Positions 1 through 64,000 of a stretch of DNA of 64,000 bases are shown here, one piece after another (the stretch's first letter is position 1; every line of letters begins with the position of its first letter). The notes under the pieces were generated by a model. The model ran no database searches and was not told the DNA's origin. It was given only the letters and a program-made list of their open reading frames with translations. The position numbers were made by a program, and so were the translations under genes. The stretch is taken from the IMG/VR virus record IMGVR_UViG_3300033074_002003. One strand, written 5' to 3'. The DNA is from a virus.

Positions 1-2
1 AC

Positions 3-527
3 ATGGTTCGCTACATGCAAGAACATCCTGACGTGGCTGCGATGAAAGCGACACAACTCGCTAGTGGTATGACACCTGAAGTGTACCAGCGGATTGCTGC
101 CTCGGTCCACAAATTCTGGTCTACGTCTCCACTTGCGCCCGAGCTCCGCAAGCGGGCGTCTGATCGCGCGGTAAAGTTACTCGGCGAGAATAAAATTGGC
201 CCGCAAGCCCCGTACAAGCAAGAGAACAAGTTCAACCCATTTACACAACAAGAGGAGCGTATGCATTCGTCGTGGGAGAGTGTGTTCCTTGATACGTGCA
301 TCGAAGACAAGTACCCAGTGACGAAAGATCACAAGATAACGATCCCATACGTTGATGAGAGCGGTATCGAGCGGCAATACATTCCTGACTTCTATGCGTT
401 TGAAGATCGTACTCTGTATGAGATCAAAGGCTTCGCAACAGAACGAGATTTGCTCAAGTGGGAAGCAGCGCGACAGTGGTGTGAACAGCACGGAATACAG
501 TTTGCCGTGCTGGAAGAGATGACATAA
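3..527 (+). CDS. Homing-endonuclease-like protein, possibly 5'-truncated at the window edge. Its C-terminal PD-(D/E)XK-type nuclease motif (PDF...EIKG) resembles the C-terminus of the 13681..14664 paralog.
   Basis: ORF track. The motif YIPDFYAFEDRTLYEIKGF matches the PD-(D/E)XK pattern and resembles FYVPDFIVH...IVEVKP in the 13681..14664 protein. Confidence 0.4.
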   Translation: MVRYMQEHPDVAAMKATQLASGMTPEVYQRIAASVHKFWSTSPLAPELRKRASDRAVKLLGENKIGPQAPYKQENKFNPFTQQEERMHSSWESVFLDTCIEDKYPVTKDHKITIPYVDESGIERQYIPDFYAFEDRTLYEIKGFATERDLLKWEAARQWCEQHGIQFAVLEEMT

Positions 528-549
528 GTCACCGCTTAGACAGCACTGA

Positions 550-569
550 GGGACCAAAAGGTCCCTTTT
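550..569 (+). terminator. Rho-independent terminator: GGGACC-aaaa-GGTCCC followed by TTTT.
   Basis: A perfect 6-bp stem with a 4-nt loop and T-run sits directly after the stop codon of ORF 3..527. Confidence 0.5.
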
Positions 570-643
570 CGCATTTCTGGGAACTTAACTGCCGCGCGCA
601 CAGGTTGTACAATCGCGTGGCAGCTAGTGTCGCGGCGACGCCA

Positions 644-650
644 CTACTTA
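644..650 (+). promoter_or_regulatory. Instance of the recurring ATACTTA-like motif (CTACTTAGACAC), about 30 nt upstream of the 680 start. Candidate late-promoter element.
   Basis: The sequence tacttagacac is also found at 20881 upstream of sheath gene 2. Confidence 0.3.
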
Positions 651-679
651 GACACTGACAGTACTCCCGGAGAAGATAG

Positions 680-2341
680 ATGGCGCTGATTACGGATCCT
701 GACTCGCTGAATGATGGCTCGGTAGACAACGGATCGACAGAGGTATACATCAATACCTCAAACAGGACGATCAAGCTGAACACGACAGGAAACCTGTCGA
801 CAGACGGTGTGACGATGAAAGCGCTGTACTCCTTCCTCAAAGAGGAGTGGAGAAGCGATCCCAACACAAAGAATCTCGCCGCGTTCCCATTCCCGATGGT
901 TCCGATCACCGACGAGTCGTTCGAGGTCGTCGACGGATGGGACTTCTACAACGATGCCGCGCGTTACCTCATCCGAACGAGCGGGTGGACTGTCAAGAAT
1001 ACATCTGCTGCTACGACGCAGAAGTGGTCAGGCATCATCGGTCTAGGATCGATCGAATCAAACGACCAGCTGTACATGGACCAGCTCTCCGGTTCGTTCG
1101 ACGCGCAGCTACAGGGACAGATCAACCAGGCTGTCCTCATCCTCAGCGACTCGAACGGCGACGGCAACTACGACTTCAGCAAGAGGACGAGCTTCAAGAT
1201 CTTCGTCCGCGAGCAGGCACAGACGTACGACGACGCTAACTTGGCTGACATCGGTGTTACGACGCTCGACTCGATCGCTTACCGCTTCCCGATTTCTACC
1301 GCAACTGACCTAAAGGTCACCAACGCAGATTCGGTGATCACCGGAACGAGCCCCTACACAGAGATCAGCGTCAAGTACTTCACGGGTTCTTTTAAACGCG
1401 ATGTTGACACGACAAACCTAGCTCGTCACTTCGGTGTGGTGATCGATGTCGGAACGCACTCGGGTGTCGACGGCGCGTTCACGTCCGGGCAGAGCGTTCT
1501 TACCTCGTCCGCGGGCGGTATCTCGGGTTCTAACTTCACGGGCGGTACGCTCGTAATTCACTCTGGTTCTGCGAAGGGAACGTACAATCTCAGCGCTCCC
1601 GTGGGCGGCGACGGGAATAAGTTCTCGATCACAACGACGTTCCCAGCGACGCAGACGAGCGCGTCCTTCACACTGTACAAGTCGTCGTCACTCGGAGCAA
1701 CAGCGGAAGAGATCTACGAAAAAGTCCAGTATCTTCTGAGACAGAACAGCAACATCAATGCAATTCCGACGGGTTCGTACAACGTTACGGGAAAGACAGC
1801 AGACCTCCTGCTCCGTTTCGTCGGTGATACGCTCGAGGCCGGAACGCTCAGCCCCACAAACCCAGCGTCCGGTTCGACGCGTACGGGTGTTATCATCGAA
1901 GGCTTCGCATCCAGCGATACGAACAGGTTGACCTTCCGCGACAACAACGGAACTGACAGGACATATCCGTACGTTGCCGTGCTGTCGTTGCTCTTTGGTT
2001 CAAACCTCACGGCAGACGCATCTGCCAAGTACTGGGTCTATTTCACGACACTGCCCGGTGCATCAGACGACTTCGGGCAGTCAGGTGCGACGATCGTAAA
2101 CGACAACAGCAGTTTGCCGATGTCAGGAAGCATTTCTGGACAGGCCACGATCGAAAAGTCTTTCAACTACGACGGCAACGTTCAGGGTGGCCGCACGCCG
2201 GCGACTGACGCCGATGTAACGGTCGTCGCGATCGGGTTGAGCACGGGACAGTACGTGCGTGCGGCAGGAACGATCGCACGGTCAACTTCCAACTCGATCA
2301 CACTCGTCGCGCCTCTCGAGAGAAATTACGAGAACCCATAA
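680..2341 (+). CDS. Hypothetical virion structural protein, S/T/G/N-rich and fibre- or decoration-like.
   Basis: A 553-aa ORF with low-complexity, beta-rich Ser/Thr/Gly composition typical of fibre or adhesin proteins. It sits in the structural block and is preceded by the ATACTTA-like motif. Confidence 0.6.
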   Translation: MALITDPDSLNDGSVDNGSTEVYINTSNRTIKLNTTGNLSTDGVTMKALYSFLKEEWRSDPNTKNLAAFPFPMVPITDESFEVVDGWDFYNDAARYLIRTSGWTVKNTSAATTQKWSGIIGLGSIESNDQLYMDQLSGSFDAQLQGQINQAVLILSDSNGDGNYDFSKRTSFKIFVREQAQTYDDANLADIGVTTLDSIAYRFPISTATDLKVTNADSVITGTSPYTEISVKYFTGSFKRDVDTTNLARHFGVVIDVGTHSGVDGAFTSGQSVLTSSAGGISGSNFTGGTLVIHSGSAKGTYNLSAPVGGDGNKFSITTTFPATQTSASFTLYKSSSLGATAEEIYEKVQYLLRQNSNINAIPTGSYNVTGKTADLLLRFVGDTLEAGTLSPTNPASGSTRTGVIIEGFASSDTNRLTFRDNNGTDRTYPYVAVLSLLFGSNLTADASAKYWVYFTTLPGASDDFGQSGATIVNDNSSLPMSGSISGQATIEKSFNYDGNVQGGRTPATDADVTVVAIGLSTGQYVRAAGTIARSTSNSITLVAPLERNYENP

Positions 2342-2406
2342 GGTTCACAGTATAAATCCCACGGCGATTTTTCTCGCCGTGCTGCGTGAAGTGATGAGCG
2401 GAAGAT

Positions 2407-5400
2407 ATGGCGACATTTACAATCACATCATCGATCAATATCGACGCCCTACCGGCGAAGACAGGATCAGACACATACAACATCAACGGTGGATACCTGA
2501 CTGTCGATCAGGACAGTCGCTACGGGTACAACCAACACTTCAGCGGCGTCCTCGGAAACATCACGCTATCACCGACGTTGGGCGGGACGATTGAGTTCAA
2601 CGCAACGATGGTGCGGATCGTCCCATTCATCAACGGCACGGGCAACGTCCCACCCTACAACACGATCATCGTGAGCGGCAGCGCGGCATCTGGAACTCTA
2701 ATCGGCGTCTACCCGAACTTGGGCGTCGCGCCGCTCAACGTCGGCCAGCCGATGTCGGGATCGGGATACATCAAGATCAAGCAGTGGAATAGCCAGAGTT
2801 TCGGCTACGGATCTCTCACGGGAATTTCTGCGTGGTCGTCCGGTACAGACGCGCCGGGCTGGATAGAAGTTGTTGGCCTCAACGCACTGACGTGTACTGT
2901 CAACCGCCTCAACACGTTCAAGGTCAGGGGCGAGTGGTTCGAAATCTCTAGCGGGACGTCGGGAATCAACACAACGACGTACCAGATTCCCAGCAACGGA
3001 AACATCGTTCACAAGCCTGGTGTCTGGGTCGAGACAGACATATCTGGTACGTACGAGTTCTATCCTTGTGCGGGAACTCTAGCTGCACTCACTGCGTCTA
3101 TGGCCACAGACGAAGTTCGTGGGAAGGTGTGCTGGATTTCGACGGCGGGTCTCCTGCGATTCAAGCACGACGGCACGAACTCAACGGGAGGTTACCTTCC
3201 ACCCGCAGGTAGAAGAGTCAGAATTCCGAACGTGTTCTTCAGTACTTGCGCGGGTGGATGGGCGATAAATCAGCAGCCGAACGCTGTCCTTGCTACGAGG
3301 TACGATTTCACGACGACAGGCGGAGGGGTTATCGACATAGACAAAGCGTCTATGAATTGGTATCCGATCTTTCAGCAGCCATTTTCTGTCACTCTTACGA
3401 ATACTGGCATCATGACGCAGCTGCTCGTGTCAGAGATCGCGTCGCCACTCGTGTGGAGCAACGTTGGTGTGGGGCAAGAGGCGGCTAACTCGCAGATCGG
3501 TCTATCGATGGCGACTTGCTTCGCTGGTGGCACGATCACCGATAGCACTTTCACGTGTGCCTCACAGGGCTCTGGCATCTATGGTGCTTCGTTGACTGAC
3601 TTGAGCGGATTTACTTTTACTCGCGTGAAGATGCGCTCGATGATCAAGGCTTCGAACGCCGCGGCTGGGTCTTATACACTTACTCGAGTAGCCAACAGTT
3701 CGTGGGTCGATTGTACGTTCGGTGCCGGCAGAGCACTTATTACAACCTGTAACGATCTGAACTTTAGCGGGACGATCTACTTCGATAACCCAAACGGTTC
3801 TACACTCAGCGCGATCCCAATGTACGTCTGGGACATCGCCTCCAACTGTGCTCGACTGACGTTCAACGGGTTGTCTTTCGGTGGGTTGAACCTCGCACAC
3901 CCATACAGCGGAATCCTCAACGTTGGCGCAGCGGGTTGTACTGACATCAAGCTCAGAAATCTCGGCACGCCCTCTGCGTCTCTTGATATGGGTGCCGCGC
4001 GTGTAGATGATGCTCCCTGGACGCGCGTCACGACGACAGCGACAGTTACTTCGTCAAATCACGGTTTGAAAGCAAACGATATCATCTATGCTGTCGTAAC
4101 AAGTGACCCGGGCACAATTTCTGTCGCGGCAAAAACTGTCGTGTCGGCACTCGATGCAAATAGGTTCACGTTCGCGTGCACAGCTGCATCTTCGTTGACG
4201 GGCAGCATCTGTTACTACCCGACGATGGCGGCAAACCTGTTTGTCTTGGCCGCTGGTGCGGCGGCGAACGACGTAGAGGTGAAGAGGTGCTACACGCCAC
4301 ACCTCCGAACTAACCTATACACCGCTGACAACTCGACGAAGAACGTTCTGATCGAAAATGTCGTGGGTGATTATATCAACGCACCCGTCGTGACGCAGCT
4401 CAACGGGTATCACAAGGGCGTGTTCGCTACGTTGCCAATGACGGCCGGAACGTCTGTCTACGGATCACACTGGTTCGACATTTTCACAGGTGACATACCG
4501 GTGTCGCAGTCTTCTGTGTCGTGGTCCAGGCTCGGTGCTGTGGCGTACATCACGTCATCGGCTCACGCGCTGCGCACGAACGTGCAGATCAACGTAATCA
4601 CTTCTAGCCAGACAGGTACGCTTACGCTCGGCCAGAAGACGATTACAGCGATTAGCTCGTCTGTTTTCACGTTCGCGTGCGTTGCTGGTGGACCGACTGT
4701 CGGAACGCTGTCATTCAATGACTGTAGCGGCAGGATCGGTCTACTGATGAACGAGGCGACGAGCGAGACGTCTTCTTCATACACGCTTGACGCGGGCACG
4801 CCACAGTTCACGTCTGCGGGCCGCCTCTACATGCCGACGATCGGGCAGCAGATCACGTTCGAAACACCGAACTACATCATCGGTCACACGTCTTTCCCGG
4901 TGACAGAGTCGGTGATGGCTGGTGCTGCACAGACGAACTTCACACTGACGTACGCGCTTGACAAGAATGACGGTGCGGGCTACGGCTCTTTCAGAAATCT
5001 GTCTTTCATCACTACGGGTGCGGGTGGTTCTTCTGGCTCTCAGAACGTCACAATGGCTGATACAACGGGTGTTGAGGTTGGCGATTACATCTTCGGAACG
5101 AACATCGCTCCGAACTCGTTCGTCACGAGCATTGTGAACGGAACGACTGTGTCAACGTCGCTCGCAAATACAGGAGTGCCCTCAGGTCTCCTAAGATTCT
5201 GTCACCTGCCGGGAGAGACTGATATCAACTCGTATCTCGGTTTCAAGATGAAGATACGCATCTTGACCCGCGCGACGAACACCACAGCCATCACGTCACT
5301 CTATGTGCTGACGCGCAGCACGCCGAGCAGTAGAGCGTACCAGTATCCACTAGACCTCGTCCCACTCACGATCACAAACCTACGAAATCCGTCTGAGGTC

Positions 5401-5619
5401 CGTGTCTTTCCGGCTGGCGAAACTACTTCCATCGCCGGACAAGAAGATGTGACAAATGGTACTTTCACAACGACGATCGATGCGGGGGCATACCCATACC
5501 TTGATATCGCAGTACTATCACTGGGTTACCAGAACTTGAGATACACGTCACAGGCTCTCGGGTCTGGTCTCACACTTCAGGCTGCGCAGGTGATCGATCG
5601 ACAGTATGACAACTCATGA
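2407..5619 (+). CDS. Large virion structural protein, putative tail fibre or adhesin.
   Basis: A 1070-aa ORF rich in S/T/G/N with an internal duplicated segment (NRFTFACTAASSLTGS and SVFTFACVAGGPTVGT). Its stop overlaps the start of the next gene (ATGA). Confidence 0.65.
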   Translation: MATFTITSSINIDALPAKTGSDTYNINGGYLTVDQDSRYGYNQHFSGVLGNITLSPTLGGTIEFNATMVRIVPFINGTGNVPPYNTIIVSGSAASGTLIGVYPNLGVAPLNVGQPMSGSGYIKIKQWNSQSFGYGSLTGISAWSSGTDAPGWIEVVGLNALTCTVNRLNTFKVRGEWFEISSGTSGINTTTYQIPSNGNIVHKPGVWVETDISGTYEFYPCAGTLAALTASMATDEVRGKVCWISTAGLLRFKHDGTNSTGGYLPPAGRRVRIPNVFFSTCAGGWAINQQPNAVLATRYDFTTTGGGVIDIDKASMNWYPIFQQPFSVTLTNTGIMTQLLVSEIASPLVWSNVGVGQEAANSQIGLSMATCFAGGTITDSTFTCASQGSGIYGASLTDLSGFTFTRVKMRSMIKASNAAAGSYTLTRVANSSWVDCTFGAGRALITTCNDLNFSGTIYFDNPNGSTLSAIPMYVWDIASNCARLTFNGLSFGGLNLAHPYSGILNVGAAGCTDIKLRNLGTPSASLDMGAARVDDAPWTRVTTTATVTSSNHGLKANDIIYAVVTSDPGTISVAAKTVVSALDANRFTFACTAASSLTGSICYYPTMAANLFVLAAGAAANDVEVKRCYTPHLRTNLYTADNSTKNVLIENVVGDYINAPVVTQLNGYHKGVFATLPMTAGTSVYGSHWFDIFTGDIPVSQSSVSWSRLGAVAYITSSAHALRTNVQINVITSSQTGTLTLGQKTITAISSSVFTFACVAGGPTVGTLSFNDCSGRIGLLMNEATSETSSSYTLDAGTPQFTSAGRLYMPTIGQQITFETPNYIIGHTSFPVTESVMAGAAQTNFTLTYALDKNDGAGYGSFRNLSFITTGAGGSSGSQNVTMADTTGVEVGDYIFGTNIAPNSFVTSIVNGTTVSTSLANTGVPSGLLRFCHLPGETDINSYLGFKMKIRILTRATNTTAITSLYVLTRSTPSSRAYQYPLDLVPLTITNLRNPSEVRVFPAGETTSIAGQEDVTNGTFTTTIDAGAYPYLDIAVLSLGYQNLRYTSQALGSGLTLQAAQVIDRQYDNS

Positions 5620-6260
5620 GCTATACCTTTGACGGCGCGAATAAGAGGATCATCATTACAGGGACTGATACGTTCTCTGCGACAGATCTCTATTCGCGCT
5701 GGAAGGATTGGGTTCAGACATCTGACAATTCGAAGTATGATGAGGCATTTCGCGCCGTTGGCGGCGACCCGATCGGTCCTGGACAGACGATTGCGCCGTA
5801 CTTCTTTCTCAACACGACAGACGGTTGGAGGATAAGACCCGACGAATCAGATCACGAGCTGCGCATTACGGGTAACCTGTACTCTGAAGACTCGACACTC
5901 TCGATGTTTGTTCCGACTGTGGGTGGGTATACCGTGACTGTCGTCATCGAGAGGTCTTCTGCGGCTATTGCTGTGACAGTTGGTGGTGTAGACCAAGCGA
6001 CTGTACAGGCGGCGCTCACGGCACAGGGATACACTACGTCTAGGTCTGCAAAGATTGACAACCTTGATGCAACTGTGTCGTCTGTCGCGCTAACCCCCAC
6101 ACAACAGACAATGCTGCTAGAGATGTACAGGCTCCTCGGTCTCGATCCTACGAAGCCCCTCGTGCTAACTGACACATCTCGTTCGGTGGGTGGCGGCGCT
6201 GGGATCGAACAGACGATCACAGAGGGCCCAGCAAATACGTTCACAGTTCAGAGGGTGTGA
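5616..6260 (+). CDS. Hypothetical structural protein.
   Basis: A 214-aa ORF translationally coupled to the upstream fibre-like gene. Confidence 0.55.
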   Translation: MSYTFDGANKRIIITGTDTFSATDLYSRWKDWVQTSDNSKYDEAFRAVGGDPIGPGQTIAPYFFLNTTDGWRIRPDESDHELRITGNLYSEDSTLSMFVPTVGGYTVTVVIERSSAAIAVTVGGVDQATVQAALTAQGYTTSRSAKIDNLDATVSSVALTPTQQTMLLEMYRLLGLDPTKPLVLTDTSRSVGGGAGIEQTITEGPANTFTVQRV

Positions 6261-6640
6261 TGCTTAACGTTCGCTCTGTGGCGGTCGAGGGCATTGGGTT
6301 CGGCCCGCTCGCACTCGCGAAGATGGGATTCATCGACCTACTCGAAGAGGCACCCGCGGACGCCGAGACACAACAGGTACAAGGTCCCTGGCGTCGGTGG
6401 GGATCTTCTGCGAGGTCTCGAAGTGAGAGAGACGAAAATCGCGAAATCTATGTCGTCGTTCGTCTCAATACGAAACTCATAGAGGGCGAAGAACCACTCG
6501 TGGGACGACAGAGAATGAAGATCGACGCGAAACCGATCAAGATATCGACTTCGGGCGTGTCTGTTGAGAGGTCTGAGATCAGCGTCGTCGCAGAGGGACC
6601 GACAGTCACTAGAAAATCGCACGCGAGGAAATTTGTGTGA
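6257..6640 (+). CDS. Hypothetical protein.
   Basis: A 127-aa ORF whose start overlaps the upstream stop (GTGATG). Confidence 0.4.
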   Translation: MMLNVRSVAVEGIGFGPLALAKMGFIDLLEEAPADAETQQVQGPWRRWGSSARSRSERDENREIYVVVRLNTKLIEGEEPLVGRQRMKIDAKPIKISTSGVSVERSEISVVAEGPTVTRKSHARKFV

Positions 6641-6646
6641 TACTTA
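6639..6646 (+). promoter_or_regulatory. ATACTTA motif instance (GATACTTA), 22 nt upstream of the 6668 start.
   Basis: Recurring motif; see findings. Confidence 0.3.
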
Positions 6647-6667
6647 TGCGAAGCGAGAGGGCACAAA

Positions 6668-7204
6668 ATGGAGAGAGTCGAGCTGAAGCTTGATGAAGCT
6701 AGCGACCTGACGTTCAAGGTCATGATCGAGGGGACGAAAGAGTCCGCTTCAGAAATTCGCCTCATCTGCATCGGAGACGACGTTTCGTACGTCTTCAAGG
6801 GTACAATGACAGAAGAGGTGAACGAGGTCCGCGTTGCCGTCCCCTCAATGAAGGACAAGATCAAAGAGGGTCTCTACGAGACGAAGCTGGAAGTCATCAT
6901 CGAGGGGCGGTGCATCTCACCACTCCAGTTCCTCACGAATTTCAAAGAGGGCGTGAAGGTCGTCGCAGAATCCGTGAAGATCGCTGAGAAGCCACACTCG
7001 TCCGGTCCACAGGTCACGGCTTCTGTCGTCGGGAAACCGATCGTTGTCACGAAGAGGGTCGCGCCCGTCGAAGAGCGACCAAAAGAGACTGTCACAAAAG
7101 AAGCGCAAGTAGAGGCAGTTCGACCCGCAGCGGTTGTCACCGAAGAGGCTTCACCACCTGTCACGTTGCGTCAGCTGTATTCGACCAAGAAATCGAAGAA
7201 GTAA
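6668..7204 (+). CDS. Hypothetical protein with a K/E/V-rich C-terminal tail.
   Basis: A 178-aa ORF with an aagg-type RBS upstream. Confidence 0.55.
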   Translation: MERVELKLDEASDLTFKVMIEGTKESASEIRLICIGDDVSYVFKGTMTEEVNEVRVAVPSMKDKIKEGLYETKLEVIIEGRCISPLQFLTNFKEGVKVVAESVKIAEKPHSSGPQVTASVVGKPIVVTKRVAPVEERPKETVTKEAQVEAVRPAAVVTEEASPPVTLRQLYSTKKSKK

Positions 7205-7226
7205 CGCAGGGGTCACCAGATAATTC

Positions 7227-7260
7227 TGCCCGTGTCATACGTAACCATATGACACGGGCA
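7227..7260 (+). promoter_or_regulatory. A 13-bp perfect inverted repeat (TGCCCGTGTCATA - 8 nt - TATGACACGGGCA) whose right arm contains the ATG of the patatin-like gene. Candidate translational attenuator and/or terminator for the upstream gene.
   Basis: Read directly from the sequence. The right arm spans 7248..7260 and the ATG is at 7249..7251. Confidence 0.5.
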
Positions 7261-8118
7261 TTGGTACTTTCTGGGGGTGCTTGCAAGGGAAGCTATCAGG
7301 TCGGCGTGCTCCGCAAGTGGATGCTTGAGGAGCGCCGAGAGTACGACATCTTCTGTGGAGTCTCTGTCGGCGCGCTCAATGTTTCGCTCCTCGCGCACTA
7401 CAGGGACTCGCGCGAGGCACAGTTCGCTCTCGAAAATGTGTGGAGGCATCACGTAAGCAATGACGCGATCTATCGGAGGTGGTTCCCATTTGGGAGGGTC
7501 TCTGGCCTCTGGAAACACTCGCTATTCGACTCGTCTCCCCTCAGAGAGCTCGTCATGTCTCGCATTGATGTGCAGAAGATCAGGGAGTCAGGAAAGAGAC
7601 TGTCTGTCGGAGCTGTCTGTCTTGAGACCGGAGAGAAGGTGTTCGGCACTGAGGAGGACGATAACCTCGCCGAATGGGTCCTTGCGTCAGCGAGCTATCC
7701 GGTTTTTTTCACACCCGTGAACATCGGTGGCAGGTTCTGGTTCGACGGTGCGGTGAAAAACATGACGCCGCTCGGCAGAGCGATCGAGCTCGGCGCGACC
7801 GAAATAGACATGATCGTGTGTAGCAATCCTGATGTGCAGCGTCCGGTTCCGCAGCAACAGAAGTCTTTTCCGCTGTACAGGCAGATTTCGCGCGTCGTTG
7901 ACGTGATGTCGGACCAGGTGCTGCGGACAGACATGCAAATCACGTCACTGAAGAACCAGCTCTCACGAGCCCGCGGCGACCTCAGACCAGTGACAGTCAG
8001 GTACGTCCAACCCGCAGAGCGACTCACAGAAAATTCGTTCGACTTCGATCCTAAGACGATATCCAAGATGATCGAAAAGGGCTATAGAGATGCCTCTGAT
8101 GGAACTCTGATCCTCTGA
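7249..8118 (+). CDS. Patatin-like phospholipase.
   Basis: An oxyanion GGxxKG-like motif (LSGGACKGSYQVGVL), a GxSxG nucleophile (GVSVGA) and a DGA catalytic Asp (FDGAV) appear in canonical patatin order. Confidence 0.8.
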   Translation: MTRALVLSGGACKGSYQVGVLRKWMLEERREYDIFCGVSVGALNVSLLAHYRDSREAQFALENVWRHHVSNDAIYRRWFPFGRVSGLWKHSLFDSSPLRELVMSRIDVQKIRESGKRLSVGAVCLETGEKVFGTEEDDNLAEWVLASASYPVFFTPVNIGGRFWFDGAVKNMTPLGRAIELGATEIDMIVCSNPDVQRPVPQQQKSFPLYRQISRVVDVMSDQVLRTDMQITSLKNQLSRARGDLRPVTVRYVQPAERLTENSFDFDPKTISKMIEKGYRDASDGTLIL

Positions 8119-8154
8119 TGAACATCTTCTGCACATTGTTCTACATTTGCTACA

Positions 8155-8598
8155 ATGATGCGCAAGACACAGGTCACTAGGGCGATCAAGAGGGTCGATC
8201 GCTGGCTGCGACTATCAGGTTGGGATGTTGTGCGGTCTGCAAATGTCGTTGACATGGCAGATTTTGACTCTTGCATCCTCTACAACAAGAAGACACGCAG
8301 TGACGAGTGCATGTTGTATTCTCTGCTTCACGAGTGTGGTCACGTAATCGACGGTGAAGATGCTGTGAGTAGGATTTCTTTCACGGAGCCGAAGAAGAAG
8401 AAGACGAGGAAGTGGCGAGTCGCGGTCGTTGTCGGTGAGATGCGAGCATGGGACTCTGGAGCTCGCCTAGCTTCAACACTTCGAATCAAGATCGACAGGG
8501 AGAAGTTTGACACATACAGGGCGCGCTACCTCGGAAAGTACTTCTACTGGGGCGCTCTCGGAGAAAAAAGCCTATTGAAGAGCGGATATTGTGACTGA
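8155..8598 (+). CDS. Putative HEXXH zinc metallopeptidase-like protein (ImmA/IrrE or SprT-like).
   Basis: The motif LLHECGHVIDG contains HEXXH. The ORF is 147 aa. Confidence 0.4.
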   Translation: MMRKTQVTRAIKRVDRWLRLSGWDVVRSANVVDMADFDSCILYNKKTRSDECMLYSLLHECGHVIDGEDAVSRISFTEPKKKKTRKWRVAVVVGEMRAWDSGARLASTLRIKIDREKFDTYRARYLGKYFYWGALGEKSLLKSGYCD

Positions 8599-8615
8599 GG
8601 AGAATATTTCTAATT

Positions 8616-8689
8616 GGACACGTAGTCTAACTGGCAGCGATGGCCGACTCAAAATCAGCAGTGTGTGGGTTCGAATCCCACCGTGTCCA
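8616..8689 (+). tRNA. tRNA with anticodon CAA. It has type I (short variable arm) geometry, a mismatch in the D-stem and a C-A mismatch in the anticodon stem, so it is non-canonical for tRNA-Leu.
   Basis: Hand-folded. The acceptor pairs GGACACG with CGTGTCC, the T-arm is GTGGG-TTCGAAT-CCCAC, the anticodon loop is CTCAAAA (U33, A37) and the discriminator is A. Confidence 0.5.
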
Positions 8690-8697
8690 CGACAAAT

Positions 8698-8769
8698 AGG
8701 CCCGTGATGTAGCTGGAAGCATTGACGATTCCAAATCGTTACGCGCAGGTTCGAATCCTGCCGGGTCTG
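8698..8769 (+). tRNA. tRNA-Trp (anticodon CCA).
   Basis: Hand-folded. The acceptor pairs AGGCCCG with CGGGTCT (one G-U), the D-arm is ATGT-AGCTGGAA-GCAT, the anticodon arm is GACGA-TTCCAAA-TCGTT and the T-arm is GCAGG-TTCGAAT-CCTGC. Total length is 72 nt. Confidence 0.8.
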
Positions 8770-8776
8770 CGAAAAT

Positions 8777-8848
8777 GTCCCTGTAGCTCAGGAGAAGAGC
8801 GGGCGCCTTCTAAGCGCAAGGTCGGGGGTGCGAATCCTCCCAGGGATG
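8777..8848 (+). tRNA. tRNA-Arg (anticodon TCT). CCA is encoded immediately 3' at 8849..8851.
   Basis: Hand-folded. The acceptor pairs GTCCCTG with CAGGGAT, the D-arm is GCTC-AGGAGAA-GAGC, the anticodon loop is CTTCTAA and the T-arm is GGGGG-TGCGAAT-CCTCC. Confidence 0.75.
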
Positions 8849-8862
8849 CCAAGGAAAGAAAG

Positions 8863-9039
8863 ATGCTAATTTCCCCCACGAAGAAGAAGATCGAAGAGCT
8901 GACACAGAGAATTCGCGAGATCAAGAGCGCGAAGGTCCCAGCAGAAGATGTAGCCGAACTCGAGACAGAGCTCAATCAGCTGAAAGAGCAAGTCGAGCAA
9001 GAGTCACAGTCGCAGGGTTCCGCTCTTCTCAAGGGCTGA
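8863..9039 (+). CDS. Small coiled-coil protein. The track ORF 8722..9039 would overlap the tRNAs, so the likely true start is the internal Met at 8863.
   Basis: An aaggaaag RBS precedes the ATG at 8863. The sequence has a K/E-rich heptad-like pattern. Confidence 0.4.
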   Translation: MLISPTKKKIEELTQRIREIKSAKVPAEDVAELETELNQLKEQVEQESQSQGSALLKG

Positions 9040-9069
9040 TTTTACCTCGTTTACGCTACGGAGTCTAAG

Positions 9070-10071
9070 ATGTCTGAATGGCTGCCCGAGGTTGTCAGGA
9101 TCGGTGAGGTATTTCCTCACCCAAATCGAGATCACGCCGATCCGAAGTTGAAATGTGATACGCTTTCGCTGACGATGGTTCACGGTGGCTATCCCGTGCT
9201 CTTTCGTACGGGCGAGTTCAAAGAGGGAGACCTCGCTGCCTACGTGCCGATCGATTCGGTCGTCCCAGAGAACCACCCGCTCTTTTCTTTCCTGGGTGAC
9301 AGCCGCAGGATCAAGGCGAAGAGGATGCGTGGCGTATTCTCGATGGGAATGCTCGTGAGAGCACCGGACGGTCTCGCGGAGGGTTCTTCTGTCGTCGAGG
9401 CACTGAACCTCACGAAGTACGAGCCCAAAGAAGAGACGCTGAAGATGTCGAGGGGTGTGAGCATCCCGGGACCCTCGGGATGGGAATTTCCGAAGTACAC
9501 AGACATAGAAGGAATTAGGCGCTACAAGCACGTCCTCCTCGAGGGTGAGGAAGTCGTCATCACTGAGAAGATCCACGGGCAGAACGCGCGGTTCTGTTGG
9601 GATCCCGACGACAAGAAGCTGTGGGTCGGATCTCGAACGACGATCAAGAAGCGCGACGCGACCGTGAACTGGTGGCACATCGCAAACAAGCTTGATCTGG
9701 AGGAGAAGCTCGCGAAGTTCCCACTCACGATCTTCTTCGGCGAGGTCTATGGCAAGTCGATTCAGGACCTCGCGTACGGACTCGAGCACAAGGATCTTCT
9801 CATCTTTGACACATTCGACGTGAAGACTGGCACGTACAACGACTGGGACGCGACAGTCGCTCTTGTCAAGGAAGCCGGGCTCAATCTCGTTCCGACGTTG
9901 TATCGCGGCCCGTGGCTCGGGTTTGAGGCACACAAACCCCTCTCGGAAGGAAAGTCTACGATCTGTGATCACATACGCGAAGGGTATGTGGTGAAACCCG
10001 TACACGAGCGCCGGGAACACATGGGACGGGTGATCCTGAAATGCGTGGGTGAAGATTACATGACGAGGTGA
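9070..10071 (+). CDS. RNA ligase 2 (Rnl2)-family ATP-dependent polynucleotide ligase.
   Basis: Motif I is EKIHGQN (KxHG), motif III is FFGEVYG, motif IV is LIFDTFDV and motif V is EGYVVKP. A ggag RBS lies upstream. Confidence 0.8.
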   Translation: MSEWLPEVVRIGEVFPHPNRDHADPKLKCDTLSLTMVHGGYPVLFRTGEFKEGDLAAYVPIDSVVPENHPLFSFLGDSRRIKAKRMRGVFSMGMLVRAPDGLAEGSSVVEALNLTKYEPKEETLKMSRGVSIPGPSGWEFPKYTDIEGIRRYKHVLLEGEEVVITEKIHGQNARFCWDPDDKKLWVGSRTTIKKRDATVNWWHIANKLDLEEKLAKFPLTIFFGEVYGKSIQDLAYGLEHKDLLIFDTFDVKTGTYNDWDATVALVKEAGLNLVPTLYRGPWLGFEAHKPLSEGKSTICDHIREGYVVKPVHERREHMGRVILKCVGEDYMTR

Positions 10072-10086
10072 CCGATACATATAAGA

Positions 10087-10953
10087 ATGACATACGAACG
10101 AAATTGTCCTCAATGTGCTAAGCAGATTACGTATAAAAACAAGCGTGTCTGTGAACGTGCCGAAGAATCAGGAAAACTCTGTGGATCGTGCGCTCGCAAA
10201 GAAGTATGGAATAGAGCTGATAGCTCATTTCGTTCTGATGTCACATGTGCAAAACGCAGCAAAGGGATGAAAGAAGCCTGGAAACGTCCTGATCATGGTA
10301 GAAAAAGCGAAGCATCAAAACGCTCATTCTCCGAGAAACGCAGAGCAATGCGTGAAGATCCCACTGCAGTTTACAACACAAAGAGTTTTCGTGACAAAGT
10401 ATCACAAGGTGTACGTACTGCACTTTCGAGTTCATTGACGAGGATGCTCGCGTCTGATGTTATTGCACGACGAAATGCATCAATAAAAAAGATGTGGACA
10501 GTTGAACGTCGAGATCAACATCGTGAACTGATGACTCGTTTGTGGAGTGTGACAAAAACTCCTTGGGAACACGAAAAAGGTTGTTGTGTTTCACAGTTTG
10601 AATTGAAATTTAAAGACGCTCTGCGAGAAAATGGTTTCTATCACTCTTCCGAACGTTCTGGATCGCTACGATGCATCGATCGATATATTCCTGACTACGT
10701 CGATCATGTGACAAAGCGTGTCGTTGAATTCAATGGCGACTATTGGCACTGTAATCCTAAGCATGAAGTGTTCGGAGATCCGACGTGGTACAACAAGAGT
10801 ATCAAAATGACTTCTCAAGAGAGATGGGAACATGACAAACGCCGCGAAGCAGTGATCTGCGAACATGGGTTTCACGTGATCGTAATTTGGGAAAGTGAAG
10901 CTAGTGATGAAACAAGCGTACTTTTGCGTGTCCAATCATCTGGTTCAATTTGA
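10087..10953 (+). CDS. Free-standing homing-endonuclease-like protein: N-terminal Cys cluster, NUMOD3-like repeats and a C-terminal Vsr-like nuclease domain.
   Basis: The N-terminus carries CPQC...CGSC. Repeats of the S.E.KR..S..G type follow. The C-terminus reads EFNGDYWHCNP...W..K...RWEHDKRREAVICEHGFHVIVIWESE, a Vsr/PD-(D/E)XK signature. GC content is visibly lower than in the flanks. Confidence 0.7.
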   Translation: MTYERNCPQCAKQITYKNKRVCERAEESGKLCGSCARKEVWNRADSSFRSDVTCAKRSKGMKEAWKRPDHGRKSEASKRSFSEKRRAMREDPTAVYNTKSFRDKVSQGVRTALSSSLTRMLASDVIARRNASIKKMWTVERRDQHRELMTRLWSVTKTPWEHEKGCCVSQFELKFKDALRENGFYHSSERSGSLRCIDRYIPDYVDHVTKRVVEFNGDYWHCNPKHEVFGDPTWYNKSIKMTSQERWEHDKRREAVICEHGFHVIVIWESEASDETSVLLRVQSSGSI

Positions 10954-11079
10954 GACAAGTGAAGCTCAACTAAAGACGTCCCAGAAAGTCAAATTGATAG
11001 TAGGTGAACATCTATACTGACCTTGTGTAAGTTCTGAGTGTGGTGAGCTTCAATAGCCACACAAGGAAAGGTACAGAGA

Positions 11080-11340
11080 ATGTCAGTAGAGAAGTATACG
11101 CGCCGCCGCGTCACGAACAAGGACGCGAGGATCGTCACAGAGTACAACAGCGGTGCACGCATCACCCGTACCGCTTTCAGGAGCGAGGGCACGTTGAAGG
11201 TGAGCGTGAAGACGCAGGACAACTTCACCTCGCTCAGGGTTCGCTTCCCCGATGGGTTTCACGAGTACTTCAATGGTCGCGAGGCCCGCACCATCTACCG
11301 CGCTCTGAAGGCGCACTACAGCCAGTTCGGCACCGAGTAG
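11080..11340 (+). CDS. Hypothetical small protein.
   Basis: An 86-aa ORF with an aaggaaagg RBS, followed by a terminator. Confidence 0.5.
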   Translation: MSVEKYTRRRVTNKDARIVTEYNSGARITRTAFRSEGTLKVSVKTQDNFTSLRVRFPDGFHEYFNGREARTIYRALKAHYSQFGTE

Positions 11341-11360
11341 TAGCCGTCAGAAGAAGTAGA

Positions 11361-11387
11361 GAAGGGCCCTTCTGGGCCCTTCTTGTT
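11361..11387. terminator. Bidirectional rho-independent terminator (GAAGGGCCC-ttct-GGGCCCTTC, then TTGTT) between convergent genes.
   Basis: A 9-bp GC-rich perfect stem has A-rich sequence upstream and T-rich sequence downstream. It sits between the + gene 11080..11340 and the - gene 11389..11766. Confidence 0.6.
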
Positions 11388-11388
11388 A

Positions 11389-11766
11389 TCACGTGACTTC
11401 TATCTTTCGTTTCTGCGAACCTTCTTTTTTCGGTATTTTGAGATGTAGCACGCCTGCATCGTATTTTGCTGTCATAGAGCCCACGTCATAGCTTTCGTTC
11501 ACAACGAACGTCTGCGAAATAGACTTGCTTGTCCCGACGCTTTTCTTTGCAGCGACAGAGACATTACGGCCCGTGCACTCTACGGTGATGTCCTCTTTGA
11601 GACACCCGGGAACGTCAAAGAAAATCGTGAGCCCATTTTCGTCAGTGCTCTTTTCGAACTTGTGATATCGATCGTCGTCAGCAAAGAGTTCAGAACGAAA
11701 CAGGCGAGCGAGCTGAAGTTCAGGGTACATGTTTTTCCTCCGTGCTCGCAACGATAAAACACACAC
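11389..11766 (-). CDS. Small heat-shock protein of the Hsp20/alpha-crystallin family. The start may be the internal Met, which would give 11389..11730.
   Basis: The alpha-crystallin domain is recognisable: FDVPGCLKEDITVE...VSV...SQTF..E...D...AKYDAGVLHLKIPK. Confidence 0.8.
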   Translation of the reverse strand: MCVLSLRARRKNMYPELQLARLFRSELFADDDRYHKFEKSTDENGLTIFFDVPGCLKEDITVECTGRNVSVAAKKSVGTSKSISQTFVVNESYDVGSMTAKYDAGVLHLKIPKKEGSQKRKIEVT

Positions 11767-12548
11767 AACGAAGCGTACATACCATGATCACAGAATTTGA
11801 TCGAAAAATGAAGTCTCTCGAGAAGTTTTCTTCACAGAGCGTTCCCAGTGGGACGTCTTTTGTTGTGAGGCTCGACGGTAGGTCATTTTCAAAGATGACA
11901 GAGAAGCACTTCAGGAAGCCATTTGACCCGCTGTTCAGCGCGATCATGGATAGAGTGACTGATAGCCTCGTGCGTGAGTTTGATTGCGTCGCGGCATTCA
12001 CACAGAGCGATGAGATTTCGCTGCTGTTTGCACCCGAGAACAAGCTATTTGCCGGCCGGCTCGAGAAAATTGTGAGCGTCACGGCATCGCACGCGTCCGC
12101 TGTGTTCACGAGGGCGTTCACTGACATCGTTACGTTTGACAGTCGAGTGATCGTTCCCGACAGCATCGGCGACCTGTCTTCTTACTTCACGTGGAGATTT
12201 GTGGACGGGTGCAGAAATGCGCTTAACACTGCGTGCTACTGGAACATGCGACAGTCGGGTGAGTCACGCCGTGCGGTGTCGAGGCGACTCGAGAGTGTCT
12301 CCCAGAACGAGAAGCTAGAACTTCTTGGGCAGAGGTGGGAGGACATCGATGAGAGGTTTCGGTTCGGACGTGTAACCGTGTGGGAACAATTCGAAGTAGT
12401 GGGATACAATCCCGTATTGAAAGAAGAGAGGAAGGCTACGCGCAGAGAGCTCGTGAGCTTTACCGATCCGAAGAAATTCACAGAGCTGCGTCACAAATGG
12501 TTCGCAGCAGAGAAAGAGAAAGAAGATGCGAGCAGCCTGGCTATCTGA
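11742..12548 (+). CDS. Thg1-like protein (tRNA-His guanylyltransferase family, 3'-5' nucleotidyltransferase).
   Basis: VVRLDGRSFSK...KPFD aligns with Thg1 VVRIDGKKFHEF...KPND. TQSDEISLLF aligns with GESDEYSFIL. FDSRVIVP aligns with FDSRCVAYP. WRFVDG aligns with WRYVDT. Confidence 0.9.
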   Translation: MLATIKHTQRSVHTMITEFDRKMKSLEKFSSQSVPSGTSFVVRLDGRSFSKMTEKHFRKPFDPLFSAIMDRVTDSLVREFDCVAAFTQSDEISLLFAPENKLFAGRLEKIVSVTASHASAVFTRAFTDIVTFDSRVIVPDSIGDLSSYFTWRFVDGCRNALNTACYWNMRQSGESRRAVSRRLESVSQNEKLELLGQRWEDIDERFRFGRVTVWEQFEVVGYNPVLKEERKATRRELVSFTDPKKFTELRHKWFAAEKEKEDASSLAI

Positions 12549-13323
12549 CATTCACCTCACTGACATTGCGGAGGACAGGGCTCTCGCCTTCTGTGAGAAG
12601 GTACGTGAGCACGAGTGTGATTCTGTCTTTCTCACCGGAGACATCTCAGAGTCGCCCGTCCTCCTCCAACACCTGAAGCTTCTCGACGCGAACATTCAGA
12701 AGCCGATCTACTTCGTGCTCGGAAATCACGATTTCTGGTATTCTTCTGTCCCACACATCTACAACACACTCCCACAGGCGATCTCTGGCCTGAACTTTGT
12801 GCGCTGGATGACAAATCTCGGGCCGCTGCGTCTAGATGACGGAGTCTGCGTCGTAGGTCACGACGGGTGGTATGACTGTAGGGCGGGAGACGTCCGCAAC
12901 TCTCGTTTCATCATGCCAGAGTGGAGCAAGCAGCAGGACTACCAGGGTTCTCGTACGATCGACGACATCATTGAGAAGTCCCAGGCGATGTCAAATCTCT
13001 CGATTACACATTTCAAGAAAGTATTGCCAGATGCTATCGCAAGGTTTGACAAGATCTATATCCTCACACACGTCCCACCATTTGAGGAAACGCACTATCA
13101 CGGTGGCGTGCAAGGAACACCACATTACCAGCCCTACTTTGTCAACAAGATCCTCGGTGAACTCCTCAGAACCGCCGCAAGCCTGCATCCGCGTAAGCAG
13201 TTCGTCGTCCTCGCTGGTCACAGTCACGGACGCGTGAGCAAGACAATCCTTCCGAATCTGACCGTGCACGTTGCGGGAGCACAGCATGGCGCGCCCGAAA
13301 TTCAGCCATTTGTATTCACGTGA
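12526..13323 (+). CDS. Calcineurin-like metallophosphoesterase.
   Basis: The motifs VFLTGDISE, LGNHDFW and GHSHG match metallophosphoesterase motifs I to V. The start overlaps the end of the Thg1-like gene. Confidence 0.8.
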   Translation: MRAAWLSDIHLTDIAEDRALAFCEKVREHECDSVFLTGDISESPVLLQHLKLLDANIQKPIYFVLGNHDFWYSSVPHIYNTLPQAISGLNFVRWMTNLGPLRLDDGVCVVGHDGWYDCRAGDVRNSRFIMPEWSKQQDYQGSRTIDDIIEKSQAMSNLSITHFKKVLPDAIARFDKIYILTHVPPFEETHYHGGVQGTPHYQPYFVNKILGELLRTAASLHPRKQFVVLAGHSHGRVSKTILPNLTVHVAGAQHGAPEIQPFVFT

Positions 13324-13325
13324 GT

Positions 13326-13333
13326 GATACTTA
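13326..13333 (+). promoter_or_regulatory. ATACTTA motif instance (GATACTTA), only 7 nt upstream of the 13340 ATG.
   Basis: Recurring motif; see findings. Confidence 0.25.
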
Positions 13334-13339
13334 CAGTGC

Positions 13340-13696
13340 ATGATTAGGGACCTCGTTCGAGCGATCATTGTCGAAGAGCTCGAGTCGATGAAGAACGACT
13401 ACGTCGTATCTCAGGACCTCGCACAGAAGAAAATTCGTCCCGTGACGTCTGAAGACGTCAAGATTCGATTCCCTGAGTTTCATACGCGTGTTGCAGAGGC
13501 GCTTTTTGAAGAAGAACGTATTGCTGACCTTCGCGGGATGAAGTGGGCATTCTACGCTAGCTCGTATTCACGGGTGACGCCATTTGCGTATGATCCCGTT
13601 ACGGGGGCCGTGTGTTACTGGCACGCTCCCTCACAGCGCGTCAAGCAGTCCGAAAATTCAGAGATCGACAACGCGATAATTCAGATGTCTCGGTGA
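13340..13696 (+). CDS. Hypothetical protein.
   Basis: A 118-aa ORF. Confidence 0.45.
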   Translation: MIRDLVRAIIVEELESMKNDYVVSQDLAQKKIRPVTSEDVKIRFPEFHTRVAEALFEEERIADLRGMKWAFYASSYSRVTPFAYDPVTGAVCYWHAPSQRVKQSENSEIDNAIIQMSR

Positions 13697-14664
13697 ATTT
13701 CATCGTCTGACATCTTGAAAAGTTCACATATTTGACCATCATCAGGTTCCCAGACAACAAATGACATGTTGTTTTGCTTGCAGTATAGAGCAGCAGCTTC
13801 AAATTTTGGGATATTTTTGTCACGAAGTTTGGCGGGTTTGACTTCTACAATGAACGTCTTCCCTGCGTTCGTGTGTACGATAAAATCGGGAACGTAGAAA
13901 TGCTCCGTGCCGTCAACACCAGTGTATTGAATGCGTAGCGATTCATATTCCCACGCGATAACCGACTCAGTTTCATCGAGCTCAATCATCGCTTTTAGTT
14001 CATATGATGACTTGTAGCGACACAAGTTTTTCACGGATTTGTGAGGCGCGTATTCTCCACGTTGCCAAATTCGTTCATTGTTGATTAGCTTTTTTGACAT
14101 CACTTCTGAGAGATGCTGTCGAGTTTTTTCATACGTTCCACACAACGCTCTAGTGTTGTATGTTTTCTTGCAAGAAGCGTCACGGCGAATCCTAATTTCG
14201 GGATTTTTGGCCCAAAACTCTTTCCAGTTTTCGCTCATTTTTTGTCTGAACTCAACAGACGTTGTTGCTTTACGTACAGCTTCACTACGTCGTCTGAGTA
14301 CATTGTCTGTCAAAAAATCGCGCATACGTTGTGCACGGAGCTTGCCCTCTTCAGCGTGCTCAGCGTAGTAACGTTTCATGTTTTTTGAATTTTTCACACC
14401 AACCAGTCGCTTGGTTTCTTCTGACATGGACACTTCATTGTGACCCCGAACATAGAAGTTGAAAGTACATGTGACATCATGAAATTTGACAGCAATACCA
14501 CATCCACATTTACACACTGGCCGTTTTCCGCCATGTTGTGTTTGGATTGCATACAGTTCCCAATCGAGATCGTGTTCAGATTTAACATGTTTGCGTAATT
14601 TTACGTTTGAATTGCTTTCAAACGCACAGATTGCACATTTTCGAATTTGCCAAGTCACAGTCAT
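13681..14664 (-). CDS. Homing-endonuclease-like protein with a C2H2-like zinc finger, a CKCGCG motif, NUMOD3-like repeats and a PD-(D/E)XK nuclease domain.
   Basis: The N-terminus carries CAICAF...HVKSEH and CKCGCGIAVKF. The C-terminus reads YVPDFIVH...IVEVKP. The gene is on the opposite strand to its neighbours and is AT-richer than the flanks. Confidence 0.7.
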   Translation of the reverse strand: MTVTWQIRKCAICAFESNSNVKLRKHVKSEHDLDWELYAIQTQHGGKRPVCKCGCGIAVKFHDVTCTFNFYVRGHNEVSMSEETKRLVGVKNSKNMKRYYAEHAEEGKLRAQRMRDFLTDNVLRRRSEAVRKATTSVEFRQKMSENWKEFWAKNPEIRIRRDASCKKTYNTRALCGTYEKTRQHLSEVMSKKLINNERIWQRGEYAPHKSVKNLCRYKSSYELKAMIELDETESVIAWEYESLRIQYTGVDGTEHFYVPDFIVHTNAGKTFIVEVKPAKLRDKNIPKFEAAALYCKQNNMSFVVWEPDDGQICELFKMSDDEIHRDI

Positions 14665-14714
14665 AGATATGTCGATGCTTAGACTGTGATACTACATTTG
14701 TAGTAGATGTGTCA

Positions 14715-14722
14715 CATACTTA
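14715..14722 (+). promoter_or_regulatory. ATACTTA motif instance (CATACTTA), 6 nt upstream of the ATG at 14728.
   Basis: Recurring motif; see findings. Confidence 0.25.
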
Positions 14723-14727
14723 ACAGC

Positions 14728-15912
14728 ATGACGCGATTCGTAGACGTGATTAGACCCACGCCATTTTCATTGTTTGACACAGATCCCGACTTCCAGCGTG
14801 AGGCCGATGGGATGGTGACATTCGTCAAGCGAAAGCTCGGAGACGACATCCTCCCAGTTGAGCTCACGTCACGACAGATCTATGCCGCATTTGAAGAGGC
14901 GACCGTAGAGTACGGTGCCACAGTGAACATGTTTCAGATTCGCTCGCAGCTCGCGAGCCTGCTCGGATCGCCCACGGGTAGTTCTGGCAGCATGACAAAC
15001 AAGTACCCGCACAACTCGCTCGATTTTCTGATGAGGCTTGCAGAGCCCTACATCCAAGAGACGGGGTTCGGTGGGTCGCAACCCGTTGACCTGTGCTACA
15101 TAGACATCGAAAATGGCAGGCAGGATTACGATCTCTACAGGGAACTGAAGATCGGTTCTGGCTCTATGAGCGGTTCTCTGTACTTTCCGAACCTTGCGAG
15201 CGGTAGTCACTCGCGTCTGAAAGTCTGGGAGGTGTTTCACTTTGAGCCGATGGCCGCGCAGCACTTCCTGCTGAACGCCTCGAATGTGACAAACTTCTTG
15301 GCGAACGAGTTCAACTACGAATCGTACGTGAACTCGACAGTGTTCTATGTCCTGCCCATCTTTGAAGACGTTCTGCGCCGCGGCATGATGGAAGCAGCTG
15401 CTCGCGTCAGGCGATCAAACTACAGCTACCAGATCACGGGTGGCAAAATTAGAATTTTCCCTGTCCCGACAGAGACGCGCGTAGCTCACACGCTCTGGAT
15501 GCGCGTCTCACCAAGCGTGACGGACGCTCTTCGCCCGCCATTTCAGGACGATTCGGTGTACGGTGTCTCCGGATTCTCAAACGCTCCGTTCTCCAACATT
15601 CCCTACTCGACCGTGAACGACGTGGGCCGGTGGTGGATACGTGAGATGACGTTCGCCATTGCACAGGAGATCCTGGGTAGGGTGAGGTCGAAGTTCAAGA
15701 GCCTACCCATTCCAAACAACGAAGTCGTGCTCAATGGTGAAGAACTCGTCACCCAGGCCCGTGAGAAGCAGGACAAACTGCGAGACACCCTGCGAGAGGA
15801 CCTCGACAAGCTCACTCTTCCCTCTCTGATAAATCAAGAGGCAGACAAGGCTGAAGCCATGTTGAGGATGCTCAGGGTAATTCCTATGCGGTCGCCGATC
15901 ATTATCGGATGA
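14728..15912 (+). CDS. Virion structural protein in the gp13/14/15-like position before the sheath. The track ORF begins at 14707; the start was chosen at MTRFVDV.
   Basis: An ORF of about 394 aa in the structural block. No recognisable catalytic motifs. Confidence 0.55.
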   Translation: MTRFVDVIRPTPFSLFDTDPDFQREADGMVTFVKRKLGDDILPVELTSRQIYAAFEEATVEYGATVNMFQIRSQLASLLGSPTGSSGSMTNKYPHNSLDFLMRLAEPYIQETGFGGSQPVDLCYIDIENGRQDYDLYRELKIGSGSMSGSLYFPNLASGSHSRLKVWEVFHFEPMAAQHFLLNASNVTNFLANEFNYESYVNSTVFYVLPIFEDVLRRGMMEAAARVRRSNYSYQITGGKIRIFPVPTETRVAHTLWMRVSPSVTDALRPPFQDDSVYGVSGFSNAPFSNIPYSTVNDVGRWWIREMTFAIAQEILGRVRSKFKSLPIPNNEVVLNGEELVTQAREKQDKLRDTLREDLDKLTLPSLINQEADKAEAMLRMLRVIPMRSPIIIG

Positions 15913-15923
15913 AAGGGTGACTC

Positions 15924-16580
15924 ATGCCGAGACTATTCGCTTCTGAAAAAGACCTCGCTTTCGTAGCTGATATCACGAAAGAACTGATCAAAGACGTCAT
16001 CGGACAGACAATAAGGTACTTTCACATCTCTGTCACAAATACACCCGCGAATAATCTGTACGGCGAAGCCCGCGACAAGGTGTTCGATGAGCCAGTCGTG
16101 CTTGAAGTTCTGGCGGACAATCCCAAGAACGAGACACACACGGATAGGTTTGGTACGGAAGACGACTACACGATGGAGCTCTACATTCAGTGGAGAGACC
16201 TAGTAGACAAGGGCGTCACGGTCGATGTGGGCGACTTCTACCAGTACGGTGAAAACTTCTACGAGATTCACCAGGTGAACATCATCAAGACGATGTTTGG
16301 TCAGGTGGAGCACAGGGACGGCGTTCGCGTCTGGGCAAAGAAGGCCCGCGACGGGCAGTTCAGAGAAGATCTCGTTGGACCGACAGATATCAGTGACGAA
16401 AACGGAACACAGAAAGAGTTTGTGCAGCAGAGGGGTCTGCCACAGAATCGCCTCGGCGAAACCGGAGACAAGCGCGAACTTCAGGAGCGTGGGTTGCTGG
16501 AACCGCCCCTGTCTGGCGCGAAAGAGGTCGGTCCCCGAGGGAATACGGGCACGGGCCCATCGTTCTACTCTGACGATTGA
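15924..16580 (+). CDS. Virion structural protein, candidate neck or tail-completion protein.
   Basis: A 218-aa ORF tightly packed between structural genes. Confidence 0.5.
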   Translation: MPRLFASEKDLAFVADITKELIKDVIGQTIRYFHISVTNTPANNLYGEARDKVFDEPVVLEVLADNPKNETHTDRFGTEDDYTMELYIQWRDLVDKGVTVDVGDFYQYGENFYEIHQVNIIKTMFGQVEHRDGVRVWAKKARDGQFREDLVGPTDISDENGTQKEFVQQRGLPQNRLGETGDKRELQERGLLEPPLSGAKEVGPRGNTGTGPSFYSDD

Positions 16581-16592
16581 TAGTTATCGAGC

Positions 16593-17777
16593 ATGACTGT
16601 TAGGTGGGGCGCGGGCGACGAGCGTGGCATTCCGTCCGGATATGCCGGCGTAGATGTGCCCGGCGACATCTCGATCCCATCGTGCGGCATTGAAGACGTA
16701 GATCGCGCTCTCTTTCAGACATTTGACAGCGAGATAGGATTTCAGGTCAGTCGGACGACTGACGGTGTCAGGTCGCTCGCAAAGATACCGGTGTTCCTCG
16801 GCGTCGGCGAAAAGTGGGCGCTGAATAAGAAGAGGAAGGGTATCCGCGACAAGTCCGGGACATTGATCCTTCCCCTGATCTCTATTGTCCGTACCTCTAT
16901 CGATCAGAAGGTCGAACAGGACCAGCTGGGCAGGGGCATCAACCAAGCCGTCGGAGACCTCGTTGTGAAGAGGAGAATTTCTTCTGTCGATCGAGAGTAC
17001 CAGAACTTGGTGAACAAGAATTTGATCCCGAACCAAGACAACCTTCCCACGGGTTCTCTGGGATCGCCCGTTTCTTCTGGCAGAGAGGTGGGACTGGATC
17101 GCTGGAATTCGGACGTCCTGAAGGGAAACTTGCTGGCGAACGATCCCAATCGAGCTGTGTGGGAAATCATCACGATTCCGACGCCGCAGTTCTACACGTC
17201 AAACTACGAAGTCACGTTCTGGGCACAGTACACAGAGCAGATGAACGAGATGATCGAGAGGTTGATGGCATCGATGCTACCTCAGCTTCCCGCGCTGAAG
17301 CTGACGACGCCGAAAGGTTACTGGTTTGTGGCGTACCTCAACGGAGACTTCAAATCAACGGCGAACATCGACGACCTGAACGAAAATGAGCGCGTCATGA
17401 AGTACGTGTTCACGCTCAGTGTCAGAGCGTACACAGTCGCGCCGTCACTTCCTGGGATGCCTTCTCCCGTCAGGCGATACGTCTCTTCTCCTGAGGTTTC
17501 ATTTGACGTATCTGGAGAGGTGCAGGGTGCGGGCGGCAGCGAGGTGCAGTCTCCCACGATCGATGGCGCAGACGATCCAACACTCGGATACACACTAGAC
17601 GGTGAGGTCACTCCGCGGCCCACGGCGCAGAGAGGTTCATACTCTGTGCGCGTGACAAAGAACCCTTTCACAAAGGGAAGCAGGGCCGAATACGTAAAAG
17701 TGGTGTCGGTCAATGCCAAGTCAGGGGAGTCGATAGTAAGATCGATCAACCCAGGAATCGAAATTGAACTTGACTGA
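16593..17777 (+). CDS. Virion structural protein, candidate sheath-terminator or neck protein.
   Basis: A 394-aa ORF immediately upstream of the sheath genes. Confidence 0.5.
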   Translation: MTVRWGAGDERGIPSGYAGVDVPGDISIPSCGIEDVDRALFQTFDSEIGFQVSRTTDGVRSLAKIPVFLGVGEKWALNKKRKGIRDKSGTLILPLISIVRTSIDQKVEQDQLGRGINQAVGDLVVKRRISSVDREYQNLVNKNLIPNQDNLPTGSLGSPVSSGREVGLDRWNSDVLKGNLLANDPNRAVWEIITIPTPQFYTSNYEVTFWAQYTEQMNEMIERLMASMLPQLPALKLTTPKGYWFVAYLNGDFKSTANIDDLNENERVMKYVFTLSVRAYTVAPSLPGMPSPVRRYVSSPEVSFDVSGEVQGAGGSEVQSPTIDGADDPTLGYTLDGEVTPRPTAQRGSYSVRVTKNPFTKGSRAEYVKVVSVNAKSGESIVRSINPGIEIELD

Positions 17778-17795
17778 GAACTGTGGGTAAGTCTC

Positions 17796-17803
17796 CATAC
17801 TTA
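17796..17803 (+). promoter_or_regulatory. ATACTTA motif instance (CATACTTA), 45 nt upstream of the sheath 1 start.
   Basis: Recurring motif; see findings. Confidence 0.3.
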
Positions 17804-17847
17804 TGGATACCCGTTTCTGACCCAACACACTGAAGGAGAGAGCACCG

Positions 17848-20800
17848 ATGGCAGAACAGACATTTCGTTCGCCAGGATTTTACGAGTCTGAGATTGATGC
17901 CGGCAACAGTGCAGCTACCCCAACAGGTACTCCAGCTGGTGTCGTTGGCACATCAGACAAGGGTCCTGCGTTCGTTCCGATTACTGTCGGTTCGTTTTCC
18001 GACTTCAAGGCGAAGTTCGGCGGTCTCAATCCCAAGAAGTACGGTCCTTACGCTGTCAAGTCATTTCTCGATAGCAAGAATGCCTGTACGTTCGTCCGCG
18101 TCCTCGGCGCCGGTGCTAACAACCTGGAGTCTGAGATTACGACGACAGAGCTCACCGGAAAGGTAAAGAACGCCGGATTCGTCATTGCTGGCACCGCGGC
18201 AAATGCGGGTGTCGGTGGAACTGACGGTCGTTACAAGGGTGCGGTTCAGCTTCTTACCGCGCGTCACACGCTTCAGACAAATGAGGCGTTCGGCATCCCG
18301 ATGTTCAGTGACTCTGACGCATACCTCGGTGCTTCGTCAGTTCACCTCGTCCGCGCGATGGTCCTTCTCGCTTCTGGCACGAGGATGATGGTTGTCAACG
18401 GTGATGAGCCCGTGACAGGAGTGTTCGGTTCTCTGGTACCCGATGACTACGCGACGGTTGCCTCTGGCAAGTTCAAGCTCATCCTCTCTTCGACGGACGG
18501 AACTGCATTCGGTGTTGCTGATGGCCTCTCTGGCCTCAAAGTTTACACCGCGTCGCTCGATCCCTCGAGCACCGATTACATCGGCAAGCTGCTCAACTCT
18601 GATCCCGATCGCTTTGCTACCGATCAACACCTTCTCTACGCAGATTTTGCCGTCGACAATGAGGTCGCGACAGCTACTGCAGTCGGCGTTGCATCAGGCT
18701 CTTCGAACACATCACAGACGTCCGGAGACACTTCGCTAGCATTCCGCGAGGCTTTCGGTCGCTTCGACACACGCTACACGACTCCGCGTACGACGATGTT
18801 CATCTCGCAGCCGTTCGGAAAGGTCGAGTATGACCTCTTCTACTTCGAGACACTGGACGACGGTGAGTACGCAAATACCCTCTACAAGGTTTCGATCTCT
18901 AACGTAAGAGCGTCTTCCGATCCGTCGAGCCCATGGGGCACGTTCCAAGTGCTCATTCGTTCGTTCGATGATACGGACGCAAATCCGAAGGTCCTCGAGC
19001 GCTTCCCAAACCTGACGCTCGACCCGAACTCTGATCGCTACATTGCGAAGGTGATCGGTGACCGTGAAGTTAGCTACAACTTCGACGCGACCGACATTGC
19101 AGAGCGCCGCCTTGTCGTCTCCGGCAAGTACAAGAACGCTTCGCGCTACTGCCGTGTTATCGTAAGTGATGCCGTTCGCGATGGGCTTGTCCCGCAGAAC
19201 GTGTTGCCTTTCGGCTTCAGGGGCATTCCGGTTCTGAAGACAAATGACAACCTTACCGATGTCGGTTCTTCGAACCCGCGTCGCCTTGGCATGTCTTTCG
19301 GTCTGAACGTGACATCGTCACTCTCTGGTAGCATCGTGCCGCCCGTTCCCTTCCGACTGAAGGTCACAAAGGGAGACGTTGGCACCTCGGGCTTCACAGG
19401 AAATCCCGGTGCAACGGAGATTGTCAACGCTTCATACTACTGGGGCGTGAAATTCGAGAGGAACACGACCCCTCTCAACCCGAACCCTGCGACAGAGAAG
19501 AACACTCTCATCGGATCGTTTGCGAAGTTCCTTGGAATTTCGAAGCTCGATACGCTTCTCACCGGTTCTGGTGCGGATACACAGAACAACAACAAGTTCA
19601 CGCTTGCAAACGTCGCGTTCTTGCAGCAGGCCGTGTCTGAGCTCACGGGTTCTCCTGTTCAGCACATGCGTGATGTTGCGTACATCAGGAACGCGCGCCC
19701 AGATCCGACATCCTACACCGTGAACGACGGTGTGATCACAAGAAGGATCACGTTCGCGACTCTTGCTGCACAGACGTCGTCCGTCGAGTTCAACAGGTTC
19801 ACGGCGTACGCGAAGTTCACGAACTTCTTCTACGGTGGGTTCGATGGTGTGAACATCCTCGACAGGAACGCTCGTCGAATGAACGACAAGGCGAGTTCCT
19901 TCTCGTCGTATGGTGGAGCAGAGTCTTCGTACGTGTCGCCGGGCCTCAGCAGCAACGTAGGTGGAGCGGGCGTGTCAAACAACGTCGTCTACTCCTACAA
20001 GATTGCCGCAACGATCATGACAGATCCGATGACGGTGAACACAAACATCCTCGCTCTTCCTGGCATCAGGGAGTCGTACATCACGGATTACGTCGCCGAG
20101 AGGGCAAAAGAGTACGGTCTTGCACTGTATGTCCTCGATATCCCGTCCTACGACGAGGACAACAACCGCCTGTACGATGATTCTGTCGCGCGTCCGAGCG
20201 TCGACAAGACGGCGAAGAACTTCGAGTCGAGGGCCATCGACAACAGCTACCTCACGACATACTGGCCGGATGTCTCGCTCGATGACACCGACAATAAGCG
20301 TAGGGTCACGACTCCCGCTTCTGTCGCTGCTCTTGCGGCTCTCGGTTTCAATGACAAGGTCGGCTACCCGTGGTTCGCACCCGCTGGCTTCAATCGCGCG
20401 GCACTTGACTTCGTGAAGAATGTTGGCGTGAGACTGTCAAACTCTGACAGGGATCGCCTGCAGGACGCGCGCATCAACCCGATCGCATCGTTCCCGAAAG
20501 AGGGATTCGTCATCTACGGTCAGAAGACGCTTCAGCAGATGCGAAGCGCCCTCGACAGGGTAAACGTGAGGCGCCTCGTCCTCGAGGTGAAGAGGCTCGT
20601 TGTCGAGCGTGCTCGCAAGCTCGTCTTCGAGAACGGTCTCCCAGAAGAGCGCGACAATTTCGTGAAGGACGTTACGACACAACTCGGCCTCATTCAGACA
20701 CAGGCCGGTCTCGAGTCGTTCAGCGTCACAATGGACGACACGAACAACACACAGGCTGACTTGGACGATCACAGGGTGAACGGCTCAATCGTTCTCGTTC

Positions 20801-20868
20801 CGACGAAGACGATCGAGTTCATCAGCATTGACTTTGTGATCGCCAACGGGCAGGTCACGTTCGTCTGA
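17848..20868 (+). CDS. Tail sheath protein, gp18-like, paralog 1.
   Basis: The N-terminus TGTPAGVVGTSDKGPAFVPITVGSFSDFKAKFG matches T4 gp18 STGTAALAGKFQWGPAF...FG. The conserved C-terminal domain is present (NPIASFP...GQKTL...LDRVNVRRL...VPTKTIEFISIDF). Confidence 0.85.
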   Translation: MAEQTFRSPGFYESEIDAGNSAATPTGTPAGVVGTSDKGPAFVPITVGSFSDFKAKFGGLNPKKYGPYAVKSFLDSKNACTFVRVLGAGANNLESEITTTELTGKVKNAGFVIAGTAANAGVGGTDGRYKGAVQLLTARHTLQTNEAFGIPMFSDSDAYLGASSVHLVRAMVLLASGTRMMVVNGDEPVTGVFGSLVPDDYATVASGKFKLILSSTDGTAFGVADGLSGLKVYTASLDPSSTDYIGKLLNSDPDRFATDQHLLYADFAVDNEVATATAVGVASGSSNTSQTSGDTSLAFREAFGRFDTRYTTPRTTMFISQPFGKVEYDLFYFETLDDGEYANTLYKVSISNVRASSDPSSPWGTFQVLIRSFDDTDANPKVLERFPNLTLDPNSDRYIAKVIGDREVSYNFDATDIAERRLVVSGKYKNASRYCRVIVSDAVRDGLVPQNVLPFGFRGIPVLKTNDNLTDVGSSNPRRLGMSFGLNVTSSLSGSIVPPVPFRLKVTKGDVGTSGFTGNPGATEIVNASYYWGVKFERNTTPLNPNPATEKNTLIGSFAKFLGISKLDTLLTGSGADTQNNNKFTLANVAFLQQAVSELTGSPVQHMRDVAYIRNARPDPTSYTVNDGVITRRITFATLAAQTSSVEFNRFTAYAKFTNFFYGGFDGVNILDRNARRMNDKASSFSSYGGAESSYVSPGLSSNVGGAGVSNNVVYSYKIAATIMTDPMTVNTNILALPGIRESYITDYVAERAKEYGLALYVLDIPSYDEDNNRLYDDSVARPSVDKTAKNFESRAIDNSYLTTYWPDVSLDDTDNKRRVTTPASVAALAALGFNDKVGYPWFAPAGFNRAALDFVKNVGVRLSNSDRDRLQDARINPIASFPKEGFVIYGQKTLQQMRSALDRVNVRRLVLEVKRLVVERARKLVFENGLPEERDNFVKDVTTQLGLIQTQAGLESFSVTMDDTNNTQADLDDHRVNGSIVLVPTKTIEFISIDFVIANGQVTFV

Positions 20869-20880
20869 TTACGCAAAGGC

Positions 20881-20888
20881 CGATACTT
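20881..20888 (+). promoter_or_regulatory. ATACTTA motif instance (GATACTTAGACAC), 25 nt upstream of the sheath 2 start.
   Basis: Recurring motif; see findings. Confidence 0.3.
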
Positions 20889-20912
20889 AGACACGATTAG
20901 GGAGTGACATAA

Positions 20913-23900
20913 ATGGCAGGGTCAAAATTCAGCAGTGCCGGTGTTTCCACGACGGAGATCGATCGGTCCGGTCCTCGGACAGTCGAACCGACAGGTACGC
21001 CAGCAGGCGTCATCGGTACCTCTCTGAAGGGCCCAGCCTTCGTTCCTGTGACTGTCGCTGTGGACGATGACTTCTACTCTGTCTTCGGAAAGACTGATGG
21101 AAAGAAGTTCGGACCTCTCGCGATGGTTGAGTGGCTACGTAACTCTCGCGCAGGTACATACCTTCGCGTCCTCGGTGCTGGTAAAGCACAGCGCAGGCTC
21201 ACGAACGGAGCGAACGTTGGCAGCGTCGAAGGTGCGGGGTTCGTTGTGGGAGCTCAGCTTCCAGACTCCAGCACGGGTGCTCTGACAAACAACCCGTACG
21301 CAAACCTCAACGGTCCCCCAGGAAGGATGTACTTCTTGGGCGCGCTCATGTCGGAGTCGCTGAACTCTACGGTGTTCTCGGACGCGGGACTTCAGGGTCC
21401 TGGTGGTAAGGCACTTCACACAACGGCATCAATCCCGATCGTTCGCGGTGTTGTCATGGCCGCTTCTGGCGTTCTCCTGAGGATGTCTTCGTCTCGCGAT
21501 GGCACAAACTCTGCGCCTGCTTCTACACTTGCTGGTACAGACGCCGGTTCGAACGGTCAGATCATTGGCGCGGTGAAGCTCCTCGAGTCGGGTGTTTCGA
21601 AGCAGGAGTTCGTCATTCTCTTGAACGGACACAAGGGAACTGATGCATCATACCCGAACGCCATCACGGCGTCCTTCGATGTGACAGCACCAAACTACTT
21701 CGGTAACGTCCTCAACAAAGATCCCTACAAGATTGCGCAGGCCGGTCACTACCTCTACGCACAGTACGACATTCACGGCGCGCAGGCGGTCGTGACGGGT
21801 ACTGGAATCGTTTCGACTGCTCTCTCCGCTGGCGGTGGTATCGCTACTGGCTTCGAGGAAGCGGCGTTCATCACGTCGGGTTCTGCCGCCCGCAATACGG
21901 GTGCGGCGAACATCCCCAACTACGAAAACTGGGAGGATCGCTACGACACGGGTAAGACGCCGTGGGTGATCTCGCAGAGGTTCGGTGGTTCACCGGCAAA
22001 CCTCTTCAGATTCTGGATGTTTGACGACGGTGCTGACGTCGCAAACAAGATCAAGATCTCGATCGAGAGCATCACGCCCTCGACAGATCCTACGAACAAG
22101 TACGGCACATTCGATGTCGTGATTCGTAGGTGGGAAGACCGCGACACAGACGCGAAGATCCTCGAGTCGTACAGGGGCGTCAACCTCGATCCTTCGTCTG
22201 ACAAGTACATCGCGAAGGCGATCGGTGATCAGAACATCTACTACGACTGGGAACACGTTGACGACGCGCAGAAGCTCGTTGTCCTCGGCAACTTCCCACG
22301 CGTTTCGAACTACGTTCGCGTAGAGGTAGACTCGCAGGTCGACTCCACGGAGATGGACGCGACAGCTCTTCCGATGGGCTTCCGCGGCGCTCCGCACCTC
22401 ATCACTTCTGGTTCTATGCCGCTCACGAAGGGGTCAGATACGGCCTTCGTCTCGACAGCAACGGGATACGTCGGAAGGGCGGTCCAACCACCGGTTCCCA
22501 TGAGGACAAACATCACAGCGGGATCTGGTGCCTCGCGTGTCGTGAACTCGTCGTACTACTGGGGTGTTCAGTTCGAGCAGGTATCGAACCTCGACCTCCC
22601 GAACGCGTCGTCTGTCCAGAACAAGACGGTCACTAACCTCACGAAGTACTTCCCAAACTTCCAGACGGTAAACGCAAATGTTCTCGCCGAGGACAACTCG
22701 GGCGTCGCAGAGTCGACGACCATGGGTGTGCTCGATGTCGATAGGTTCAACAATAACCTGTTCTCTCTCGAGAACCTCCAGGTTGTCACGAACTCCGCGG
22801 GCTACGCAGATGCGTCCCAGTGGGCATCTGCGGCATACGTCAGGAACGGCGCGATCGCGGCGTCCGATTCGGCGAAGACCCGTGCGTTCAGGCTCACAGA
22901 CCTCACACAGCAGTCGAACAGGAAGTTCGCAAAGTTCTCGCTCTTCGTACAGGGTGGGTTTAACGGCGTGAACATCTTTGACAGGGACGCAGCTGAGCTC
23001 ACGAACAACGCAATTGCGTACGAGATGGCGAACTCCTCACGCGGACTCACCGATGGTCCAACGGTGAAGACGTACCGCAAGGCGATCGATATCATGAAGA
23101 GCACGACAGATGTCGATGTGAAGCTCCTCGTGGCTCCTGGCATCAGGAACCCGATTGTCACCGACTACATGATCAGCGCCGTCGAGGATCGCTTCGACGC
23201 CCTCTACATCATGGACATCGAGGAGAACGACACACACAACCTCCTCGTGACATCCTCGGGACAGACACCGAACGTTCAGTACACCGCGGCTCGCCTCGCG
23301 GACCGCGCACTGAACACGTCCTTCGCGGCAGCTTACTACCCCGACGTCATCATGACAGACCCGAACACACTGACGAACGTCGTTGTGCCACCCTCTGTCG
23401 CGGTGCTCGGAGCGTTCGCTGTGAACGACTCGCTCGCACACCCGTGGTTCGCGCCCGCTGGCTTCGCTCGTGGAGCGCTTGCATCGACGCTCGAGGCGAC
23501 GATCAAGCTCAGCAAGGACAACATGGATACGCTGTCCGACGTCGACATCAACCCGATCGTCGCGTTCCCGGGTTCTTCGCCCACGGGTGCGGATCCAAAG
23601 CCGGGCGGCGTCGTGGTGTGGGGACAGAAGACGCTGTACTCGGTCGCCTCGTCGCTTGACAGGGTGAACGTGCGTCGACTCCTCATCGAGATCCGCAGGA
23701 TGGTCAGGGAGATCTCCAACCTGATCGTGTTCGAGCCCAACCGCGAGGCGACGCTGTCCCGCTTCTCAAACCTCGTGAACCCTCGCCTCGCGAAGGTTCA
23801 GGTGCAGGGCGGTGTCACGAAGTTCCTCGTGAAGATCGATACATCGACCACGACACAGAACGACATCGACAACAACACAATTCGCGGTCAGATCTTCGTC

Positions 23901-23963
23901 ATTCCGACGAAGACGATCGAGACGGTCTCCATCGACTTCATCGTGTCAAATCCTGGCACCTGA
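20913..23963 (+). CDS. Tail sheath protein, gp18-like, paralog 2.
   Basis: The same N-terminal motifs (TGTPAGVIGTSLKGPAFVPVTV) and C-terminal motifs (NPIVAFP...WGQKTL...LDRVNVRRL...IPTKTIETVSIDF) as paralog 1. Confidence 0.85.
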   Translation: MAGSKFSSAGVSTTEIDRSGPRTVEPTGTPAGVIGTSLKGPAFVPVTVAVDDDFYSVFGKTDGKKFGPLAMVEWLRNSRAGTYLRVLGAGKAQRRLTNGANVGSVEGAGFVVGAQLPDSSTGALTNNPYANLNGPPGRMYFLGALMSESLNSTVFSDAGLQGPGGKALHTTASIPIVRGVVMAASGVLLRMSSSRDGTNSAPASTLAGTDAGSNGQIIGAVKLLESGVSKQEFVILLNGHKGTDASYPNAITASFDVTAPNYFGNVLNKDPYKIAQAGHYLYAQYDIHGAQAVVTGTGIVSTALSAGGGIATGFEEAAFITSGSAARNTGAANIPNYENWEDRYDTGKTPWVISQRFGGSPANLFRFWMFDDGADVANKIKISIESITPSTDPTNKYGTFDVVIRRWEDRDTDAKILESYRGVNLDPSSDKYIAKAIGDQNIYYDWEHVDDAQKLVVLGNFPRVSNYVRVEVDSQVDSTEMDATALPMGFRGAPHLITSGSMPLTKGSDTAFVSTATGYVGRAVQPPVPMRTNITAGSGASRVVNSSYYWGVQFEQVSNLDLPNASSVQNKTVTNLTKYFPNFQTVNANVLAEDNSGVAESTTMGVLDVDRFNNNLFSLENLQVVTNSAGYADASQWASAAYVRNGAIAASDSAKTRAFRLTDLTQQSNRKFAKFSLFVQGGFNGVNIFDRDAAELTNNAIAYEMANSSRGLTDGPTVKTYRKAIDIMKSTTDVDVKLLVAPGIRNPIVTDYMISAVEDRFDALYIMDIEENDTHNLLVTSSGQTPNVQYTAARLADRALNTSFAAAYYPDVIMTDPNTLTNVVVPPSVAVLGAFAVNDSLAHPWFAPAGFARGALASTLEATIKLSKDNMDTLSDVDINPIVAFPGSSPTGADPKPGGVVVWGQKTLYSVASSLDRVNVRRLLIEIRRMVREISNLIVFEPNREATLSRFSNLVNPRLAKVQVQGGVTKFLVKIDTSTTTQNDIDNNTIRGQIFVIPTKTIETVSIDFIVSNPGT

Positions 23964-24096
23964 TCTTGGGGCGATGTAGATGAGAGGCTGCGAATTCCCT
24001 AGTAATGACGAGCTCCTCTTCGATGATGAAGATCTCGAGGAGGTTGCTCCGTCACACCGGGTCGGGAAGACGAAAAAGAAACACGAGGGAGCGACA

Positions 24097-24531
24097 ATGA
24101 AGATCAAGTGGAATAGTTTGCGACGGCTCATTAGGGAAGAGATCAAGCGTAGTGGGCTCCTCACAGAGGTTGCCTGCCCGGTGTGCGGCACCGAGGGCGC
24201 GTACGTGGGACTCAACAACGTAGAGTGCACAAACAAAAAGTGCAAGCACTACGTACCGTCAGAGGCTGCTCCCGAGGCATCCGCAAAGAGCATCAAATTT
24301 CACCCTTCAAACGATCCATACGTAGTGAATCACTTGATGCCTTACTTTGAGGCGGGAGAAATCACACCATGTCCTGGTGCTGATTATTACGCAACGGGTT
24401 ACGGTTCTCTTGGTGCCTACAACAGTGAGGGCACGTGTGTCGGACAATGGCAGTGTGATACCGAAATACCCGATTGTGAAGCCAACGTCCAGCGGAGTCC
24501 CGATTACAGCGGACAGTGGGGACCCCCGTGA
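24097..24531 (+). CDS. Leader-family small protein 1 with a zinc-ribbon (CPVCGTEGAYVGLNNVEC...KCKHY). The start was chosen at the internal Met.
   Basis: The N-terminus is MKIKWNSLRRLIREEIKRSG. A gaggga RBS lies upstream. Confidence 0.55.
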   Translation: MKIKWNSLRRLIREEIKRSGLLTEVACPVCGTEGAYVGLNNVECTNKKCKHYVPSEAAPEASAKSIKFHPSNDPYVVNHLMPYFEAGEITPCPGADYYATGYGSLGAYNSEGTCVGQWQCDTEIPDCEANVQRSPDYSGQWGPP

Positions 24532-24917
24532 GAATCAGACTCTCAGCTCTGCGACGGCTCATCAAAGAGGAACTGTCACTCTTGACAGAGTCCCGGTGTC
24601 CCGTCTGTGGAACTGAGGGTGCGTACGTAGGACTGAATGACGTAGAGTGTGTCAATCCACGCTGTACGCACTACAAGCGTCCAGAGAATGTCATTGGCAC
24701 TGCTGGTTTCAAACCGGGCGACATCGTTAGATACGATGGGTCATACGACGGTGATGTGCCAGAATTTGGCATGGTTGACGAGGTCGAGGGAAACCTTCTC
24801 ATTGTCACGTCGCTTGACAATCCTGGAGAAGAGCGGGAATGGGACGCCGAGACGTGTCAACTTGTCCCGGAAGACGCGTATCCCGGAAAAAAACCAAGAA
24901 AGAAAAATCGGCCATGA
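24516..24917 (+). CDS. Leader-family small protein 2, a zinc-ribbon paralog of protein 1.
   Basis: The N-terminus is (V)RIRLSALRRLIKEELSLLT with a GTG start. The zinc-ribbon reads CPVCGTEGAYVGLNDVECVNPRCTHY. The gene overlaps the end of the previous gene. Confidence 0.55.
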   Translation: MGTPVRIRLSALRRLIKEELSLLTESRCPVCGTEGAYVGLNDVECVNPRCTHYKRPENVIGTAGFKPGDIVRYDGSYDGDVPEFGMVDEVEGNLLIVTSLDNPGEEREWDAETCQLVPEDAYPGKKPRKKNRP

Positions 24918-25297
24918 GAATCAGACTTAGCCAACTGCGTCAGATTATCAGAGAAGAACTGTCTGCCGTTGTTCCGCCGGGTGACGACTGGGAAGAGATC
25001 ATGGCGAGAGTCAAGAAATACCCAGGTCGCGGCGGTGAGCGGTACGAGGCGGGAACGGGCGGAGATCCGAGCCTGGGCCGCGGACAGCTAGAGCGTGACA
25101 ATCCCGAGGCCTTCGCCGCTCTTGAAGACATGTTCGGTGACACATCTAGCATTAAGGTTTGGGAAGAGATGGGCGCGCTGCACGCAACGGCTCCGGGCGG
25201 GCGGGGTGCGGGTTCTCTTCTCCTCTGGGGTGCGGACGGTCAGTGGCACAGGGCGTACGATCGCAGGAAGCGCGTCCGCGCGTCGGTTGATGGCTAA
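24914..25297 (+). CDS. Leader-family small protein 3.
   Basis: The N-terminus is MRIRLSQLRQIIREELSAVV. The ATGA overlap with the upstream stop suggests translational coupling. Confidence 0.5.
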   Translation: MRIRLSQLRQIIREELSAVVPPGDDWEEIMARVKKYPGRGGERYEAGTGGDPSLGRGQLERDNPEAFAALEDMFGDTSSIKVWEEMGALHATAPGGRGAGSLLLWGADGQWHRAYDRRKRVRASVDG

Positions 25298-25317
25298 ACT
25301 AAGAAAAGTGTAGGACA

Positions 25318-25605
25318 ATGAAAATCAAACTCAGCAAACTGCGTCAAATCATCAGGGAGGAGCTGTCGCCGCCCGAGGGGACGACCCTCGATTCGCGCTC
25401 GCTCGCCGAAGCCACGCTAGAAGACGCGGACGTGCAGGAGTCGATTCGCGATCTAGCGATGAGCGTTACAAGTGCGCTGGGTGAGCTCATGGGACGCAGG
25501 GACATGGGTGAGCTTCACATACACTTTGCCAACGAGTTCTCTGATGCTGTCATCGAGATGATCAATGACGATCTCTTGCAGTTCTACGCAGAGAACCCGG
25601 AGTGA
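25318..25605 (+). CDS. Leader-family small protein 4.
   Basis: The N-terminus is MKIKLSKLRQIIREELSPPE. Confidence 0.55.
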   Translation: MKIKLSKLRQIIREELSPPEGTTLDSRSLAEATLEDADVQESIRDLAMSVTSALGELMGRRDMGELHIHFANEFSDAVIEMINDDLLQFYAENPE

Positions 25606-25607
25606 CG

Positions 25608-26771
25608 TCAGTGCGGACGTGACTTTCGTAGGTTCATCCAATCTGATTCCCACATGGTAACGACGACATAGCCTGCTTCTCGCAGGATACTTTCGCGGTC
25701 TAGCGTATATTGCAAGTGTTGTGACATTGGTGCGCACGACATGTGATTGATTTTGTCGGGTGCCTGTGTCTTCGGATTGCCGTGCCAATAGTCGCCGTAG
25801 TACTCGTAGATCGTGCTGTTGATGAGCCCGTCAACGTTGAAGCGTCGACCTTCTACATGAACCCACCGATTTCGACATTCGGGTGGAATGCTGAGAGAGT
25901 CGAGCCATTCTGTTTCGCCCTTTGAGATAAGAGGCGAACAGATGTCACATCGATCGTTCAACAAACCGACGTAGTCTCGAAGCTTTTCGTTTCCGCAACT
26001 GTTACATCTCATCAGCAATGTCGCGTAGCACGCAGCCACATAGTCGGTTTCACTTCCAACAAATGTCAAGTTTTTGAGCTTTGAAAACGATTCAGAGATC
26101 TGTGACCAGGGGATCCTAATGAGATTGCGATGTCTCTCCATATCGCGACTGTTTGCCCACGTTATCAAGCGAGGCTCTGTCTCTTTCGTTTTTCCCTTTG
26201 ACCAAGCTTGACGCTTCCCAGACGCAAAATCGTCTCGTTGCTGTTGTGCCCACTTAGCAACGCGTTCGTCTGTCTCTTCTGTAAGTCCTTTGTGCCACGC
26301 ATTCCGTTCGCCACTAGCGTACTGCTCTTTGAACATTTCACTCATTGCGGCAACACGTTCGTCTGTCTCCTTTGTTTTGCCTTTTGACCAGATCGTGATT
26401 TCACCAGCGTCCATAAGCGTTTTCCGCGTCTTGCTCACTTTTTTTCCCATTGCCGCGAGGCGTGGATCAGTGTCTTTCGTTTTGCCCTTCCATGGAACTC
26501 CGTGACCATTCACGTACTCACGCTCAAATCCGCGCGCCCACCCATACCATCGCACGTACTTTCCACACCCACACTTGCAAATGGGCCTAGCACCGCCGCA
26601 TTTCGTATCGACGTAGACTTCGATCGGATCAGTAATCCCGTGAGTCGTGCCGTAATGTTCGGTAATTTTTTCGTTCATCCCGGCGCGAGCTGTCACAAAA
26701 TCGCACTTGGCACACTTGATTGGGTTTCTTGCCGACGTCTTCATTTTGTGATGATACAACGCTCTTTTCAC
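25608..26771 (-). CDS. Homing-endonuclease-like protein with a C2H2-like zinc finger, a CKCGCG motif, four NUMOD3-like repeats (GKTKETD/E...) and a Vsr-like nuclease.
   Basis: The N-terminus carries CAKCDF...EHYGTTH and CKCGCGKYV. Repeats read WKGKTKDTDPRLAAM and SKGKTKETDERVAAM. The C-terminus reads EYYGDYWHGNP...VVVTMWESDW. Confidence 0.75.
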   Translation of the reverse strand: MKRALYHHKMKTSARNPIKCAKCDFVTARAGMNEKITEHYGTTHGITDPIEVYVDTKCGGARPICKCGCGKYVRWYGWARGFEREYVNGHGVPWKGKTKDTDPRLAAMGKKVSKTRKTLMDAGEITIWSKGKTKETDERVAAMSEMFKEQYASGERNAWHKGLTEETDERVAKWAQQQRDDFASGKRQAWSKGKTKETEPRLITWANSRDMERHRNLIRIPWSQISESFSKLKNLTFVGSETDYVAACYATLLMRCNSCGNEKLRDYVGLLNDRCDICSPLISKGETEWLDSLSIPPECRNRWVHVEGRRFNVDGLINSTIYEYYGDYWHGNPKTQAPDKINHMSCAPMSQHLQYTLDRESILREAGYVVVTMWESDWMNLRKSRPH

Positions 26772-26856
26772 TTTGTTTATTTAATTTGTCGAAATTGTAA
26801 ACGAGCGCATATCTAGTCCTGTGTGACACTGAGTTGTTTGGTGTCCCAAAAGAAAG

Positions 26857-27357
26857 TTGGATGCGAAAATCGCTGAAGTTCTTGACGTTACAACTCTCCT
26901 TCCAAATAAGTACGAGCCAAAGCGAAAAGGGCGATGGTTGCTTGCGATAGAGGGTATTGACGCCTTCCTCTGCAAGACAGCCCAGAGGCCGCAGATCCAG
27001 ACAGAGCGCCTCGAGATCCCGTTCATGAACTCGCGTCGGTACATCGCGGGCAAGACGACTTTTCAGGAGATGTCAGTGACGCTCATGGACCCAGTCGCTC
27101 CCTCGGGCGCCCAGCAGGTCATGGAGTGGCTGCGCCTGCACTTCGAGTCTGTCTCGGGACGTGCGGGTTACGCAGACTTCTACAAGCGCGACGTGCAGCT
27201 CAAGTTGACAGACCCCACGGGAACGGTCGTCGAACTATGGGACGTGAAAGGCGCTTTCATAACCAACGTCAACTTCGGAGAGCTTACGTACGAAGACCAA
27301 AATGCCATCGAGATTCAGCTGACGTTGTCTTACGACAACGCTGTACTTCAGTTCTGA
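26857..27357 (+). CDS. Tail tube protein, T4 gp19-like.
   Basis: CKTAQRP...EIPFMNSRRYIAGKTTFQEMSVTLMD aligns with T4 gp19 CKATALP...KIPVGFMNRKINVAGDRTFDDWTVTVMND. The C-terminus GAFITNVNFGELTYEDQNAIEIQLTLSYD aligns with GLWPTNVGELQLDWDSNNEIQTFEVTLALDY. Confidence 0.8.
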   Translation: MDAKIAEVLDVTTLLPNKYEPKRKGRWLLAIEGIDAFLCKTAQRPQIQTERLEIPFMNSRRYIAGKTTFQEMSVTLMDPVAPSGAQQVMEWLRLHFESVSGRAGYADFYKRDVQLKLTDPTGTVVELWDVKGAFITNVNFGELTYEDQNAIEIQLTLSYDNAVLQF

Positions 27358-27383
27358 TCTCGACTCTGGATCGTTGCACCGCT

Positions 27384-27420
27384 CGAAAGGCCCTACGATG
27401 GGCCTTTCGACGTTTAATTT
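27384..27420 (+). terminator. Rho-independent terminator (CGAAAGGCCC-tacgat-GGGCCTTTCG, then ACGTTTAATTTT) after the tube gene.
   Basis: A 10-bp perfect stem and a T-rich tail lie immediately downstream of the tube gene stop. Confidence 0.55.
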
Positions 27421-27436
27421 TGTTCTTGTTGGAACG

Positions 27437-29095
27437 ATGAGATACAACTTGATCATGTTCAAATGTCCTCGTTGCGATCGCGAATTCTGTTGGGCTGCCA
27501 AGCTCGAAAAACACATTGTAGCAGAGCATGGACTCGATCCCGAAGCGTTGTACATCGAGACACAGTGTGCTGGGGGAGTACCACAATGCGGGTGCGGGTG
27601 CCTCAGCAAAATCCCGTGGAACGGGTGGAAGCTGGGATTTTCCTCCAAGTTCCTCCGCGGGCACAACGCGTCATCCCAAGGAAATTTCTCCAATCCAGAG
27701 ATTCACGCTGCAGCACAGGCAACCCGTGTGAGCAACATTCGTTCCGGGAAGACGAAAATCTGGAACGCTGGAAAGACGAAAGAGACGGACGAAAGCCTGG
27801 CTCGAGCTTCTATCAAGAAGAGCGCGACAATGCGCGAAGGGTACGCTTCTGGTAGGATCAAAGCGCACTGGCTTGGTAAGACAAAAGAGACGTGCGATGC
27901 GCTCGCGCGCGGGTCTGCTACCAAGAAGCGTAACTTTCTAGAGGGCGTCTCTAAGGTCTGGAATGAGGGTCTTACACGCGAGACGTCAGAAAAGTTAGCT
28001 GGGATTGGCGACAGAATCTCTCACACGCGGGTGACGAATTATGATTCGGCGACGCGATACACGAGAGAAGATGTCACAAAAATAGCGGAAGAAGCGGGAT
28101 TTGAACTGCTATCAAATCCCGATGATTACAGAAACAAGTACCAACTACTTCACGTGAGGTGTCTAGAGAAGGGACACGACTCGCAACGAAATGTGATGAT
28201 GTTGCAAAATACACCGAAATGTCTTATTTGCCACCCGAAAGAATCGTGCGCTCAGCTAGAACTCTCTGCATTTGTCAGGTCGCTCGGCGTCGAGGTGTAC
28301 GAGTCGACGAGACGGGTTATCCCTCCCCGCGAGATCGATGTCTACTGTCCCGCGCACAAGTTTGGAATCGAGTTCAACGGACTGTTCTTCCACACAGACG
28401 CGACGAAGCACCCGCTCTATCACGAAGAGAAGACAGATGCAGCAACCTCTGTGGGTGTCAGACTGTTTCACGTCTTTGAGGACGAGTGGCGCGACAAGCG
28501 ACGGATCGTAGAGTCGATGGTGCGAGCTCGCCTGGGCATCGCGCCGCGGAGAGTCTTCGCTCGCAAGTGTGTCGTGAAGGAAATCACCCCAGAGGTCAGG
28601 CGAGAGTTCTTCGAGAGGACACACATTGATGGTGACGCTAGAGCGACGATCGCGTGGGGATTGTTCTCGGGCGATGAGCTCCTCTCTGTGATCTCACTCA
28701 GAAAACCGATTCGCAAATCTTTGGGTGTCACTGTATTTGAGCTCGCGAGATATTCTAGTGAACTCAACACATCTGTCGTGGGCGGTCTGGGCAAGCTTCT
28801 TGCACAGTGCAAACTCTGGCTCAGGGGTCGCGGCGTCAGAGTGCTGATGACCTACGTTGACAAGCGACACGGTGATGGCCACGGGTACGAGAGGCTCGGA
28901 TTTGCGTGTGTCGGAATCACGGGTTCTCCACGATTCTGGTGGACGGGTGGAGAGGTGGGACCGAACCGCGTCGATAGGCTGACATACAGAGCAGATTCGG
29001 AACGTGGACTCACCGAGAAGCAGGTGGCGGAGGACGCGGGGGTCAATCGGATCTACGGGTGCACGAACAAGGTGTATGAGCTCTCGATCGACTGA
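27437..29095 (+). CDS. Homing-endonuclease-like protein (C2H2 zinc finger, CGCGC motif, NUMOD3-like repeats, Vsr-like nuclease) fused to an extra ~250-aa C-terminal domain of unknown function. The start was chosen at MRYNL, downstream of the terminator.
   Basis: The N-terminus carries CPRCDREF...HIVAEHG and CGCGCLSKIP. Repeats read GKTKIWNAGKTKETDESLA. The nuclease region reads IEFNGLFFHTDATKHP...FHVFEDEW. A C-terminal tail continues to residue 573. Confidence 0.7.
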   Translation: MRYNLIMFKCPRCDREFCWAAKLEKHIVAEHGLDPEALYIETQCAGGVPQCGCGCLSKIPWNGWKLGFSSKFLRGHNASSQGNFSNPEIHAAAQATRVSNIRSGKTKIWNAGKTKETDESLARASIKKSATMREGYASGRIKAHWLGKTKETCDALARGSATKKRNFLEGVSKVWNEGLTRETSEKLAGIGDRISHTRVTNYDSATRYTREDVTKIAEEAGFELLSNPDDYRNKYQLLHVRCLEKGHDSQRNVMMLQNTPKCLICHPKESCAQLELSAFVRSLGVEVYESTRRVIPPREIDVYCPAHKFGIEFNGLFFHTDATKHPLYHEEKTDAATSVGVRLFHVFEDEWRDKRRIVESMVRARLGIAPRRVFARKCVVKEITPEVRREFFERTHIDGDARATIAWGLFSGDELLSVISLRKPIRKSLGVTVFELARYSSELNTSVVGGLGKLLAQCKLWLRGRGVRVLMTYVDKRHGDGHGYERLGFACVGITGSPRFWWTGGEVGPNRVDRLTYRADSERGLTEKQVAEDAGVNRIYGCTNKVYELSID

Positions 29096-29130
29096 GCCGT
29101 TGCTTGTACGCGAGTATCATAATTACTCGC

Positions 29131-29526
29131 ATGAGAATCTCGCTAGATGACCTGCGCCGTGTGATCTCAGAGGAGCTCCATCGCCTCGCCGAAGCGCCCC
29201 AGACGGATCCTGAGGAGCTCGCGGCCTCGCCCGAGTACGCCTCGCTCGAAGACTTTGTCCAGTTCAAGATGGACGAGGACGAATTCGAGTTTAGCTTCAT
29301 AGACCTGCAAGCGTTGAACATGTCGCTGCAGCGTCCCATGTCTTCGATCAGGGCTGAGCTCGAGGGTTACGGCATGAAGCTTTCTGCCCGCGCTCCAGAG
29401 AAGAGGACGCGCGGGTTTACCACGTCTTCGAACGATCGTTGGTTTGGCCCTGGCAGCCTCAAGACTCACGGTGGCGCGGGTATTGACAGCCATACAGGAA
29501 GAGCGACCACGAAGGGTGGGATCTGA
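29131..29526 (+). CDS. Leader-family small protein 5. The start was chosen at the internal Met.
   Basis: The N-terminus is MRISLDDLRRVISEELHRLAE. Confidence 0.5.
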   Translation: MRISLDDLRRVISEELHRLAEAPQTDPEELAASPEYASLEDFVQFKMDEDEFEFSFIDLQALNMSLQRPMSSIRAELEGYGMKLSARAPEKRTRGFTTSSNDRWFGPGSLKTHGGAGIDSHTGRATTKGGI

Positions 29527-30062
29527 TGGGCGCCGGTGACCTCCGGACGCTCGTTCGTGAGGCTGTGATCGATATCACTGGTCGCCTGCAGAAGAAGAAG
29601 TCGGACGCGTTCGCTGACAAGGTGAAAGACCTCGCGAGCTCAATCACGGGTGCGTTTGACCAGCAGCGCGAGCAGGAAGCAGCTGTCAGTGACGCGTTTG
29701 ATGAACTACCCGTGGGTGTGGACAAGATCGTGGGACAGAAGAGGTTTCGACTCGCCTGTCCGCTCGCATTTTCGGGCGACGAGGGGTGGCCACCGGACAC
29801 GTCCGTCTATACGATTGTCTCGCTCTTGCACCCGAGAGATTACTCGTACGAGCAGGTCGCTCGCTATATCGCCGCAAATGCCGATGTTTTTGCCGACTCT
29901 GTGCGGTGGCTCGACGATACCATCACCGGGTTAGAGAAGACGTTCGACGCGATGGACTGGCCCGCACCCTGGCGTCGCTACACGTCGTGGGGCAGTATCA
30001 CGCGTGATGTGCAGCGATACACGGATATCGTTGAGGACATCACGGGACAGGAGATCGTCTGA
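29526..30062 (+). CDS. Leader-family-like protein 6, a divergent member.
   Basis: The N-terminus is MGAGDLRTLVREAVIDI. ATGA overlaps occur at both ends. Confidence 0.45.
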   Translation: MGAGDLRTLVREAVIDITGRLQKKKSDAFADKVKDLASSITGAFDQQREQEAAVSDAFDELPVGVDKIVGQKRFRLACPLAFSGDEGWPPDTSVYTIVSLLHPRDYSYEQVARYIAANADVFADSVRWLDDTITGLEKTFDAMDWPAPWRRYTSWGSITRDVQRYTDIVEDITGQEIV

Positions 30063-30283
30063 TGGATCCGAAGCACACGAGCCTTCGCAGGATAATCCGC
30101 GCGACAATTGTTGGGGCCACAAAGGGTGAAATTGACGAATATCGCAGTGCGGCGGGCGGCGGAGCGAGGTACCCGCGGAGGTTCGACGTTTATCCAGAGG
30201 ACGGTTATGCTCCTGACGAACCAGCGATCGACGATCCCGAAGAATCGGACGGCGAAGGTGATTGCGGGTGCGATAGAACGTGA
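30062..30283 (+). CDS. Leader-family-like small protein 7, a divergent member.
   Basis: The N-terminus is MDPKHTSLRRIIRATIVG. Confidence 0.4.
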   Translation: MDPKHTSLRRIIRATIVGATKGEIDEYRSAAGGGARYPRRFDVYPEDGYAPDEPAIDDPEESDGEGDCGCDRT

Positions 30284-30288
30284 TACTT
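30281..30288 (+). promoter_or_regulatory. ATACTTA motif instance (GATACTTAG), 20 nt upstream of the 30308 start.
   Basis: Recurring motif; see findings. Confidence 0.3.
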
Positions 30289-30307
30289 AGCTGGGAGCTA
30301 GCACCCA

Positions 30308-30691
30308 ATGGCATTTGATAACCCAAGAGCAGGATTTAACGCGACAGCAGAGTTCCAGGTCTCCGCCCTTCCGTGGATGACCTCCTCTGTCGTCACCGGT
30401 GGGACGGTGAAGCGGTACGACTTCACACACTTCACGAAGTTCGTTATCGTGAAGAATACGACCGCAGGAACTGTCGCGCAAGTCGCTGTGAACCTCAACG
30501 GCTTCTCGCGATCGAATTACTTCGAGCTTGTCGGCGGCGAGTCTGTGTCACTTGACTGGCGAATCAGGCAGCTGTTCGTGTCTGGCTCTACTGGATCGCC
30601 TTCTATCTCGGTTGTCGCGGGTCTCACTGGCATCGAGGCGAAGCAGTGGCCCATCATCACGGGCTCTATGGGATTTGAGGGGGTGGGCTGA
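30308..30691 (+). CDS. Hypothetical structural protein.
   Basis: A 127-aa ORF. Confidence 0.5.
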   Translation: MAFDNPRAGFNATAEFQVSALPWMTSSVVTGGTVKRYDFTHFTKFVIVKNTTAGTVAQVAVNLNGFSRSNYFELVGGESVSLDWRIRQLFVSGSTGSPSISVVAGLTGIEAKQWPIITGSMGFEGVG

Positions 30692-31443
30692 TGCCGGGTT
30701 TTGCATACTCTGCTGTATCTGGTTCTGTATCTGCGGGTTCAGGCTCTGACGGTTCAACGGGTACGTCTTCGTCGACGACAGATGCGCGCAACCAAGTGTT
30801 CAACGGAACGGGCTGGGATCGTCTGCGGGGCGGGTTCCCGGTATCTGGTTCTAACGTCACGAGTTCGAATGGCGCGATCACGAACTGGCAGGGTGTCGGA
30901 CACGTGGCACCCTTCGCGAGGTACCACCTCACGAGGAGCGTCATCCCGGAGCTCGGCGGTTCTGTATTCAACTCGAACCAGAGGGGCGACATCACAGTCG
31001 CAGAACAGTTCATCCCGTCGTACGAGGACAATTCAAATGGTCTCGCTCACGTCCAAGAGCGAGCAATGGGCGACTCGTTGGGCGCTTGGACGCTGTACTC
31101 GTCTGGCGCCACGCGAGTGGGCACAGCGGGTGTCTCAATAAAGACAACTGCCGGTCGCCTCCGCAAGATTGGTGCCGTGAGCGTTAACGGTACAACGAAC
31201 TTCTGGATCGTTGTTGTGAACAAAGCTTCGGCACCCGTGAACGGAGACGCGGCTGTCTGGGCATTCCCACTTACACACACTGGTTCTGTATCGATGTCAT
31301 TCGGCGGTTCGCCGGGAATGTCGGTCGACTTCCCTGGGGGCATGTACCTCGGAACGGGAATTGCGTACGCGGTCAGCACTGTCCCTGAGAAAGTCTCACT
31401 TGCCGCCGTGTCAGACTGCACGGTATTCGCGCAGTACGTTTGA
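30691..31443 (+). CDS. Hypothetical structural protein (S/G/T-rich).
   Basis: A 250-aa ORF coupled to the upstream gene (ATGA). Confidence 0.5.
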   Translation: MPGFAYSAVSGSVSAGSGSDGSTGTSSSTTDARNQVFNGTGWDRLRGGFPVSGSNVTSSNGAITNWQGVGHVAPFARYHLTRSVIPELGGSVFNSNQRGDITVAEQFIPSYEDNSNGLAHVQERAMGDSLGAWTLYSSGATRVGTAGVSIKTTAGRLRKIGAVSVNGTTNFWIVVVNKASAPVNGDAAVWAFPLTHTGSVSMSFGGSPGMSVDFPGGMYLGTGIAYAVSTVPEKVSLAAVSDCTVFAQYV

Positions 31444-31452
31444 GGTAAGCAC

Positions 31453-31803
31453 ATGAGATATGAAGTAATTTGGGAGAAATTTGACGAGGACGGTCGCTTC
31501 ACGGGACGCGTTGAGGTCTTCAGCGATGATATGTCGTGGAGGTCTGGCCCGTCTGACGTCATTCTCGAGGCGACGACAAAGAATGGTATCGAGCGAGCGC
31601 TGCGAGACTACGCAGATGCACACGACTATCTCGTCCCGAGCGGGACACCGAAGAAGGTGAAGCCACCGAAGGTGACGCTCACGAAGGGCATCATTGACTC
31701 GAAAACGGGTACAGTTGCGCTTCCACCGAAGGTGCGCGACAAAGAGGGCAAAGAAGTCGTTGAGGGTGTTGGCGGAGCGGTGGCCGAAGCACCGGTGGGG
31801 TGA
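31453..31803 (+). CDS. Hypothetical protein.
   Basis: A 116-aa ORF. Confidence 0.45.
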   Translation: MRYEVIWEKFDEDGRFTGRVEVFSDDMSWRSGPSDVILEATTKNGIERALRDYADAHDYLVPSGTPKKVKPPKVTLTKGIIDSKTGTVALPPKVRDKEGKEVVEGVGGAVAEAPVG

Positions 31804-31809
31804 TCGGCA

Positions 31810-34755
31810 ATGCAGAACCTCGTTCAATGGTCTGAAAATCCTTCGCGGTCATCGTGGACAAGTACAGCGATTACTGTAGCTGCCGTACCGAGCGTCGCGT
31901 CGCCTGACGGTAAGTTTACTGTCTACAGTTTGACAGCGACTGGTGGCGCGGGAAATCACTTTACAGAGAACATAAATTCGGCGATGCCGATTTTTAGTCC
32001 CGTCGCGACGGTCGCCAACCTCAACCGCAACAAGTCTTCTTCGGTGTGGGTGAAGGCAGGGACGACAAACAAAGTTGTCGTAGGCAACGGCCGACACACG
32101 AACTGGTACCGTGCCCTCTTTGACCTCGGAAACGGCGTCGTAAACTTCGAAGAGAACTGTCGCGGGTACATTGAAGTCTACCCAGACGGGTGGTTCCGTT
32201 GTACAGTCGCGTACATAACGCCCTTTGGTGAGGCAAATGCCACACAGGATTCGGTTGTCGTTGCTCCTGTTCCGTCTTCACAGTCAGGAACAGCTGTATT
32301 GTCTTTCACATCTGCAAACGAATCCGTATATGTGTGGGGCGCTCAGCTAGCGTGTGCGTACGGTCCCGTCGCGTACATGAAGACAGAGGGCACGATAATC
32401 GAGTATCCGGCTCCGCGCAGCGCAGCATACCAAAACCTTGTCCCGTCTTCAAACAACATTGCCAACTGGGTGTACTTCCCGTCTTCAAATGCTACACTGA
32501 CGCAGGAAGTCGGTGTCACTTCGCCATCAGGTAACCCAGTGATGCGTCTTACTGAAGACGCGACTGCTGGCGTAGCACACCTCGCGTACCCAAACTGCAA
32601 CTCACTTACACCAGGTCGCGTACACACATTTTCAGTTCTCGTGAAGAAGGGTGCTACCACACGAGACTGGTTTGTCTTGGCACACAGTGGTGGTGGCACG
32701 ACCCGAGCGTACTTCAACCTCACGACGGGCCAAGTCGGAACGCCAGACGCGCCGGTTCTTGCGTGCGACATCATCCCGATGGGAGATGGGTGGTTCCTCT
32801 GTTGGAGTTCTGTTGTCCAGACAAATACGTTCGCTCCGATCTTGTATCCTAGCACAGCAGACGGTACAATAGCCTACAACGGTGACGGAACTAGCTATCT
32901 TTTGCTCGCCGATGCTCAGCTTGTAGAAGGGTTCGGTTATTCTCCCCTCACGAAAACGACCACAATCGGTACTACGGGTGTGAAGGGTAGGGGCCCTCGC
33001 GGGTACGCAGGCAGACAGAACTACATCGTTCAGTCGGAATCAATGGGCGTATCGCCTTGGGTGAACCCAGGATCTTCGGTGACACACAACGCCGTCTCTG
33101 CACCGGCGGGTCTCATGGGAGACGCGATCATAGAGGACGCTTCGACGGGATTTCACGGTGTCTATCAAGTCGGTATCGCTCCCTACGCCCACTTTACCGT
33201 TCACGCGATTGTCAAGGCGGGAACGCGCACTTGGTGCACACTTGCTTCGCTCGCGGCAAACAACGGAAGTTACTTCAACCTAAATGGTGAAGGAGCGTTG
33301 GGCACAGCATTTGGCACTGTGGGCCATCGTGAGATTACTGCCCTTGGTGACGGTTGGTTCCTTATTTCGTTCACAAATATCGGTGGTACACCGACGAGCG
33401 GCAACAGAATATTCGAGTTGTACGCTGCTACCGGAGACATCGGAGGATCGTACACTGGCACAAACGGTAATACAGCGATGTATGTCGCCACGTCGTGGGT
33501 GACTCTTACTTCAGGAAGAGCTCCCTACTTCAGGACGGGTTCTGCCGCGATCAAGGGTAGGACACCCCGCACAGAACATCCCAAACAGAACCTCTTCTTG
33601 CGCTCACAAGAGATGCTGAATACGACTGTGTGGCCTCCCTCCGGAACTGTGACACGCACAGCGTCGTCAAAGATGGCTCCCGACGGAACGATGACAGCTG
33701 TTCAGATCAGCGATCAGAGTGCGGCTGAATTTCGTGGTGTACAACAGTCGATCAGCGTATCACGTGATACGAGGTCTGCTGTCGTTTCTATCTTTGTCGC
33801 GAAGTCTGTTGGGACGACGAACCCGTGTGGGTTCAACGCTACGTTTGTTGGTGGTACATCGGTCGGAATTTCGTTTCGAATCGACACGACTACGGGCGTG
33901 TATTCTACTGGCGGCGCGCAAGGTGGCCTAGAAGACTACGGAGACTGGTGGAGGATCTGGGGTAGGGTCACAAACAACGGAACGAATACGTCGCTAACAT
34001 TCGGCATGTATGCAGCGACTAGCACGACTTTCTTGGCCGGCGACAGCGTTGCTGGTACAGGTGTCGCTGACATCTGGGGAGCACAGATGAATTGGGGCAA
34101 CGGTCCCGCCGAGTATGTGAAGACGGGTGCTGTAGCTGTGAATACCGGCACACCTCGCAGGATCGCTCCCAAGCAGAATATGGCGTACAACTCCGGTATA
34201 GACGGGACGTACTGGTCCCAGAGCAACCTGACGCGTTCAGCCGGTCCAATCTGTCCTTCCGGGCGTGCGTCTGTTCTTCTCACTGAAAACGGACTCAACG
34301 CTGTCCACTTCACTTCTCAGACAATAACTCAACTTCGCCCGGGAAGCATCGCGACGATGTGTTTCTTTGCGAAGCGTCCCAACTCGTCCTCTCGCGGCTG
34401 GATTGCGTGCGCGGGAAACTCTGGCAACGCGGCGCGCTGGTTTGATCTCATCAACGGAGAGAGAAGCACGGCGGGTGGCGGTACGTGCAGCTACACAATC
34501 ACGCCCGCCGGTGACGGATGGTGGTACATCACTATTTCGTGGATCGTAGACGCCGCGACACTGGGCGTAAACATCTACCTGTCAGACGCTTCGAGCAGCG
34601 TCACGTATACGGGTGACGGGGTGTCGGGTCTCTACGTCGCCGATGTAATCATCGCCGAAACGAATGGCATTCCCGAGATGAGACCGACCGTGTCTATCCC
34701 GACGGGAGGACAGTCGTGGGAGTATGATCGCGGTTCGCGCGGCCTCATGGGGTGA
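31810..34755 (+). CDS. Large structural protein built from about five tandem ~180-aa repeats, each with a GDGW(F/W) motif. Putative receptor-binding or fibre protein.
   Basis: The repeats are visible in translation: KGR(G/T)PR...PKQN...GDGWF.......WGAQL. GDGW-type motifs occur at YPDGWFRC, MGDGWFLCW, LGDGWFLISF, YGDWWRIWG and AGDGWWYITI. Confidence 0.65.
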   Translation: MQNLVQWSENPSRSSWTSTAITVAAVPSVASPDGKFTVYSLTATGGAGNHFTENINSAMPIFSPVATVANLNRNKSSSVWVKAGTTNKVVVGNGRHTNWYRALFDLGNGVVNFEENCRGYIEVYPDGWFRCTVAYITPFGEANATQDSVVVAPVPSSQSGTAVLSFTSANESVYVWGAQLACAYGPVAYMKTEGTIIEYPAPRSAAYQNLVPSSNNIANWVYFPSSNATLTQEVGVTSPSGNPVMRLTEDATAGVAHLAYPNCNSLTPGRVHTFSVLVKKGATTRDWFVLAHSGGGTTRAYFNLTTGQVGTPDAPVLACDIIPMGDGWFLCWSSVVQTNTFAPILYPSTADGTIAYNGDGTSYLLLADAQLVEGFGYSPLTKTTTIGTTGVKGRGPRGYAGRQNYIVQSESMGVSPWVNPGSSVTHNAVSAPAGLMGDAIIEDASTGFHGVYQVGIAPYAHFTVHAIVKAGTRTWCTLASLAANNGSYFNLNGEGALGTAFGTVGHREITALGDGWFLISFTNIGGTPTSGNRIFELYAATGDIGGSYTGTNGNTAMYVATSWVTLTSGRAPYFRTGSAAIKGRTPRTEHPKQNLFLRSQEMLNTTVWPPSGTVTRTASSKMAPDGTMTAVQISDQSAAEFRGVQQSISVSRDTRSAVVSIFVAKSVGTTNPCGFNATFVGGTSVGISFRIDTTTGVYSTGGAQGGLEDYGDWWRIWGRVTNNGTNTSLTFGMYAATSTTFLAGDSVAGTGVADIWGAQMNWGNGPAEYVKTGAVAVNTGTPRRIAPKQNMAYNSGIDGTYWSQSNLTRSAGPICPSGRASVLLTENGLNAVHFTSQTITQLRPGSIATMCFFAKRPNSSSRGWIACAGNSGNAARWFDLINGERSTAGGGTCSYTITPAGDGWWYITISWIVDAATLGVNIYLSDASSSVTYTGDGVSGLYVADVIIAETNGIPEMRPTVSIPTGGQSWEYDRGSRGLMG

Positions 34756-34757
34756 TC

Positions 34758-35084
34758 CTACCTCTTCTTTGATCTCTCGGCGACCTCGTGCGCGCTGTGA
34801 GCGATCTTCAGAGACAGCGCGCCACTCACCTCGTAGAGGTCAACTTCAGAGCCATATGTCTTGCGACGCGGATCGCTCGGGAAGAGCTTCTTCAGCACGG
34901 GTGCCTCACCAAAGAGACCGAAACACATCTCGTTGAGAACCTCTTCTGTGAGGTCTAGACTCTCTTTTATCTCGCGAGCGACCTCACCGATGAGCACTGG
35001 CCTCGCGTATTTGTGAACGACCTGGGTGATTTTGTCACGGAGGATCGACTTTTGCTGCATATCAAGCTCATCGAATTTTGCCAT
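34758..35084 (-). CDS. Hypothetical small protein, the only minus-strand gene inside the tail module.
   Basis: A 108-aa ORF. A divergent AT-richer intergenic region lies at 35085..35158. Confidence 0.45.
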   Translation of the reverse strand: MAKFDELDMQQKSILRDKITQVVHKYARPVLIGEVAREIKESLDLTEEVLNEMCFGLFGEAPVLKKLFPSDPRRKTYGSEVDLYEVSGALSLKIAHSAHEVAERSKKR

Positions 35085-35158
35085 GGCTTATAGCTAGTGT
35101 ACGGCGCGCTTTACGATCTGTTCAGCACGTGTAGTATTTCGTACGTATAGGGAGTCAA

Positions 35159-36016
35159 ATGGAAGAGCGAGCGGAGAAGAACCAAGTTTTCGGAATGTCC
35201 GATGTTGTGAGGCAACTCCAAACGGATCAGATCAGAGCACAGATGGGAGCGAACCTACCTGTCAGCACGATCCCGCTGCCGTCCCGAGGGCTCGTTTACC
35301 CGGCTGAGTCTGCGCTACACGGTCTTGAGACCGTCGAGCTGAAAGCGATGACTGTGCAAGAGGAAAACATTCTTACCTCGAAGGCGCTCATCAAGAAGGG
35401 CACTGTCATCACAGAGCTCATCAAGTCGTGTATCGTGAACAAGGCGATCGACGTCGGACAGATGCTGTCGGGCGACAGGAATACGCTCATGGTCGCGATC
35501 CGTTCCGAGGGATACGGTCACCTCTATGACGTCGAGGTGCGCTGCGCAGCGTGCGGAGAGTCTGCCGAGCAACAGTTCAATCTCAACGAATTCGAGCTGA
35601 AGCCTCTGGAGCTCGTGCCGCTCGAGGTGGGCAAGAACGAATTCCCGTTTAAGCTCCCGAAGTGTGGGAAGAATGTGACGTTCAGATTCCTGACGGGACG
35701 CGACGAGGAAGATATCGTTGCGACGCAGGAGAACCGCAAGAAGGGTCTGAAGGGCGGGTCGACGGTGCTCGATGACTCGCTGATCCTGCAGCTCCAGTAC
35801 GCGCTCGTTTCTGTAGAGGGTAACTACAGCAAGAATGACATCTCGAACTTCGTTCGCACGATGTTTGCTCGCGACTCGCAGGAGCTTCGCAAGTATATCC
35901 AGAAGCACCAGCCCGGCATCAACATGGTCCAGAACATCACCTGCCCGCACTGTGAGCACACGGAGAATGGAGTAGCGATGCCAATCGGCATCAACTTCTT
36001 TTGGCCTAACCAGTGA
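35159..36016 (+). CDS. Hypothetical tail-associated protein with a Cys4 cluster (CAACG...CGK...CPHC).
   Basis: A 285-aa ORF upstream of the chaperone/tape-measure region. Confidence 0.55.
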   Translation: MEERAEKNQVFGMSDVVRQLQTDQIRAQMGANLPVSTIPLPSRGLVYPAESALHGLETVELKAMTVQEENILTSKALIKKGTVITELIKSCIVNKAIDVGQMLSGDRNTLMVAIRSEGYGHLYDVEVRCAACGESAEQQFNLNEFELKPLELVPLEVGKNEFPFKLPKCGKNVTFRFLTGRDEEDIVATQENRKKGLKGGSTVLDDSLILQLQYALVSVEGNYSKNDISNFVRTMFARDSQELRKYIQKHQPGINMVQNITCPHCEHTENGVAMPIGINFFWPNQ

Positions 36017-36050
36017 TCCTGAGACGATCGCAAACTACCTCGTAAACTCT

Positions 36051-36290
36051 GTGCTGGAACCCACGTTCCTCCTGCAGTACTACATGGGTTTCTCGTTCAC
36101 AGAAGCGATGAACCTCCCACTCGGCATTCGAAGGTGGTTCATCGAACGCATCCAGCGCGAGCTGTCCAAGACAGGACCGAACGGCGAGAACCCGCCTAAC
36201 CGGACGCTCGAGGGAAATACGGCAGAAGCGCGCACGATGCAGGGAATGCACAATCCAGTAGCTCCGGCGCGCCTGCGTAGATTTACGTAA
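36051..36290 (+). CDS. Small protein, possible tail assembly chaperone (GTG start).
   Basis: The position immediately upstream of the tape measure is the only evidence. Confidence 0.3.
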   Translation: MLEPTFLLQYYMGFSFTEAMNLPLGIRRWFIERIQRELSKTGPNGENPPNRTLEGNTAEARTMQGMHNPVAPARLRRFT

Positions 36291-36309
36291 TCGCATAGTT
36301 AGATGTGAA

Positions 36310-36576
36310 ATGGAAAGATCACCCGAGAGTGTCAGCGGAAAGAGGCTCGTTCGTGCCGCTCTGGCGGCGTGGGCTCGCGGCAGGAAGCCAGCGCTCAGTG
36401 TCCGACTCACGGCAGAACAGGTCGAAGCGCTGTCGGAGGTGCTCGGCGCGACAAAGAGATTTGAGGCGGCACTCGCAGAAGCTCGCAGCGTCGATTCTCT
36501 CATGACACTTCTAGAGGCGAAGCGTCACTCTGCAAGCAATTTTTACCGGGTCACTGGGATCGCCTGGCCCCTCTGA
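36310..36576 (+). CDS. Small Ala/Arg-rich protein, possible second chaperone ORF.
   Basis: Position only. A competing overlapping frame is present. Confidence 0.25.
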   Translation: MERSPESVSGKRLVRAALAAWARGRKPALSVRLTAEQVEALSEVLGATKRFEAALAEARSVDSLMTLLEAKRHSASNFYRVTGIAWPL

Positions 36577-36592
36577 GGAAGAGAGGCCGTAA

Positions 36593-39500
36593 GTGGCAGA
36601 CGACAAGTCACAGCTAAAAGTAGCAGAACAGCTAGCGAAGGTCCTGGAACAGCAGGCTGCTAGGCTTGAGGGCATTACTCGCGAGATCAACGCGCAGTAC
36701 GAGATCACCAAGAAGATCATCGAGACTGTGAAGTCTGCTGGTGATCTAGAGGATCCGCTACAGAAGGCAAAGGACGTAAAGGGCGCGATCAAGGAGATCT
36801 CCGAGGAGACAAGCAAGGGTAAGGACCTAGCGACACAGCATGGCGAAGCGCTGAAGGACGCCATGACCAAGTCAGAGAATTCTTCTCTGTCATTCCTCAA
36901 GGCACTACAGAAAGTCGGCGGACAATTTCCTGTGATGAAGACCGCTGCCATTGCAGCGACGCACGGCATTGTTGAGGGATTCCGAGCGGCGGGTGCTATC
37001 ACGAGCTCTTTTTTGAAGACGACAGCGTCAATCGTCACGGGTATCGGAAAGATCGGTATCGCGATCCTCTCGATCCCGTTCAAGATCTTCCAGGCGTTGA
37101 TCGACAAGGCTGAGTCGGGTGGCGGTGGAAATGAGCTCGCAGCGGCATACGAGAAGGTCAGGAAACAGTTCGGTGACTTCCGACAGGATGCCGCACACAA
37201 CGTCATCAAGACTGCCCACGACATAGACAAGCAGTTCAAGGAGACGGGCCTTAACACGTTCATGGTCTTCGGCAACCTCGCGCAGAGACTCGAAGAGGTG
37301 AACAAGATCGCGACAGCGATGGGCGCGACATGGGACGTTCTTGGCAAAGAGTTCGCAGAGAACTCTGGTCACCTCCTCGCGTACCAGAAGGGTCTTGGTG
37401 TCGCTGAAGAGAACATGAAGGATTTCGCGCAGGCTGCGATTTCCTCTGGGAAGCCAATGCAGGAGGTGATGCGCGAAACGGCATCGCTGTCTCTTTCAAT
37501 GCAGAAGCAGTTTGGCGGTTCTGCGAAGCTCTACTCCCGCGACATGAGCAAGATGATCAACGATGTGAAGCACTTCGGCGGCGTCTCGCAGAAGATCATG
37601 GTTGAGGTCGCCGTCTACACACGAAAGCTGGGCCTCGAGACAGAGAAGCTTCTTGGGATGCTTGACAAGTTCGATACGTTCGATGAGGCGGCTCAGAGCG
37701 CCGCGAAGCTCGCGCAGACATACGGCGCGCAGGTCGACGCATTCAAGCTCATGACGGCTGAATCTCCCGTCGAGCAGCTCGACATGATCCGAAAGGCGAT
37801 GTTCGAGGCGGGCAAGACAGCAGAGACGATGGACAGGAAGGACTTCAAGTACATCGCTTCGCTTACAGCGATGGATGAGGCTTCCGTCAGAGCGGCTCTG
37901 TCCTCAAAGAACATGGGTGTGTCCCTCGACAAGGTGAAAGAGGGATCTGCGAAAGCAGAGAAGCAGCAACTGTCACAGGCAGAGGCGATGGCAAAGCTCG
38001 CGGGTGCCATCGAGCGCATGACGTTCAGCGGACAGGAGAAGTTCGGCGGGTTCATCAAAGCGCTCATCAAGGGATTCAACGACGGCATCGAGTGGTCGCA
38101 AGACTTCATGAAGGTGATGTTCAGCATCCGGCAGGACATGCGCATCATGTACTGGGCGGGCAGAGAGCTCGGTAAGGTGTTCGTTGACTCTTTCCCGGGA
38201 GTAAAAGACATCCTGCAGGGCATCGGGGAGATATTCGATCCAAAAAAGTTCCAGAAGCTTGCGAACGGAATTGTGGAGGTTTTCAAGAAGTTCTTCACAG
38301 ACATGTCTGACAGCCCAAAAACGGCGCTGCCGGAGCTTATGAAGAACCTCAAAGCAAAATTCTTTGACTTCTTCAACTCTGAATCCGCTGCGGGATCGAA
38401 GGTCATTTCTGGTTTTCGCAAGTTCCTCATGGCTCTTGGGCAGATCGCGGGCGGTGTAACGAAGTTCATGCTAGAGAGCCTGCGAGACGGGTTCAAACTC
38501 ATCACAGATCTCATGTCTGGGAAGGGTGCCGCTCAGATCGGGGCTGGAGCGTCGGGCGCGAAGAAGTTCATGATCGAGCTCTTCACACCTATCTTTGAGG
38601 CGATTAGGGACGTCTGGCCCTCTCTAAAAGACGCATTTGTCACGATGATTGAGACAGCCTGGGACAAGATCAAGAAATCTGGTGTCATTGAGAGGGCCTG
38701 GGAAGGTCTCAAGAAGTACATGCTTGTTGTCGGCATGGGTGCGATGGGTGCAGGAGCCGCGAAAGGAATTGGGGCGCTGATCCTCGGTGGGCTCGCGAAG
38801 GGTGTCGGTGGTGCTGTCGCGACGGGTATGGCTGGACTGATCGGAAATGCAGTCAAGAATGCTGGCACAAAAGCCGCAACCGCGGGCGGAACGAACGTTC
38901 TTGGGTCTGCGGCAAAGACACTCGGCGATAAACCCGCTGAAAATGCTTCAAGCCTCACTGGCGCGGCGAAAAAACTAGATGAGGGCGGGAAGTCTGGGAT
39001 CAACTGGAAGGGTATTGGCGGGTTCTTGCTCGGCCTTGCAGGTGTTATTGCTGTCGGTCTCGCGTCTCTGTGGGGTGCGATTAAGATCTTTGGCGATGTA
39101 CCCGTAGACAAGATTCTCAAGGGTCTACTCGTGATCGGAGGCGTGGCGACAGCGCTGCTGCCCGCAGCCGGCGCAGTTGCCCTCATTGGAATCGCGGGAA
39201 GGACGATAGACCCAAAGAGCGCTGCAGTTGGCGTCGGAGCGATTGCCCTAGCTGTGGGCGCGATGTCTCTCGCTATCGGTGCGATTTATGGTGCATTCTC
39301 TCTTCTGAAAGTCGATTTTGGTAGGCTCAAAGATTTCACGTCGACAATCCTCGAGATGTCGAAGGTGTTCATTCTTACAGGTGGCGTCGTTGCTGAGGCG
39401 ATGATAATTGGTGCTGTTATCACAGCAACGGGTGGTGTCGGCGGTGTTGCGGCTCTTGCTGGATTTACTGCGATTGGACTTGGTGTTGCTGCGATGGCAA

Positions 39501-40858
39501 CGTCAGTTACTGGCATCATTAAAGCACTCGCGACGGTTCCTTTCGCGGCCGACATGAAAGACAAGGTCGATGCCTTTGTCAAAGTATTGAGTGCGACAAC
39601 AGAGTTCGCTAAAGTGTACAGCGACATTCTCACTGCTTCACGACCGACATTCATGCAGCTCGTGACGGGAAATTCAAAGTCTGCCAAAGACGATCTTGAC
39701 GCAGTGACGAAATTCGTCAGTACGATGATCGGGCCCCCGGGTGGAATGATCGGTCTCGTCACGACGCTCATGGACGCAATCACGAAGTTGAGTGGAGAAG
39801 ACCAGACTGCACGTAAGGCCGCCGAAACGATGGCCGGTCTCCTTTCCGCGCTCGCGACGATGGCAGGTGCTATCGCACCCCCGAAAGAACTGTTTAGCAA
39901 CGGTTTCAAACTCATCGAGACTGGTGACGCAACACGCAACGCCTTGCAGGGTTCGCAAGACTATGTCTCTACAATGACGTCATCGATTCAATCGTTGATG
40001 GACAAGGTCAAGACATTCATAACGTTCATGAAAACAGGAGGAATCTCCGAAAAGGACCTACAAACAGCTGCTCTGATAGGCCCGCTGTTCCAAGCAATAG
40101 CACAGATCACTGTTGCTTTGAAGCCTACACCCGAACTGATTAATGCTGCGAAAGACGCAAAGGGCGACGTTCAAGGGAACGTAATGGTCCAAATTGGCGA
40201 CCTCATCAGAGCGCAGGGTAACCAGGTGAAAAGCGTCGTAGAATCGATGGCCAATAGCATCATGCCCGCTGCTAAGTCGCTCGGTGGGCTCGACAAAGGG
40301 CAGATCGAAAGTTTGAAAGTCGTCGCGCCGCTGATCGACAGCCTCTTCAAAGCTGTTTCAAATATCACAGGTGCATTCACGACAATCTTGTTGTCAAAGA
40401 ACCTGAACACAGGCATCGACACGAAGAACAACCTCATCAAGGTCATGATGAGCAGCGTCGGGACAATGATCCAGAGCGTGGCCACTGAACTGCCGAGCAT
40501 CTTTACGTCTCTTTCGGCGATGCCGAAGATCGCCGAGAAGGGTGCCATCGAACAGACGAAGACGTCGCTGAAGGTTGTGGGTGACATGATCGCGTCGCTC
40601 AACTCGCTCACTTCGATGCTCTCTGACGGAAACCTCACGAAGCTAGACGTCGCGCCGAAGCTCGAGGCAATGGCGAAGAAGGTCGGCCTCGGTGGCAGCG
40701 GAACCTATACCATCACACACAAACCCATTACGATAACGCTGAACCTCGATATCCACATGGACGCGAAGCAGATCGAGTACGGCATCATCAACCGCAACGG
40801 CCTCGGACAGAAAGTCGTCGTTGTCTACGACGAAGAGAAGCGCAAGAACAACGTATGA
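36593..40858 (+). CDS. Tail tape measure protein.
   Basis: A 1421-aa, alpha-helical, A/G/K-rich protein with periodic motifs and C-terminal hydrophobic G/A-rich segments. It sits in the canonical position after the sheath, tube and chaperone genes. Confidence 0.8.
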   Translation: MADDKSQLKVAEQLAKVLEQQAARLEGITREINAQYEITKKIIETVKSAGDLEDPLQKAKDVKGAIKEISEETSKGKDLATQHGEALKDAMTKSENSSLSFLKALQKVGGQFPVMKTAAIAATHGIVEGFRAAGAITSSFLKTTASIVTGIGKIGIAILSIPFKIFQALIDKAESGGGGNELAAAYEKVRKQFGDFRQDAAHNVIKTAHDIDKQFKETGLNTFMVFGNLAQRLEEVNKIATAMGATWDVLGKEFAENSGHLLAYQKGLGVAEENMKDFAQAAISSGKPMQEVMRETASLSLSMQKQFGGSAKLYSRDMSKMINDVKHFGGVSQKIMVEVAVYTRKLGLETEKLLGMLDKFDTFDEAAQSAAKLAQTYGAQVDAFKLMTAESPVEQLDMIRKAMFEAGKTAETMDRKDFKYIASLTAMDEASVRAALSSKNMGVSLDKVKEGSAKAEKQQLSQAEAMAKLAGAIERMTFSGQEKFGGFIKALIKGFNDGIEWSQDFMKVMFSIRQDMRIMYWAGRELGKVFVDSFPGVKDILQGIGEIFDPKKFQKLANGIVEVFKKFFTDMSDSPKTALPELMKNLKAKFFDFFNSESAAGSKVISGFRKFLMALGQIAGGVTKFMLESLRDGFKLITDLMSGKGAAQIGAGASGAKKFMIELFTPIFEAIRDVWPSLKDAFVTMIETAWDKIKKSGVIERAWEGLKKYMLVVGMGAMGAGAAKGIGALILGGLAKGVGGAVATGMAGLIGNAVKNAGTKAATAGGTNVLGSAAKTLGDKPAENASSLTGAAKKLDEGGKSGINWKGIGGFLLGLAGVIAVGLASLWGAIKIFGDVPVDKILKGLLVIGGVATALLPAAGAVALIGIAGRTIDPKSAAVGVGAIALAVGAMSLAIGAIYGAFSLLKVDFGRLKDFTSTILEMSKVFILTGGVVAEAMIIGAVITATGGVGGVAALAGFTAIGLGVAAMATSVTGIIKALATVPFAADMKDKVDAFVKVLSATTEFAKVYSDILTASRPTFMQLVTGNSKSAKDDLDAVTKFVSTMIGPPGGMIGLVTTLMDAITKLSGEDQTARKAAETMAGLLSALATMAGAIAPPKELFSNGFKLIETGDATRNALQGSQDYVSTMTSSIQSLMDKVKTFITFMKTGGISEKDLQTAALIGPLFQAIAQITVALKPTPELINAAKDAKGDVQGNVMVQIGDLIRAQGNQVKSVVESMANSIMPAAKSLGGLDKGQIESLKVVAPLIDSLFKAVSNITGAFTTILLSKNLNTGIDTKNNLIKVMMSSVGTMIQSVATELPSIFTSLSAMPKIAEKGAIEQTKTSLKVVGDMIASLNSLTSMLSDGNLTKLDVAPKLEAMAKKVGLGGSGTYTITHKPITITLNLDIHMDAKQIEYGIINRNGLGQKVVVVYDEEKRKNNV

Positions 40859-41061
40859 GAGACGACGTGCTAGAACGCCTGAGGGCCCACCCTCTCTACA
40901 AGAAGTCCATTGAGGGACTCTCGGAAGCAGAACGACTGAAGATCGAGGAGACGGTCGAGTCTTTTGTCGATCAGCTATCGTCCGCGTTTGTGTCAGTCGC
41001 CTCGCGAGCAAAAGCGGAGGCAGCGAAGCCAGCGGGAATTTCCGGGTCACTTGGTACTTAG
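40855..41061 (+). CDS. Small hypothetical protein.
   Basis: A 68-aa ORF overlapping the tape measure stop (ATGA). Confidence 0.4.
   Translation: MRDDVLERLRAHPLYKKSIEGLSEAERLKIEETVESFVDQLSSAFVSVASRAKAEAAKPAGISGSLGT
41053..41060 (+). promoter_or_regulatory. ATACTTA-like motif instance (GGTACTTAG) within a short inverted repeat (GGTACT...AGTACC), 18 nt upstream of the 41078 start.
   Basis: Recurring motif; see findings. Confidence 0.25.
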
Positions 41062-41077
41062 CTGACGAGTACCAGAC

Positions 41078-44000
41078 ATGCCAGCGCCTCCGAAGAAGCC
41101 CGTTCAGAAGAACGTTGACGAAATCGATGTAGCGTCAGATCTTTTCTCACCTGAGGGAGACGAGACGAGGACAATCGGAGGTGAGGCCGTTCCGAACTTC
41201 ATTCGCGAGGGGAATGACATTCCACTCAAGAAGAAGAAGACACTCGCGCAATACCTTGCCGCAAAGACGTCGGTGAACGAGTTCCCAGTGACGCCTGACC
41301 TCTACGTCGAGTCGAGCGCGACGGGACCCGATGGACTCCCGACTCCGCTGACAACAAAGTTGCCTGATTTCCAGACGTCCTTCACCAACCCGAACAAGGG
41401 TACCAATCCCTTCACTGGCAATTCGGACCCACAGAACGACCTTGACACTTACTCTAATTCGGGCGCCGGAACGTCTGATGCTGATGCTGTGTCGTGGGTG
41501 CAAGAGAACGTCATGAAGGGCAGGGGCGTCGGGAAGCCCTACAATGGACACACGCTCCTGCGGTACGTACAGGGGCAGGAACAGCAGACAGACGGCAAGT
41601 TTTCTGATCCAAAGTCACAGGACAACGTAGCAAACCACTACACGTCGAAGGTGCTGAGTCACAATAGGTTCACACCCATCGAGCCATTTTCTACACAGCG
41701 AGACTCTGCGGGAAAAATCTCGCTCATGAGGCAGACGAAGTTCGGTGTCTACGATCACAACGCCCCGAAGATTACGCCCGAGGCAGCAGACAAGATCGGT
41801 TCTGTGCTCGCGCTCCGCGCAGCCGGTGAGCTCGGCGCAGAGGACGCTGGCTTCAATCCGCCGAACAAGATGAACCTGCGCACAATCCTTCCCGGGAAGA
41901 CGCAGCTTGGTATTTCGCGCGTCGAGACCGCAGTGTTAGAGGCAGAGAGCGTGCTACGAGACATTGCTGGTGGCGTTCCGACAAAGGTGGGACTTGAGTC
42001 GTCGCTTGTCACCGATGCTCTCTCTGTCGGGCAGATCAACACGTACGCGGATCCTTTCTCTGGACTTCTACCAGCGGGAATGTCAGCTCTCGCAGTAGCG
42101 CTGCTTCTTGCGGCGCAGATCGCTATCGATGTGTTCTCTCTGTTGATGAACACGGTCTCCACCGCGTCCTCTACGTCATCGAAAACAAAGGACCGTCTCG
42201 GGCGCTACATGCCGGGCAAGTCCTACTACAATGATGGTGCAGAGACATCTCGAATCGGATTTCCGCTACCAGCTCGCCTCTTTGGAATCGAGAAGACGCA
42301 GAACGTCTACGGAGAGGCGGTATCGAAGGGCATTGAGGTGTTCTTTTCAGTTGGTTTGGGCAGGACGATTGTAGAGCCCGGCTTCTTCGTTGTCTTCCTC
42401 AGAAGTATCTTGGCTTCGGCACCTACACTCGTGAGGAAGGTCGCGGAGATATTCGGGAGCGGTAACCCGTTCGACATCATCAGTTCTATCACGACGTTCA
42501 TCGAAGCGATCAGATCCTCAAAGCTCCTCGCCGCAATGAACGTCTTTGCACACATTGGTGACCTCGCGCTCTTGGCAGAAGATGCTGGGTACGTCGATAA
42601 TACTCGTATGTCTGACATCGACGCTCTCCCTTCGTACCTCCCGGGTTCTGCGATCGCGAAGAGCAGGGACCAGGACTCGCTGCGCCTCGCGTGGAGAGCT
42701 TCTGCCTCGCCGATGTCAGTCCTGCTTCCTGCCACCCTGCGAGCGGCGGGTTCGGCAAAGGGGCTGTCGAGGAAATTGTCTGGCATCAACAGGGCGTACG
42801 CTGGCATCAATACGATGCACTCACCAGTGGGAACGTCAGAGAACAGGATCCCTCTCGACAAACTGCACGCGCTTGAGGCTCGCCTAGAAGCCGAGTACGT
42901 TCCGTTCTACTTCCACGACACCCGCACGAACGAGATCATTGCGTTCCATGCTTTTCTCACGACGCTCACTGACAACTACACGACAAACCACGACACTGTG
43001 GACGCGTACGGTCGCGTCGATCCGATCAAGATCTACAAGAATACGACCCGCGCGATCAACGTTTCGTTTCATGTCGTCTCTACGAATGAGGACGATTTTG
43101 ATTTCATGTGGGCCAAGATCAACAAGCTCATCACACTCGTCTACCCACAGTGGTCAGAGGGCCTCGTGAAGCGCGACAAGGGAGGCAACTCGTTTACGCA
43201 GCCGTTCTCGCAGGTCCCAGCGGCTTCACCGCTGTTCAGGCTGCGTGTGGGTGATGTGATCAAGTCGAACTACTCTAGGTTCGCGTTGAAGCGTCTCTTC
43301 GGATACGGGTCTAGCAACTTCTCGTACAAGGACGAGAGCACCGGTGAGACCGTCAACGAGCAGTCGCTGCGTGCCGAGGACAAGAAGAGCGCAGACAATT
43401 TTGCCGCGTCCAGAAGAGCACAAGACAATCTAGCGGGTGTGTCGAAGCAGCGTTCCGAGATAGACAGTGTGCGAGTCGGCGACAATTACCTACTTCGCCC
43501 CGCGCCTCTTGGGGGCTACCCTTCTCGTGGGTTGAAGACACTTTCGAAAAATCTGAAGAATCGCATCAACACCCTCGTGAAGGTCAGCGCGATAACGCTC
43601 GACAACGAAGTGTATGTCTCAGACGATTCAGGTGGCACGTTCACAGTTTCTGCATCTGACCTCATTGAGCTGCGAGACGGCGATTCCGCAGAGGTACGCG
43701 GGCAAAATGCCGCGTCAAACAAAGGCAGAACGGACGGGCTCGACAAATCGTTCTTCAGCCCTGGTTCTAACCTGGGCTCTGGTGCAGATCCCAAGGCAAA
43801 TACGATCGTCAGGTCGTTCGAGACAGCGATGTCGCGGGGTCTACCGTGTGTTATCAACTCGATCAACTTCAACTGGCTCGAGGGCACGACTTGGGAGACA
43901 GAGATCTTCGGTTCGCGTGCACCGAAAGTCGTGAAAGTCGACCTCTCGATCACACCATTCCACGACATCACGCCAGGTCTCGATGCGTACGGCGCGAACA

Positions 44001-44110
44001 GAGCGCCGATTTACGGCGTCGGTCAGTTGTCAAACGCTTATGCTGATGATGACATCGATGGGGAGAAGCAGTTCGATCGCCTTCGCACATCGATGCGGAA
44101 GAGGAAGTGA
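41078..44110 (+). CDS. Large tail/baseplate protein, hub-like or baseplate-associated.
   Basis: A 1010-aa ORF immediately after the tape measure. Confidence 0.55.
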   Translation: MPAPPKKPVQKNVDEIDVASDLFSPEGDETRTIGGEAVPNFIREGNDIPLKKKKTLAQYLAAKTSVNEFPVTPDLYVESSATGPDGLPTPLTTKLPDFQTSFTNPNKGTNPFTGNSDPQNDLDTYSNSGAGTSDADAVSWVQENVMKGRGVGKPYNGHTLLRYVQGQEQQTDGKFSDPKSQDNVANHYTSKVLSHNRFTPIEPFSTQRDSAGKISLMRQTKFGVYDHNAPKITPEAADKIGSVLALRAAGELGAEDAGFNPPNKMNLRTILPGKTQLGISRVETAVLEAESVLRDIAGGVPTKVGLESSLVTDALSVGQINTYADPFSGLLPAGMSALAVALLLAAQIAIDVFSLLMNTVSTASSTSSKTKDRLGRYMPGKSYYNDGAETSRIGFPLPARLFGIEKTQNVYGEAVSKGIEVFFSVGLGRTIVEPGFFVVFLRSILASAPTLVRKVAEIFGSGNPFDIISSITTFIEAIRSSKLLAAMNVFAHIGDLALLAEDAGYVDNTRMSDIDALPSYLPGSAIAKSRDQDSLRLAWRASASPMSVLLPATLRAAGSAKGLSRKLSGINRAYAGINTMHSPVGTSENRIPLDKLHALEARLEAEYVPFYFHDTRTNEIIAFHAFLTTLTDNYTTNHDTVDAYGRVDPIKIYKNTTRAINVSFHVVSTNEDDFDFMWAKINKLITLVYPQWSEGLVKRDKGGNSFTQPFSQVPAASPLFRLRVGDVIKSNYSRFALKRLFGYGSSNFSYKDESTGETVNEQSLRAEDKKSADNFAASRRAQDNLAGVSKQRSEIDSVRVGDNYLLRPAPLGGYPSRGLKTLSKNLKNRINTLVKVSAITLDNEVYVSDDSGGTFTVSASDLIELRDGDSAEVRGQNAASNKGRTDGLDKSFFSPGSNLGSGADPKANTIVRSFETAMSRGLPCVINSINFNWLEGTTWETEIFGSRAPKVVKVDLSITPFHDITPGLDAYGANRAPIYGVGQLSNAYADDDIDGEKQFDRLRTSMRKRK

Positions 44111-44113
44111 TAG

Positions 44114-44407
44114 ATGGCATTTGATCGCTACACCGGCGTCGATACGATCGGGTTCGGAGATCGAATCGGAACGTCACGCGCTCACATTTCGATTCGCAAT
44201 GCAGTGAAGAACGGGACCGTTGACTACGAGACGATCACACTGCGCGGCTTCGAGAGGCTGGACACAATTGCCGGCAGGTACTACGGCGATGGGCAGTACT
44301 GGTGGATCATTGCGTCTGCGTCCGAGATTGGGTGGGCACCGCAAGTCCCGCCTGGCACCGTACTATTCATCCCGAACCTTTCGCAGGTAGCTAAGCTGGT
44401 GACCTGA
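44114..44407 (+). CDS. LysM-like small tail/baseplate protein (P2 gpX / T4 gp53-like).
   Basis: The motif DTIAGRYYGDGQYWWIIASAS...PPGTVLFIPNL fits the LysM-like pattern (D.L..IA..YYG....IA..N...L..G..L.IP). Confidence 0.55.
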   Translation: MAFDRYTGVDTIGFGDRIGTSRAHISIRNAVKNGTVDYETITLRGFERLDTIAGRYYGDGQYWWIIASASEIGWAPQVPPGTVLFIPNLSQVAKLVT

Positions 44408-47388
44408 TGGCCGGAACGAAATTCAGTGCAGAGGCGGAGTTCGCCGTACAGAAGCTGCAGACATACTACAGCTTCCTCACGCCGACACAGCTTGTTGAGA
44501 AGTACGCTACGACGAGCGTGAAGAATTCGTCTAACTCCGTTGAGAATGGGCGCGTGACAAAGGTCATCATGGACGCTCTCTTCAATACGTCATTCAAGGG
44601 ACTGTACACGCTACAGGACCTCGCCACAGTGTTCGAAAACAACATCAGACCGAACTCGGGCGGAGCGTCCGGATTTGAACAGCCCACGTCGGAGCTCGTC
44701 GAAGAATTTCACAGGCTCATTACGCTGAGAGCAGACGGTCTGAAACTTTCTAGCGATACAGCAAAACCGGCGCCGCTGTCGAAGCTCATGGCGGTGTCGT
44801 CCAAGAAGACTGACATATACAATCCCGACTTCAAGATCGGCTATATCGCCTGCAACTCACCTCGCATCTCGCTCGCCTCGCGCGACATCACGTCTGTGGC
44901 GGCATTTCTCAACACGATACCCACGATGGAGTTTTCCAGGGCGATCCCATATCTCTCGATAAACTTCAAGACAGGAAGGAACACCGTCACAAATGGGGGC
45001 GGATACATGAACGCGCCCACAATCCTGAGGTTTTTGAGGGGAGCTGACGCCGCTGCACCCGGTACAGTCGACAGGTTGATGCTCGACGCCACGTCAAATT
45101 CTGACGTGGGATCTGCTGGGTTCGATCACATGGGAATGGAGATCTTTACGTCTCCGATCTCAATGACTCCTCTGGCGTCTAAAGCTGATGGTTCTCTGCG
45201 CGCAACAACTATCAACGATCCGAACAGACCTATCATGTCTATCGAATCGCTCACGATAGAGGTCATTCCCACGATCGGCGTCTACCAGTACAAGACAGCG
45301 GCACTGAACATCATACTTCACGACAAGTCGCGGCTTGGTGAAGTAAGCGATCTCGTGAGGCCGGAGGCGTTCGGCGGCGGGAGCAACAAAGCCGGAATCG
45401 AAATAACGTACGGGTGGAGCCACCCAGACGACATTACGACCGGCAACGTCTACGGTGTCCTGCTCAATCGAATGCGCGTCACCGAAGTCTTCTCGATCAT
45501 CAACGCGAAGTTCACGTTCACGAACGAGGGACAGGTGAAGATCAACCTATCTCTCGCGACAAAGGGAGCGTACGATCTTCACCGCGCAAAGATCCTCGAC
45601 AGTGACATCGACAGCGAAGCGCAGCAGCTCGTGAAGCTTACGTCTCGAGTAAAAGAACTTCGAGAGCAACTGGGTCTCAGAGCGACGTCAGACACCATGA
45701 AAGAAGTGAGGGTGTTTCAGGTGCTCGACGCCGCTGAGGCAGCAGAGAGACCCGACCTCAAGGAGTTTTCAAAGAAGCTCGACGAGGCGTTGAAGTCACT
45801 GAAGGCGATCGGAGACAAGTCTGGCAAGGGCTCTGCCGCGAACGCGAAGAAAATTGCGTCTGAGCTCTCTGACACGCTTCTCGAGCTCTACACAAAGAAA
45901 GATTCTGCTGGCGCGGGTGGTGGTCTCCTCGGAAAGATAGACCGCAGTGTTTCGAGCGCGATCGCTGGGAGATTCGATTACCTCTCGAGAGTCGAGGATC
46001 CGTTTCTTACGCCGCTAGAGAAGAGGAAAAATGGGCAGAAACTTCCATGGGACGAGGACCTGAAAAACTTCAACACTGACGCCCCGTCATCACCTTCCGT
46101 GAAGAAGAAGAATTTTCTAGTGAGCCTCGGCGCCCTTCTCATGACATTCGTCGGCCTTCCGATGATGGCCAATGAAGGTGTGCAGGAAGTGCAGTTTGTC
46201 TTTCACACGTTCAACGATTTCGCCGGCCGCGCCGGGGGGCAGAACCTGTCTCTATTCCCGATCGATCTTGAGTATTTCAAGGATATCTTTCAGAAGCTCG
46301 CTCGACAGAGAAGGGACCCGAATTTCACGCTCGAGGAGTTCACGCGGATCATATCAGATCACATCATCAACAATCCCCGCTCTGTGGGATATGGAATGCG
46401 CTCTCTGTACAGCGTCTCTAACGACAAAGAAGACGCCGACGCGTTGCCAAAGATCGAGCTCGCAAAGAACGTTAGCGGCGAGGCAGTCGCGAACCAGATG
46501 ACGAGGATTCTCGATGGGAAGGGCGGGACGTTCAAATTTCCGATCCTCGAGTCGTTCGTCGAGACGCTCCCACGCAGGAAACTAAAGTCAGATGACGAGC
46601 TCCCTGAGATTGATTCGAGCTACAGCATCATGAGGATTCACTTCTACGACAAACAGTGCACTCCTTACGAGCCAGTGTTTGACCTACTTGCCGCCTCGCG
46701 CGGAGAACAGACACAGCAGAAAATCGACGAGACGAAGCAGAAGGGCGACAAAGGAACAGCTGGCACGCTTAGTACTGACGTAATTGTCAGAGCTTTCGCC
46801 GCGTACTGCGCAGAAGTGAAGAAAGCTCCCAACGCCGAAGCAAAGGCGAAAGTCCCAGTCCCGCCCGAACTCACCTCCGCTGGTGCTAAATCGGCATTCA
46901 AGTCGGGTGGAAATATCATTGTGCCCGCAGCTGCGGATCTGGTGAGGAATTTCATCCGCGAGACAGTTCCCACGATAACACACGGATCGAACCTCTCTGC
47001 CGTGAAGTCAGCAGACGTCAGCACGCTGCAGGATGCACAGCAACAGGCAATTTTCATGAAGGGCGCCGCGAGGGGAAATCCCACGCAGCCGAACGGCTCT
47101 GACGTGGGTGGGTTGCCCGTCACCGTCCTCCCGACGACCGTGAACCTCACGACGCTCGGCTGCCCGCTGCTCGCGCTCATGCAGCAGTTTTTCGTTGATT
47201 TTGGCACCGGAACGTCTGTTGACAACGTCTACTACGTTACCGGCCTCTCTCACGATATCCAAGCTGGAAAATTCGAGACAAAGATCAAGATGACGCCCGG
47301 CGAGGCGTACGGCAAGTTCAAGCCGATCAAGGATGCGCTGAAGCAGATGTCAGAGAAACTGAAGATCGACGAGGGCGGAAACACCTAA
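44407..47388 (+). CDS. Large baseplate/tail structural protein.
   Basis: A 993-aa ORF coupled to the upstream LysM-like gene. Confidence 0.55.
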   Translation: MAGTKFSAEAEFAVQKLQTYYSFLTPTQLVEKYATTSVKNSSNSVENGRVTKVIMDALFNTSFKGLYTLQDLATVFENNIRPNSGGASGFEQPTSELVEEFHRLITLRADGLKLSSDTAKPAPLSKLMAVSSKKTDIYNPDFKIGYIACNSPRISLASRDITSVAAFLNTIPTMEFSRAIPYLSINFKTGRNTVTNGGGYMNAPTILRFLRGADAAAPGTVDRLMLDATSNSDVGSAGFDHMGMEIFTSPISMTPLASKADGSLRATTINDPNRPIMSIESLTIEVIPTIGVYQYKTAALNIILHDKSRLGEVSDLVRPEAFGGGSNKAGIEITYGWSHPDDITTGNVYGVLLNRMRVTEVFSIINAKFTFTNEGQVKINLSLATKGAYDLHRAKILDSDIDSEAQQLVKLTSRVKELREQLGLRATSDTMKEVRVFQVLDAAEAAERPDLKEFSKKLDEALKSLKAIGDKSGKGSAANAKKIASELSDTLLELYTKKDSAGAGGGLLGKIDRSVSSAIAGRFDYLSRVEDPFLTPLEKRKNGQKLPWDEDLKNFNTDAPSSPSVKKKNFLVSLGALLMTFVGLPMMANEGVQEVQFVFHTFNDFAGRAGGQNLSLFPIDLEYFKDIFQKLARQRRDPNFTLEEFTRIISDHIINNPRSVGYGMRSLYSVSNDKEDADALPKIELAKNVSGEAVANQMTRILDGKGGTFKFPILESFVETLPRRKLKSDDELPEIDSSYSIMRIHFYDKQCTPYEPVFDLLAASRGEQTQQKIDETKQKGDKGTAGTLSTDVIVRAFAAYCAEVKKAPNAEAKAKVPVPPELTSAGAKSAFKSGGNIIVPAAADLVRNFIRETVPTITHGSNLSAVKSADVSTLQDAQQQAIFMKGAARGNPTQPNGSDVGGLPVTVLPTTVNLTTLGCPLLALMQQFFVDFGTGTSVDNVYYVTGLSHDIQAGKFETKIKMTPGEAYGKFKPIKDALKQMSEKLKIDEGGNT

Positions 47389-47426
47389 TTCTGAACACAG
47401 TGGCACTGAGACAGAACTATTAGGAT

Positions 47427-48674
47427 GTGCGCTTCCTGATTGATTCGCGGTCGCTCGGAACCGCGAAGACGCTGTTGTGTGACGGCGGCAAGCTATCGTG
47501 GGTGGGTTCTGACGAGCCCTCTGACGGCCTGCTTCGCTGGAGGTCGACGGCCGATACTTCTACACGTGATGACCTGAGAACAGCGATGTTACTCTCGGGC
47601 CACGATGTTCCCTGGCAGTTTGACAAGAAGTACATCAACGCGCTGCGCATCACGCTGCCAGACTACGAGTCGCACGACATTCCGTGGCACCTCATCGCCC
47701 CCGCACACGTGATGTCTGCGACGATAAAGTCCATCGTGTCGGGCGTGAAGTCCTGTTGGACTGACATCGATACGACGTTCTACAACAACGTGTTCTCGAC
47801 TCAGACGTCCATGTTCGAGTCGCTTGTGGGACCGACAATCTCGCGCAAGCGCATCGAGAAGTACCTCAAAGAGGACAAGAACCGCTCTACATTCCTTTCT
47901 GGATTCCTGCCCGACGAGGGCGATACGCTTCCGAAGATCACATATCACCGCGTGAAGACCGATAGTCACGGCGGCACAGTGACCGGTCGACTCACTACAG
48001 CGACCGGACCTGACTTCCTGACACTAAACAGGGAATACAGGAATATTCTGAAGTCACGATGGGATAGAGGTACTGTCTGGTACCTCGATTATTCTTCGCT
48101 AGAACCGCGCACGTTCCAAGCTCACATCGGGAGGAAGCTTCCCGAGAACTTTTACTCTGACCTCGCGGAGAATACTCTCGGCGATCGCGGTAGGGTCGCG
48201 GACGCGAAGGCGATGTTTCTCAGAAGATTTTACGGGTCTGGCATCGATTCTCTCCTCGAGCTCGGCGTATCGAGCAGGGAACAGGTCACGAAGTTCGTGA
48301 AGCACGTAGACGAAGACTTTGGCGTCCGTGAGATGTCAAACAGGCTCGTGCGCGAGTTCTCTGAGACTGGGAAAATCAGGAACAGGTACGGACGCGCGGT
48401 GCTGGTCGAGAGGGGCGCGCCACCGCACCTACTGTTCAACAACTGGGTGCAGTCATCGGCGGTTGACGCGGCACTGCTAGGATTCTCGGCGATCACATCA
48501 GCTGTCAAAAGGTCAAACCTCGAGATCGAGCCGCTGTGCGTCATTCACGACGCAATTGTGATAGATGTACACCCCAGATGTCAGAAGTACGTTGAAGTTC
48601 TGAAAAGTGTTGGTGCGCGCATCCCGGGGTTCGAGAACTTTGAATTTGAGATGCACGCGGAAAGAATAACATGA
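47427..48674 (+). CDS. Family A DNA polymerase, polymerase (palm/fingers) domain only. No 3'-5' exonuclease domain is present in this ORF.
   Basis: Motif A is LDYSSLEPR (compare DYSQIELR). A motif B-like element is ADAKAMFLRRFYG (compare RRxAKxxNFGxxYG). Motif C is CVIHDAIVIDV (compare VHDE). Confidence 0.7.
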   Translation: MRFLIDSRSLGTAKTLLCDGGKLSWVGSDEPSDGLLRWRSTADTSTRDDLRTAMLLSGHDVPWQFDKKYINALRITLPDYESHDIPWHLIAPAHVMSATIKSIVSGVKSCWTDIDTTFYNNVFSTQTSMFESLVGPTISRKRIEKYLKEDKNRSTFLSGFLPDEGDTLPKITYHRVKTDSHGGTVTGRLTTATGPDFLTLNREYRNILKSRWDRGTVWYLDYSSLEPRTFQAHIGRKLPENFYSDLAENTLGDRGRVADAKAMFLRRFYGSGIDSLLELGVSSREQVTKFVKHVDEDFGVREMSNRLVREFSETGKIRNRYGRAVLVERGAPPHLLFNNWVQSSAVDAALLGFSAITSAVKRSNLEIEPLCVIHDAIVIDVHPRCQKYVEVLKSVGARIPGFENFEFEMHAERIT

Positions 48675-49285
48675 CAGAAGAGAACGACGATCTCACGAAG
48701 ATCGTGAAGAATTACGAGAAGTTTGTGGCATTTTGTTCGAAGCTCGGCGATCGAACCGCGAGCGTACAGGCTCTCATCGATCACCTCGGCGATCGGCTCG
48801 TTACGTGTCCCGCGTCTTCTCGTGTTGCATTTCACAATGCGTGGCCCGGTGGTCTCGTCGATCACTCGCTGCGTGTCTTGACGCTCGCTGTGAAGCTTAC
48901 GAAGACGTACGAGATGAGCTTCCCGCTGGAGTCGATCATCATCTCTGCACTGTTCCACGACATCGGAAAGGTGGGAGGTCTCACAGAAGATCACTACATC
49001 CCTGCTGATGACTGGCAACAGAAGCGCGGGCAGAAGTACACGTACAACCCAAAGTTGCAGTTCATGTCATCGGCACACCGGGGACTGTACCTGCTCCAAC
49101 ACTTCGGAGTTTCACTTAGTGAGGAAGAGTTCCTCGCGATCTTGCTGAACGATGGCCCTGAGGCGAGCGAAAACGCGCTCTACAGTATGAAAGAGCCAAC
49201 CCTTGCAGTGATCATCCACCAGGCAGACAGGATGGCCTGTGAGCTCGAAAAGAAGATGCAAGAAAGTGGAAAAAGTCAGGGCTAG
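48671..49285 (+). CDS. HD-domain phosphohydrolase.
   Basis: FHNAWPGGLVDHSLRV...SALFHDIGK gives the H...HD metal-binding motifs. Confidence 0.65.
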   Translation: MTEENDDLTKIVKNYEKFVAFCSKLGDRTASVQALIDHLGDRLVTCPASSRVAFHNAWPGGLVDHSLRVLTLAVKLTKTYEMSFPLESIIISALFHDIGKVGGLTEDHYIPADDWQQKRGQKYTYNPKLQFMSSAHRGLYLLQHFGVSLSEEEFLAILLNDGPEASENALYSMKEPTLAVIIHQADRMACELEKKMQESGKSQG

Positions 49286-49546
49286 TCTTGGCGTGAACCA
49301 TATTTATTCATCGTGGAGTCATTGCTCCGTGAATATGTACGAAGCGTAGTTTCTGAGCTAGAATCTAGCGAGGAGCACGAAACAGATGATGTCGATGAGA
49401 TGTCGTCTGCTGGTGCAGCTATCGGTACAATGGCACCACCTACAAGAACAACCAAGAAGCACGTCAAGAAGTAACAACACAAGTTCTGTACACTCGTCAC
49501 ATCAACGTAGAATCATTCAACAACAAGCAACACGGAGACATCTAAC

Positions 49547-50530
49547 ATGGTAGACATCGAAGCAATCAAGCGTAAGTTGGCACAGCTGAACGGTGAGAAG
49601 GGTACGAGCGAGTTCGGAAAGACGTGGTGGAGGCCCAAGGGAATTGGGACGCACAACATCCGGATCGTGCCCTGGCAGGACAACAAGGGCCAGCCGTTCA
49701 AGGAGATGTGGTACTACAAGAACATCGGCGTGAAGGACGCGCGTGGCTACGGCCCGTTCCCTACGCCCACCCGCGAGCAGTTCAAGCTCAAGGACCCGAT
49801 TCAGGAGCTGATCAATCACCTGCGTGCGGATGAGGACGGCGCGACGGCAAACAAGGCGTTGCTGAAGAAGCTCTACCCGAAGATGTCGGCTATCGTTCCC
49901 ATCATTGTCAGGGGCGAGGAGGAGCTCGGCGTGAGGCTCTGGGCGATTCAGGACCTCAAGGGAGTGTATCAGAACCTCCTTTCGTACTTCGTCAAGGATT
50001 CAGTCCTCGAGGAGACGCACGATTACACTGACGTGAAGAAGGGCTTCGATATCGAGGTTACGATCTTCAAGTCTGATCGAGTGTGGAACGGTAAGCCCGT
50101 AAACGAAATGAAGGTCGAGCTCGGTAGGAAGCTCTGCCCGCTCTCGAAGGATGAGAAGCAGATCGAGAAGTGGATCTCGTCGATCCCCGATCTTTCGAGC
50201 ATCGAACCAGTGCTCGAGTACGATCAGTTGAAGAAGCGCCTCGATGACTGGATGAACTCTAGTGACGACGACGCGAAGGCATCTGCTGATTCGACCGAGG
50301 AGCGCGGGAGCACTTCGGGTGCAGATGACCTCGATGCTCTCACTGAGTCTCTTGGCGCGACGGACGATTCTTCAGCTGAGAAGAAGTCGAAGAAGCCCGT
50401 AGAGAAGGCGGCGGCAGCCGAAGAGGAGAAGCCGGCTCCGAAGCCCGCAAAGCCTGCCGCGAAAAAGAAGTCTGATGAGGTCGAGAAGGGCCTCGATCAG
50501 ATGTTTGAAGACCTCGAGAACGGCAACTGA
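49547..50530 (+). CDS. T4 gp32-like single-stranded DNA-binding protein.
   Basis: AQLNGEKGTSE...HNIRIVPWQDNKGQPF aligns with T4 gp32 AKLNGNKGFSS...AVIRFLPSKNDEQAPF. The C-terminal tail is acidic. Confidence 0.75.
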   Translation: MVDIEAIKRKLAQLNGEKGTSEFGKTWWRPKGIGTHNIRIVPWQDNKGQPFKEMWYYKNIGVKDARGYGPFPTPTREQFKLKDPIQELINHLRADEDGATANKALLKKLYPKMSAIVPIIVRGEEELGVRLWAIQDLKGVYQNLLSYFVKDSVLEETHDYTDVKKGFDIEVTIFKSDRVWNGKPVNEMKVELGRKLCPLSKDEKQIEKWISSIPDLSSIEPVLEYDQLKKRLDDWMNSSDDDAKASADSTEERGSTSGADDLDALTESLGATDDSSAEKKSKKPVEKAAAAEEEKPAPKPAKPAAKKKSDEVEKGLDQMFEDLENGN

Positions 50531-50550
50531 AACCAACACCGGAGAAATGA

Positions 50551-51744
50551 ATGGCTGCTCGAAAGAAAAACGAGGGGTCATCGCCTGTCGCCACCGCAAC
50601 CGCGGTGGCGACCGCGTATGACGACTTTGCTGACGAACTCATCGTGTCTCTCAACAAAGAGCACGGTTCTCGAATCGCGTACAATCTAGGTACAGACACC
50701 TCTCCTACACACGTGAAGAGGTGGATCTCGACGGGTTCAGTCTTCCTAGACTACATCATCTCTAACAGGAAGGGTGGAGGCATTCCCGAGGGACGAATCA
50801 TCGAGATTTACGGCCCGCCCTCGACTGGAAAGTCGCACATCGCGACACAGATCGCTCGCTCGACGCAACAGCTCGGTGGCATCGTTGTGTACATCGACAC
50901 AGAGACAGCGACATCACCCGAGAACCTCGGGATGCTCGGCGTCGACGTCTCCAAGAGGTTCATCTACGTTGACGAACACTGCACAGAAGAGGTGTTCAAG
51001 GTCATCGAGTCGACGATCCTGAAGGCGAAGGCGCGCATGAAGGATGTGCCCATCACTATCATCTGGGACTCGGTCGCGGCGACGTCACCGAAAGCCGAGC
51101 TGGACGGAGAGTACGACAAGGACACCATCGGTCTCCAGGCACGCGTCATCTCAAAGGGCATGAGAAAAATCACGGGAATCATATCAGAGAATGATGTGAC
51201 GCTCGTGTGTCTCAATCAGACGCGCACGAAGGTCGGCGTGATGTATGGCGATCCCATGACAACACCAGGTGGCATGGCGATTCCATATCACGCGTCGGTA
51301 CGTCTCAAGATTACGGGCGGACAACACGTGAAGAAGAACGACGGGTCGGTCATCGGGATTGACATCAACGTTACAGCAGTGAAGAACAAGGTCGCACCTC
51401 CATTCAGGCAGGCTTCATTTGCGATTCACTTCGGACGCGGAATTGTCGAGCACGAGGCGCTCTTTGACACGCTTCGAGAGTCGTGTGACAAGGAGAAATT
51501 TGTCATCGACGGGAAGCAGATTTCTATCGAAGGCATGGGATCGTGGAAGGCACTTGTGGTAACAGACGTTGCAACCTCCAAAGAGGTCGTCAACAGGAAG
51601 TTCTACAAGGCCGATTTCATTGAGGTCATCAACGAGCCAGAGACAAAGAAGTACGTCGAAGATCTCATCGAAGCAGTCCTCACCAAGAAGCTCGGCGCGA
51701 AAGTAGAGGATGCCAGCGCCAAAGAAGAGGCGGTGACGTCGTGA
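50551..51744 (+). CDS. UvsX/RecA-family recombinase.
   Basis: GGIPEGRIIEIYGPPSTGKSH matches RecA [21 protein letters not shown] (Walker A). The length is about 397 aa. Confidence 0.9.
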   Translation: MAARKKNEGSSPVATATAVATAYDDFADELIVSLNKEHGSRIAYNLGTDTSPTHVKRWISTGSVFLDYIISNRKGGGIPEGRIIEIYGPPSTGKSHIATQIARSTQQLGGIVVYIDTETATSPENLGMLGVDVSKRFIYVDEHCTEEVFKVIESTILKAKARMKDVPITIIWDSVAATSPKAELDGEYDKDTIGLQARVISKGMRKITGIISENDVTLVCLNQTRTKVGVMYGDPMTTPGGMAIPYHASVRLKITGGQHVKKNDGSVIGIDINVTAVKNKVAPPFRQASFAIHFGRGIVEHEALFDTLRESCDKEKFVIDGKQISIEGMGSWKALVVTDVATSKEVVNRKFYKADFIEVINEPETKKYVEDLIEAVLTKKLGAKVEDASAKEEAVTS

Positions 51745-52178
51745 CATTCTATCTCAAGAAGACGCACGAGGCCGCGATCGAACCCACGACGCGCATAGGA
51801 TCCGACGTGGGTCACGATCTCTACACGGTAGAGAGTGTGAAGCTCTACCAGGGCGTCGTCACGAAGGTCAGGACCGGTCTCACACAGGTGAATGCGGAGG
51901 GACACTCACCTTCATTCTTGAAGATAGAAGGCAGGTCTAGCCTCGCAGCCCGCGGGATTTTTCCAGTCGGTGGGATCATAGATCCGAGTTATCGCGGTGA
52001 AATCATCGCGCTGTTCATGAACATGTCCGGCGAGACGGTCGAATTCCCGAAGGGAGTAAAATTCGCGCAGCTCATTCCATATCGCGTCCACGCAGTCGGA
52101 GACGGGATCAAAATTGTGTCTGACGCTCCGACTCCGACTGTTCGCGGCGCGGGAGGATTTGGGTCCACCAATGAGTGA
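51741..52178 (+). CDS. dut: dUTP pyrophosphatase.
   Basis: Motif 2 is GRSSLAARGI, motif 3 is GIIDPSYRGEI and motif 5 is RGAGGFGSTNE. Confidence 0.9.
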   Translation: MTFYLKKTHEAAIEPTTRIGSDVGHDLYTVESVKLYQGVVTKVRTGLTQVNAEGHSPSFLKIEGRSSLAARGIFPVGGIIDPSYRGEIIALFMNMSGETVEFPKGVKFAQLIPYRVHAVGDGIKIVSDAPTPTVRGAGGFGSTNE

Positions 52179-52500
52179 AGAGAAGCAAACAGACGAACTC
52201 TTCACGTCCGGTATCGGAGATCCCACTCGTGGGTGGGGTGCGACGCGCGTCGAAGATCTCGTACCACACGAGCACACCGAGCCCGTGACATTTTCAGCTA
52301 GTGCAAAGGAATGCAACACGGCACTCGACTGGTACTCTAGACACTGCGTAGAGAAACACAAGATCGAATTTCCTTACGCTGGTGCTTGTGGCGGAGCTCT
52401 TTCGTGGATCTTTACTTCGACGTCTATCGGACAGTGCGTCGGTGTTGTGTGCGGATTTTGCCAAGAGAAGTTTAACGCGACCGACTATGACGAGTGGTGA
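52171..52500 (+). CDS. Cys-rich hypothetical protein. The start was chosen at the internal Met overlapping the dut stop.
   Basis: An ORF from MSEEKQ... to 52500 containing several Cys pairs. Confidence 0.35.
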   Translation: MSEEKQTDELFTSGIGDPTRGWGATRVEDLVPHEHTEPVTFSASAKECNTALDWYSRHCVEKHKIEFPYAGACGGALSWIFTSTSIGQCVGVVCGFCQEKFNATDYDEW

Positions 52501-52829
52501 TCTACATGGCGTCTTCGAAAAAGCTAGTGCGAGCCGCATTCAGACAGTCTGTTTTCGACCGCGATCGACACAAGTGTAAGATGTGTGGTGCTGTCCCAGA
52601 AGACGGCGACGCCGGCCTCGATGCACATCACATTACAGATCGCAATGAGATGCCGAACGGAGGCTACGTCGCCGCGAACGGTATATCGCTGTGCAGACAG
52701 TGTCACAAAGCCGCAGAGGAGTTTCACTCAACGGGCACCGCCGCCCCGGGCTTCTCTCCGGAAGATCTGTACGCAGCTATCGGTTCCTCACACACAGAGG
52801 CAGTAAGCGAGTCACAGAGACTGCGATAG
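52494..52829 (+). CDS. HNH endonuclease.
   Basis: CKMCGAV...LDAHHI.......NG...N...LCRQCH is a canonical HNH motif. Confidence 0.75.
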   Translation: MVIYMASSKKLVRAAFRQSVFDRDRHKCKMCGAVPEDGDAGLDAHHITDRNEMPNGGYVAANGISLCRQCHKAAEEFHSTGTAAPGFSPEDLYAAIGSSHTEAVSESQRLR

Positions 52830-53034
52830 TTATAGAACCCACATGCAAGGCTCCCGTAGGTTTCGCAAGAAAGTGGCGTCTGCGCGGGGAGCATGTGGTC
52901 CCGATTGTAAGGTATGTAATCCAGACATCGACTGGGAGCGTGTCAAGCACAGTGACGCTAAACGTCTACTTTCTGCCCGCGAACAGCTCTGTGAATGTGT
53001 CAGGCACACAGAACCTGAGTAAGATCGCTGTACT

Positions 53035-54045
53035 ATGAAGCAACCGATTCTCATCGTTGATGCGTATAACACATTTACGAGATCGTTTTGTGCATTTCCC
53101 GCGATGGACCCACGTACGGGCGAACACGTTGGAGGTATCGCAGGATTCATAAAGACACTGTCGCGAATCGTCGATGAGATACAACCTTCGCGCGTATTTG
53201 TCATCTGGGAGGGCGGTGGATCTTCGCGTCGCAGATCTCTTTACTCTTCTTACAAAGCCAACAGAAAACCCGGAAAACTGAATAGATTCTACGAAGACGA
53301 CCTCCCAGACACGGACGAGAACAAGCTCACGCAGGTGAAGCACCTCGTTCACACGCTCAAGATTTTGCCCGTGTGTCAGCTGTACGTGAGCGACGTTGAA
53401 GCAGATGATGTCATCGCGTACCTCGTGGGTCGCCATTTCAGGGACTACGACAAGGTGATCCTGTCAACAGACAAGGACATGTACCAACTTCTCGACGAGA
53501 AGACGCGCGTCTATGATCTCAACAAGAAAGCGTACGTGACGCACGAGACGGTTCTGAAGGCGTACAACATCCATCCCAGAAATTTTGCCCTTGCGAAGAC
53601 TCTTTGCGGAGACGGTTCAGACAACATCCCGGGAGTCAAAGGATGCGGTTTCAAGACTGTAGCAAAGAGATTTCCGTTCTTGCTTCAGGACAAGGATGTT
53701 CTCCTGCAAGACGTCATAGACTTCGCTTCCACACGTGTCGATGAAGCGGCAGTATATCGCAACACAGCAAGTTCTGCGGCTGACTTGAAAACTTACTGGA
53801 GACTGATTTACCTTGACGGTTCAATGATACCAGCTCAGAGCATTGAGCGCCTCGAAGTTATCATAAATTCGTATGTGCCCGAGCTTGACAAGCTGGAACT
53901 CTTGAAGAGATCTGTGAAGTTTGGAATCGTGAATCACATTGATATCACGGCAGTGACGAATAGCATGAAGTTTCTCTTCTTCGCCCACGAGGCAGAAGAA
54001 GAAGGAACAGACACCGACGAAAAGGAAGAAGAGCCAAATGAGTGA
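53035..54045 (+). CDS. Flap endonuclease / 5'-3' exonuclease (T4 RNase H or T5 D15-like).
   Basis: The N-terminal nuclease motif is ILIVDAYN. The H3TH motif is LCGDGSDNIPGVKG. ILSTDKDMYQL is also present. Confidence 0.9.
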   Translation: MKQPILIVDAYNTFTRSFCAFPAMDPRTGEHVGGIAGFIKTLSRIVDEIQPSRVFVIWEGGGSSRRRSLYSSYKANRKPGKLNRFYEDDLPDTDENKLTQVKHLVHTLKILPVCQLYVSDVEADDVIAYLVGRHFRDYDKVILSTDKDMYQLLDEKTRVYDLNKKAYVTHETVLKAYNIHPRNFALAKTLCGDGSDNIPGVKGCGFKTVAKRFPFLLQDKDVLLQDVIDFASTRVDEAAVYRNTASSAADLKTYWRLIYLDGSMIPAQSIERLEVIINSYVPELDKLELLKRSVKFGIVNHIDITAVTNSMKFLFFAHEAEEEGTDTDEKEEEPNE

Positions 54046-55441
54046 TGAGTCGACGCCAAGCCTAGCGAAGTTCGGTACATCGTTTCAGGAGAAGACAATG
54101 CAGGCTCTTCTCACCGATCGGAGGTGGGCCGAGCAGATGATGGAAGTGTTCGATCCCGAGTACTTCGATCAGAAATACCTTCAGTACCTCTCTGACAAGG
54201 TTTTTGCGTACGCTCGAAAGTATAAGGACTTTCCGACCCTTCAACTGCTCGTCACGATCATCTCCGACGACCTGAGACAGGCGGGCACAGACGCGGCCCT
54301 TCGCGCGCAGATCGTCGATTACCTGAAGAGGATCAGGGCGAAACCCGAACAGAACGACCTCCCGTTCGTAAAAGAGAAGTCGCTCGAGTTCTGCAAGCGC
54401 CAGGCTTTGAAGGCAGCTCTCGAAAAGTCCGTCGATCTCATCAACACCGAGAGGTACGACTCTGTCGTTGAGGTGATCAAGAAAGCCGTGCTTGCGGGTG
54501 CTAGCACGTCAATTGGCCACGATTTTGACGACGATCGTGAAGCGAGATTCATTCGTACTGCTCGCAACCCGCTCTCAACCGGCCTCCCACACCTCGACGC
54601 GAAAGACGTGATGAACGGCGGTCTCGGCGCCGGCGAGCTCGGCGTTGTGATGGCACCGACAGGCATCGGCAAGTCACACTTCCTCACATTCCTCGGCGCA
54701 AACGCGATGAGAGCGAAGAAGTGCGTGCTTCACTACACGTTCGAGCTCTCCGAGACGAATGTCGGTATCAGGTACGACTCGAACCTGTGTGATATCGTGT
54801 CAAACGAGATCATTGACAGCAAAGACGCCGTAGTGAAGCACTACGCCGAAAACAAGTATGGGAAGCTCATCATCAAAGAGTTCCCGATGCACTACGCGAC
54901 CGTGCAGACGCTTAGGGCACACTACGAGAAGGTGCTGATCACGAAGGGCGTCACGCCTGACCTCATCATCATAGACTACGCTGACATCATGAGGTCCTCG
55001 CGGAAGTACGATGACCTTCGTCACGAGCTGAAACTGATCTACGAAGAGTTGCGTTCATGGGCGTCAGAGATCAAAATCCCGATCTGGACTGCCTCACAGA
55101 CGAACAGAGCGGCGACAGAGAGTGACGTTATCGGCCTCGAATCGATCAGCGAGGCATACGGCAAGGCGATGACATCCGATGTAATCATCTCTCTCTCAAG
55201 GAAGAGAATAGAGAAGGCTGGTGGTTGGGGGCGACTCTTTGTGGCGAAGAACAGAGCAGGTCGCGACGGTCTCCTTTATTCGATCAAGATCGATACCGCG
55301 AAGTCAAACTTCTCGATCGCTGCTGAGGAATCGCAGGAAAGAGTGACAGTCGAGGAGGAGAACGAAATTAAGCGCGCCATCCGTGACAAGATGAAGGAGC
55401 TCGAGGCAAAAGGCGAGCTCAAGGGCCCAGACGACGCGTGA
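54038..55441 (+). CDS. DnaB-like (SF4) replicative DNA helicase.
   Basis: Walker A is GELGVVMAPTGIGKSH. A Walker B / H2-like element is DLIIIDYADIM. A C-terminal RecA-like fold is present. Confidence 0.85.
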   Translation: MSDESTPSLAKFGTSFQEKTMQALLTDRRWAEQMMEVFDPEYFDQKYLQYLSDKVFAYARKYKDFPTLQLLVTIISDDLRQAGTDAALRAQIVDYLKRIRAKPEQNDLPFVKEKSLEFCKRQALKAALEKSVDLINTERYDSVVEVIKKAVLAGASTSIGHDFDDDREARFIRTARNPLSTGLPHLDAKDVMNGGLGAGELGVVMAPTGIGKSHFLTFLGANAMRAKKCVLHYTFELSETNVGIRYDSNLCDIVSNEIIDSKDAVVKHYAENKYGKLIIKEFPMHYATVQTLRAHYEKVLITKGVTPDLIIIDYADIMRSSRKYDDLRHELKLIYEELRSWASEIKIPIWTASQTNRAATESDVIGLESISEAYGKAMTSDVIISLSRKRIEKAGGWGRLFVAKNRAGRDGLLYSIKIDTAKSNFSIAAEESQERVTVEEENEIKRAIRDKMKELEAKGELKGPDDA

Positions 55442-55490
55442 GAAAATAGCTCGTCGTGTGCTGTACAGATAGTTAGAATCCCGCAAAATC

Positions 55491-58400
55491 ATGACACAAG
55501 CACAGCAATCACAGGCAAAGAGTTTCAGCAGTGACGAAGTTGTAGAGAGAACGGCAGAGTATTTCGGCGGCGATAAGATGGCAGGAGCTGTATTCTTGAA
55601 GTACGCTCTGCCTGCAGATGACGGCGGTTTCTTGGAACTGTCGCCGCCTGACATGCACGCTAGACTCGCTAGAGAATTGGCTCGGATAGAGAACAGATAC
55701 TCTAACCCAATGTCCGAGGAAGAAATTCTAGGGTTGCTCAGCAGGCCCTCGCACAGGAAGCTGGGCATGGGTCCCATCATCCCGCAGGGCTCGCCGATGG
55801 CGGGCATCGGAAATACGAAGCAGTTCCAGAGCATCTCAAATTGCTTCGTGATCGACTCTCCTTACGACTCTTTCGGGGGAATCTTCCATACTGACGAGGA
55901 AGAGGCCGAGATCATGAAGAGGCGCGGGGGTGTCGGATTTGACGTCTCGACGCTTCGCCCGAAAGATGTGAAGACCTCGAACGCTGCTGGCACGACAGAC
56001 GGCATCGGTGTGTTCCTCGAGCGCTACAGCGCGACATGTCGCGGCACCGCACAGAACGGACGCCGCGGCGCGCTCATGCTCACGATCTCAATCAGACACC
56101 CCGAGATCGAGACGTTCATCAACATCAAGCGTGACCTGAAGAAGGTGACAGGCGCAAACATCTCAATCCGTGTCACAGACGACTTCATGGTTGCCGTCGA
56201 GAACGATGAATACTTCACGCTGCAGTGGCCGGTAGACGTGCCGCTCTCAGAGGCGAAGATCACTCGAGAAGTCAGAGCTCGTGACATCTGGGACCAGATC
56301 ATCGATGCGGCCTGGAACAGCGCCGAGCCCGGTGTTCTCTTCTGGGATACCGTGAAGAGAAATTCTCCGGCTGACGCATACGCCTCGGTTGGATTTAGTT
56401 CAGTCTCGACAAATCCATGTGTTGTAGGAGACACGTTGATCGCTGTTGCTGACGGTAGAAATGCTGTGTCAATTAGACAATTGGCAGAAGAGGGTCGCGA
56501 CGTACCTGTGTATTCTACTGATATTGCTACAGGAAAGGTTGAGATCAAGTGGGGAAGATCTCCTAGACTGACAAAAGTTCAAGCAGAGGTTTGGAAACTG
56601 ACACTTGATGATGGCACGTGTGTCATTGCGACACCTGATCACAAGATTTTGCTTAGAAATTTGACGTATGTGAATTTGCAGGATCTCAAGTCAGGTGACT
56701 CAATTTTCCCATTTTCGACGTTCGACTCTAATGGATATCGTCAGGTATGCAATACTGGCGTACCCATGACGGGTGGTGCAAGGCGGAACAGACGTCAATA
56801 TCGACTGATTCACGAATTTTTTAACGGGAGCACTGATTCAAAGTTGTTTGCGATTCATCATTGTGATTTTGATTCTAGAAATGACAGAATCGAAAACTTG
56901 AAAGTGATGACGCACGATGAACATCGAGAACTACATTCGCGCCTAATGATTGGTGATAATAATCCGTATCACAGGATGTCATCTGAATGGAAGCTAAAGT
57001 TTGCAAAACATTCTGGCGAATCTAATGGTAGATTTTCGGGCCACACTAACGAGCAGCTTCTAGAAGCTGGGCGTCGTGTATTCGAAGAAAATGGAAAGAT
57101 AACACGAGCTCTTTGGAAAGAATATGCCAAGAAGCACGCGTTCCCGCAATTTCTTGCAAATCAATTTAGATTTGGAAGTTGGCAAAATTTTGCCAACCAA
57201 GTCTCGAGCAATCACAAAGTTGTTTCTGTTGAAAAAATCGGTACAGAAGACGTTTACAACATCACCGTAGATGACAATCACAACTACCACGTCATCACTT
57301 CTTTGGACGAAAATGGTGTTGTCTCTTCTGGTATTTGTGTCAAAAATTGTGGGGAAATTCCTCTTTCGAGTGGGGACTCGTGCCGGCTACTCGTAATCGA
57401 TCTCACACATTTCGTCGTTTCGCCATTTACCCCCGAGGCTCACTTTGATTTCACTGAGTTTGAAAGGGTCGTCGGAAAGGCCCAGCGACTCATGGACGAT
57501 ATCGTTGACCTCGAGGTCGAAGCAGTCGACAGGATCATCGAGAAGATCGAGTCAGATCCAGAACCCGAGTACATCAAGGCACGCGAGCTCTCACTCTGGC
57601 GTCGAATCAGGGACACTGGGTTGAGAGGACGCAGGACCGGATTCGGTGTCACCGCGCTGGGCGACGCCCTCGCTCTTCTTGACCTGAAGTACGGACAGTT
57701 CGATGCGATCTCGATGACCGATCGAATCTATCGTAGCTTGGCACTGGGCGCCTACAGGTCGAGCGTCGACCTCGCGGAAGAGCGGGGCGCGTTCCCGGCA
57801 TACGATCCGAAGCTCGAGGCCGGTCACCCGTTCTTGAGTCGCATCCGCGCCGAAGATCCAGCTCTCGCAGAGAAGATGGATCGCGTCGGGCGTCGAAACA
57901 TCGCGCTCACGACAACTGCGCCGGTCGGTTCTACCTCGATGCTCACGCAGACTACAAGCGGTATCGAGCCGCTGTTCAAGCCGTTCTACGTCCGGAAAAA
58001 GAAGGTCAGCGGCGCGACGGAACCGAACGCAGAGCTGATCGTCGACGAGATGGGCGATAGGTGGCAGAAGTTCAACGTCTACCATCACTACCTCAAAGAG
58101 TGGATGGACATCACTGGGAACTCTAACATTGACGAGTCTCCGTATGCAGGTGCCTCGGCAAACGAAATCGACTGGCTTGGGTCTGTCGCGATGCAGGCCG
58201 CTGCACAGAAGTGGGTGTGTCACAGCATCTCAAAGACGTGCAACCTGCCGAAAGACGTGAGCCATGATGTTGTGTCTGACGTCTACATGAATGCGTGGAA
58301 GACGGGTTGCAAGGGCTTCACGATCTACAGGGACGAATCTAGAGACGGCGTGCTCGTGTCTGAGGACGCTGTGATGTTCGACGTGAAGAAGCGCACAGAT

Positions 58401-59141
58401 GGCGTTCCCACACGTGAGCTCGAGCGACAGGTCGAGATCGGCGAGCGCTTCGCGAAGTACATGCCGTCCGGGTATGTCTCATTCCTGCAACAGGTGAGAG
58501 ACGCGATCGCCGCGCGCAAAAACCCATCGCTCGGGGCCGTCGTAGATCGCGTAGTCGAGACGAAGCTGCACTCAGAGAAGAGGCCCAAGGAACTTCCTTG
58601 CGAAATTCACCGTGTCAACGTGAGGGCGAAAGACGACAGCGGCGACATCACGACACAGACGTACATCGTGCTTCTTGGCTTGTTGAACGGGAAGCCCTAT
58701 GAGATCTTCTGCGGCCTCTCGGAACACGTCGACGTTCCGAAGAAGTGCAAGAATGGCGTGCTCGTGAAGAATGGCAAGAAGGCCGGCGTCGCGACGTACA
58801 ACCTCAGGATCCCGATCGGAGACGATGACGACGCGATCGTGCTGAAGGACGTCGTGAATCTCTTTGAGAACGCCACATACGGTGCTTTCACGAGGATCCT
58901 GTCCCTCGCGCTGCGCCACGAGATTCCGCTGCAATTTGTTGTGGAACAGCTGCAGAAGGACAAGTACTCAGACATGCAGAGTTTTTCTCGTGTCATTGCG
59001 AGGGTCCTGAAGCACCACATTCTAGACGGTACGCCCGTCTCGGGTGAGAAGAAGTGTGATAGCTGCGGGGCCGAGGGGACGCTTGTCTACGAGGAGAAGT
59101 GTACCAAGTGCACCGCGTGCGGGAACGGGAAGTGCGGATAG
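55491..59141 (+). CDS. nrdJ: Class II (adenosylcobalamin-type, NrdJ-like) ribonucleotide reductase interrupted by an intein immediately before the catalytic NPCGE cysteine.
   Basis: ISNCFV, GGVGFDVSTLRP and a C-terminal zinc ribbon (CDSCGAEG...CTKCTACGNGKCG) are present. The extein junction reads STNP|C...N|CGEIPL. Confidence 0.85.
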   Translation: MTQAQQSQAKSFSSDEVVERTAEYFGGDKMAGAVFLKYALPADDGGFLELSPPDMHARLARELARIENRYSNPMSEEEILGLLSRPSHRKLGMGPIIPQGSPMAGIGNTKQFQSISNCFVIDSPYDSFGGIFHTDEEEAEIMKRRGGVGFDVSTLRPKDVKTSNAAGTTDGIGVFLERYSATCRGTAQNGRRGALMLTISIRHPEIETFINIKRDLKKVTGANISIRVTDDFMVAVENDEYFTLQWPVDVPLSEAKITREVRARDIWDQIIDAAWNSAEPGVLFWDTVKRNSPADAYASVGFSSVSTNPCVVGDTLIAVADGRNAVSIRQLAEEGRDVPVYSTDIATGKVEIKWGRSPRLTKVQAEVWKLTLDDGTCVIATPDHKILLRNLTYVNLQDLKSGDSIFPFSTFDSNGYRQVCNTGVPMTGGARRNRRQYRLIHEFFNGSTDSKLFAIHHCDFDSRNDRIENLKVMTHDEHRELHSRLMIGDNNPYHRMSSEWKLKFAKHSGESNGRFSGHTNEQLLEAGRRVFEENGKITRALWKEYAKKHAFPQFLANQFRFGSWQNFANQVSSNHKVVSVEKIGTEDVYNITVDDNHNYHVITSLDENGVVSSGICVKNCGEIPLSSGDSCRLLVIDLTHFVVSPFTPEAHFDFTEFERVVGKAQRLMDDIVDLEVEAVDRIIEKIESDPEPEYIKARELSLWRRIRDTGLRGRRTGFGVTALGDALALLDLKYGQFDAISMTDRIYRSLALGAYRSSVDLAEERGAFPAYDPKLEAGHPFLSRIRAEDPALAEKMDRVGRRNIALTTTAPVGSTSMLTQTTSGIEPLFKPFYVRKKKVSGATEPNAELIVDEMGDRWQKFNVYHHYLKEWMDITGNSNIDESPYAGASANEIDWLGSVAMQAAAQKWVCHSISKTCNLPKDVSHDVVSDVYMNAWKTGCKGFTIYRDESRDGVLVSEDAVMFDVKKRTDGVPTRELERQVEIGERFAKYMPSGYVSFLQQVRDAIAARKNPSLGAVVDRVVETKLHSEKRPKELPCEIHRVNVRAKDDSGDITTQTYIVLLGLLNGKPYEIFCGLSEHVDVPKKCKNGVLVKNGKKAGVATYNLRIPIGDDDDAIVLKDVVNLFENATYGAFTRILSLALRHEIPLQFVVEQLQKDKYSDMQSFSRVIARVLKHHILDGTPVSGEKKCDSCGAEGTLVYEEKCTKCTACGNGKCG
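56418..57347 (+). mobile_element. Intein of 310 aa with an embedded HNH homing-endonuclease domain inside nrdJ.
   Basis: It starts with CVVGDTLIAV (block A) and ends VYNITVDDNHNYHV...NGVVSSGICVKN followed by C (blocks F/G). HNH reads HHCDFDSRNDRIENL...HDEH. The intein is about 42% GC versus about 58% in the flanking extein. Confidence 0.8.
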
Positions 59142-59200
59142 TTCTCTGTAAAAGAGAGCAAAATCTCGGTATAGTCTCACGAAAGAAAGGCACGCTAGAC

Positions 59201-60187
59201 ATGGGACACAGCGCTCGAGTCATCGCTGACTCTCGGACTCAGTGGGGTGAAAGACTAATCTCGCTTGAGGTAAAACTGCCCCGCGTAGTTTTGGCCGAAT
59301 TCAATACTCATCGTGTGTTCTCACGCAACTCTGCGTCATCTCGTGCCATCCCAGTCGAGAAGATGTTGAGGATGGTCAAGGAAGATCCCTACATCCCGAC
59401 ACACTGGGGGCAGAACCAGAAGGGCATGCAGGCAGACGTAGAGCTCGATGAGGCGTACCGGGCGTGGGCCATTTGCGAGTGGATGCGCAATCGAGATGAA
59501 GCGATACGCGGCGCAAACGAGCTGCTCAACCTCGGCGTTCACAAGCAGATCACGAATCGCCTCCTAGAACCGTTCATGTGGCACACTGTCGTCGTGACTG
59601 CCACGGAATGGAGCAACTGGACGCATCTCCGCGACAACAAGATGGCGCACCCAGAGATCCAAGCGCTCGCGGTGTGCATCTCGGACGCGATTCGCGCCTC
59701 GTCTCCGAGATCGCTTCGAGACGGTGAATGGCACCTACCGTTTGTGTCGGAGGACGAGGTCAGCGAGAGAAATGACGTCAACTTCTGGAAGAAGGTTTCG
59801 TCAGGACGGTGTGCGAGGGTGAGTTACCTGACACACGACGGCGTGCGTGACCCGCAGGCAGACGTAGACCTCCACGACAGGTTGCTGACTGCGGGTCACA
59901 TGAGCCCATTTGAGCACGTCGCTAGACCCATGGGACCGATTGAGCGCGAGTGTACGAAGAGGTTCAACGTCTTCTTCGAAGACGGTACGGTGCTAAATCA
60001 GGTCACGCTTCCCACGCGCGAGTTCTGTGACAGTTACGGTCTTGCAACCCCGCGCACGTGGGAGGACTGGACCGGGGTGAAGATCAAGCGCGTGCAGGAG
60101 ACACACTTCTGCGGCAACTTTGACGGGTTCATTCAGTACAGAAAAGAGATCCCTTTCGAGTGGGACATCATGGGAGAGAAATCGTGA
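59201..60187 (+). CDS. ThyX-like (flavin-dependent thymidylate synthase family) protein with a non-canonical signature (THR instead of RHR). The start was chosen at the internal Met after the nrdJ stop.
   Basis: EFNTHRVFSRNSASSRA aligns with the ThyX motif EFxRHRxxSxNxxSxR except that the first Arg is replaced by Thr. Confidence 0.55.
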   Translation: MGHSARVIADSRTQWGERLISLEVKLPRVVLAEFNTHRVFSRNSASSRAIPVEKMLRMVKEDPYIPTHWGQNQKGMQADVELDEAYRAWAICEWMRNRDEAIRGANELLNLGVHKQITNRLLEPFMWHTVVVTATEWSNWTHLRDNKMAHPEIQALAVCISDAIRASSPRSLRDGEWHLPFVSEDEVSERNDVNFWKKVSSGRCARVSYLTHDGVRDPQADVDLHDRLLTAGHMSPFEHVARPMGPIERECTKRFNVFFEDGTVLNQVTLPTREFCDSYGLATPRTWEDWTGVKIKRVQETHFCGNFDGFIQYRKEIPFEWDIMGEKS

Positions 60188-60768
60188 AAGCGCTGATCTC
60201 AATTGAGGGAGGAGATTCAACAGGGAAGGCGACGCAGGCTATGTTTCTCGAGGCGCGCCTGCAGTCAATGGGCGTCTCGGCGATTCGCTTCGAGATCCCT
60301 GCGCACGGACCGATCACGCGCCCGCTCATCTACTTCATGCTCTACGTGAACCTAGCCGGGAGGTTTCCGCGCGTCTTCCACACGTTGCAGTTCATCAACA
60401 AATTCCTGTTCCAGTTCTTCGTTCTGAGGTTGGTCTCGCTCTTCTACGACTGTGTCATCCTCGATCGCTGGCACGGTTCTTACTGGGTGTATGGCATCGA
60501 ATCCGGTCTCGATCGGACGAGCACGCTCATGAAGATGAGCTCGTTGCTAAAAGAGCCGGATCTGATCTTTTGCCTCTCGGGACCCCGTCACGTCGTTGAG
60601 AGGCGAGACGAGTACGAGCGCAACGATGACATGCAGTCTCGCGTCGCTCGTTCGTATGTCGAATGGGCTCGTTCGAAGAACAACTGTCACATCGTGAACT
60701 CAGATCGCGACAAGTTGTCTGTACATCAAGATATTTGGAACGTAGTTTCAGAGAAGACAAACCTTTGA
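60160..60768 (+). CDS. tmk: Thymidylate (dNMP) kinase. The true start is probably the GTG at 60184, which overlaps the ThyX-like stop.
   Basis: The P-loop is ISIEGGDSTGKAT. A DRW motif reads ILDRWHGSYWVYG. The length is about 195 aa. Confidence 0.65.
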   Translation: MGHHGREIVKALISIEGGDSTGKATQAMFLEARLQSMGVSAIRFEIPAHGPITRPLIYFMLYVNLAGRFPRVFHTLQFINKFLFQFFVLRLVSLFYDCVILDRWHGSYWVYGIESGLDRTSTLMKMSSLLKEPDLIFCLSGPRHVVERRDEYERNDDMQSRVARSYVEWARSKNNCHIVNSDRDKLSVHQDIWNVVSEKTNL

Positions 60769-60777
60769 GAGGGTGAA

Positions 60778-61014
60778 ATGGCAAGCGAAGAACTTCAGGT
60801 GAGTGATAGCGTGTGGCAGCGAGTCGTGCAGATCGTTCAGGAGGGCATGCTCACGATGACGGATGTGTCTGACGCGCTGAGGCTCGTCAGGTTGCAGGAA
60901 GTCGATGGGAAGCTCGAGCTCTCAGATTCGTACAAGGGATACGTCGCGACCCTTCACGACAAGCTCGTCGAAGAGGGAAAGAGACTGAGCGCATCGAGGA
61001 CGTCTGATGACTGA
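60778..61014 (+). CDS. Small hypothetical protein.
   Basis: A 78-aa ORF with a gagggtgaa RBS. Confidence 0.4.
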   Translation: MASEELQVSDSVWQRVVQIVQEGMLTMTDVSDALRLVRLQEVDGKLELSDSYKGYVATLHDKLVEEGKRLSASRTSDD

Positions 61015-61459
61015 CAGTGAGTTCAAGGGCGTGCTACGAAAGTGGTCAGACTTTGATCCGAATGATGGTCTGGAAGACGTGCGCACGAGGAGGGGTGATT
61101 TCCTTCTAACGATGTTTGAACAGCAGTCACAGTTCATGCAGCTCCTCGAAGAGAAGCGCTCGTTTCCGAAGTGGCCCGTTGACCTCACGTCGAAGGTGGG
61201 ACAGCAAGCGTGTCGCGATGCATCACTGGGTGGCATCGAAGAGTGGTTCGAGGCGCTGAAACACCTCAAAAATTGGAAATCGCACCGAGCGACAGAGGTG
61301 AAAGACGTCGATCGAGCAGAGTTCCTCGAGGAGATGTCTGACGCGTTGCACTACTTCGTAGAGGTAATCCTGCTCGCAGACATCTCACCGGAAGAGCTCT
61401 ACGACGCATATATGAAGAAAGGTGCCACAAACGTGGCCCGAATCAACGGAGGATACTGA
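61007..61459 (+). CDS. MazG-like all-alpha NTP pyrophosphohydrolase (dCTPase-like).
   Basis: The EExxE/EExxD helical motifs are GIEEWFEALKHLK and EFLEEMSDALHYFVEV. Confidence 0.45.
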   Translation: MTDSEFKGVLRKWSDFDPNDGLEDVRTRRGDFLLTMFEQQSQFMQLLEEKRSFPKWPVDLTSKVGQQACRDASLGGIEEWFEALKHLKNWKSHRATEVKDVDRAEFLEEMSDALHYFVEVILLADISPEELYDAYMKKGATNVARINGGY

Positions 61460-61647
61460 TGTCGTTTCTGAAGGCAATCGGGTGGGTAGTTCTGGGTCTG
61501 TTCGCAATCGAGGTCGCGGGCTGTGCGTGGGTGTTCTCGCAGCACGAAGCCTGTCCGGATGGTTACGATCCCCAGGTACAGGGTTGTAAGGGAATGCCGA
61601 AGGCGGGCGCGTCTTCGTCGGCAACTGACGCAGGGAGTGACGGATGA
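61459..61647 (+). CDS. Small membrane protein with a single predicted transmembrane helix.
   Basis: AIGWVVLGLFAIEVAGCAWVF is a hydrophobic segment. Confidence 0.4.
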   Translation: MSFLKAIGWVVLGLFAIEVAGCAWVFSQHEACPDGYDPQVQGCKGMPKAGASSSATDAGSDG

Positions 61648-62183
61648 TCAACGTTTCATCCACGGCACCCATGTGGACGGGCGGGAATACATTTCCGCTC
61701 GCTAACGGGACAGGTGTTAGACCGCTTACAGTCGATCAGACTGCAAAACCCCTTCGATTCGGAGACGAATCCACGCCAGTGCTTCCGGACATGTGGCCAA
61801 TGCCGTATGAGGTCATACCTACCAAGAAAATCGTGCCAAATCCACCGGCGAGTGAGGAGATCTTGCGGCGGTGGATTTCTATGCAAGGTGAGCACAACAA
61901 TCTCGTTTCTAGCTTTAGGACGGAAACTGTAGGTGAACGTCTCATTGCTGCGATTGACATCCCGGGTGTCAAGAAGGGAACAGTTGATGTATCACTCGAT
62001 GGTGCTGTGATTTCTGTTGTGTGCACGCGAGCTGATATAGGCACGCTTGTCAGCGCGAAATATACAGTCCCGCGCGAGTATTCTGTGTCACCTGACGATA
62101 TCGAGGCGTGGCACGATGACGGTGTTCTCTCGATCGCGTTTATGCGAATTTCGCAGGGACGCGTCAAAATCGGTGTGAAGTAA
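61644..62183 (+). CDS. Hypothetical protein.
   Basis: A 179-aa ORF. Confidence 0.45.
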   Translation: MINVSSTAPMWTGGNTFPLANGTGVRPLTVDQTAKPLRFGDESTPVLPDMWPMPYEVIPTKKIVPNPPASEEILRRWISMQGEHNNLVSSFRTETVGERLIAAIDIPGVKKGTVDVSLDGAVISVVCTRADIGTLVSAKYTVPREYSVSPDDIEAWHDDGVLSIAFMRISQGRVKIGVK

Positions 62184-62199
62184 TTCCTTTCTGAACACA

Positions 62200-62232
62200 C
62201 TGCATGCACTCTGTAATATGAGTGCATGCAGT
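62200..62232 (+). promoter_or_regulatory. A 12-bp inverted repeat (CTGCATGCACTC - 8 nt - GAGTGCATGCAG) whose right arm contains the ATG of the nucleotidyltransferase gene.
   Basis: Read directly from the sequence. This is the same arrangement as the hairpin at 7227..7260. Confidence 0.45.
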
Positions 62233-63308
62233 TTGACGTTTCAGAGCGGACGATTTACCTCGCAGTTCACGGCAGTACCGCGTACGGCACGAATACACCC
62301 GAGTCAGATCTTGATATCAAGGGTGTGTGTGTTCCACCCGCGTGTTACTACACGGGTTTTTCGTATGTCTTCGAGCAGGAAGAGCGTATGGTGTCGAAAG
62401 GTCACTCAGAGGACAGGGTCACCTATTCCGTGGAGAAGTTCTTCTCGCTCGCAGCGGATTGCAATCCCAACATCATCGAGGTGCTGTTCGTTGACGATTC
62501 AGACGTCCTGAAGTGCAATGACCTCGGGAAGCTGATGAGGGAAAATCGCGATCTCTTCCTCTCGAAGAGAGCGAAGCACACATTCAGTGGGTACGCACAC
62601 GCGCAGCTTCACAGGATCCAGACGCATCGCAGGTGGTTGCTCGACGCCTCGAAGTACGAGTCAACGCTTCCAAAGCGCAGCGATTTCGACCTGCCCGAAT
62701 TCGAGTCCAAGAAGGACGCGAACCAGATTCTCACCGCCCTCGCTCTTGTCCAGAAGAGGCTCGACGAGTGGAACGTTGACTTCAGAGAATTTGACAACGC
62801 CGAGAGGATTCGCCTACAGAACAAGCTCGCCCAATTTTTCGTGGAGGCTGGCGTCCTCGGCGATGACCTCTGGTCTCGAGCGGCCCAGGCTGTTTTCGGC
62901 GTGGACGAGAACCTGATCCATCGCCTACAACGCGAACGCGCGTACGCGAATCAGTGCTCTGACTGGGAGAAGTACGCTAACTGGAAGCGTTCGCGCAATC
63001 CGAAGCGCGCTGCTCTCGAGGCGAAGTTTGGGTACGACACGAAGCACGGCGGCCATTTGATCCGTCTCATGAGGATGTGCAAGGAAATCCTCTCAGGACA
63101 GGGCGTCATCGTGAAGCGACCCGATGCCAAGGAGATCCTCGCGATCAGGAACGGCTTGTGGTCGTATGAGAAGCTCATCGAGGAGTCTGAGAAGCTCGAG
63201 GCAGAGTGCAACGCGCTCTACGATACGTCAGCGCTTCCGCACAAGCCGAACGTTGCGCGACTTAATGAGTTGTGTTCGCAGATCGTGACACTTGGGATAG
63301 TGAGGTAG
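62226..63308 (+). CDS. Pol-beta-superfamily nucleotidyltransferase of unknown specificity.
   Basis: VHGSTAYGTNTPESDLDIKGV is a GS-x9-DxD NTase motif. The remaining ~300 aa form a helical C-terminal domain. Confidence 0.65.
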   Translation: MQFDVSERTIYLAVHGSTAYGTNTPESDLDIKGVCVPPACYYTGFSYVFEQEERMVSKGHSEDRVTYSVEKFFSLAADCNPNIIEVLFVDDSDVLKCNDLGKLMRENRDLFLSKRAKHTFSGYAHAQLHRIQTHRRWLLDASKYESTLPKRSDFDLPEFESKKDANQILTALALVQKRLDEWNVDFREFDNAERIRLQNKLAQFFVEAGVLGDDLWSRAAQAVFGVDENLIHRLQRERAYANQCSDWEKYANWKRSRNPKRAALEAKFGYDTKHGGHLIRLMRMCKEILSGQGVIVKRPDAKEILAIRNGLWSYEKLIEESEKLEAECNALYDTSALPHKPNVARLNELCSQIVTLGIVR

Positions 63309-63309
63309 C

Positions 63310-64000
63310 ATGTCACACTTTTCTTGGCCCGAAATTGACGGATTTCACTCGGTGAGGCGAACTCTCGTTCACTACCCGCACCTTTTGGGCGGAAGAAATA
63401 CAGTCACGTACCGTGGGAAGGTGAAGCTTCACGGCACAAACGCGGGGATTTACTTCCGTGCGGGCAGATTCACGGCGCAGAGCAGGACGGCTGTCATTAC
63501 GCCGACGTCTGACAACATGGGATTCGCGAAGTGGGTCGACGAGAGGACAGACGCGCTCGCGGAAGCATACAAGCGCATGGACAGTGACACGGTCATCTTC
63601 GGTGAGTGGTGCGGGCCGAGCGTCCAGCGCGGCGTTGCGCTCTCACAGCTCAAGGAACGCATCTTTGCAGCCTTTGCTGCCTACAAGATCTCCGCTCGCG
63701 GCGAACCGACAGATGCTCTCGTTACTTCTCCCGAAGAACTCGCCAGACTGGTAGGTGGTATCCCGGGAGCGTATGTCCTGCCCTGGCACGGTGACACGTT
63801 CGACGTCCCGTGGCTCGATCCAGCAGAGGAGCTCGAGCCGATCGTTGCGCGCATCAATGACGTTGTCGCTGATGTGGAAACTGTCGACCCGTGGGTGCGC
63901 GATACATTCGGTGTCGAGGGAACGGGAGAGGGACTCGTCTACTACCCTATCTCACACGGCGGGCGCGAGAACTTCACGAACATGTCCTTCAAGGCGAAGG
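63310..64000 (+). CDS. Second Rnl2-family RNA ligase-like protein, 3'-truncated by the window end.
   Basis: Motif I is GKVKLHGTNAGIYF (compare T4 Rnl2 KIHGTN). Motif III is VIFGEWCG. The frame stays open to the last base. Confidence 0.65.
   Translation, partial: MSHFSWPEIDGFHSVRRTLVHYPHLLGGRNTVTYRGKVKLHGTNAGIYFRAGRFTAQSRTAVITPTSDNMGFAKWVDERTDALAEAYKRMDSDTVIFGEWCGPSVQRGVALSQLKERIFAAFAAYKISARGEPTDALVTSPEELARLVGGIPGAYVLPWHGDTFDVPWLDPAEELEPIVARINDVVADVETVDPWVRDTFGVEGTGEGLVYYPISHGGRENFTNMSFKAK

Follow-up and report, generated by a model that had tools for sequence, protein, structure and literature searches.

The locus analysed here raises the question of what a phage does with a Thg1-like protein (TLP), a predicted nucleotidyltransferase that works in the 3'-to-5' direction. 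Bacterial and archaeal TLPs repair 5'-truncated tRNAs in vitro, and we know of no account of the damage to which bacterial, archaeal or viral TLPs answer in cells. Phage-encoded Thg1/TLP genes are not new in themselves, and annotations of them are common in large phages: GenBank has 142 phage records with a TLP homologue, many of them labelled tRNA-His guanylyltransferase, IMG/VR has at least 592 contigs with one, and a literature search returned no paper testing any phage TLP. The gene considered in the present work lies in a stretch of 64,000 nucleotides (the window) of the virus record IMGVR_UViG_3300033074_002003, and what is new about it is the tight gene cassette, the loss of an anticodon-reading site and the provision of a clean candidate for experiment.

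The preliminary description had assigned the open reading frame at 11742..12548 on the plus strand, which encodes 268 amino acids when read from its GTG, to a phage-encoded Thg1-like protein on the basis of five sequence blocks (VVRLDGRSFSK, KPFD, TQSDEISLLF, FDSRVIVP and WRFVDG). All five blocks are found in the reading frame, and the assignment is confirmed by Pfam, PHROG and fold matches to the protein as it is redefined below.

11784..12548, plus strand: Thg1-like protein (TLP), 254 amino acids, predicted 3'-5' nucleotidyltransferase (Pfam, PHROG, PDB, AF2/Foldseek)

The protein matches Pfam PF04446 (Thg1) at 102.1 bits and E=2.8e-29 against a cut-off of 29.2 bits, and PF14413 (Thg1C) at 33.7 bits against a cut-off of 26.3, with both domains at full length; it also matches PHROG 4717, 'tRNA-His guanylyltransferase', at E=2.5e-38. 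The best PDB sequence match is MaTLP (5axk; E=2e-19, about 30% identity), human THG1 (3otb) matches at E=3e-16, and no NCBIfam model fits. These matches, which are far above chance, place the protein by sequence in the Thg1/TLP family. Translation most likely starts at the ATG at 11784: an identical database protein (P0001) has this Met as its first residue, 93% of the aligned homologues start at its column, and the GTG at 11742 sits within the GGAGG ribosome-binding region that precedes the ATG of a divergent Hsp20 gene. The 14 codons that the GTG start would add are probably untranslated. In the AF2 model of the protein (pLDDT 93.1), strands at 196-209 and 214-226 form a beta-hairpin and an extra C-terminal helix covers residues of about 229-252, and the top 32 Foldseek matches of the model in the PDB are all Thg1/TLP structures (E 4e-17 to 4e-11, TM 0.55-0.76), among which MaTLP 5axk has the highest identity and the lowest rmsd. 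The presence of an intact Thg1-like "backwards" (3'-to-5') RNA polymerase in this huge uncultured phage is well supported.

The active site was mapped in a multiple alignment, using the residue numbering of the 254-amino-acid protein and the catalytic residue roles established for Thg1 and TLPs (PMC3701042, PMC4820378). Loss of the conserved catalytic residues had been named beforehand as the finding that would overturn the assignment, and all of them are present. The metal-binding D31 and D76, together with E77 beside the latter, correspond to D29, D76 and E77 of hTHG1 and to D21, D69 and E70 of MaTLP, and their columns are invariant across 120 aligned sequences. The residues of the activation and transfer steps are likewise all kept, namely R29, K45, S75, K95, R121 and R138, which are equivalent to R27, K44, S75, K95, R130 and R147 of hTHG1. 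The Thg1-specific catalytic and substrate-binding residues are also invariant across the clade to which the phage belongs, which is made up of five diverged lineages of uncultured jumbo myoviruses (that of the window, L094, together with L007, L010, L096 and L097). On this evidence, the enzyme is predicted to be catalytically competent.

The same alignment bears on the subtype. R144-N145 aligns with R136-N137 of MaTLP, the pair which reads the tRNA 5' end and the template base (PMC4820378, PMC3701042), while the eukaryotic HINNLYN motif reads CRNALNT in the phage protein and T149 occupies the column of hTHG1 N158 (N161 in Sc), the eukaryote-specific Asn. The segment of the tRNA-elbow beta-hairpin (GYNPVLKEERKATRREL) aligns, and its conserved Arg is retained as R220, equivalent to R215 of MaTLP. 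Judged by these positions, the phage enzyme is of the archaeal/bacterial TLP type, closest to the Methanosarcina TLP, and not of the eukaryotic G-1-adding type. The His-anticodon residues of MaTLP (F174, N179 and R188, a site deduced from the CaThg1-tRNAHis complex) fall in a segment which is remodelled in all five clade members: a 3-residue deletion takes out the Phe, an Arg stands in the Asn column, and WQ(K/R)RG is replaced. The catalytic columns are invariant in the same five members despite these changes, and it appears unlikely from the alignment that the phage enzyme reads the His anticodon.

The genes around the TLP gene provide a further source of evidence about its role:

8616..8851, plus strand: tRNA cluster, Leu(CAA), Trp(CCA) and Arg(UCU) (ARAGORN; Rfam 54-55 bits)
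9070..10071, plus strand: Rnl5-type (NgrRnl/DraRnl-like) RNA ligase carrying an OB domain at its N-terminus (Pfam RNA_ligase E=4e-27; PHA02142 OB fold)
10087..10953, plus strand: Vsr/DUF559-like endonuclease reading frame (weak DUF559/Vsr matches)
11080..11340, plus strand: small basic reading frame, orf86, 86 amino acids (same position in L007, L010, L096 and L097)
11389..11730, minus strand: Hsp20 small heat-shock protein (Pfam HSP20 E=2.9e-10)
12526..13323, plus strand: calcineurin-like metallophosphoesterase (MPE), 265 amino acids (Pfam Metallophos E=6e-11; PHROG 1649)
13340..13696, plus strand: orf118, 118 amino acids (orthologues 3' of the MPE gene in L007, L010, L096 and L097)

The three tRNA genes lie just upstream of the ligase gene, are separated by spacers of 6-8 nt and do not encode CCA; one to three tRNA genes occupy the equivalent position in the relatives. 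The ligase is not an Rnl2, the type mentioned in the preliminary description: it matches TIGR02306 (DRB0094-type) at E=5.6e-37 and Rnl2 at 1e-6, and its best PDB match is the Naegleria RNA ligase (E=1.7e-13), with motif I KIHG aligned to KLDG. A ligase of this type lies upstream of the TLP gene in L007, L096 and L097, and a fragment of one in L010. The small reading frame orf86 contains the conserved motifs TRTIYR and EARTIYRTL..HY, and neither it nor orf118 has a Pfam or PHROG match. The start of the MPE gene overlaps the stop of the TLP gene by 23 nt, and an MPE gene is found immediately 3' of the TLP gene in all five clade lineages. The residues of the metal-binding motifs of the MPE are invariant (D8, H10, G38-D39, G66-N67-H68-D69, H182, G231-H232/H234), and its AF2 model (pLDDT 94.9) has the generic MPE fold, with matches to PptH, ADPRibase-Mn, GpdQ, LpxH and Dbr1 at TM values of up to 0.66. 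A subfamily assignment was dropped because the fold matches are only generic and a search of PDB sequences gave no match. The MPE is presumed to be the RNA end-processing partner of the TLP.

Two of the listed genes stand outside this arrangement. The Vsr/DUF559-like reading frame is missing from L007, L010, L096 and L097 and is a lineage-specific insertion outside the conserved cassette; the Hsp20 gene is missing from the diverged relatives and is a lineage-specific insertion which splits the cassette. A hairpin at 11360-11383 lies between orf86 and the Hsp20 gene, and apart from it a scan for promoters and terminators gave little beyond the expectation from shuffled sequence. The order of genes common to the five lineages is ligase, small reading frame, TLP, MPE, small reading frame and then gp13, with the TLP and MPE genes overlapping or abutting and the tRNA genes upstream; the region is bordered by T4-like genes for the neck protein gp13, the sheath and the baseplate. 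This order is kept at amino acid identities of 47-49% for the TLP (two members scored) and 45-54% for the MPE, in genomes of which that behind the window is at least 306 kb and the clade contigs reach 329 kb. A comparison with GenBank phages found no near-identical DNA, and a single-sequence scan of IMG/VR found no close relatives. Conserved synteny thus makes the TLP a member of a conserved cassette whose predicted function is RNA repair.

The reading which is favoured here, with a probability of about 0.6, is that the TLP is one enzyme of a tRNA-repair cassette and rebuilds the 5' ends of damaged tRNA in a template-dependent manner, as a form of counter-defence, and that it does not serve tRNA-His maturation. 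By analogy with the characterized archaeal and bacterial TLPs, the enzyme would activate an RNA 5'-monophosphate with ATP or GTP and would then extend it in the 3'-to-5' direction with nucleotides chosen by Watson-Crick pairing to the template, so that a 5'-truncated acceptor stem is filled in again against the 3' strand. The Rnl5-type ligase would seal nicks, and the MPE, which is translationally coupled to the TLP, could either heal 3'-phosphate or 2',3'-cyclic-phosphate ends or trim 5'-ppp or App ends; healing of 2',3'-cyclic ends by MPE domains has been described (PMC2190708). Acting together, these enzymes would restore tRNAs of the host or the phage that tRNA-targeting nucleases had damaged in the course of infection. 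Support comes as well from a second RNA-repair gene pair in the same phage and from recurring linkages in other viral contigs, both described below. Several observations count against the repair reading. A polynucleotide kinase was detected neither in the window reading frames scanned nor in the precomputed Pfam calls of the clade loci, so 5'-OH breaks would not be substrates of the TLP unless a kinase is encoded elsewhere in the genome; the inverted Hsp20 gene and the hairpin split the cassette of the window lineage into two transcription units; the TLP gene stands alone in most other phages; and the MPE has a generic fold and cellular relatives without RNA-repair neighbours (the neighbourhoods of two cellular homologues were uninformative and held no RNA-repair genes).

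The alternative suggested by the database label is that the TLP supplies a tRNA-His of the phage or the host with G-1, either by adding it or by restoring it. The preliminary description had already doubted this role, noting that the window holds no tRNA-His gene; ARAGORN and Rfam indeed give only tRNA-Leu(CAA), tRNA-Trp(CCA) and tRNA-Arg(UCU) in the window, none of the clade loci has a tRNA-His gene either, and the doubt is reinforced by the TLP-type enzyme and by the His-anticodon segment, which is deleted or substituted throughout the clade. Since the genome measures at least 306 kb and the window covers 64 kb of it, a tRNA-His gene may lie elsewhere; a tRNA-His gene is found within 7 kb of the TLP gene in 2 of 80 other viral loci (L057 and L069), and archaeal TLPs are capable of G-1 addition opposite C73 and possess a second mode of binding which depends on the anticodon (PMC4820378). 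Against this, bacterial G-1 is encoded in the genome and kept by RNase P, which makes TLPs dispensable for this purpose (PMC3701042), and the conserved ligase and phosphoesterase would be superfluous for G-1 addition. A role in tRNA-His maturation is accordingly judged quite improbable, and the label 'tRNA-His guanylyltransferase' is probably misleading for the TLPs of this clade. Also to be considered is that the TLP extends or mends the 5' ends of RNAs other than tRNA, such as small RNAs or mRNA fragments, or mainly makes 5'-adenylylated (App) RNA ends for the ligase to seal, with the MPE stripping pyrophosphate or App. The first step of Thg1 gives App-RNA, which is also an intermediate of RNA ligases, and the idea of a ligation role for Thg1 has been raised before (Anantharaman et al., PMC2904730); moreover, the top fold matches of the MPE include the pyrophosphate- or diester-cleaving enzymes ADPRibase-Mn, LpxH, PptH and Dbr1, and NUDIX genes flank the TLP gene in 2 of about 60 other viral loci. 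This possibility is nevertheless rather unlikely, given that the beta-hairpin which binds the tRNA elbow has been kept along with its conserved Arg, that tRNA genes form part of the conserved block, and that Rfam at its gathering threshold detects no candidate RNA in the window besides the three tRNAs.

TLPs carry out tRNA 5'-editing in the mitochondria of Dictyostelium and Acanthamoeba, and the closely packed tRNA genes that adjoin the cassette could be taken to point to a similar replacement of mismatched 5' nucleotides, after their removal, in the tRNAs of the phage itself. This explanation is rejected as very improbable because the acceptor stems of all three tRNAs are fully paired, with G-U wobbles at most and no non-canonical acceptor pair flagged by Rfam, and because the tRNA genes do not overlap. 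Hardly any credence is given to the proposal that the TLP gene is a decaying passenger, or that the Thg1 fold has been turned to other chemistry such as the synthesis of a nucleotide second messenger, as in the GGDEF/mCpol palm. The palm domain of Thg1 has GGDEF and CRISPR polymerase domains among its relatives (PMC2904730), and the insertions resembling homing endonucleases show that the region is in flux, but the full-length Thg1 and Thg1C domains and the invariance of all Thg1-specific catalytic and substrate residues across five lineages, at TLP identities as low as those given above, argue against both versions, and cyclase structures match the TLP model only at E >= 5e-3 in Foldseek. A more specific form of the favoured repair reading would be a dedicated pathway for the 5' side of tRNA, matched to a class of host nuclease, so far undescribed, whose targets would be acceptor stems or the 5' ends of tRNA. 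The TLP, no longer able to use the His-anticodon mode, would rebuild the 5' strand; the MPE would make the resulting 5'-triphosphate or App terminus, or else a 3'-phosphate, fit for ligation; the stem nick would be closed by the Rnl5-type ligase; and the small basic reading frame would serve as an RNA-binding adaptor. Such a pathway is unlikely as stated, and its existence would for the first time give a TLP a demonstrated physiological role other than in the organelles of eukaryotes.

Comparison with known systems clarifies which properties are particular to the phage enzyme. With MaTLP (PDB 5AXK-5AXN) and the Bacillus thuringiensis TLP (4KGK/4KGM) it shares the fold and the domain pair, the metal-binding Asp pair, E77, K45, S75, K95, the R-N pair and the beta-hairpin Arg, and template-dependent repair of 5'-truncated tRNA would by analogy be expected of it as well; it differs from them in the remodelled anticodon segment and the extra C-terminal helix, and in being a viral protein whose gene is linked to those for an MPE and an Rnl5-type ligase. 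With the eukaryotic Thg1 enzymes (human 3OTB, yeast, Candida 3WBZ), which are tRNA-His G-1 guanylyltransferases, it has the superfamily and the active-site carboxylates in common (Foldseek E about 1e-16), but it lacks both HINNLYN and the eukaryote-specific Asn. The phage genes of PHROG 4717 (for example those of Pectobacterium phage CBB, Bacillus phage BCP78 and Brevundimonas phage Kikimora) belong to the same family, and proteins of this type are at most 35% identical to the TLP, whereas cellular TLPs are closer (38-43%). A link between Thg1, RNA end-processing enzymes and a ligase is also common to the predicted bacterial operons of Thg1 with polynucleotide kinase (and with Macro and RNA ligase), for which a repair role was proposed (Anantharaman, Iyer, Aravind 2010, PMC2904730), and to the RNA-repair repertoire including Thg1 proposed for jumbo phages (Iyer et al. 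2021, PMC7824862). Unlike the bacterial operons, the window has a calcineurin-like MPE as the partner in place of a kinase or Macro protein, together with an Rnl5-type ligase, a conserved small basic reading frame and adjacent tRNA genes. The logic of end healing, nucleotide restoration and sealing of nuclease-damaged tRNA is shared with T4 Pnkp/Rnl1, bacterial Pnkp/Hen1 and RlaP-ligase systems; these rebuild the anticodon loop or the 3' side, whereas the TLP would rebuild the 5' side by templated reverse polymerization, and neither the kinase nor the Hen1 of the first two was found in the window.

The arrangement seen in the clade is not a general property of viral TLP genes, which are solitary in most other phages. 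A general linkage to tRNA genes was considered and rejected, since tRNA genes lie within 7 kb in just 4 of the 80 other viral loci, as was a general linkage to the MPE of the window type, for which tblastn found none in 80 IMG/VR loci. A profile HMM of the window MPE family gave nothing significant against 119 TLP-neighbour proteins (best E 0.17); the sole GenBank phage homologue of the MPE (LR745208, 29% identity) has no TLP or ligase gene in its vicinity; and in three GenBank phages that were inspected the neighbours of the TLP gene are unrelated and include neither ligase nor MPE. Individual elements recur elsewhere: a different MPE directly follows the TLP gene in one other lineage (L047/L055/L056), an Rnl5-type ligase gene is close to it in L034, and kinase-TLP pairs occur in L009 and in L018, where an AAA_33 kinase gene directly precedes the TLP gene, as does a kinase-TLP fusion (P0083). 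The clade cassette, with its four or five genes, is a compact and testable system for finding out whether reverse polymerization serves as a counter-defence against tRNA-targeting immunity.

A further pair of genes is found at the distal end of the window:

62226..63308, plus strand: RlaP (RNA-ligase-associated Pol-beta) nucleotidyltransferase (Pfam PF10127 E=4.9e-19)
63310..64000, plus strand: second RNA ligase, cut by the window end (Pfam RNA_ligase E=4.6e-15; motif I KVKLHGTN)

The second ligase begins 2 nt after the RlaP stop, and these two genes, the first of which belongs to a family whose biochemistry has been described (PMC12776372), are predicted by their sequences to constitute a second RNA-repair module of the phage.

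The gene that the preliminary description read as a Thg1-like protein (TLP), the plus-strand open reading frame 11742-12548 (268 aa counted from GTG), does belong to the Thg1 family. Each of the Thg1 blocks quoted there is found in its translation, and matches far above chance are obtained in Pfam (PF04446, Thg1, 102.1 bits, E=2.8e-29, curated cut-off 29.2; PF14413, Thg1 C-terminal domain, 33.7 bits, cut-off 26.3), in PHROG 4717 'tRNA-His guanylyltransferase' (E=2.5e-38) and among PDB sequences (Methanosarcina acetivorans TLP, MaTLP, 5axk, E=2e-19; human THG1, 3otb, E=3e-16; and C. albicans Thg1, yeast Thg1 and B. thuringiensis TLP). The fold agrees: for an AlphaFold2 model built on an alignment of 30 homologues (mean pLDDT 93.1), Foldseek places Thg1/TLP chains at each of the first 32 PDB ranks, and the adenylyl cyclases that come after them have E-values about 8 orders of magnitude poorer. 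The start, as judged from sequence comparison, should be moved to ATG 11784, giving 254 aa, because a database entry of identical sequence (P0001) is annotated from this Met on 13-21 contigs, because its column is the start in 93% of aligned homologues, and because GTG 11742 overlies the GGAGG ribosome-binding site of the divergent Hsp20 gene.

The active site was evaluated in an alignment of the window TLP with 115 homologues and segments of MaTLP and human THG1, using published residue roles (PMC3701042, PMC4820378).

Active-site residues of the window TLP (254-aa form) and their counterparts
D31, D76; human THG1 D29, D76; MaTLP D21, D69; metal-binding Asp pair
E77; human THG1 E77; MaTLP E70; third carboxylate
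K45, S75; human THG1 K44, S75; MaTLP K36, S68; activation step
R29, K95, R121; human THG1 R27, K95, R130; MaTLP R19, K86, R114; transfer step
R138; human THG1 R147; MaTLP R130; strictly conserved Arg

All of these residues are kept, both metal-binding Asp residues included, and nearly all of the columns are invariant, so the loss of catalytic residues on which the preliminary description would have abandoned its assignment is not seen. The protein is almost certain to be a functional enzyme of the TLP family. Its subtype is that of a TLP and not of a eukaryotic Thg1: R144-N145 aligns to MaTLP R136-N137, the pair that touches the 5' nucleotide and the template base (PMC4820378); CRNALNT stands in place of the eukaryotic HINNLYN motif; Thr occupies the position of the eukaryote-specific Asn (Sc N161 / hTHG1 N158); and the beta-hairpin that binds the tRNA elbow in TLPs is retained, with a conserved Arg (R220, MaTLP R215).

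The source element is a myovirus, with genes for a T4-like neck protein (gp13), sheath and baseplate downstream of the TLP region and, farther along the window, DNA polymerase A, RecA, DnaB, ThyX and ribonucleotide reductase. The large subunit of this reductase (55491-59141, +) is interrupted by an intein (Intein_splicing E=1e-12) with an HNH endonuclease inside (HNH_3 E=3.6e-6). Contigs of up to 305,889 and 329,329 bp carry an identical copy of the calcineurin-like metallophosphoesterase (MPE) that follows the TLP gene, and the element is therefore a jumbo phage; a search of GenBank phages found no close cultured relative.

Genes around the TLP gene
8616-8851; tRNA-Leu(CAA), tRNA-Trp(CCA), tRNA-Arg(UCU)
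9070-10071; RNA ligase, Rnl5 type
10087-10953; +; endonuclease, Vsr/DUF559-like
11080-11340; +; orf86, basic, 86 aa
11389-11730; minus; Hsp20, small heat-shock protein
11784-12548; +; TLP
12526-13323; MPE, calcineurin-like, start overlapping the TLP stop by 23 nt
13340-13696; orf118, 118 aa
13681-14664; minus; endonuclease, TnsA-like
after the TnsA-like gene; neck protein gp13

A patatin-like phospholipase gene (7249-8118, +) lies just 5' of the tRNA cluster.

The TLP gene shares a conserved cassette with the MPE, tRNA genes and a ligase of the nick-sealing type. Four further lineages, found through TLP or MPE homologues, form a clade with the window lineage (L007, L010, L096, L097; TLP identity 47-49% in the two scored, P0002 and P0003; MPE identity 45-54%), and all four keep the order orf86 orthologue, TLP, MPE, small ORF, gp13, with a TLP/MPE junction of 4-26 nt overlap or a 2 nt gap. 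The Rnl5-type ligase is full length upstream in L007, L096 and L097, each with 1-3 tRNA genes 5' of it; in L010 it is a fragment at the end of the contig. The orf86 family (76-103 aa, basic, internal repeat TRTIYR ... EARTIYRTL..HY) lies between ligase and TLP in all five lineages and has no match to known families. Hsp20 and a strong GC-rich palindromic hairpin (11360-11383, AGAAGGGCCCAGAAGGGCCCTTCT) break the cassette in the window lineage, which counts against the repair reading given below. Both endonuclease-like genes and Hsp20 are later insertions, because they are absent from the four relatives and because the TnsA-like gene varies among near-identical contigs (present in L001, L002, L003 and L005, missing from L004 and L006). 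Without them, the cassette reduces to a core of tRNAs, ligase, orf86, TLP, MPE and orf118. The hairpin lies where orf86 and Hsp20 converge and probably terminates transcription in both directions. Homing-endonuclease-like genes are scattered at 13681-14664 (-), 10087-10953 (+) and 3-527 (+), the last a second TnsA-like gene at the window start; an ORF at 61644-62183 (+) is alpha-crystallin-like by eye, with no Pfam match.

The neighbouring RNA ligase is of another type than Rnl2: Rnl2 scores E=1e-6 against E=5.6e-37 for TIGR02306 (Deinococcus DRB0094 type), and together with a PHA02142 OB domain and a best PDB match to Naegleria RNA ligase this assigns it to the Rnl5 type. Ligases of this type (NgrRnl, DraRnl) seal 3'-OH/5'-phosphate nicks in duplex RNA. 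The MPE has invariant metal-binding motifs and a confident model (pLDDT 94.9). A PDB sequence search gave no match for it, and structural comparison brings up generic matches (PptH, ADPRibase-Mn, GpdQ, purple acid phosphatases, LpxH, SbcD, Dbr1; TM <=0.66, identity <=18%); generic, too, are the Icc/CpdA labels of its thousands of cellular homologues of about 265 aa, of which two neighbourhoods inspected held no RNA-repair genes. Precedent exists in CthPnkp and lambda phosphatase, in which an MPE heals 2',3'-cyclic-phosphate RNA ends (PMC2190708), and calcineurin-like phosphatases have been noted in some jumbo-phage repair sets (Iyer et al. 2021, PMC7824862); alternatively, the MPE may remove 5'-pyrophosphate or App after TLP action. 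About 50 kb downstream of the cassette lies an RlaP nucleotidyltransferase (62226-63308, +; PF10127, E=4.9e-19), and 2 nt after it starts another RNA ligase gene (PF09414, E=4.6e-15), cut off by the window end (64000). RlaP extends the 3' ends of damaged RNA by one or two nucleotides (PMC12776372), so that, with this module as well as the TLP, the phage appears equipped to restore nucleotides on the 3' and 5' sides alike.

The reading that we favour, at a probability of about 0.6, is that the cassette TLP, an intact enzyme of the repair type, repairs tRNA 5' ends damaged in infection. Going by what is known of these families, the TLP would activate a 5'-monophosphate with ATP or GTP and then add NTPs 3'-5', templated by the 3' strand of the acceptor stem, halting at +1 with the beta-hairpin as ruler; the MPE would ready ends and the ligase would close stem nicks, so that tRNAs cleaved by nucleases of the host (or a competitor) could be mended. 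Against this reading, no kinase was found among the window ORFs scanned.

The segment linked to an alternative, G-1 addition to tRNA-His, has been remodelled in the clade. In MaTLP, F174, N179 and R188 provide a second, His-anticodon-dependent binding mode which supports G-1 addition and which general repair can do without (PMC4820378). The family consensus of this segment is ELLF..GINF...P.WQKRG; in the window TLP, P0002, P0003, L096 and L097 the Phe is gone through a 3-residue deletion, the Asn column holds other residues and the WQ(K/R)RG stretch is substituted. Because the segment is altered while the catalytic columns of these five proteins are invariant, the comparison suggests, as indirect evidence, that the tRNA-His-specific mode was lost and the polymerase kept. 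G-1 is, moreover, genome-encoded in bacteria (PMC3701042), and no tRNA-His was seen in the window, as the preliminary description had remarked in doubting this role; in its favour, that search covered 64 kb of a genome of at least 305,889 bp. G-1 addition is thus quite unlikely. A non-tRNA substrate, or adenylylation feeding the ligase, is a minority prospect that deserves somewhat more weight. Editing of the phage tRNAs at their 5' ends is very improbable, since their acceptor stems are paired throughout, and a relic gene or a different chemistry is scarcely credible.

Large phages often carry a TLP gene: 142 GenBank phage records contain a homologue, many labelled 'tRNA-His guanylyltransferase', and so do 592 or more IMG/VR contigs. 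The cassette itself is confined to the clade. Among the best 80 IMG/VR TLP loci, none has the clade MPE within 7 kb, 1 has a related ligase (L034), 3 an AAA_33 kinase and 4 tRNA genes, and in phages CBB, BCP78 and Kikimora the TLP neighbours are unrelated to the cassette. A Pfam census of 119 TLP-flanking genes from about 60 other viral loci ranked Metallophos first (3 genes, all one lineage), followed by NUDIX (2 genes) and kinase (1). The three Metallophos genes encode a 196-aa Metallophos_2-type MPE immediately after the TLP (L047:7707-8294, L055:7701-8288, L056:5552-6139), a pairing that is independent of the clade and uses a different MPE. An AAA_33 polynucleotide-kinase-like gene overlaps the TLP in a cellular-looking locus (L009:667-1876) and overlaps or directly precedes it in L018:6415-7681, and P0083 is a TLP-AAA_33 kinase fusion of 397 aa. 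From these MPE, NUDIX, kinase and ligase neighbours it follows that ties of TLPs to RNA-end-processing enzymes recur and that the partners are interchangeable.

The gene family is already known, with a PHROG of its own (4717), and both the occurrence of Thg1 homologues in phages and a possible part for them in repair have been described (Anantharaman, Iyer and Aravind 2010, PMC2904730; Iyer et al. 2021, PMC7824862). What is new is modest: the conserved Rnl5 ligase, orf86, TLP and MPE cassette beside tRNA genes, its pairing with an RlaP-ligase module, and the apparent clade-specific loss of the His-anticodon site. Because a literature search gave no paper with an experimental test of any phage TLP, the cassette would make a good first subject for one.

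The phage tRNA-Leu(CAA) (8616-8689) is only 74-75 nt long, with a type-I-like variable loop of 5 nt and a single mismatch in the anticodon stem. Its counterparts at this position in relatives, likewise tRNA-Leu(CAA), measure 87 nt (L007, 3553-3639) and 81 nt (L097, 4667-4747) and carry an extended variable arm, less long in L097; in the window lineage this arm has apparently been lost by deletion.

Follow-up and report, generated by a model that had tools for sequence, protein, structure and literature searches.

The sheath of a contractile tail is usually presented as a homopolymer of a single protein. The original prediction for the locus analyzed here took this as the norm, a statement that needs a qualifier, as two-sheath jumbo phages are already documented (PMC7412058, PMC9230969). 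The Pseudomonas jumbo phage PaBG encodes two sheath paralogs, and SDS-PAGE with mass spectrometry lists both among the bands identified from its virion (PMC7412058). The sheath of PlPVC1 comprises an initiator layer of Pvc4, then alternating Pvc2 and Pvc3, then Pvc2 alone, with conserved handshakes throughout; the PVC sheath paralogs differ chiefly in their outer knob (PMC12546770). So far, resolved heteromeric sheaths come solely from bacterial injection devices (PVC and AFP), PaBG offering no more than a hint, and our literature searches found no structurally resolved two-sheath phage. Here we describe a tandem pair of sheath genes in a 64,000-nucleotide stretch of viral DNA (IMG/VR record IMGVR_UViG_3300033074_002003), referred to below as the window. 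The case has two practical limits, an uncultured phage and a literature in which sheath gene duplication as such is already described; the pair is a new, large and well-conserved instance of the duplicated sheath genes known from jumbo phages.

Two tandem gp18-like sheath genes and their neighborhood

Sheath A (17848..20868, 1006 aa) and sheath B (20913..23963, 1016 aa) are encoded on the + strand and separated by 44 nt. The original prediction of two tandem, full-length sheath ORFs of about 1000 aa each is borne out, as are the sheath signatures it described at both termini. The N-terminal motif reads PTGTPAGVVGTSDKGPAFVP in A and PTGTPAGVIGTSLKGPAFVP in B, and both proteins carry the C-terminal motifs INPI..FP...GQKTL...LDRVNVRRL...PTKTIE..SIDF, with an insertion of ~10 residues ahead of GQKTL that is specific to sheath B. 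Both proteins are 1.53–1.54 times the length of T4 gp18 (659 aa), in agreement with the predicted excess of ~50%; gp18 is ~350 aa shorter, and the additional residues of A and B sit between the conserved termini. The pairwise alignment proposed as a check gave 33% identity between A and B, colinear over their full length (BLASTP, E=2e-164, far beyond chance). No further sheath copy was found within the window. A megablast search of positions 17000-25000 against deposited phages returned zero matches, hence annotation cannot be taken over from a close cultured relative.

By homology of their C-terminal domains, A and B are gp18-like contractile tail sheath proteins. Both match the PHROG family phrog_23, 'tail sheath' (1.9e-49 for A, 1.2e-49 for B), and profiles of their orthologs match residues ~456-651 of T4 gp18 (E=8.8e-34 and E=1.9e-28, respectively) as well as many other solved sheaths. 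As single sequences, both fall below the Pfam gathering thresholds, A at 17.4 versus 31.4 for PF04984 and B, only just, at 26.0 bits versus 26.9 for PF17482; precomputed matches to PF04984 or PF17482 are carried by many orthologs. More than 2200 homologs were found for sheath A, whose orthologs mostly bear the public label 'hypothetical protein' and for which the present assignment is an annotation gain, while several sheath B orthologs are annotated as 'phage tail sheath protein FI' (JGI). AlphaFold2 models built from 42-sequence alignments were poor (mean pLDDT 56.5 for sheath A and 44.3 for sheath B); with the low-confidence model of A, the top Foldseek matches were the sheaths of T4 (gp18), Klebsiella KP1 and R2 pyocin, at TM-scores of 0.1-0.2 and E values from 2.6e-6 to 5.5e-4.

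Each gene is preceded by its own signals on the + strand. A promoter-like motif, ATACTTAT (17797..17804), lies 51 nt ahead of the start of sheath A and is followed by the RBS AGGAGAGAG (17834..17842); for sheath B, the motif ATACTTAG (20883..20890) begins 30 nt upstream of the start and the RBS is GGGAG (20900..20904). The predicted presence of an own upstream motif for each gene stands for the ATA(C/G)TTA core and for the RBSs, which both genes have, and fails for the exact octamer ATACTTAG, which occurs before B only. Across orthologs, ATA[CG]TTA lies at most 60 nt upstream in 50 of 61 distinct A upstream regions (median position -40) and in 37 of 50 distinct B upstream regions (median position -29), whereas its background density is 0.25 per kb (+ strand) and 0.03 per kb (- strand); these motifs are putative promoters for A and B. 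A GGAG-like RBS occurs in 60/61 of these regions for A and in 44/50 for B. Searches found no terminator-like site between A and B or directly 3' of B, and the first strong terminator 3' of the pair is an intrinsic-terminator-like hairpin with an 11-bp stem after the tube gene (27383..27410, + strand).

The surrounding genes run in the order gp13-like adaptor, two ORFs, A, B, small ORFs and homing-endonuclease-like genes, gp19-like tube, and baseplate hub; replication genes are also present in the window. The adaptor (14707..15912, + strand) matches phrog_211, head-tail adaptor, and its identical counterpart in L004 carries PF26809 (Phage_T4_gp13). Together with the ORFs of 218 and 394 aa that follow, it forms a neck/tail-completion context upstream of A (14707..17777, + strand). 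As neither of these two ORFs had any family match, their assignment to the T4 slots of gp14 and gp15 is positional, and they are best described as candidate equivalents. The tail tube gene (26857..27357, + strand) matches phrog_4542, tail tube, at 6.4e-29, and the identical gene in L004 has a weak match to PF06841 (Phage_T4_gp19).

The original prediction also linked the second sheath to a very long tape measure, a link that is unsupported: a tape-measure-like protein of 1331 aa is encoded (36863..40858, + strand), but tail length needs no second sheath species. Its translated sequence is helical, and its hydrophobic core is rich in Gly and Ala; it has zero family matches, so its assignment follows from composition and position. 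Microcystis phage Mel-JY01, which has a single sheath, carries a 1348-aa gene at the tape-measure-like position, with weak similarity to the 1331-aa protein (E=0.001) that makes the comparison suggestive at most. A 981-aa ORF at 31810 was also considered as a tape measure and rejected, being a beta-rich repeat protein.

Conservation, origin and constraint of the sheath pair

The tandem arrangement extends throughout the sampled relatives of this phage. Every one of the 62 related metagenomic loci that continue for 1.2 kb or more past A has a B-type gene directly 3' of A on the same strand, with a median A–B spacer of ~45-50 bp across related loci; the pair is also found in L007 and L008, and eight loci feature a third sheath copy. 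The contigs are phage genomes of 300-357 kb, and the relative L007 carries a gp23 capsid gene. In phylogenetic trees, A and B were each monophyletic (100% for both) and united at 95% bootstrap in a clade that leaves out the single sheath of Mel-JY01, both copies of the uncultured huge phage LR756508.1 and both copies of PaBG; the PaBG pair was split from all other sequences in 100% of bootstrap replicates. The A and B trees are congruent. Because the A and B clades are reciprocally monophyletic, the duplication is ancient, clade-specific and independent of that in PaBG: on this phylogeny, the pair goes back to one tandem duplication ancestral to a large clade of uncultured jumbo myoviruses of ~300-350 kb. 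A large and environmentally common clade has kept two, and sometimes three, sheath paralogs since before its diversification. A scan of cellular genome representatives with sheath B returned only one weak, unrelated match, and a prophage or eCIS origin was rejected on this basis.

Both paralogs are under strong purifying selection, with dN/dS values of 0.034-0.128 for sheath A and 0.045-0.136 for sheath B, and they are equally constrained: mean ortholog identity is 0.554 for A versus 0.529 for B, with r=0.85 across 528 genome pairs. The regions most shared between A and B are the N-terminal ~80 and C-terminal ~200 residues, and over 42 orthologs per paralog the terminal motifs are invariant or nearly so. 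Invariant positions include P25, G27, P29, G39, A41, F42, V43, P44, T46, P985, T986, E990 and F996 in A, and P26, G28, A31, G32, G35, T36, G40, A42, P45, T47, P998, E1003 and F1009 in B. By homology, these motifs correspond to the handshake strands, and the same homology places a putative tube-attachment helix and the probable 'outer' position of the divergent regions; sheaths in general share such conserved terminal motifs, which by themselves are no proof of A–B binding. The original prediction had set disabling changes in the handshake regions against its own reading; given that the terminal motifs are invariant in A and B, no such change was found. Divergence between the paralogs is strongest mid-protein, at A131-220 and A267-308 and in paralog-specific blocks. 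Moreover, 18 alignment columns are conserved within both paralogs yet hold different residues in each, several of them in the C-terminal domain; examples are A966-967 NN/B979-980 TT, A978N/B991R and A984V/B997Q.

Candidate roles for two sheath proteins

A and B are both functional paralogs of the sheath protein of contractile tails. Their retention under equal purifying selection argues for a requirement for each, and in turn for a heteromeric sheath. The 'heteromeric or segmentally differentiated sheath' of the original prediction appears the best reading, by analogy with the layers of the PVC sheath and the virion proteome of PaBG. We consider it probable that A and B co-assemble into a single, layer-differentiated sheath in the manner of Pvc2/Pvc3/Pvc4 in Photorhabdus PVC. 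Both proteins would be produced late in infection and would polymerize around the one tail tube, entering one contractile lattice via their shared N- and C-terminal motifs. Each would occupy distinct, regular positions, the likeliest being entire hexameric layers, either alternating or grouped in blocks. If the divergent middle regions are outward-facing domains, as the analogy with gp18 suggests, the two layer types would present different outer surfaces over one common inner contractile core, which might for example dock fibers or decoration proteins, or tune contraction.

A stronger form of this model is offered more tentatively. The lattice may be an obligate two-component one (three-component in some lineages), with paralog-specific hexameric layers alternating along the whole ~200-nm tail; we regard this as a reasonable possibility that falls short of an expectation. 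Such alternation, if true, would double the axial repeat and expose two chemically distinct outer surfaces; a bona fide phage would then have a heteromeric sheath for the first time, evolved independently of both eCIS and PaBG.

A rather unlikely, though serious, alternative is that one paralog builds nearly all layers of the sheath, with the other as a low-copy specialist (about 6-12 copies per virion) confined to a few layers at the baseplate (as an initiator) or at the neck (at a collar or terminator interface). Pvc4, the six-copy initiator, has such a role in PVC and resembles Pvc2 and Pvc3 in size, so that equal size and equal selection would also be expected of a paralog confined to a few layers; the 18 paralog-distinct columns likewise fit a different binding partner, such as a sheath initiator or terminator. 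Set against this are the nearly identical evolutionary rates and dN/dS of A and B, the conserved promoter-like motif and strong RBS that each possesses, and the listing of both PaBG paralogs among virion gel bands, PaBG being the only phage with such data. Also against it, T4 initiates its sheath with a small gp25-like protein rather than a full sheath paralog, and phiKZ similarly starts with a small gp25-like protein (gp62, the sheath initiator).

It is also conceivable, at a low probability, that A and B never mix, forming alternative homotypic sheaths in two virion types or by a condition- or host-dependent choice, for instance to evade a defense system that senses the sheath. Each protein does keep every element needed to polymerize alone, separate promoter-like motifs could permit differential use, and a third copy in some lineages is as expected under diversifying pressure. 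However, with a gap of ~45 nt, no intervening terminator and the same type of motif before both genes, co-expression is the simplest reading, and strict one-to-one retention of both lineages across deep divergence, congruent trees and low dN/dS suggest two different required functions, a pattern unlike the turnover, loss and positive selection of an arms race. Least plausible of all, and by a reading we scarcely credit, one paralog would act outside the sheath, as an outer wrap or decoration or as an intracellular or assembly scaffold: extra structures do surround the sheath in some jumbo phages, among them phage G with its coiled outer structure and Y3 and CBB with their tail hairs (reviewed in PMC13282480), and A and B diverge strongly in their middle domains, but both proteins retain, under strong constraint, the terminal motifs and the inner C-terminal domain of gp18 459-651 type that decoration would not need. 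The sheath pair gives structural virologists a defined target.

Comparison with single-sheath and multi-sheath systems

The A/B locus shares with T4 and the single-sheath cyanophages the C-terminal core of the sheath (gp18 459-651) and an N-terminal motif of the G..AG..G...GPAF type, and the neck, sheath, tube gene order is common to T4-like phages and to this locus. These phages have a single sheath gene in each genome, which in Mel-JY01 encodes 812 aa and has the tube gene immediately after it, where the A/B locus features two. A distant relative of the pair occurs in LR756508.1, a 484-kb genome with two 824-aa sheath genes ~1 kb apart. These copies are not sisters: one falls beside Mel-JY01 with 91.5% bootstrap, and the other is a weakly supported sister of A+B at 62%, so the history of this pair differs from that of A/B.

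PaBG (Baikalvirus, within the 'Lupandier' group) is likewise a jumbo myovirus; its two complete sheath paralogs, gp76 and gp213, derive from gene duplication and are ~38% identical, against 33-36% for A versus B. However, the PaBG sheaths are much shorter (528 and 547 aa) and their genes lie ~117 kb apart, whereas those of A and B, at ~1000 aa, are strictly tandem and sometimes triplicated. Their contexts differ too: gp76 adjoins two tube paralogs and gp213 another tail protein, while the A/B locus has a single tube gene downstream, and a phmmer search of the window found no second tube gene of the kind that could partner an additional sheath in PaBG. The A/B pair shows sheath duplication to be a repeated, independent event in large phages.

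In its tandem arrangement the locus resembles Photorhabdus PVC (Pvc2/Pvc3/Pvc4) and Serratia AFP (Afp2/Afp3/Afp4), which carry two to three sheath paralogs per locus, and searches with the A and B profiles recover Afp2/3 and Pvc2/3/4 with E values of 1e-5 to 1e-12. PVC and AFP are tailocin-like bacterial devices with sheaths of 354-451 aa and eCIS-specific genes, whereas A and B belong to a phage locus with a gp13-like adaptor and a gp19-like tube. Its setting in phage genomes, with a gp23 capsid gene (in L007) and replication genes, and its absence from the scanned cellular genome representatives place the locus outside the eCIS group; by analogy, its paired sheath proteins may nevertheless work as an eCIS sheath does.

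Two paralogous sheath genes

Sheath A (17848..20868, + strand, 1006 aa) and sheath B (20913..23963, + strand, 1016 aa) lie exactly where the original prediction placed two adjacent sheath ORFs, separated by a gap of 44 nt. The proteins align end to end by BLASTP (33% identity, E=2e-164), each hits PHROG phrog_23 'tail sheath' at ~1e-49, and each carries the predicted N- and C-terminal sheath motifs. Both are ~1.53x the length of T4 gp18 (659 aa), in keeping with the excess of ~50% first proposed, and a search of the window for further sheath copies found no third. As single sequences, A and B score under Pfam gathering thresholds, hence public sheath A orthologs are mostly unannotated. Profiles built for each paralog from 42 orthologs align A residues 810-1002 with T4 gp18 459-651 (E=8.8e-34) and B with the C-terminal ~190 residues of gp18 (E=1.9e-28); both also match further sheaths of solved structure, among them Afp2/3 and Pvc2/3/4 of the bacterial AFP and PVC systems. 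AlphaFold models (pLDDT 56.5 for A, 44.3 for B) are too poor to locate paralog-distinguishing sites; a Foldseek search with the low-confidence A model ranked T4 gp18, the Klebsiella KP1 sheath and the R2 pyocin sheath first.

A and B are most alike over the first ~80 and last ~200 residues, and least alike within the middle regions A131-220 and A267-308. The terminal motifs are invariant inside each paralog. Moreover, 18 columns reach at least 90% conservation in each paralog yet hold different residues (e.g. A140H/B146M, A607M/B637W, A756Y/B760R, A966-967 NN/B979-980 TT and A984V/B997Q), and paralog-specific blocks occur at B218-227, B300-308, B580-593 and A689-697. These patterns fit two proteins with a common contractile core but paralog-specific functions.

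Conservation and ancestry of the pair

Metagenomic homologs (E<1e-10) number more than 2100 for each paralog; the best 120 clusters per paralog are all ~1000 aa, 56-77% identical to the query and found on contigs of up to 357 kb. A scan of IMG/VR recovered 80 loci with sheath A orthologs (44-60% identity), and each of the 62 that extend 1.2 kb or more past A has a B-type sheath gene next on that strand. The A-B spacer has a median of ~45-50 bp across relatives' loci, and the same pair occurs in two NCBI-deposited relatives (L007 and L008). Three tandem full-length sheath genes are present in eight loci (L015, L019, L020, L022; L058, L060, L068; L081), as at 8001-11033, 11089-14157 and 14363-17425 of L020; trees place the third copies as later duplications of B, and a third-copy dN/dS of 0.049 indicates purifying selection. 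One sheath B ortholog (P0223) lies on a 300-kb contig, and its NCBI deposition assigns the protein to a 'Patescibacteria group bacterium' MAG; the contig is probably jumbo-phage sequence mis-binned into a bacterial MAG. Deposited phages gave no match to the window at the DNA level. The pair is essentially missing from cellular genome representatives, which rules out a prophage or bacterial eCIS origin.

In neighbour-joining trees (200 bootstrap replicates, 804 columns), A and B orthologs are reciprocally monophyletic, each at 100%, with broadly congruent inner branching. A and B group together at 95%, leaving out the Microcystis phage Mel-JY01, both copies from LR756508.1 and both sheaths of the Pseudomonas jumbo phage PaBG. 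By this topology, the duplication is clade-specific, predates diversification of the clade and is independent of that in PaBG. Orthologs share a mean identity of 0.554 in A and 0.529 in B, and the two measures correlate at r=0.85 across 528 genome pairs; A-B identity inside one genome stays at 0.27-0.41. In 11 close locus pairs, Nei-Gojobori dN/dS ranges from 0.034 to 0.128 in A and from 0.045 to 0.136 in B. The two paralogs evolve at an equal pace, and neither is decaying or relaxed.

Upstream elements and genomic surroundings

The original prediction gave each sheath gene its own copy of one upstream motif; in its exact form, ATACTTAG is found before B alone (20883, + strand), and A has ATACTTAT (17797, + strand), but the common core is real. 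ATACTTA occurs six times in the window, always on the + strand, and five copies sit 13-51 nt 5' of a start codon. Among related loci, ATA[CG]TTA is found no more than 60 nt upstream of sheath A in 50 of 61 distinct regions (median -40) and of sheath B in 37 of 50 (median -29); its background rate on the + strand is 0.25 per kb, and that on the - strand is 0.03 per kb. A GGAG-type RBS precedes 60/61 A and 44/50 B orthologs. No terminator-like hairpin was found between A and B or directly 3' of B; the first strong one (27383-27410, 11-bp stem) follows the tube gene. Given these conserved signals and the uninterrupted A-B junction, the genes look co-expressed, each with a promoter-like element whose function is inferred. 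Window-wide, a strand-specific (G/C/A)ATA(C/G)TTA(G/T) lies 13-51 nt 5' of structural gene starts (e.g. 6640, 13327, 17797, 20883 and 30283, with related sites at 645 and 41055) and is kept 5' of sheath orthologs across the clade. It recalls the T4 late TATAAATA element and is probably the late promoter of this phage group.

The window belongs to an uncultured jumbo myovirus; a protein identical to sheath A occurs on contigs of 305,889 bp (ENA) and 329,329 bp. Gene order is T4-like: a gp13-like adaptor (14707), two ORFs without assignment, A, B, then a single gp19-like tube gene (26857). Between B and the tube gene lies an array of four small ORFs (23980-25605; 183, 133, ~128 and 95 aa) with a common N-terminal motif, M(K/R)I(K/R)LS.LR.(I/L)I(R/K)EE(L/I); the first two also have CPVCGTEGAYVGLN(N/D)VEC.N..C.HY, resembling a zinc ribbon. 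In the otherwise identical ENA contig L004 the array is ~172 bp shorter with one ORF fewer, and so differs among near-identical genomes. HNH/homing-endonuclease-like paralogs lie at 25608-26771 (-), 27398-29095 (+), 13681-14664 (-) and 10087-10953 (+). Two flank the tube gene (phrog_559 and phrog_3339; mutual BLASTP E=5e-31), and one paralog has a Tn7 TnsA-like N domain. These genes resemble mobile elements inserted into the tail module; L007 and L008 have other genes at these positions. HNH matches also fall within the ribonucleotide reductase large subunit (55491-59141, 1216 aa; residues ~413-532), suggesting an intein or inserted homing endonuclease. An unusual accessory cluster lies 5' of the tail module (7249-13323), where Pfam annotation of the identical ENA contig identifies a patatin-like phospholipase, an RNA ligase (about 9103-10104, +), HSP20 (11389-11730, -), a Thg1-like tRNA-His guanylyltransferase (about 11808-12548) and a metallophosphatase (12526-13323).

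Downstream of the tube gene are a baseplate hub (35159), a 1331-aa ORF (36863) that is like a tape-measure protein (TMP) by composition and position, and replication genes. The 981-aa ORF at 31810-34755 was rejected as the TMP, being a beta-rich protein with 4 or 5 repeats of a domain that ends in GDGW(F/W); it gave no family match and may be a tail protein that forms a fibre or binds carbohydrate. Scaled from T4, each TMP residue spans ~1.5 Å of tail, and the 1331-aa protein would imply a tail of ~200 nm. The proposed tie between a long tape measure and the second sheath is unsupported: how long a tail is determines how many sheath layers it has, not how many sheath species, and in single-sheath Mel-JY01 a 1348-aa gene occupies the corresponding position (similarity only E=0.001).

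Sheath architecture and known systems

The two sheath genes are intact, co-located, equally constrained and apparently co-expressed, beside a single tube gene. We consider it fairly probable that the sheath is heteromeric and layer-differentiated: A and B would both polymerise on one tube as a single lattice, each taking its own positions. Two precedents support such a shared lattice, and within this reading alternating or other regular mixing at comparable stoichiometry is favoured. The PaBG sheath paralogs are 38% identical and both listed among identified virion gel bands (PMC7412058). In the Photorhabdus PVC sheath, a Pvc4 layer comes first, followed by alternating Pvc2/Pvc3 and finally Pvc2 layers, all joined by conserved handshakes; Pvc3 stands apart in having an outer knob, a presumed docking site for fibres (PMC12546770). 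One paralog could instead be confined to a few specialised layers, a doubtful option that sequence data separate poorly from the preferred reading. For a pair apparently co-expressed, alternative homotypic sheaths are improbable, and for two strongly constrained copies with sheath motifs, a non-sheath role for one is more improbable still.

The closest cultured relative of the sheath comes from Mel-JY01 (33% identity), which has one 812-aa sheath gene with the tube gene directly next. LR756508.1, an uncultured huge phage (484 kb), has two 824-aa sheath genes ~1 kb apart (L002 4068-6542 and 7557-10031) that are not sisters: one groups with Mel-JY01, the other weakly with the A+B clade. In PaBG (L089 662-3340 and L003 7173-9471), sheath gp76 adjoins two tail tube paralogs, gp74 and gp75, and sheath gp213 adjoins another tail structural protein, gp214; PaBG may thus duplicate tube components besides the sheath, unlike the window with its single tube gene. 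Duplicated jumbo-phage sheath genes are already known from PaBG and the 'Lupandier' group (PMC7412058), and two sheath copies are remarked upon in some phage genomes (PMC9230969). Our literature search found no paper resolving a phage tail made of two sheath species or describing the pair of this clade. Compared with documented duplicated sheaths, the pair is independent, much larger and strictly conserved; it is well suited as a test case by its tandem order, ~1000-aa proteins, occasional triplication and universality in a big uncultured clade.

What the first reader, a model, noticed from the sequence alone, without database searches (positions are those of the whole stretch)
24097..30283. 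Family of at least seven small proteins sharing an N-terminal leader M(R/K)I(R/K)LSxLRxxIREEL, flanking the tail tube gene
Seven consecutive, translationally coupled small ORFs start with the same ~16-residue amphipathic segment, while their downstream sequences diverge: two zinc-ribbon paralogs and several A/D/R-rich proteins. The starts are at 24097, 24516, 24914, 25318, 29131, 29526 and 30062. The leader is conserved at the nucleotide level too (A(G/A)AATCA(G/A)ACT.AGC...CTGCG.C......ATCA(G/A)(A/G)GA(A/G)GA(A/G)CTGTC). The genes sit between the duplicated sheath genes and the gp19-like tube gene and again right after it. This resembles the T4 internal-protein capsid-targeting sequence and the N-terminal packing signals that load cargo into the tube lumen of contractile injection systems. 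These could be virion- or tail-lumen-packaged ejected proteins marked by a shared targeting leader. No such family exists next to T4 genes 18 and 19.
Basis: partly seen in the sequence, partly recalled or inferred. Interest (0 to 1): 0.85.

Follow-up and report, generated by a model that had tools for sequence, protein, structure and literature searches.

The report
Shared capsid-address leader on phage proteins
Five (perhaps seven) small genes beside the tail tube gene of this uncultivated T4-like phage start with the same 15-residue tag, a tag found on thousands of otherwise unrelated phage proteins, and it most likely works like the T4 "capsid targeting sequence" that loads proteins into the phage head and is then cut off.

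Summary
Five ORFs (starts 24097, 24528, 24914, 25318, 29131) carry a clear N-terminal leader M(K/R)I(K/R)LSxLRxxI(K/R)EE. ORFs 29526 and 30062 carry only degenerate versions.

The leader is not tied to the tube gene. It is the window's version of MKITKRQLRRIIKEE, which heads at least 5,800 protein clusters in aquatic viral metagenomes. It occurs in tandem arrays of up to 17 genes and is essentially absent from cellular genomes and cultured phages. Conservation is at protein level and collapses after residue 15. The downstream sequences are almost all unrelated to each other.

The leader ends in I-x-E, the cleavage motif of the T4 gp21 prohead protease. In related contigs, leader genes sit directly beside a gp21-family protease gene, between portal and protease, in the positions of T4 genes 67 and 68. 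The same cargo domains occur behind different leaders that all end in (L/I)-x-E.

Best explanation, at about 0.6 confidence: a T4-CTS-like prohead-targeting propeptide that marks packaged, probably ejected, fast-evolving proteins. The tail-lumen reading is not supported. This is a new variant of a known kind. There is no experimental proof.

The parts
24097..24531 (+). Leader protein 1 (144 aa). Leader MKIKWNSLRRLIREE is encoded at 24097-24141. It is followed by a CPVC...CxxC zinc ribbon and a Cys-rich tail. A GAGGGAG Shine-Dalgarno sequence lies 5 nt upstream. Gene callers extend this ORF to an upstream ATG at 23980.
24528..24917 (+). Leader protein 2 (129 aa, GTG start overlapping the stop of protein 1). 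Leader (V/M)RIRLSALRRLIKEE is encoded at 24528-24572. It is a zinc-ribbon paralogue of protein 1 with a different C-terminal small beta domain.
24914..25297 (+). Leader protein 3 (127 aa, ATGA overlap with protein 2). Leader MRIRLSQLRQIIREE. Near-identical strains carry a 17-aa deletion directly after the leader.
25318..25605 (+). Leader protein 4 (95 aa, acidic). Leader MKIKLSKLRQIIREE. The gene is frameshifted or truncated to 40 aa in near-identical strains.
29131..29526 (+). Leader protein 5 (131 aa). Leader MRISLDDLRRVISEE. A 36%-identical homologue carries the leader MQIRLDDLKQIIRE on a metagenome-assembled contig (L294).
29526..30062 (+). Possible degenerate member (178 aa). N-terminus MGAGDLRTLVREAV holds the L-R-x-L-V-R-E core but is two residues short. 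It is not significant by the leader HMM.
30062..30283 (+). Possible degenerate member (73 aa). MDPKHTSLRRIIRAT is in the correct register (L8 R9 R10 I11 I12 R13), but Glu14 is replaced by Ala. HMM score 7.7 bits, E 1.7.
26857..27357 (+). Context: gp19-like tail tube gene. A strong terminator-like hairpin follows at 27383-27410.
25608..26771 (-). Context: HNH-type homing-endonuclease-like gene. It interrupts the array upstream of the tube gene.
27374..29095 (+). Context: homing endonuclease gene (PHROG 3339 and 559), a 27%-identical paralogue of 25608-26771. It lies between the tube gene and leader protein 5.
17848..23963 (+). Context: two tandem tail sheath paralogues (1006 and 1016 aa, 33% identical) directly upstream of the array.

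Best explanation
The 15-residue leader is a capsid (prohead-core) targeting propeptide of the T4 CTS kind.

Proposed mechanism:
- As an N-terminal amphipathic helix, the leader docks the newly made protein onto the scaffolding core while the prohead assembles.
- The gp21-family (Peptidase_S77) prohead protease then cuts after the conserved Glu of the I-(K/R)-E motif (residue 14, perhaps 15). This frees the C-terminal cargo inside the head.
- The cargo is probably ejected with the DNA at the next infection.

The window's five to seven genes are one hypervariable island of such cargo genes. The island sits in a plastic spot of the tail module that also holds homing endonucleases. The cargoes themselves (two zinc-ribbon proteins and three acidic or Ala/Asp/Arg-rich proteins) have no assignable activity. 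By analogy with T4 IPI*, which inhibits a host restriction enzyme, they are candidates for early-acting host-takeover or anti-defence factors.

Shown here: the leader family itself, its protein-level conservation, its sharp boundary, its I-x-E ending, the diversity of cargo, leader swapping, gene adjacency to the head protease in related phages, and restriction to viral sequence.

Inferred: docking to the core, cleavage, packaging, ejection and anti-defence function. Also inferred is that this phage encodes the protease, because its head module lies outside the window.
For: (1) Modular tag. There are 65 leader ORFs in 27 of the 80 tube-anchored related loci plus the window, all at N-termini on the structural strand. 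An unbiased pattern scan gave 359 more in 117 loci, and 351 of those begin at an M or V start codon. Information content is 3-4.3 bits at M1, L8, R9, I12 and E14 and falls below 1.2 bits from residue 16. The 349 distinct proteins fall into 254 unrelated C-terminal clusters, 202 of them singletons. The few recognisable cargo domains are unrelated to one another: AAA_33/polynucleotide kinase, YkuD L,D-transpeptidase, LysM, 2H phosphoesterase and EF-hand.

(2) Protein-level selection. All six Leu and all six Arg codons are used at the invariant positions.

(3) Cleavage motif. I/V at position 12 and E at position 14 occur in about 98% of leaders. This matches the gp21 motif L/I-X-E, with cleavage after Glu, and parallels the 10-residue N-terminal T4 CTS (review PMC9026906; PMC3012670). 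T4 IPI read here begins MKTFKEF...ITE|A, and T4 gp24 begins MAKINELLRE.

(4) Head-module context. 12 of the 117 pattern-derived loci contain a homologue of the Mel-JY01 prohead protease. In 7-8 of these the leader ORF directly abuts the protease gene, upstream or downstream, and in 3 more it lies within about 400 bp. In L174 the order is Portal_T4, three further ORFs, three leader ORFs, then a homologue of the Mel-JY01 prohead protease. In L144 the order is Portal_T4, Peptidase_S77, then a 341-aa leader protein. In L110 four leader ORFs follow the major capsid gene. This mirrors the T4 order 20-67-68-21-22-23.

(5) Leader swapping. Homologous cargo carries MKITKTQLREIIKEE in one contig and MIKLKDLLVE in another (68% identity over 103 aa). 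The AAA_33 kinase carries MKITNKQLRQIIKEE or MKLLLEGWRKYLNE (64% over 210 aa). MKLTASDLRQIIQE|VTQGEMEF corresponds to MNLKDHLIELINE|VTQGEMEF. Every alternative leader ends in (L/I)-x-E, and homology starts at or within a few residues after that Glu. Two of the alternative leader types resemble the N-terminus of the protease itself, MSKVLLREYY....

(6) Restricted to viruses. Only 18 stretches were found in 185,579 species genomes, all on metagenome-assembled contigs, some with 12-17 leader genes per 8 kb.

(7) Rapid turnover. Strains 98.6-99.9% identical to the window in the flanking sequence differ by an indel right after the leader of ORF3, a frameshift in ORF4, and a chimera joining the N-terminus of ORF1 to the C-terminus of ORF2.
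Against: - There is no virion proteomics or N-terminal mapping for any member. No cultured phage carries this leader: tblastn against 50,697 phage records found one weak hit, in an uncultured 484-kb genome.
- The leader has no significant sequence similarity to the T4 CTS, gp67 or gp68. The leader HMM scores 3 bits or less against T4 head proteins.
- The window contains no head genes, so a gp21-type protease in this particular phage is inferred from relatives only.
- Most leader arrays (about 85 of 117 loci) lie next to no recognisable structural gene. Tube-proximal arrays are about as frequent as protease-proximal ones. Position therefore does not discriminate strongly.
- Some contigs carry 28 or more leader genes. 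That is many for capsid cargo, although phiKZ-like heads hold comparable numbers of proteins.
- Many proteins contain 2-4 internal copies of the leader. This fits polyprotein processing, but it equally fits a repeated interaction motif.
- A test for avoidance of [LI]-x-E inside cargo was weak: observed/expected 1.14 against 1.36 in a noisy control set.
Confidence: 0.6

Rival explanations
1. The leader is a permanent N-terminal amphipathic helix with another shared job. Candidates are coiled-coil oligomerisation, or docking of many different small proteins onto one common phage or host partner such as a chaperone, a membrane, a polymerase or a hub protein. In this reading it is neither removed nor involved in packaging.
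For: - The segment is predicted helical (residues 5-20 in the AlphaFold model of ORF2, though at low confidence).
- It has a heptad-like hydrophobic pattern.
- It occurs 2-4 times inside many longer proteins, as repeated interaction motifs do.
- Most arrays are not next to head genes.
Against: - This reading does not explain why four or more different leader types all end in (L/I)-x-E, or why homology between swapped cargoes starts right after that Glu.
- It does not explain why leader genes occupy the gp67/gp68 slots beside the S77 protease.
- It does not explain why conservation stops so abruptly at residue 15.
Confidence: 0.2
2. The leader targets proteins to the tail: either into the tube lumen, as in extracellular contractile injection systems, or onto the tail as accessory subunits. 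This would explain the position between the sheath and tube genes.
For: - In the window, and in 27 of the 80 tube-anchored relatives, leader genes lie within 10 kb of the tube gene and on the same strand.
- Several cargoes act on the cell wall (YkuD, LysM, transglycosylase- and endolysin-like domains). Such activities would suit a tail-delivered protein.
Against: - Only about 8 of 117 unbiased leader loci include the tube gene.
- Arrays also flank the prohead protease and the capsid gene and lie in many loci with no structural gene.
- From established knowledge of T4-type tails, the tube lumen is filled by the tape measure protein.
- The I-x-E ending and the S77 protease link point to head maturation.
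- The cultured relative Mel-JY01 has no gene between its sheath and tube genes.
Confidence: 0.05
3. The conserved sequence is a nucleic-acid element: either a shared translation-initiation or regulatory region, or a recombination cassette boundary that shuffles ORFs, like the PeSL elements of T4-type hyperplastic regions. In this reading the peptide is a by-product.
For: - The leader sits at the 5' end of tandem, translationally coupled genes in a plastic region with homing endonucleases.
- Paralogue chimeras exist whose junction lies in the conserved N-terminal part (P0126).
Against: - Synonymous codons vary freely while the amino acids are fixed. Leu8 uses six codons, Arg9 uses six, and Ser is encoded by both TCA and AGC within the window.
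- The motif also occurs inside ORFs.
Confidence: 0.03
4. The leader proteins are structural or scaffolding components of the prohead core (functional analogues of gp67, gp68 and gp22) that are degraded and expelled. In this reading they are not cargo kept in the head and ejected.
For: - Leader ORFs occupy exactly the gp67/gp68 positions in L086, L152, L169 and L174, and the position directly after the protease in L144 and L123.
- Many members are acidic and helical.
Against: - The extreme diversity (254 clusters from 349 proteins), the strain-level loss of members, the enzymatic cargo domains and the arrays of up to 17 genes are not expected of essential scaffold parts.
- A separate gp22-like scaffold protein without this leader is present in the same modules.
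- This reading may nevertheless hold for the protease-adjacent subset.
Confidence: 0.1

Closest known systems
T4 internal proteins IPI, IPII, IPIII and Alt with their capsid targeting sequence (CTS)
   Same: - A short N-terminal propeptide is shared by otherwise unrelated proteins.
- It ends in the gp21 cleavage motif (L/I)-x-E.
- The genes lie in hypervariable loci outside the head module, next to homing endonucleases and tail or neck genes. In T4, ipI sits beside segB, 57A and gene 3.
- The cargo is diverse and fast-evolving. [quoted passage not shown]
   Different: - The leader is 15 residues (MKITKRQLRRIIKEE), against 10 (MKTYQEFIAE) or 19 (IPI), and shows no significant sequence similarity to them.
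- The family is vastly larger: tens of genes per genome, arrays of up to 17, and at least 5,836 clusters at 50% identity.
- Internal repeated copies and polyprotein-like members exist.
- Several alternative leader types coexist in one genome.
- Packaging and cleavage have not been shown.
T4 prohead core proteins gp67 and gp68, and the N-terminal propeptides of gp24 and gp21
   Same: - These are small proteins encoded between the portal and protease genes and processed at (L/I)-x-E.
- The gp24 propeptide MAKINELLRE and the gp67 segment ...TIDLIKEEK... look superficially like the leader.
- Leader ORFs occupy the same gene positions in L174, L169, L152 and L086.
   Different: - No significant sequence similarity.
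- The window's own members are in the tail module, not the head module.
- Members are individually dispensable, as the strain variation shows.
Processed head and ejection proteins of phiKZ-like and SPN3US giant phages
   Same: Dozens of head-internal proteins are matured by a diverged gp21-type protease that cuts after Glu in a three-residue motif (PMC9026906).
   Different: - The motif there is S/A-x-E.
- The propeptides are long and not a shared short leader.
- These phages belong to a different lineage.
N-terminal packing signals of extracellular contractile injection systems (PVC, AFP)
   Same: An N-terminal signal on diverse payloads encoded next to sheath and tube genes.
   Different: Those signals load the tube lumen of a headless particle. 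In this family the evidence points to head maturation (I-x-E ending, S77 protease neighbourhood), and the link to the tube gene is not general.

Membership tests
T4-type CTS-bearing internal (packaged) proteins | A short N-terminal propeptide shared by proteins whose mature parts are unrelated | tested here: met
   The leader is conserved over residues 1-15 only. 349 proteins fall into 254 unrelated C-terminal clusters.
T4-type CTS-bearing internal (packaged) proteins | The propeptide ends in the prohead protease motif (L/I)-x-E | tested here: met
   I/V at position 12 and E at position 14 occur in about 98% of 358 leaders. All alternative leaders on swapped cargo also end in (L/I)-x-E. The motif definition is taken from PMC9026906.
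T4-type CTS-bearing internal (packaged) proteins | The phage encodes a gp21-family prohead protease and a scaffolding core | tested here: inconclusive
   Peptidase_S77 and Portal_T4 genes lie beside leader genes in related contigs, and Mel-JY01 has both. The window itself holds no head genes, so for this phage the protease is inferred.
T4-type CTS-bearing internal (packaged) proteins | Sequence similarity to the T4 CTS (MKTYQEFIAE or MKTFKEF) | tested here: not met
   The leader HMM scores 3 bits or less against the T4 head proteins gp21, gp22, gp23, gp67 and gp68. The T4 IPI N-terminus read shares only the MK start and the x-E ending.
T4-type CTS-bearing internal (packaged) proteins | Incorporation into proheads, removal of the propeptide, presence in virions, ejection into the host | not testable with these tools
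   No cultured phage with this leader was found. No paper containing the leader sequence was found.
T4 prohead core proteins gp67/gp68 | Small ORFs between the portal gene and the protease gene | tested here: not met
   Not met for the window's ORFs, which lie between the sheath and tube genes and after the tube gene. Met for family members in L086, L152, L169 and L174.
Contractile-injection-system cargo with an N-terminal packing signal | Cargo genes consistently linked to the tube/sheath operon and loaded into the tube lumen | tested here: not met
   Only about 8 of 117 unbiased leader loci include a tube gene. Lumen loading cannot be tested with these tools.
Pfam, PHROG or NCBI-named protein family | A significant match of the window proteins to a curated family | tested here: not met
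   No Pfam or PHROG hit passes threshold for any of the seven ORFs. The NCBIfam library was not searched.

The most novel reading that the evidence does not exclude
Uncultivated aquatic T4-like (Far-T4-type) phages use a set of interchangeable N-terminal address tags: MKITKRQLRRIIKEE, MIKLKxLLxE, MKKLLTEWRKYLxE and MNLLREYIRELLTE. All end in the protease site (L/I)-x-E. With these tags the phages load tens of rapidly diversifying effector proteins per genome into the capsid for co-injection. Effectors include polynucleotide kinase, 2H phosphoesterase, L,D-transpeptidase, LysM proteins, zinc-ribbon proteins and multi-module polyproteins. That would be an effector-delivery system far larger than the T4 internal proteins. 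The leader would then serve as a sequence handle for mining thousands of candidate injected anti-defence proteins directly from metagenomes.
Probability: 0.35. Interest if true: 0.8.

Novelty: new variant of a known kind. Interest (0 to 1): 0.62.

Why it matters
If the leader is a capsid-targeting and cleavage tag, a 15-residue motif identifies, from sequence alone, which proteins of a large and abundant group of uncultivated aquatic phages are packaged and probably injected. The T4 precedent shows that this class contains dedicated inhibitors of host defences and host-takeover enzymes. The family has at least 5,836 clusters at 50% identity, and almost all of them lack any annotation. It would be a ready-made catalogue for discovering anti-defence proteins. 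It would also give new targeting tags for loading foreign proteins into phage heads, and a natural experiment in how address tags and cargo are shuffled. Finally, it shows that the T4 CTS principle, known from a handful of coliphage proteins, is widespread and greatly expanded elsewhere in the T4 superfamily.

Tried and rejected
- Pfam and PHROG scans of the seven ORFs gave nothing above threshold.
- blastn of the region against GenBank phages found no relative.
- tblastn of the leader plus a typical cargo against 50,697 phage records gave one weak hit, in an uncultured 484-kb genome. tblastn of an MIKLK-type protein gave no hit.
- A full-text search for the leader peptide in 8 million papers gave 0 hits. 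The Far-T4 genomics paper does not mention the family. No paper on Mel-JY01 is held in the library.
- An alignment of 22-residue leaders was too short for the protein search and was repeated with 42-residue sequences.
- Cluster look-up for source names returned none.
- T4 gp67 contains LIKEEK, which looked like a lead for homology, but the HMM score is about 2-3 bits, so it is rejected as evidence.
- Protease-anchored loci turned out to come mostly from another clade. Only 7 of those 80 loci hold the MKIT-type leader, so they could not serve as an unbiased adjacency test. They did reveal the second leader type, MIKLKxLLxE.
- The test for avoidance of [LI]-x-E in cargo was inconclusive: observed/expected 1.14 against 1.36 in a control set that includes spurious ORFs.
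- The AlphaFold2 model of ORF2 has mean pLDDT 63, too low for a fold search. It shows only an N-terminal helix, zinc-ribbon hairpins and a small beta domain.
- The T4 late-promoter consensus TATAAATA does not occur in the window. The sigma-70 promoter and terminator scans were at chance level, apart from the hairpin after the tube gene.
- RiPP-precursor and Sec/Tat signal-peptide readings were considered and dropped. The cargoes are 60-450 aa folded or helical proteins, and the leader is highly charged with no hydrophobic core.


Full report
**What is in the window.**
The region lies in the tail module of a distant T4-like phage (GC about 55%).
- Two tandem sheath paralogues (17848-20868 and 20913-23963, 33% identical) are followed by four small + strand ORFs.
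- Next comes an HNH-type homing endonuclease gene on the minus strand (25608-26771).
- Then the gp19-like tube gene (26857-27357; Pfam Phage_T4_gp19, PHROG 4542).
- Then a second homing endonuclease gene (27374-29095, a 27%-identical paralogue).
- Then three more small ORFs.

The rest of the window carries T4-type genes: a gp15-like neck protein, a baseplate hub, UvsX, gp32-like and gp41-like proteins. It carries no head genes. No GenBank phage is close. By tube protein identity, the nearest cultured relatives are Microcystis phage Mel-JY01 (47%), Flavobacterium 'immuto' phages (41%) and Rhodothermus phage RM378 (35%). This places the window in or near the uncultivated 'Far-T4' group (PMC4360716).

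**Checking the observation.**
Five ORFs start with the same peptide: MKIKWNSLRRLIREE, (V)RIRLSALRRLIKEE, MRIRLSQLRQIIREE, MKIKLSKLRQIIREE and MRISLDDLRRVISEE. A codon-degenerate pattern for the shared residues hits exactly these five start sites and none in 100 shuffles.
- The second gene must start at GTG 24528, not 24516, because only that start gives the family register.
- ORFs 29526 and 30062 carry only degenerate versions and do not reach significance.
- Stop and start codons overlap at four junctions, so translational coupling is real.
- Conservation is at the protein level. Ser6 is TCA in one gene and AGC in two others. Across 358 distinct leader DNAs from related sequences, Leu8 uses all six Leu codons and Arg9 all six Arg codons.

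**The leader is a very large, unannotated, virus-only family.**
- Loci anchored on tube-protein homologues in IMG/VR (about 70% identity, more than 598 loci) contain the motif as MKITKRQLRRIIKEE at the N-terminus of many small ORFs. There are 65 such ORFs in 27 loci plus the window, all on the structural strand, with up to 11 per locus.
The 117 new loci hold 359 leader ORFs, and 351 of them begin at an M or V start codon.
- Information content is high at M1, K2, I3, T4, Q7, L8, R9, I11, I12 and E14, and collapses from residue 16 onward.
- The parts after the leader are almost all unrelated: 349 proteins form 254 BLAST clusters, 202 of them singletons.
- Among the 150 longest members, only six have Pfam domains, and those domains are unrelated to one another: AAA_33 kinase (two members), YkuD L,D-transpeptidase, LysM, a 2H phosphoesterase and an EF-hand. 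PHROGs adds polynucleotide kinase, DNA-binding, and transglycosylase- or endolysin-like hits.
- A profile search of 1.84 billion cluster representatives finds 5,836 proteins at E ≤ 0.001. Because the signal is so short, this is a lower bound. The word-indexed search of 5.8 billion proteins returns unnamed 42-74-aa marine proteins.
- In 185,579 species-representative genomes the pattern occurs in only 18 stretches. All are on metagenome-assembled contigs, and several are packed with leader genes, for example 17 in 8 kb of a 305-kb contig binned as 'Methylococcaceae TMED69'.
- Among 50,697 GenBank phage records only one uncultured 484-kb genome gives a weak hit.
- No paper in the searchable library contains the peptide.

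**What points to the head.**
- *Motif.* The leader ends in I-(K/R)-E, with I/V at position 12 and E at position 14 in about 98% of members. The T4 prohead protease gp21 cuts after Glu in L/I-X-E. The T4 capsid targeting sequence is a 10-residue N-terminal propeptide that ends in such a site and suffices to load foreign proteins into the head (PMC9026906). T4 internal proteins are described as a diverse set of defence proteins sharing only the CTS (PMC3012670). T4 sequences read here show the same design: IPI MKTFKEF...ITE|A and gp24 MAKINELLRE|.
- *Gene context.* Of the 117 loci fetched solely because they contain the leader pattern, 12 also contain a homologue of the Mel-JY01 prohead protease. 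In most of these the leader ORF abuts the protease gene. In L174 the order is Portal_T4, three further ORFs, three leader ORFs, then a homologue of the Mel-JY01 prohead protease. In L144 it is Portal_T4, three ORFs, Peptidase_S77, then a 341-aa leader protein. In L132 a leader-tagged AAA_33 kinase directly precedes the protease. In L110 four leader ORFs follow the major capsid gene. This is the T4 arrangement 20-67-68-21-22-23, with leader genes in the positions of the processed core proteins.
- *Leader swapping.* Homologous cargo domains occur behind different N-terminal leaders. These include MKITKTQLREIIKEE versus MIKLKDLLVE, MKITNKQLRQIIKEE versus MKLLLEGWRKYLNE on the same kinase, MKLTASDLRQIIQE|VTQGEMEF versus MNLKDHLIELINE|VTQGEMEF, and MNLLREYIRELLTE versus MKITESQLRSLIRE. 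Every alternative leader is 10-15 residues long, amphipathic, and ends in (L/I)-x-E. Cargo homology begins at or just after that Glu.
- *A second leader in a sister clade.* Several small ORFs downstream of the protease in that clade share the 10-residue leader MIKLKxLLxE.
- *Resemblance to the protease.* Two leader types resemble the N-terminus of the S77 protease itself, MSKVLLREYY.../MSKQLLTEFF.... The protease is a core component whose own termini are thought to act as targeting propeptides.

**What does not fit, or is not shown.**
- The leader is not significantly similar to any T4 propeptide. The claim is therefore 'works like a CTS', not 'is homologous to the T4 CTS'.
- Position alone does not separate head from tail. 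About 8 of the 117 loci include the tube gene, 12 include the protease, and most include no recognisable structural gene.
- The window's own head module is out of view.
- Many proteins hold 2-4 leader copies, usually still preceded by Met. This fits fusions that are processed as polyproteins, but it also fits a repeated binding motif.
- A composition-controlled test for avoidance of [LI]-x-E in cargo was only weakly in the expected direction.
- The AlphaFold model of ORF2 is of low confidence (pLDDT 63). It supports only a helix at residues 5-20, zinc-ribbon hairpins and a small beta domain.
- There are no proteomic data.

**Evolutionary behaviour.**
Metagenomic strains that are 98.6-99.9% identical to the window in the flanking genes differ precisely in this array:
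- ORF3 has a 17-residue indel immediately after the leader.
- ORF4 is frameshifted.
- Database proteins include a chimera (P0126) of the N-terminus of ORF1 with the C-terminus of ORF2, and the ORF2 leader plus zinc ribbon joined to a different C-terminal domain (P0127).

Together with the flanking homing endonucleases, this marks a hyperplastic island of dispensable, recombining genes. The T-even ipI locus behaves in the same way.

**Verdict.**
The tail-lumen analogy is not supported.
- The main rival, at about 0.2, is a permanent amphipathic docking or oligomerisation helix.
- The finding is a new, greatly expanded and so far undescribed variant of a known principle, not a new principle. Its value is as a sequence handle on thousands of candidate packaged or ejected phage proteins.

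Noticed in passing
window 17848-20868 and 20913-23963: There are two tandem tail sheath genes of about 1000 aa each, only 33% identical to each other. The cultured relative Mel-JY01 has a single 812-aa sheath gene. A heteromeric or alternative sheath would be unusual.
   Followed up: partly
window 25608-26771 (-), 27374-29095 (+), 13681-14664 (-), 10087-10953 (+): Several paralogous zinc-finger/HNH-type homing-endonuclease-like genes carry repeated 'GKTKETDE' (NUMOD-like) motifs. Two of them bracket the tube gene on opposite strands. In near-identical strains the corresponding proteins are 378 and 565 aa.
   Followed up: partly
window 27383-27410: A strong terminator-like hairpin (11-bp stem, 7 G-C pairs, T-rich tail) lies right after the tube gene and inside the annotated 5' end of the 27374 ORF. 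The endonuclease therefore probably starts further downstream, around 27437.
   Followed up: no
window 13340-13696: This 118-aa ORF begins MIRDLVRAIIVEELE. The IIxEE ending is leader-like, but the register differs and the leader HMM does not detect it. It lies next to another homing endonuclease gene and the gp15-like neck gene.
   Followed up: no
window 11742-12548 and 12526-13323: A Thg1-like tRNA-His guanylyltransferase gene (PHROG 4717, E 2.5e-38) and a metallophosphoesterase gene sit inside the structural region.
   Followed up: no
L204-L283 (for example L206:6881-7677, L222:6629-7261, L225:4575-5655) and L081:7243-7968: A second leader family, MIKLKxLLxE (10 aa), heads several small ORFs downstream of the prohead protease in a sister clade of marine T4-like phages. 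Many of these share a 'WDRKFGEPLPTL' cargo. Mel-JY01 has one such gene (MISLKSLIKH...) right after its capsid gene.
   Followed up: partly
L084:5723-6900, L121:797-1630, L156:1468-5100, L103 (minus strand, about 2400-3500): Two further leader families, MKKLLTEWRK(Y/F)L(K/N)E and M(N/K/R)LLREYIRE(L/M)LxE, occur in tandem arrays in the same contigs as the MKIT-type leader. They resemble the N-terminus of the S77 protease (MSKVLLREYYALCEGG...).
   Followed up: partly
L082:8889-9998; proteins P0128-P0167: Some polyprotein-like ORFs contain 2-4 leader copies. The internal copies are usually still preceded by Met (…ESMKITKRQLRR…). They could be gene fusions, in-frame restarts, or substrates cut into modules by the protease.
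   Followed up: partly
L287, L296, L299, L301 (NHDW01000006.1, 305,838 bp); L289 and L295 (PBIO01000025.1); L284, L285, L288 and L294 (JBBAUR01...): Contigs deposited as bacterial metagenome-assembled genomes (Methylococcaceae TMED69, Halobacteriovorax, Bdellovibrionota) carry dense leader-gene arrays, up to 17 in 8 kb. They are probably mis-binned large phage genomes.
   Followed up: partly
L302-L305 compared with window 24900-25400: Strains 98.6-99.9% identical to the window in the flanking sequence drop to 84% identity here. ORF3 has an indel and ORF4 a frameshift, so this is a strain-level hot spot inside the array.
   Followed up: yes
window 30308-30691: This 127-aa ORF (…AYQ(I/V)SA(L/M)P(F/W)(V/M)TSS…) is conserved at 35-46% identity in many tube-anchored loci. 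It has no family assignment and is probably a conserved tail or baseplate component.
   Followed up: no
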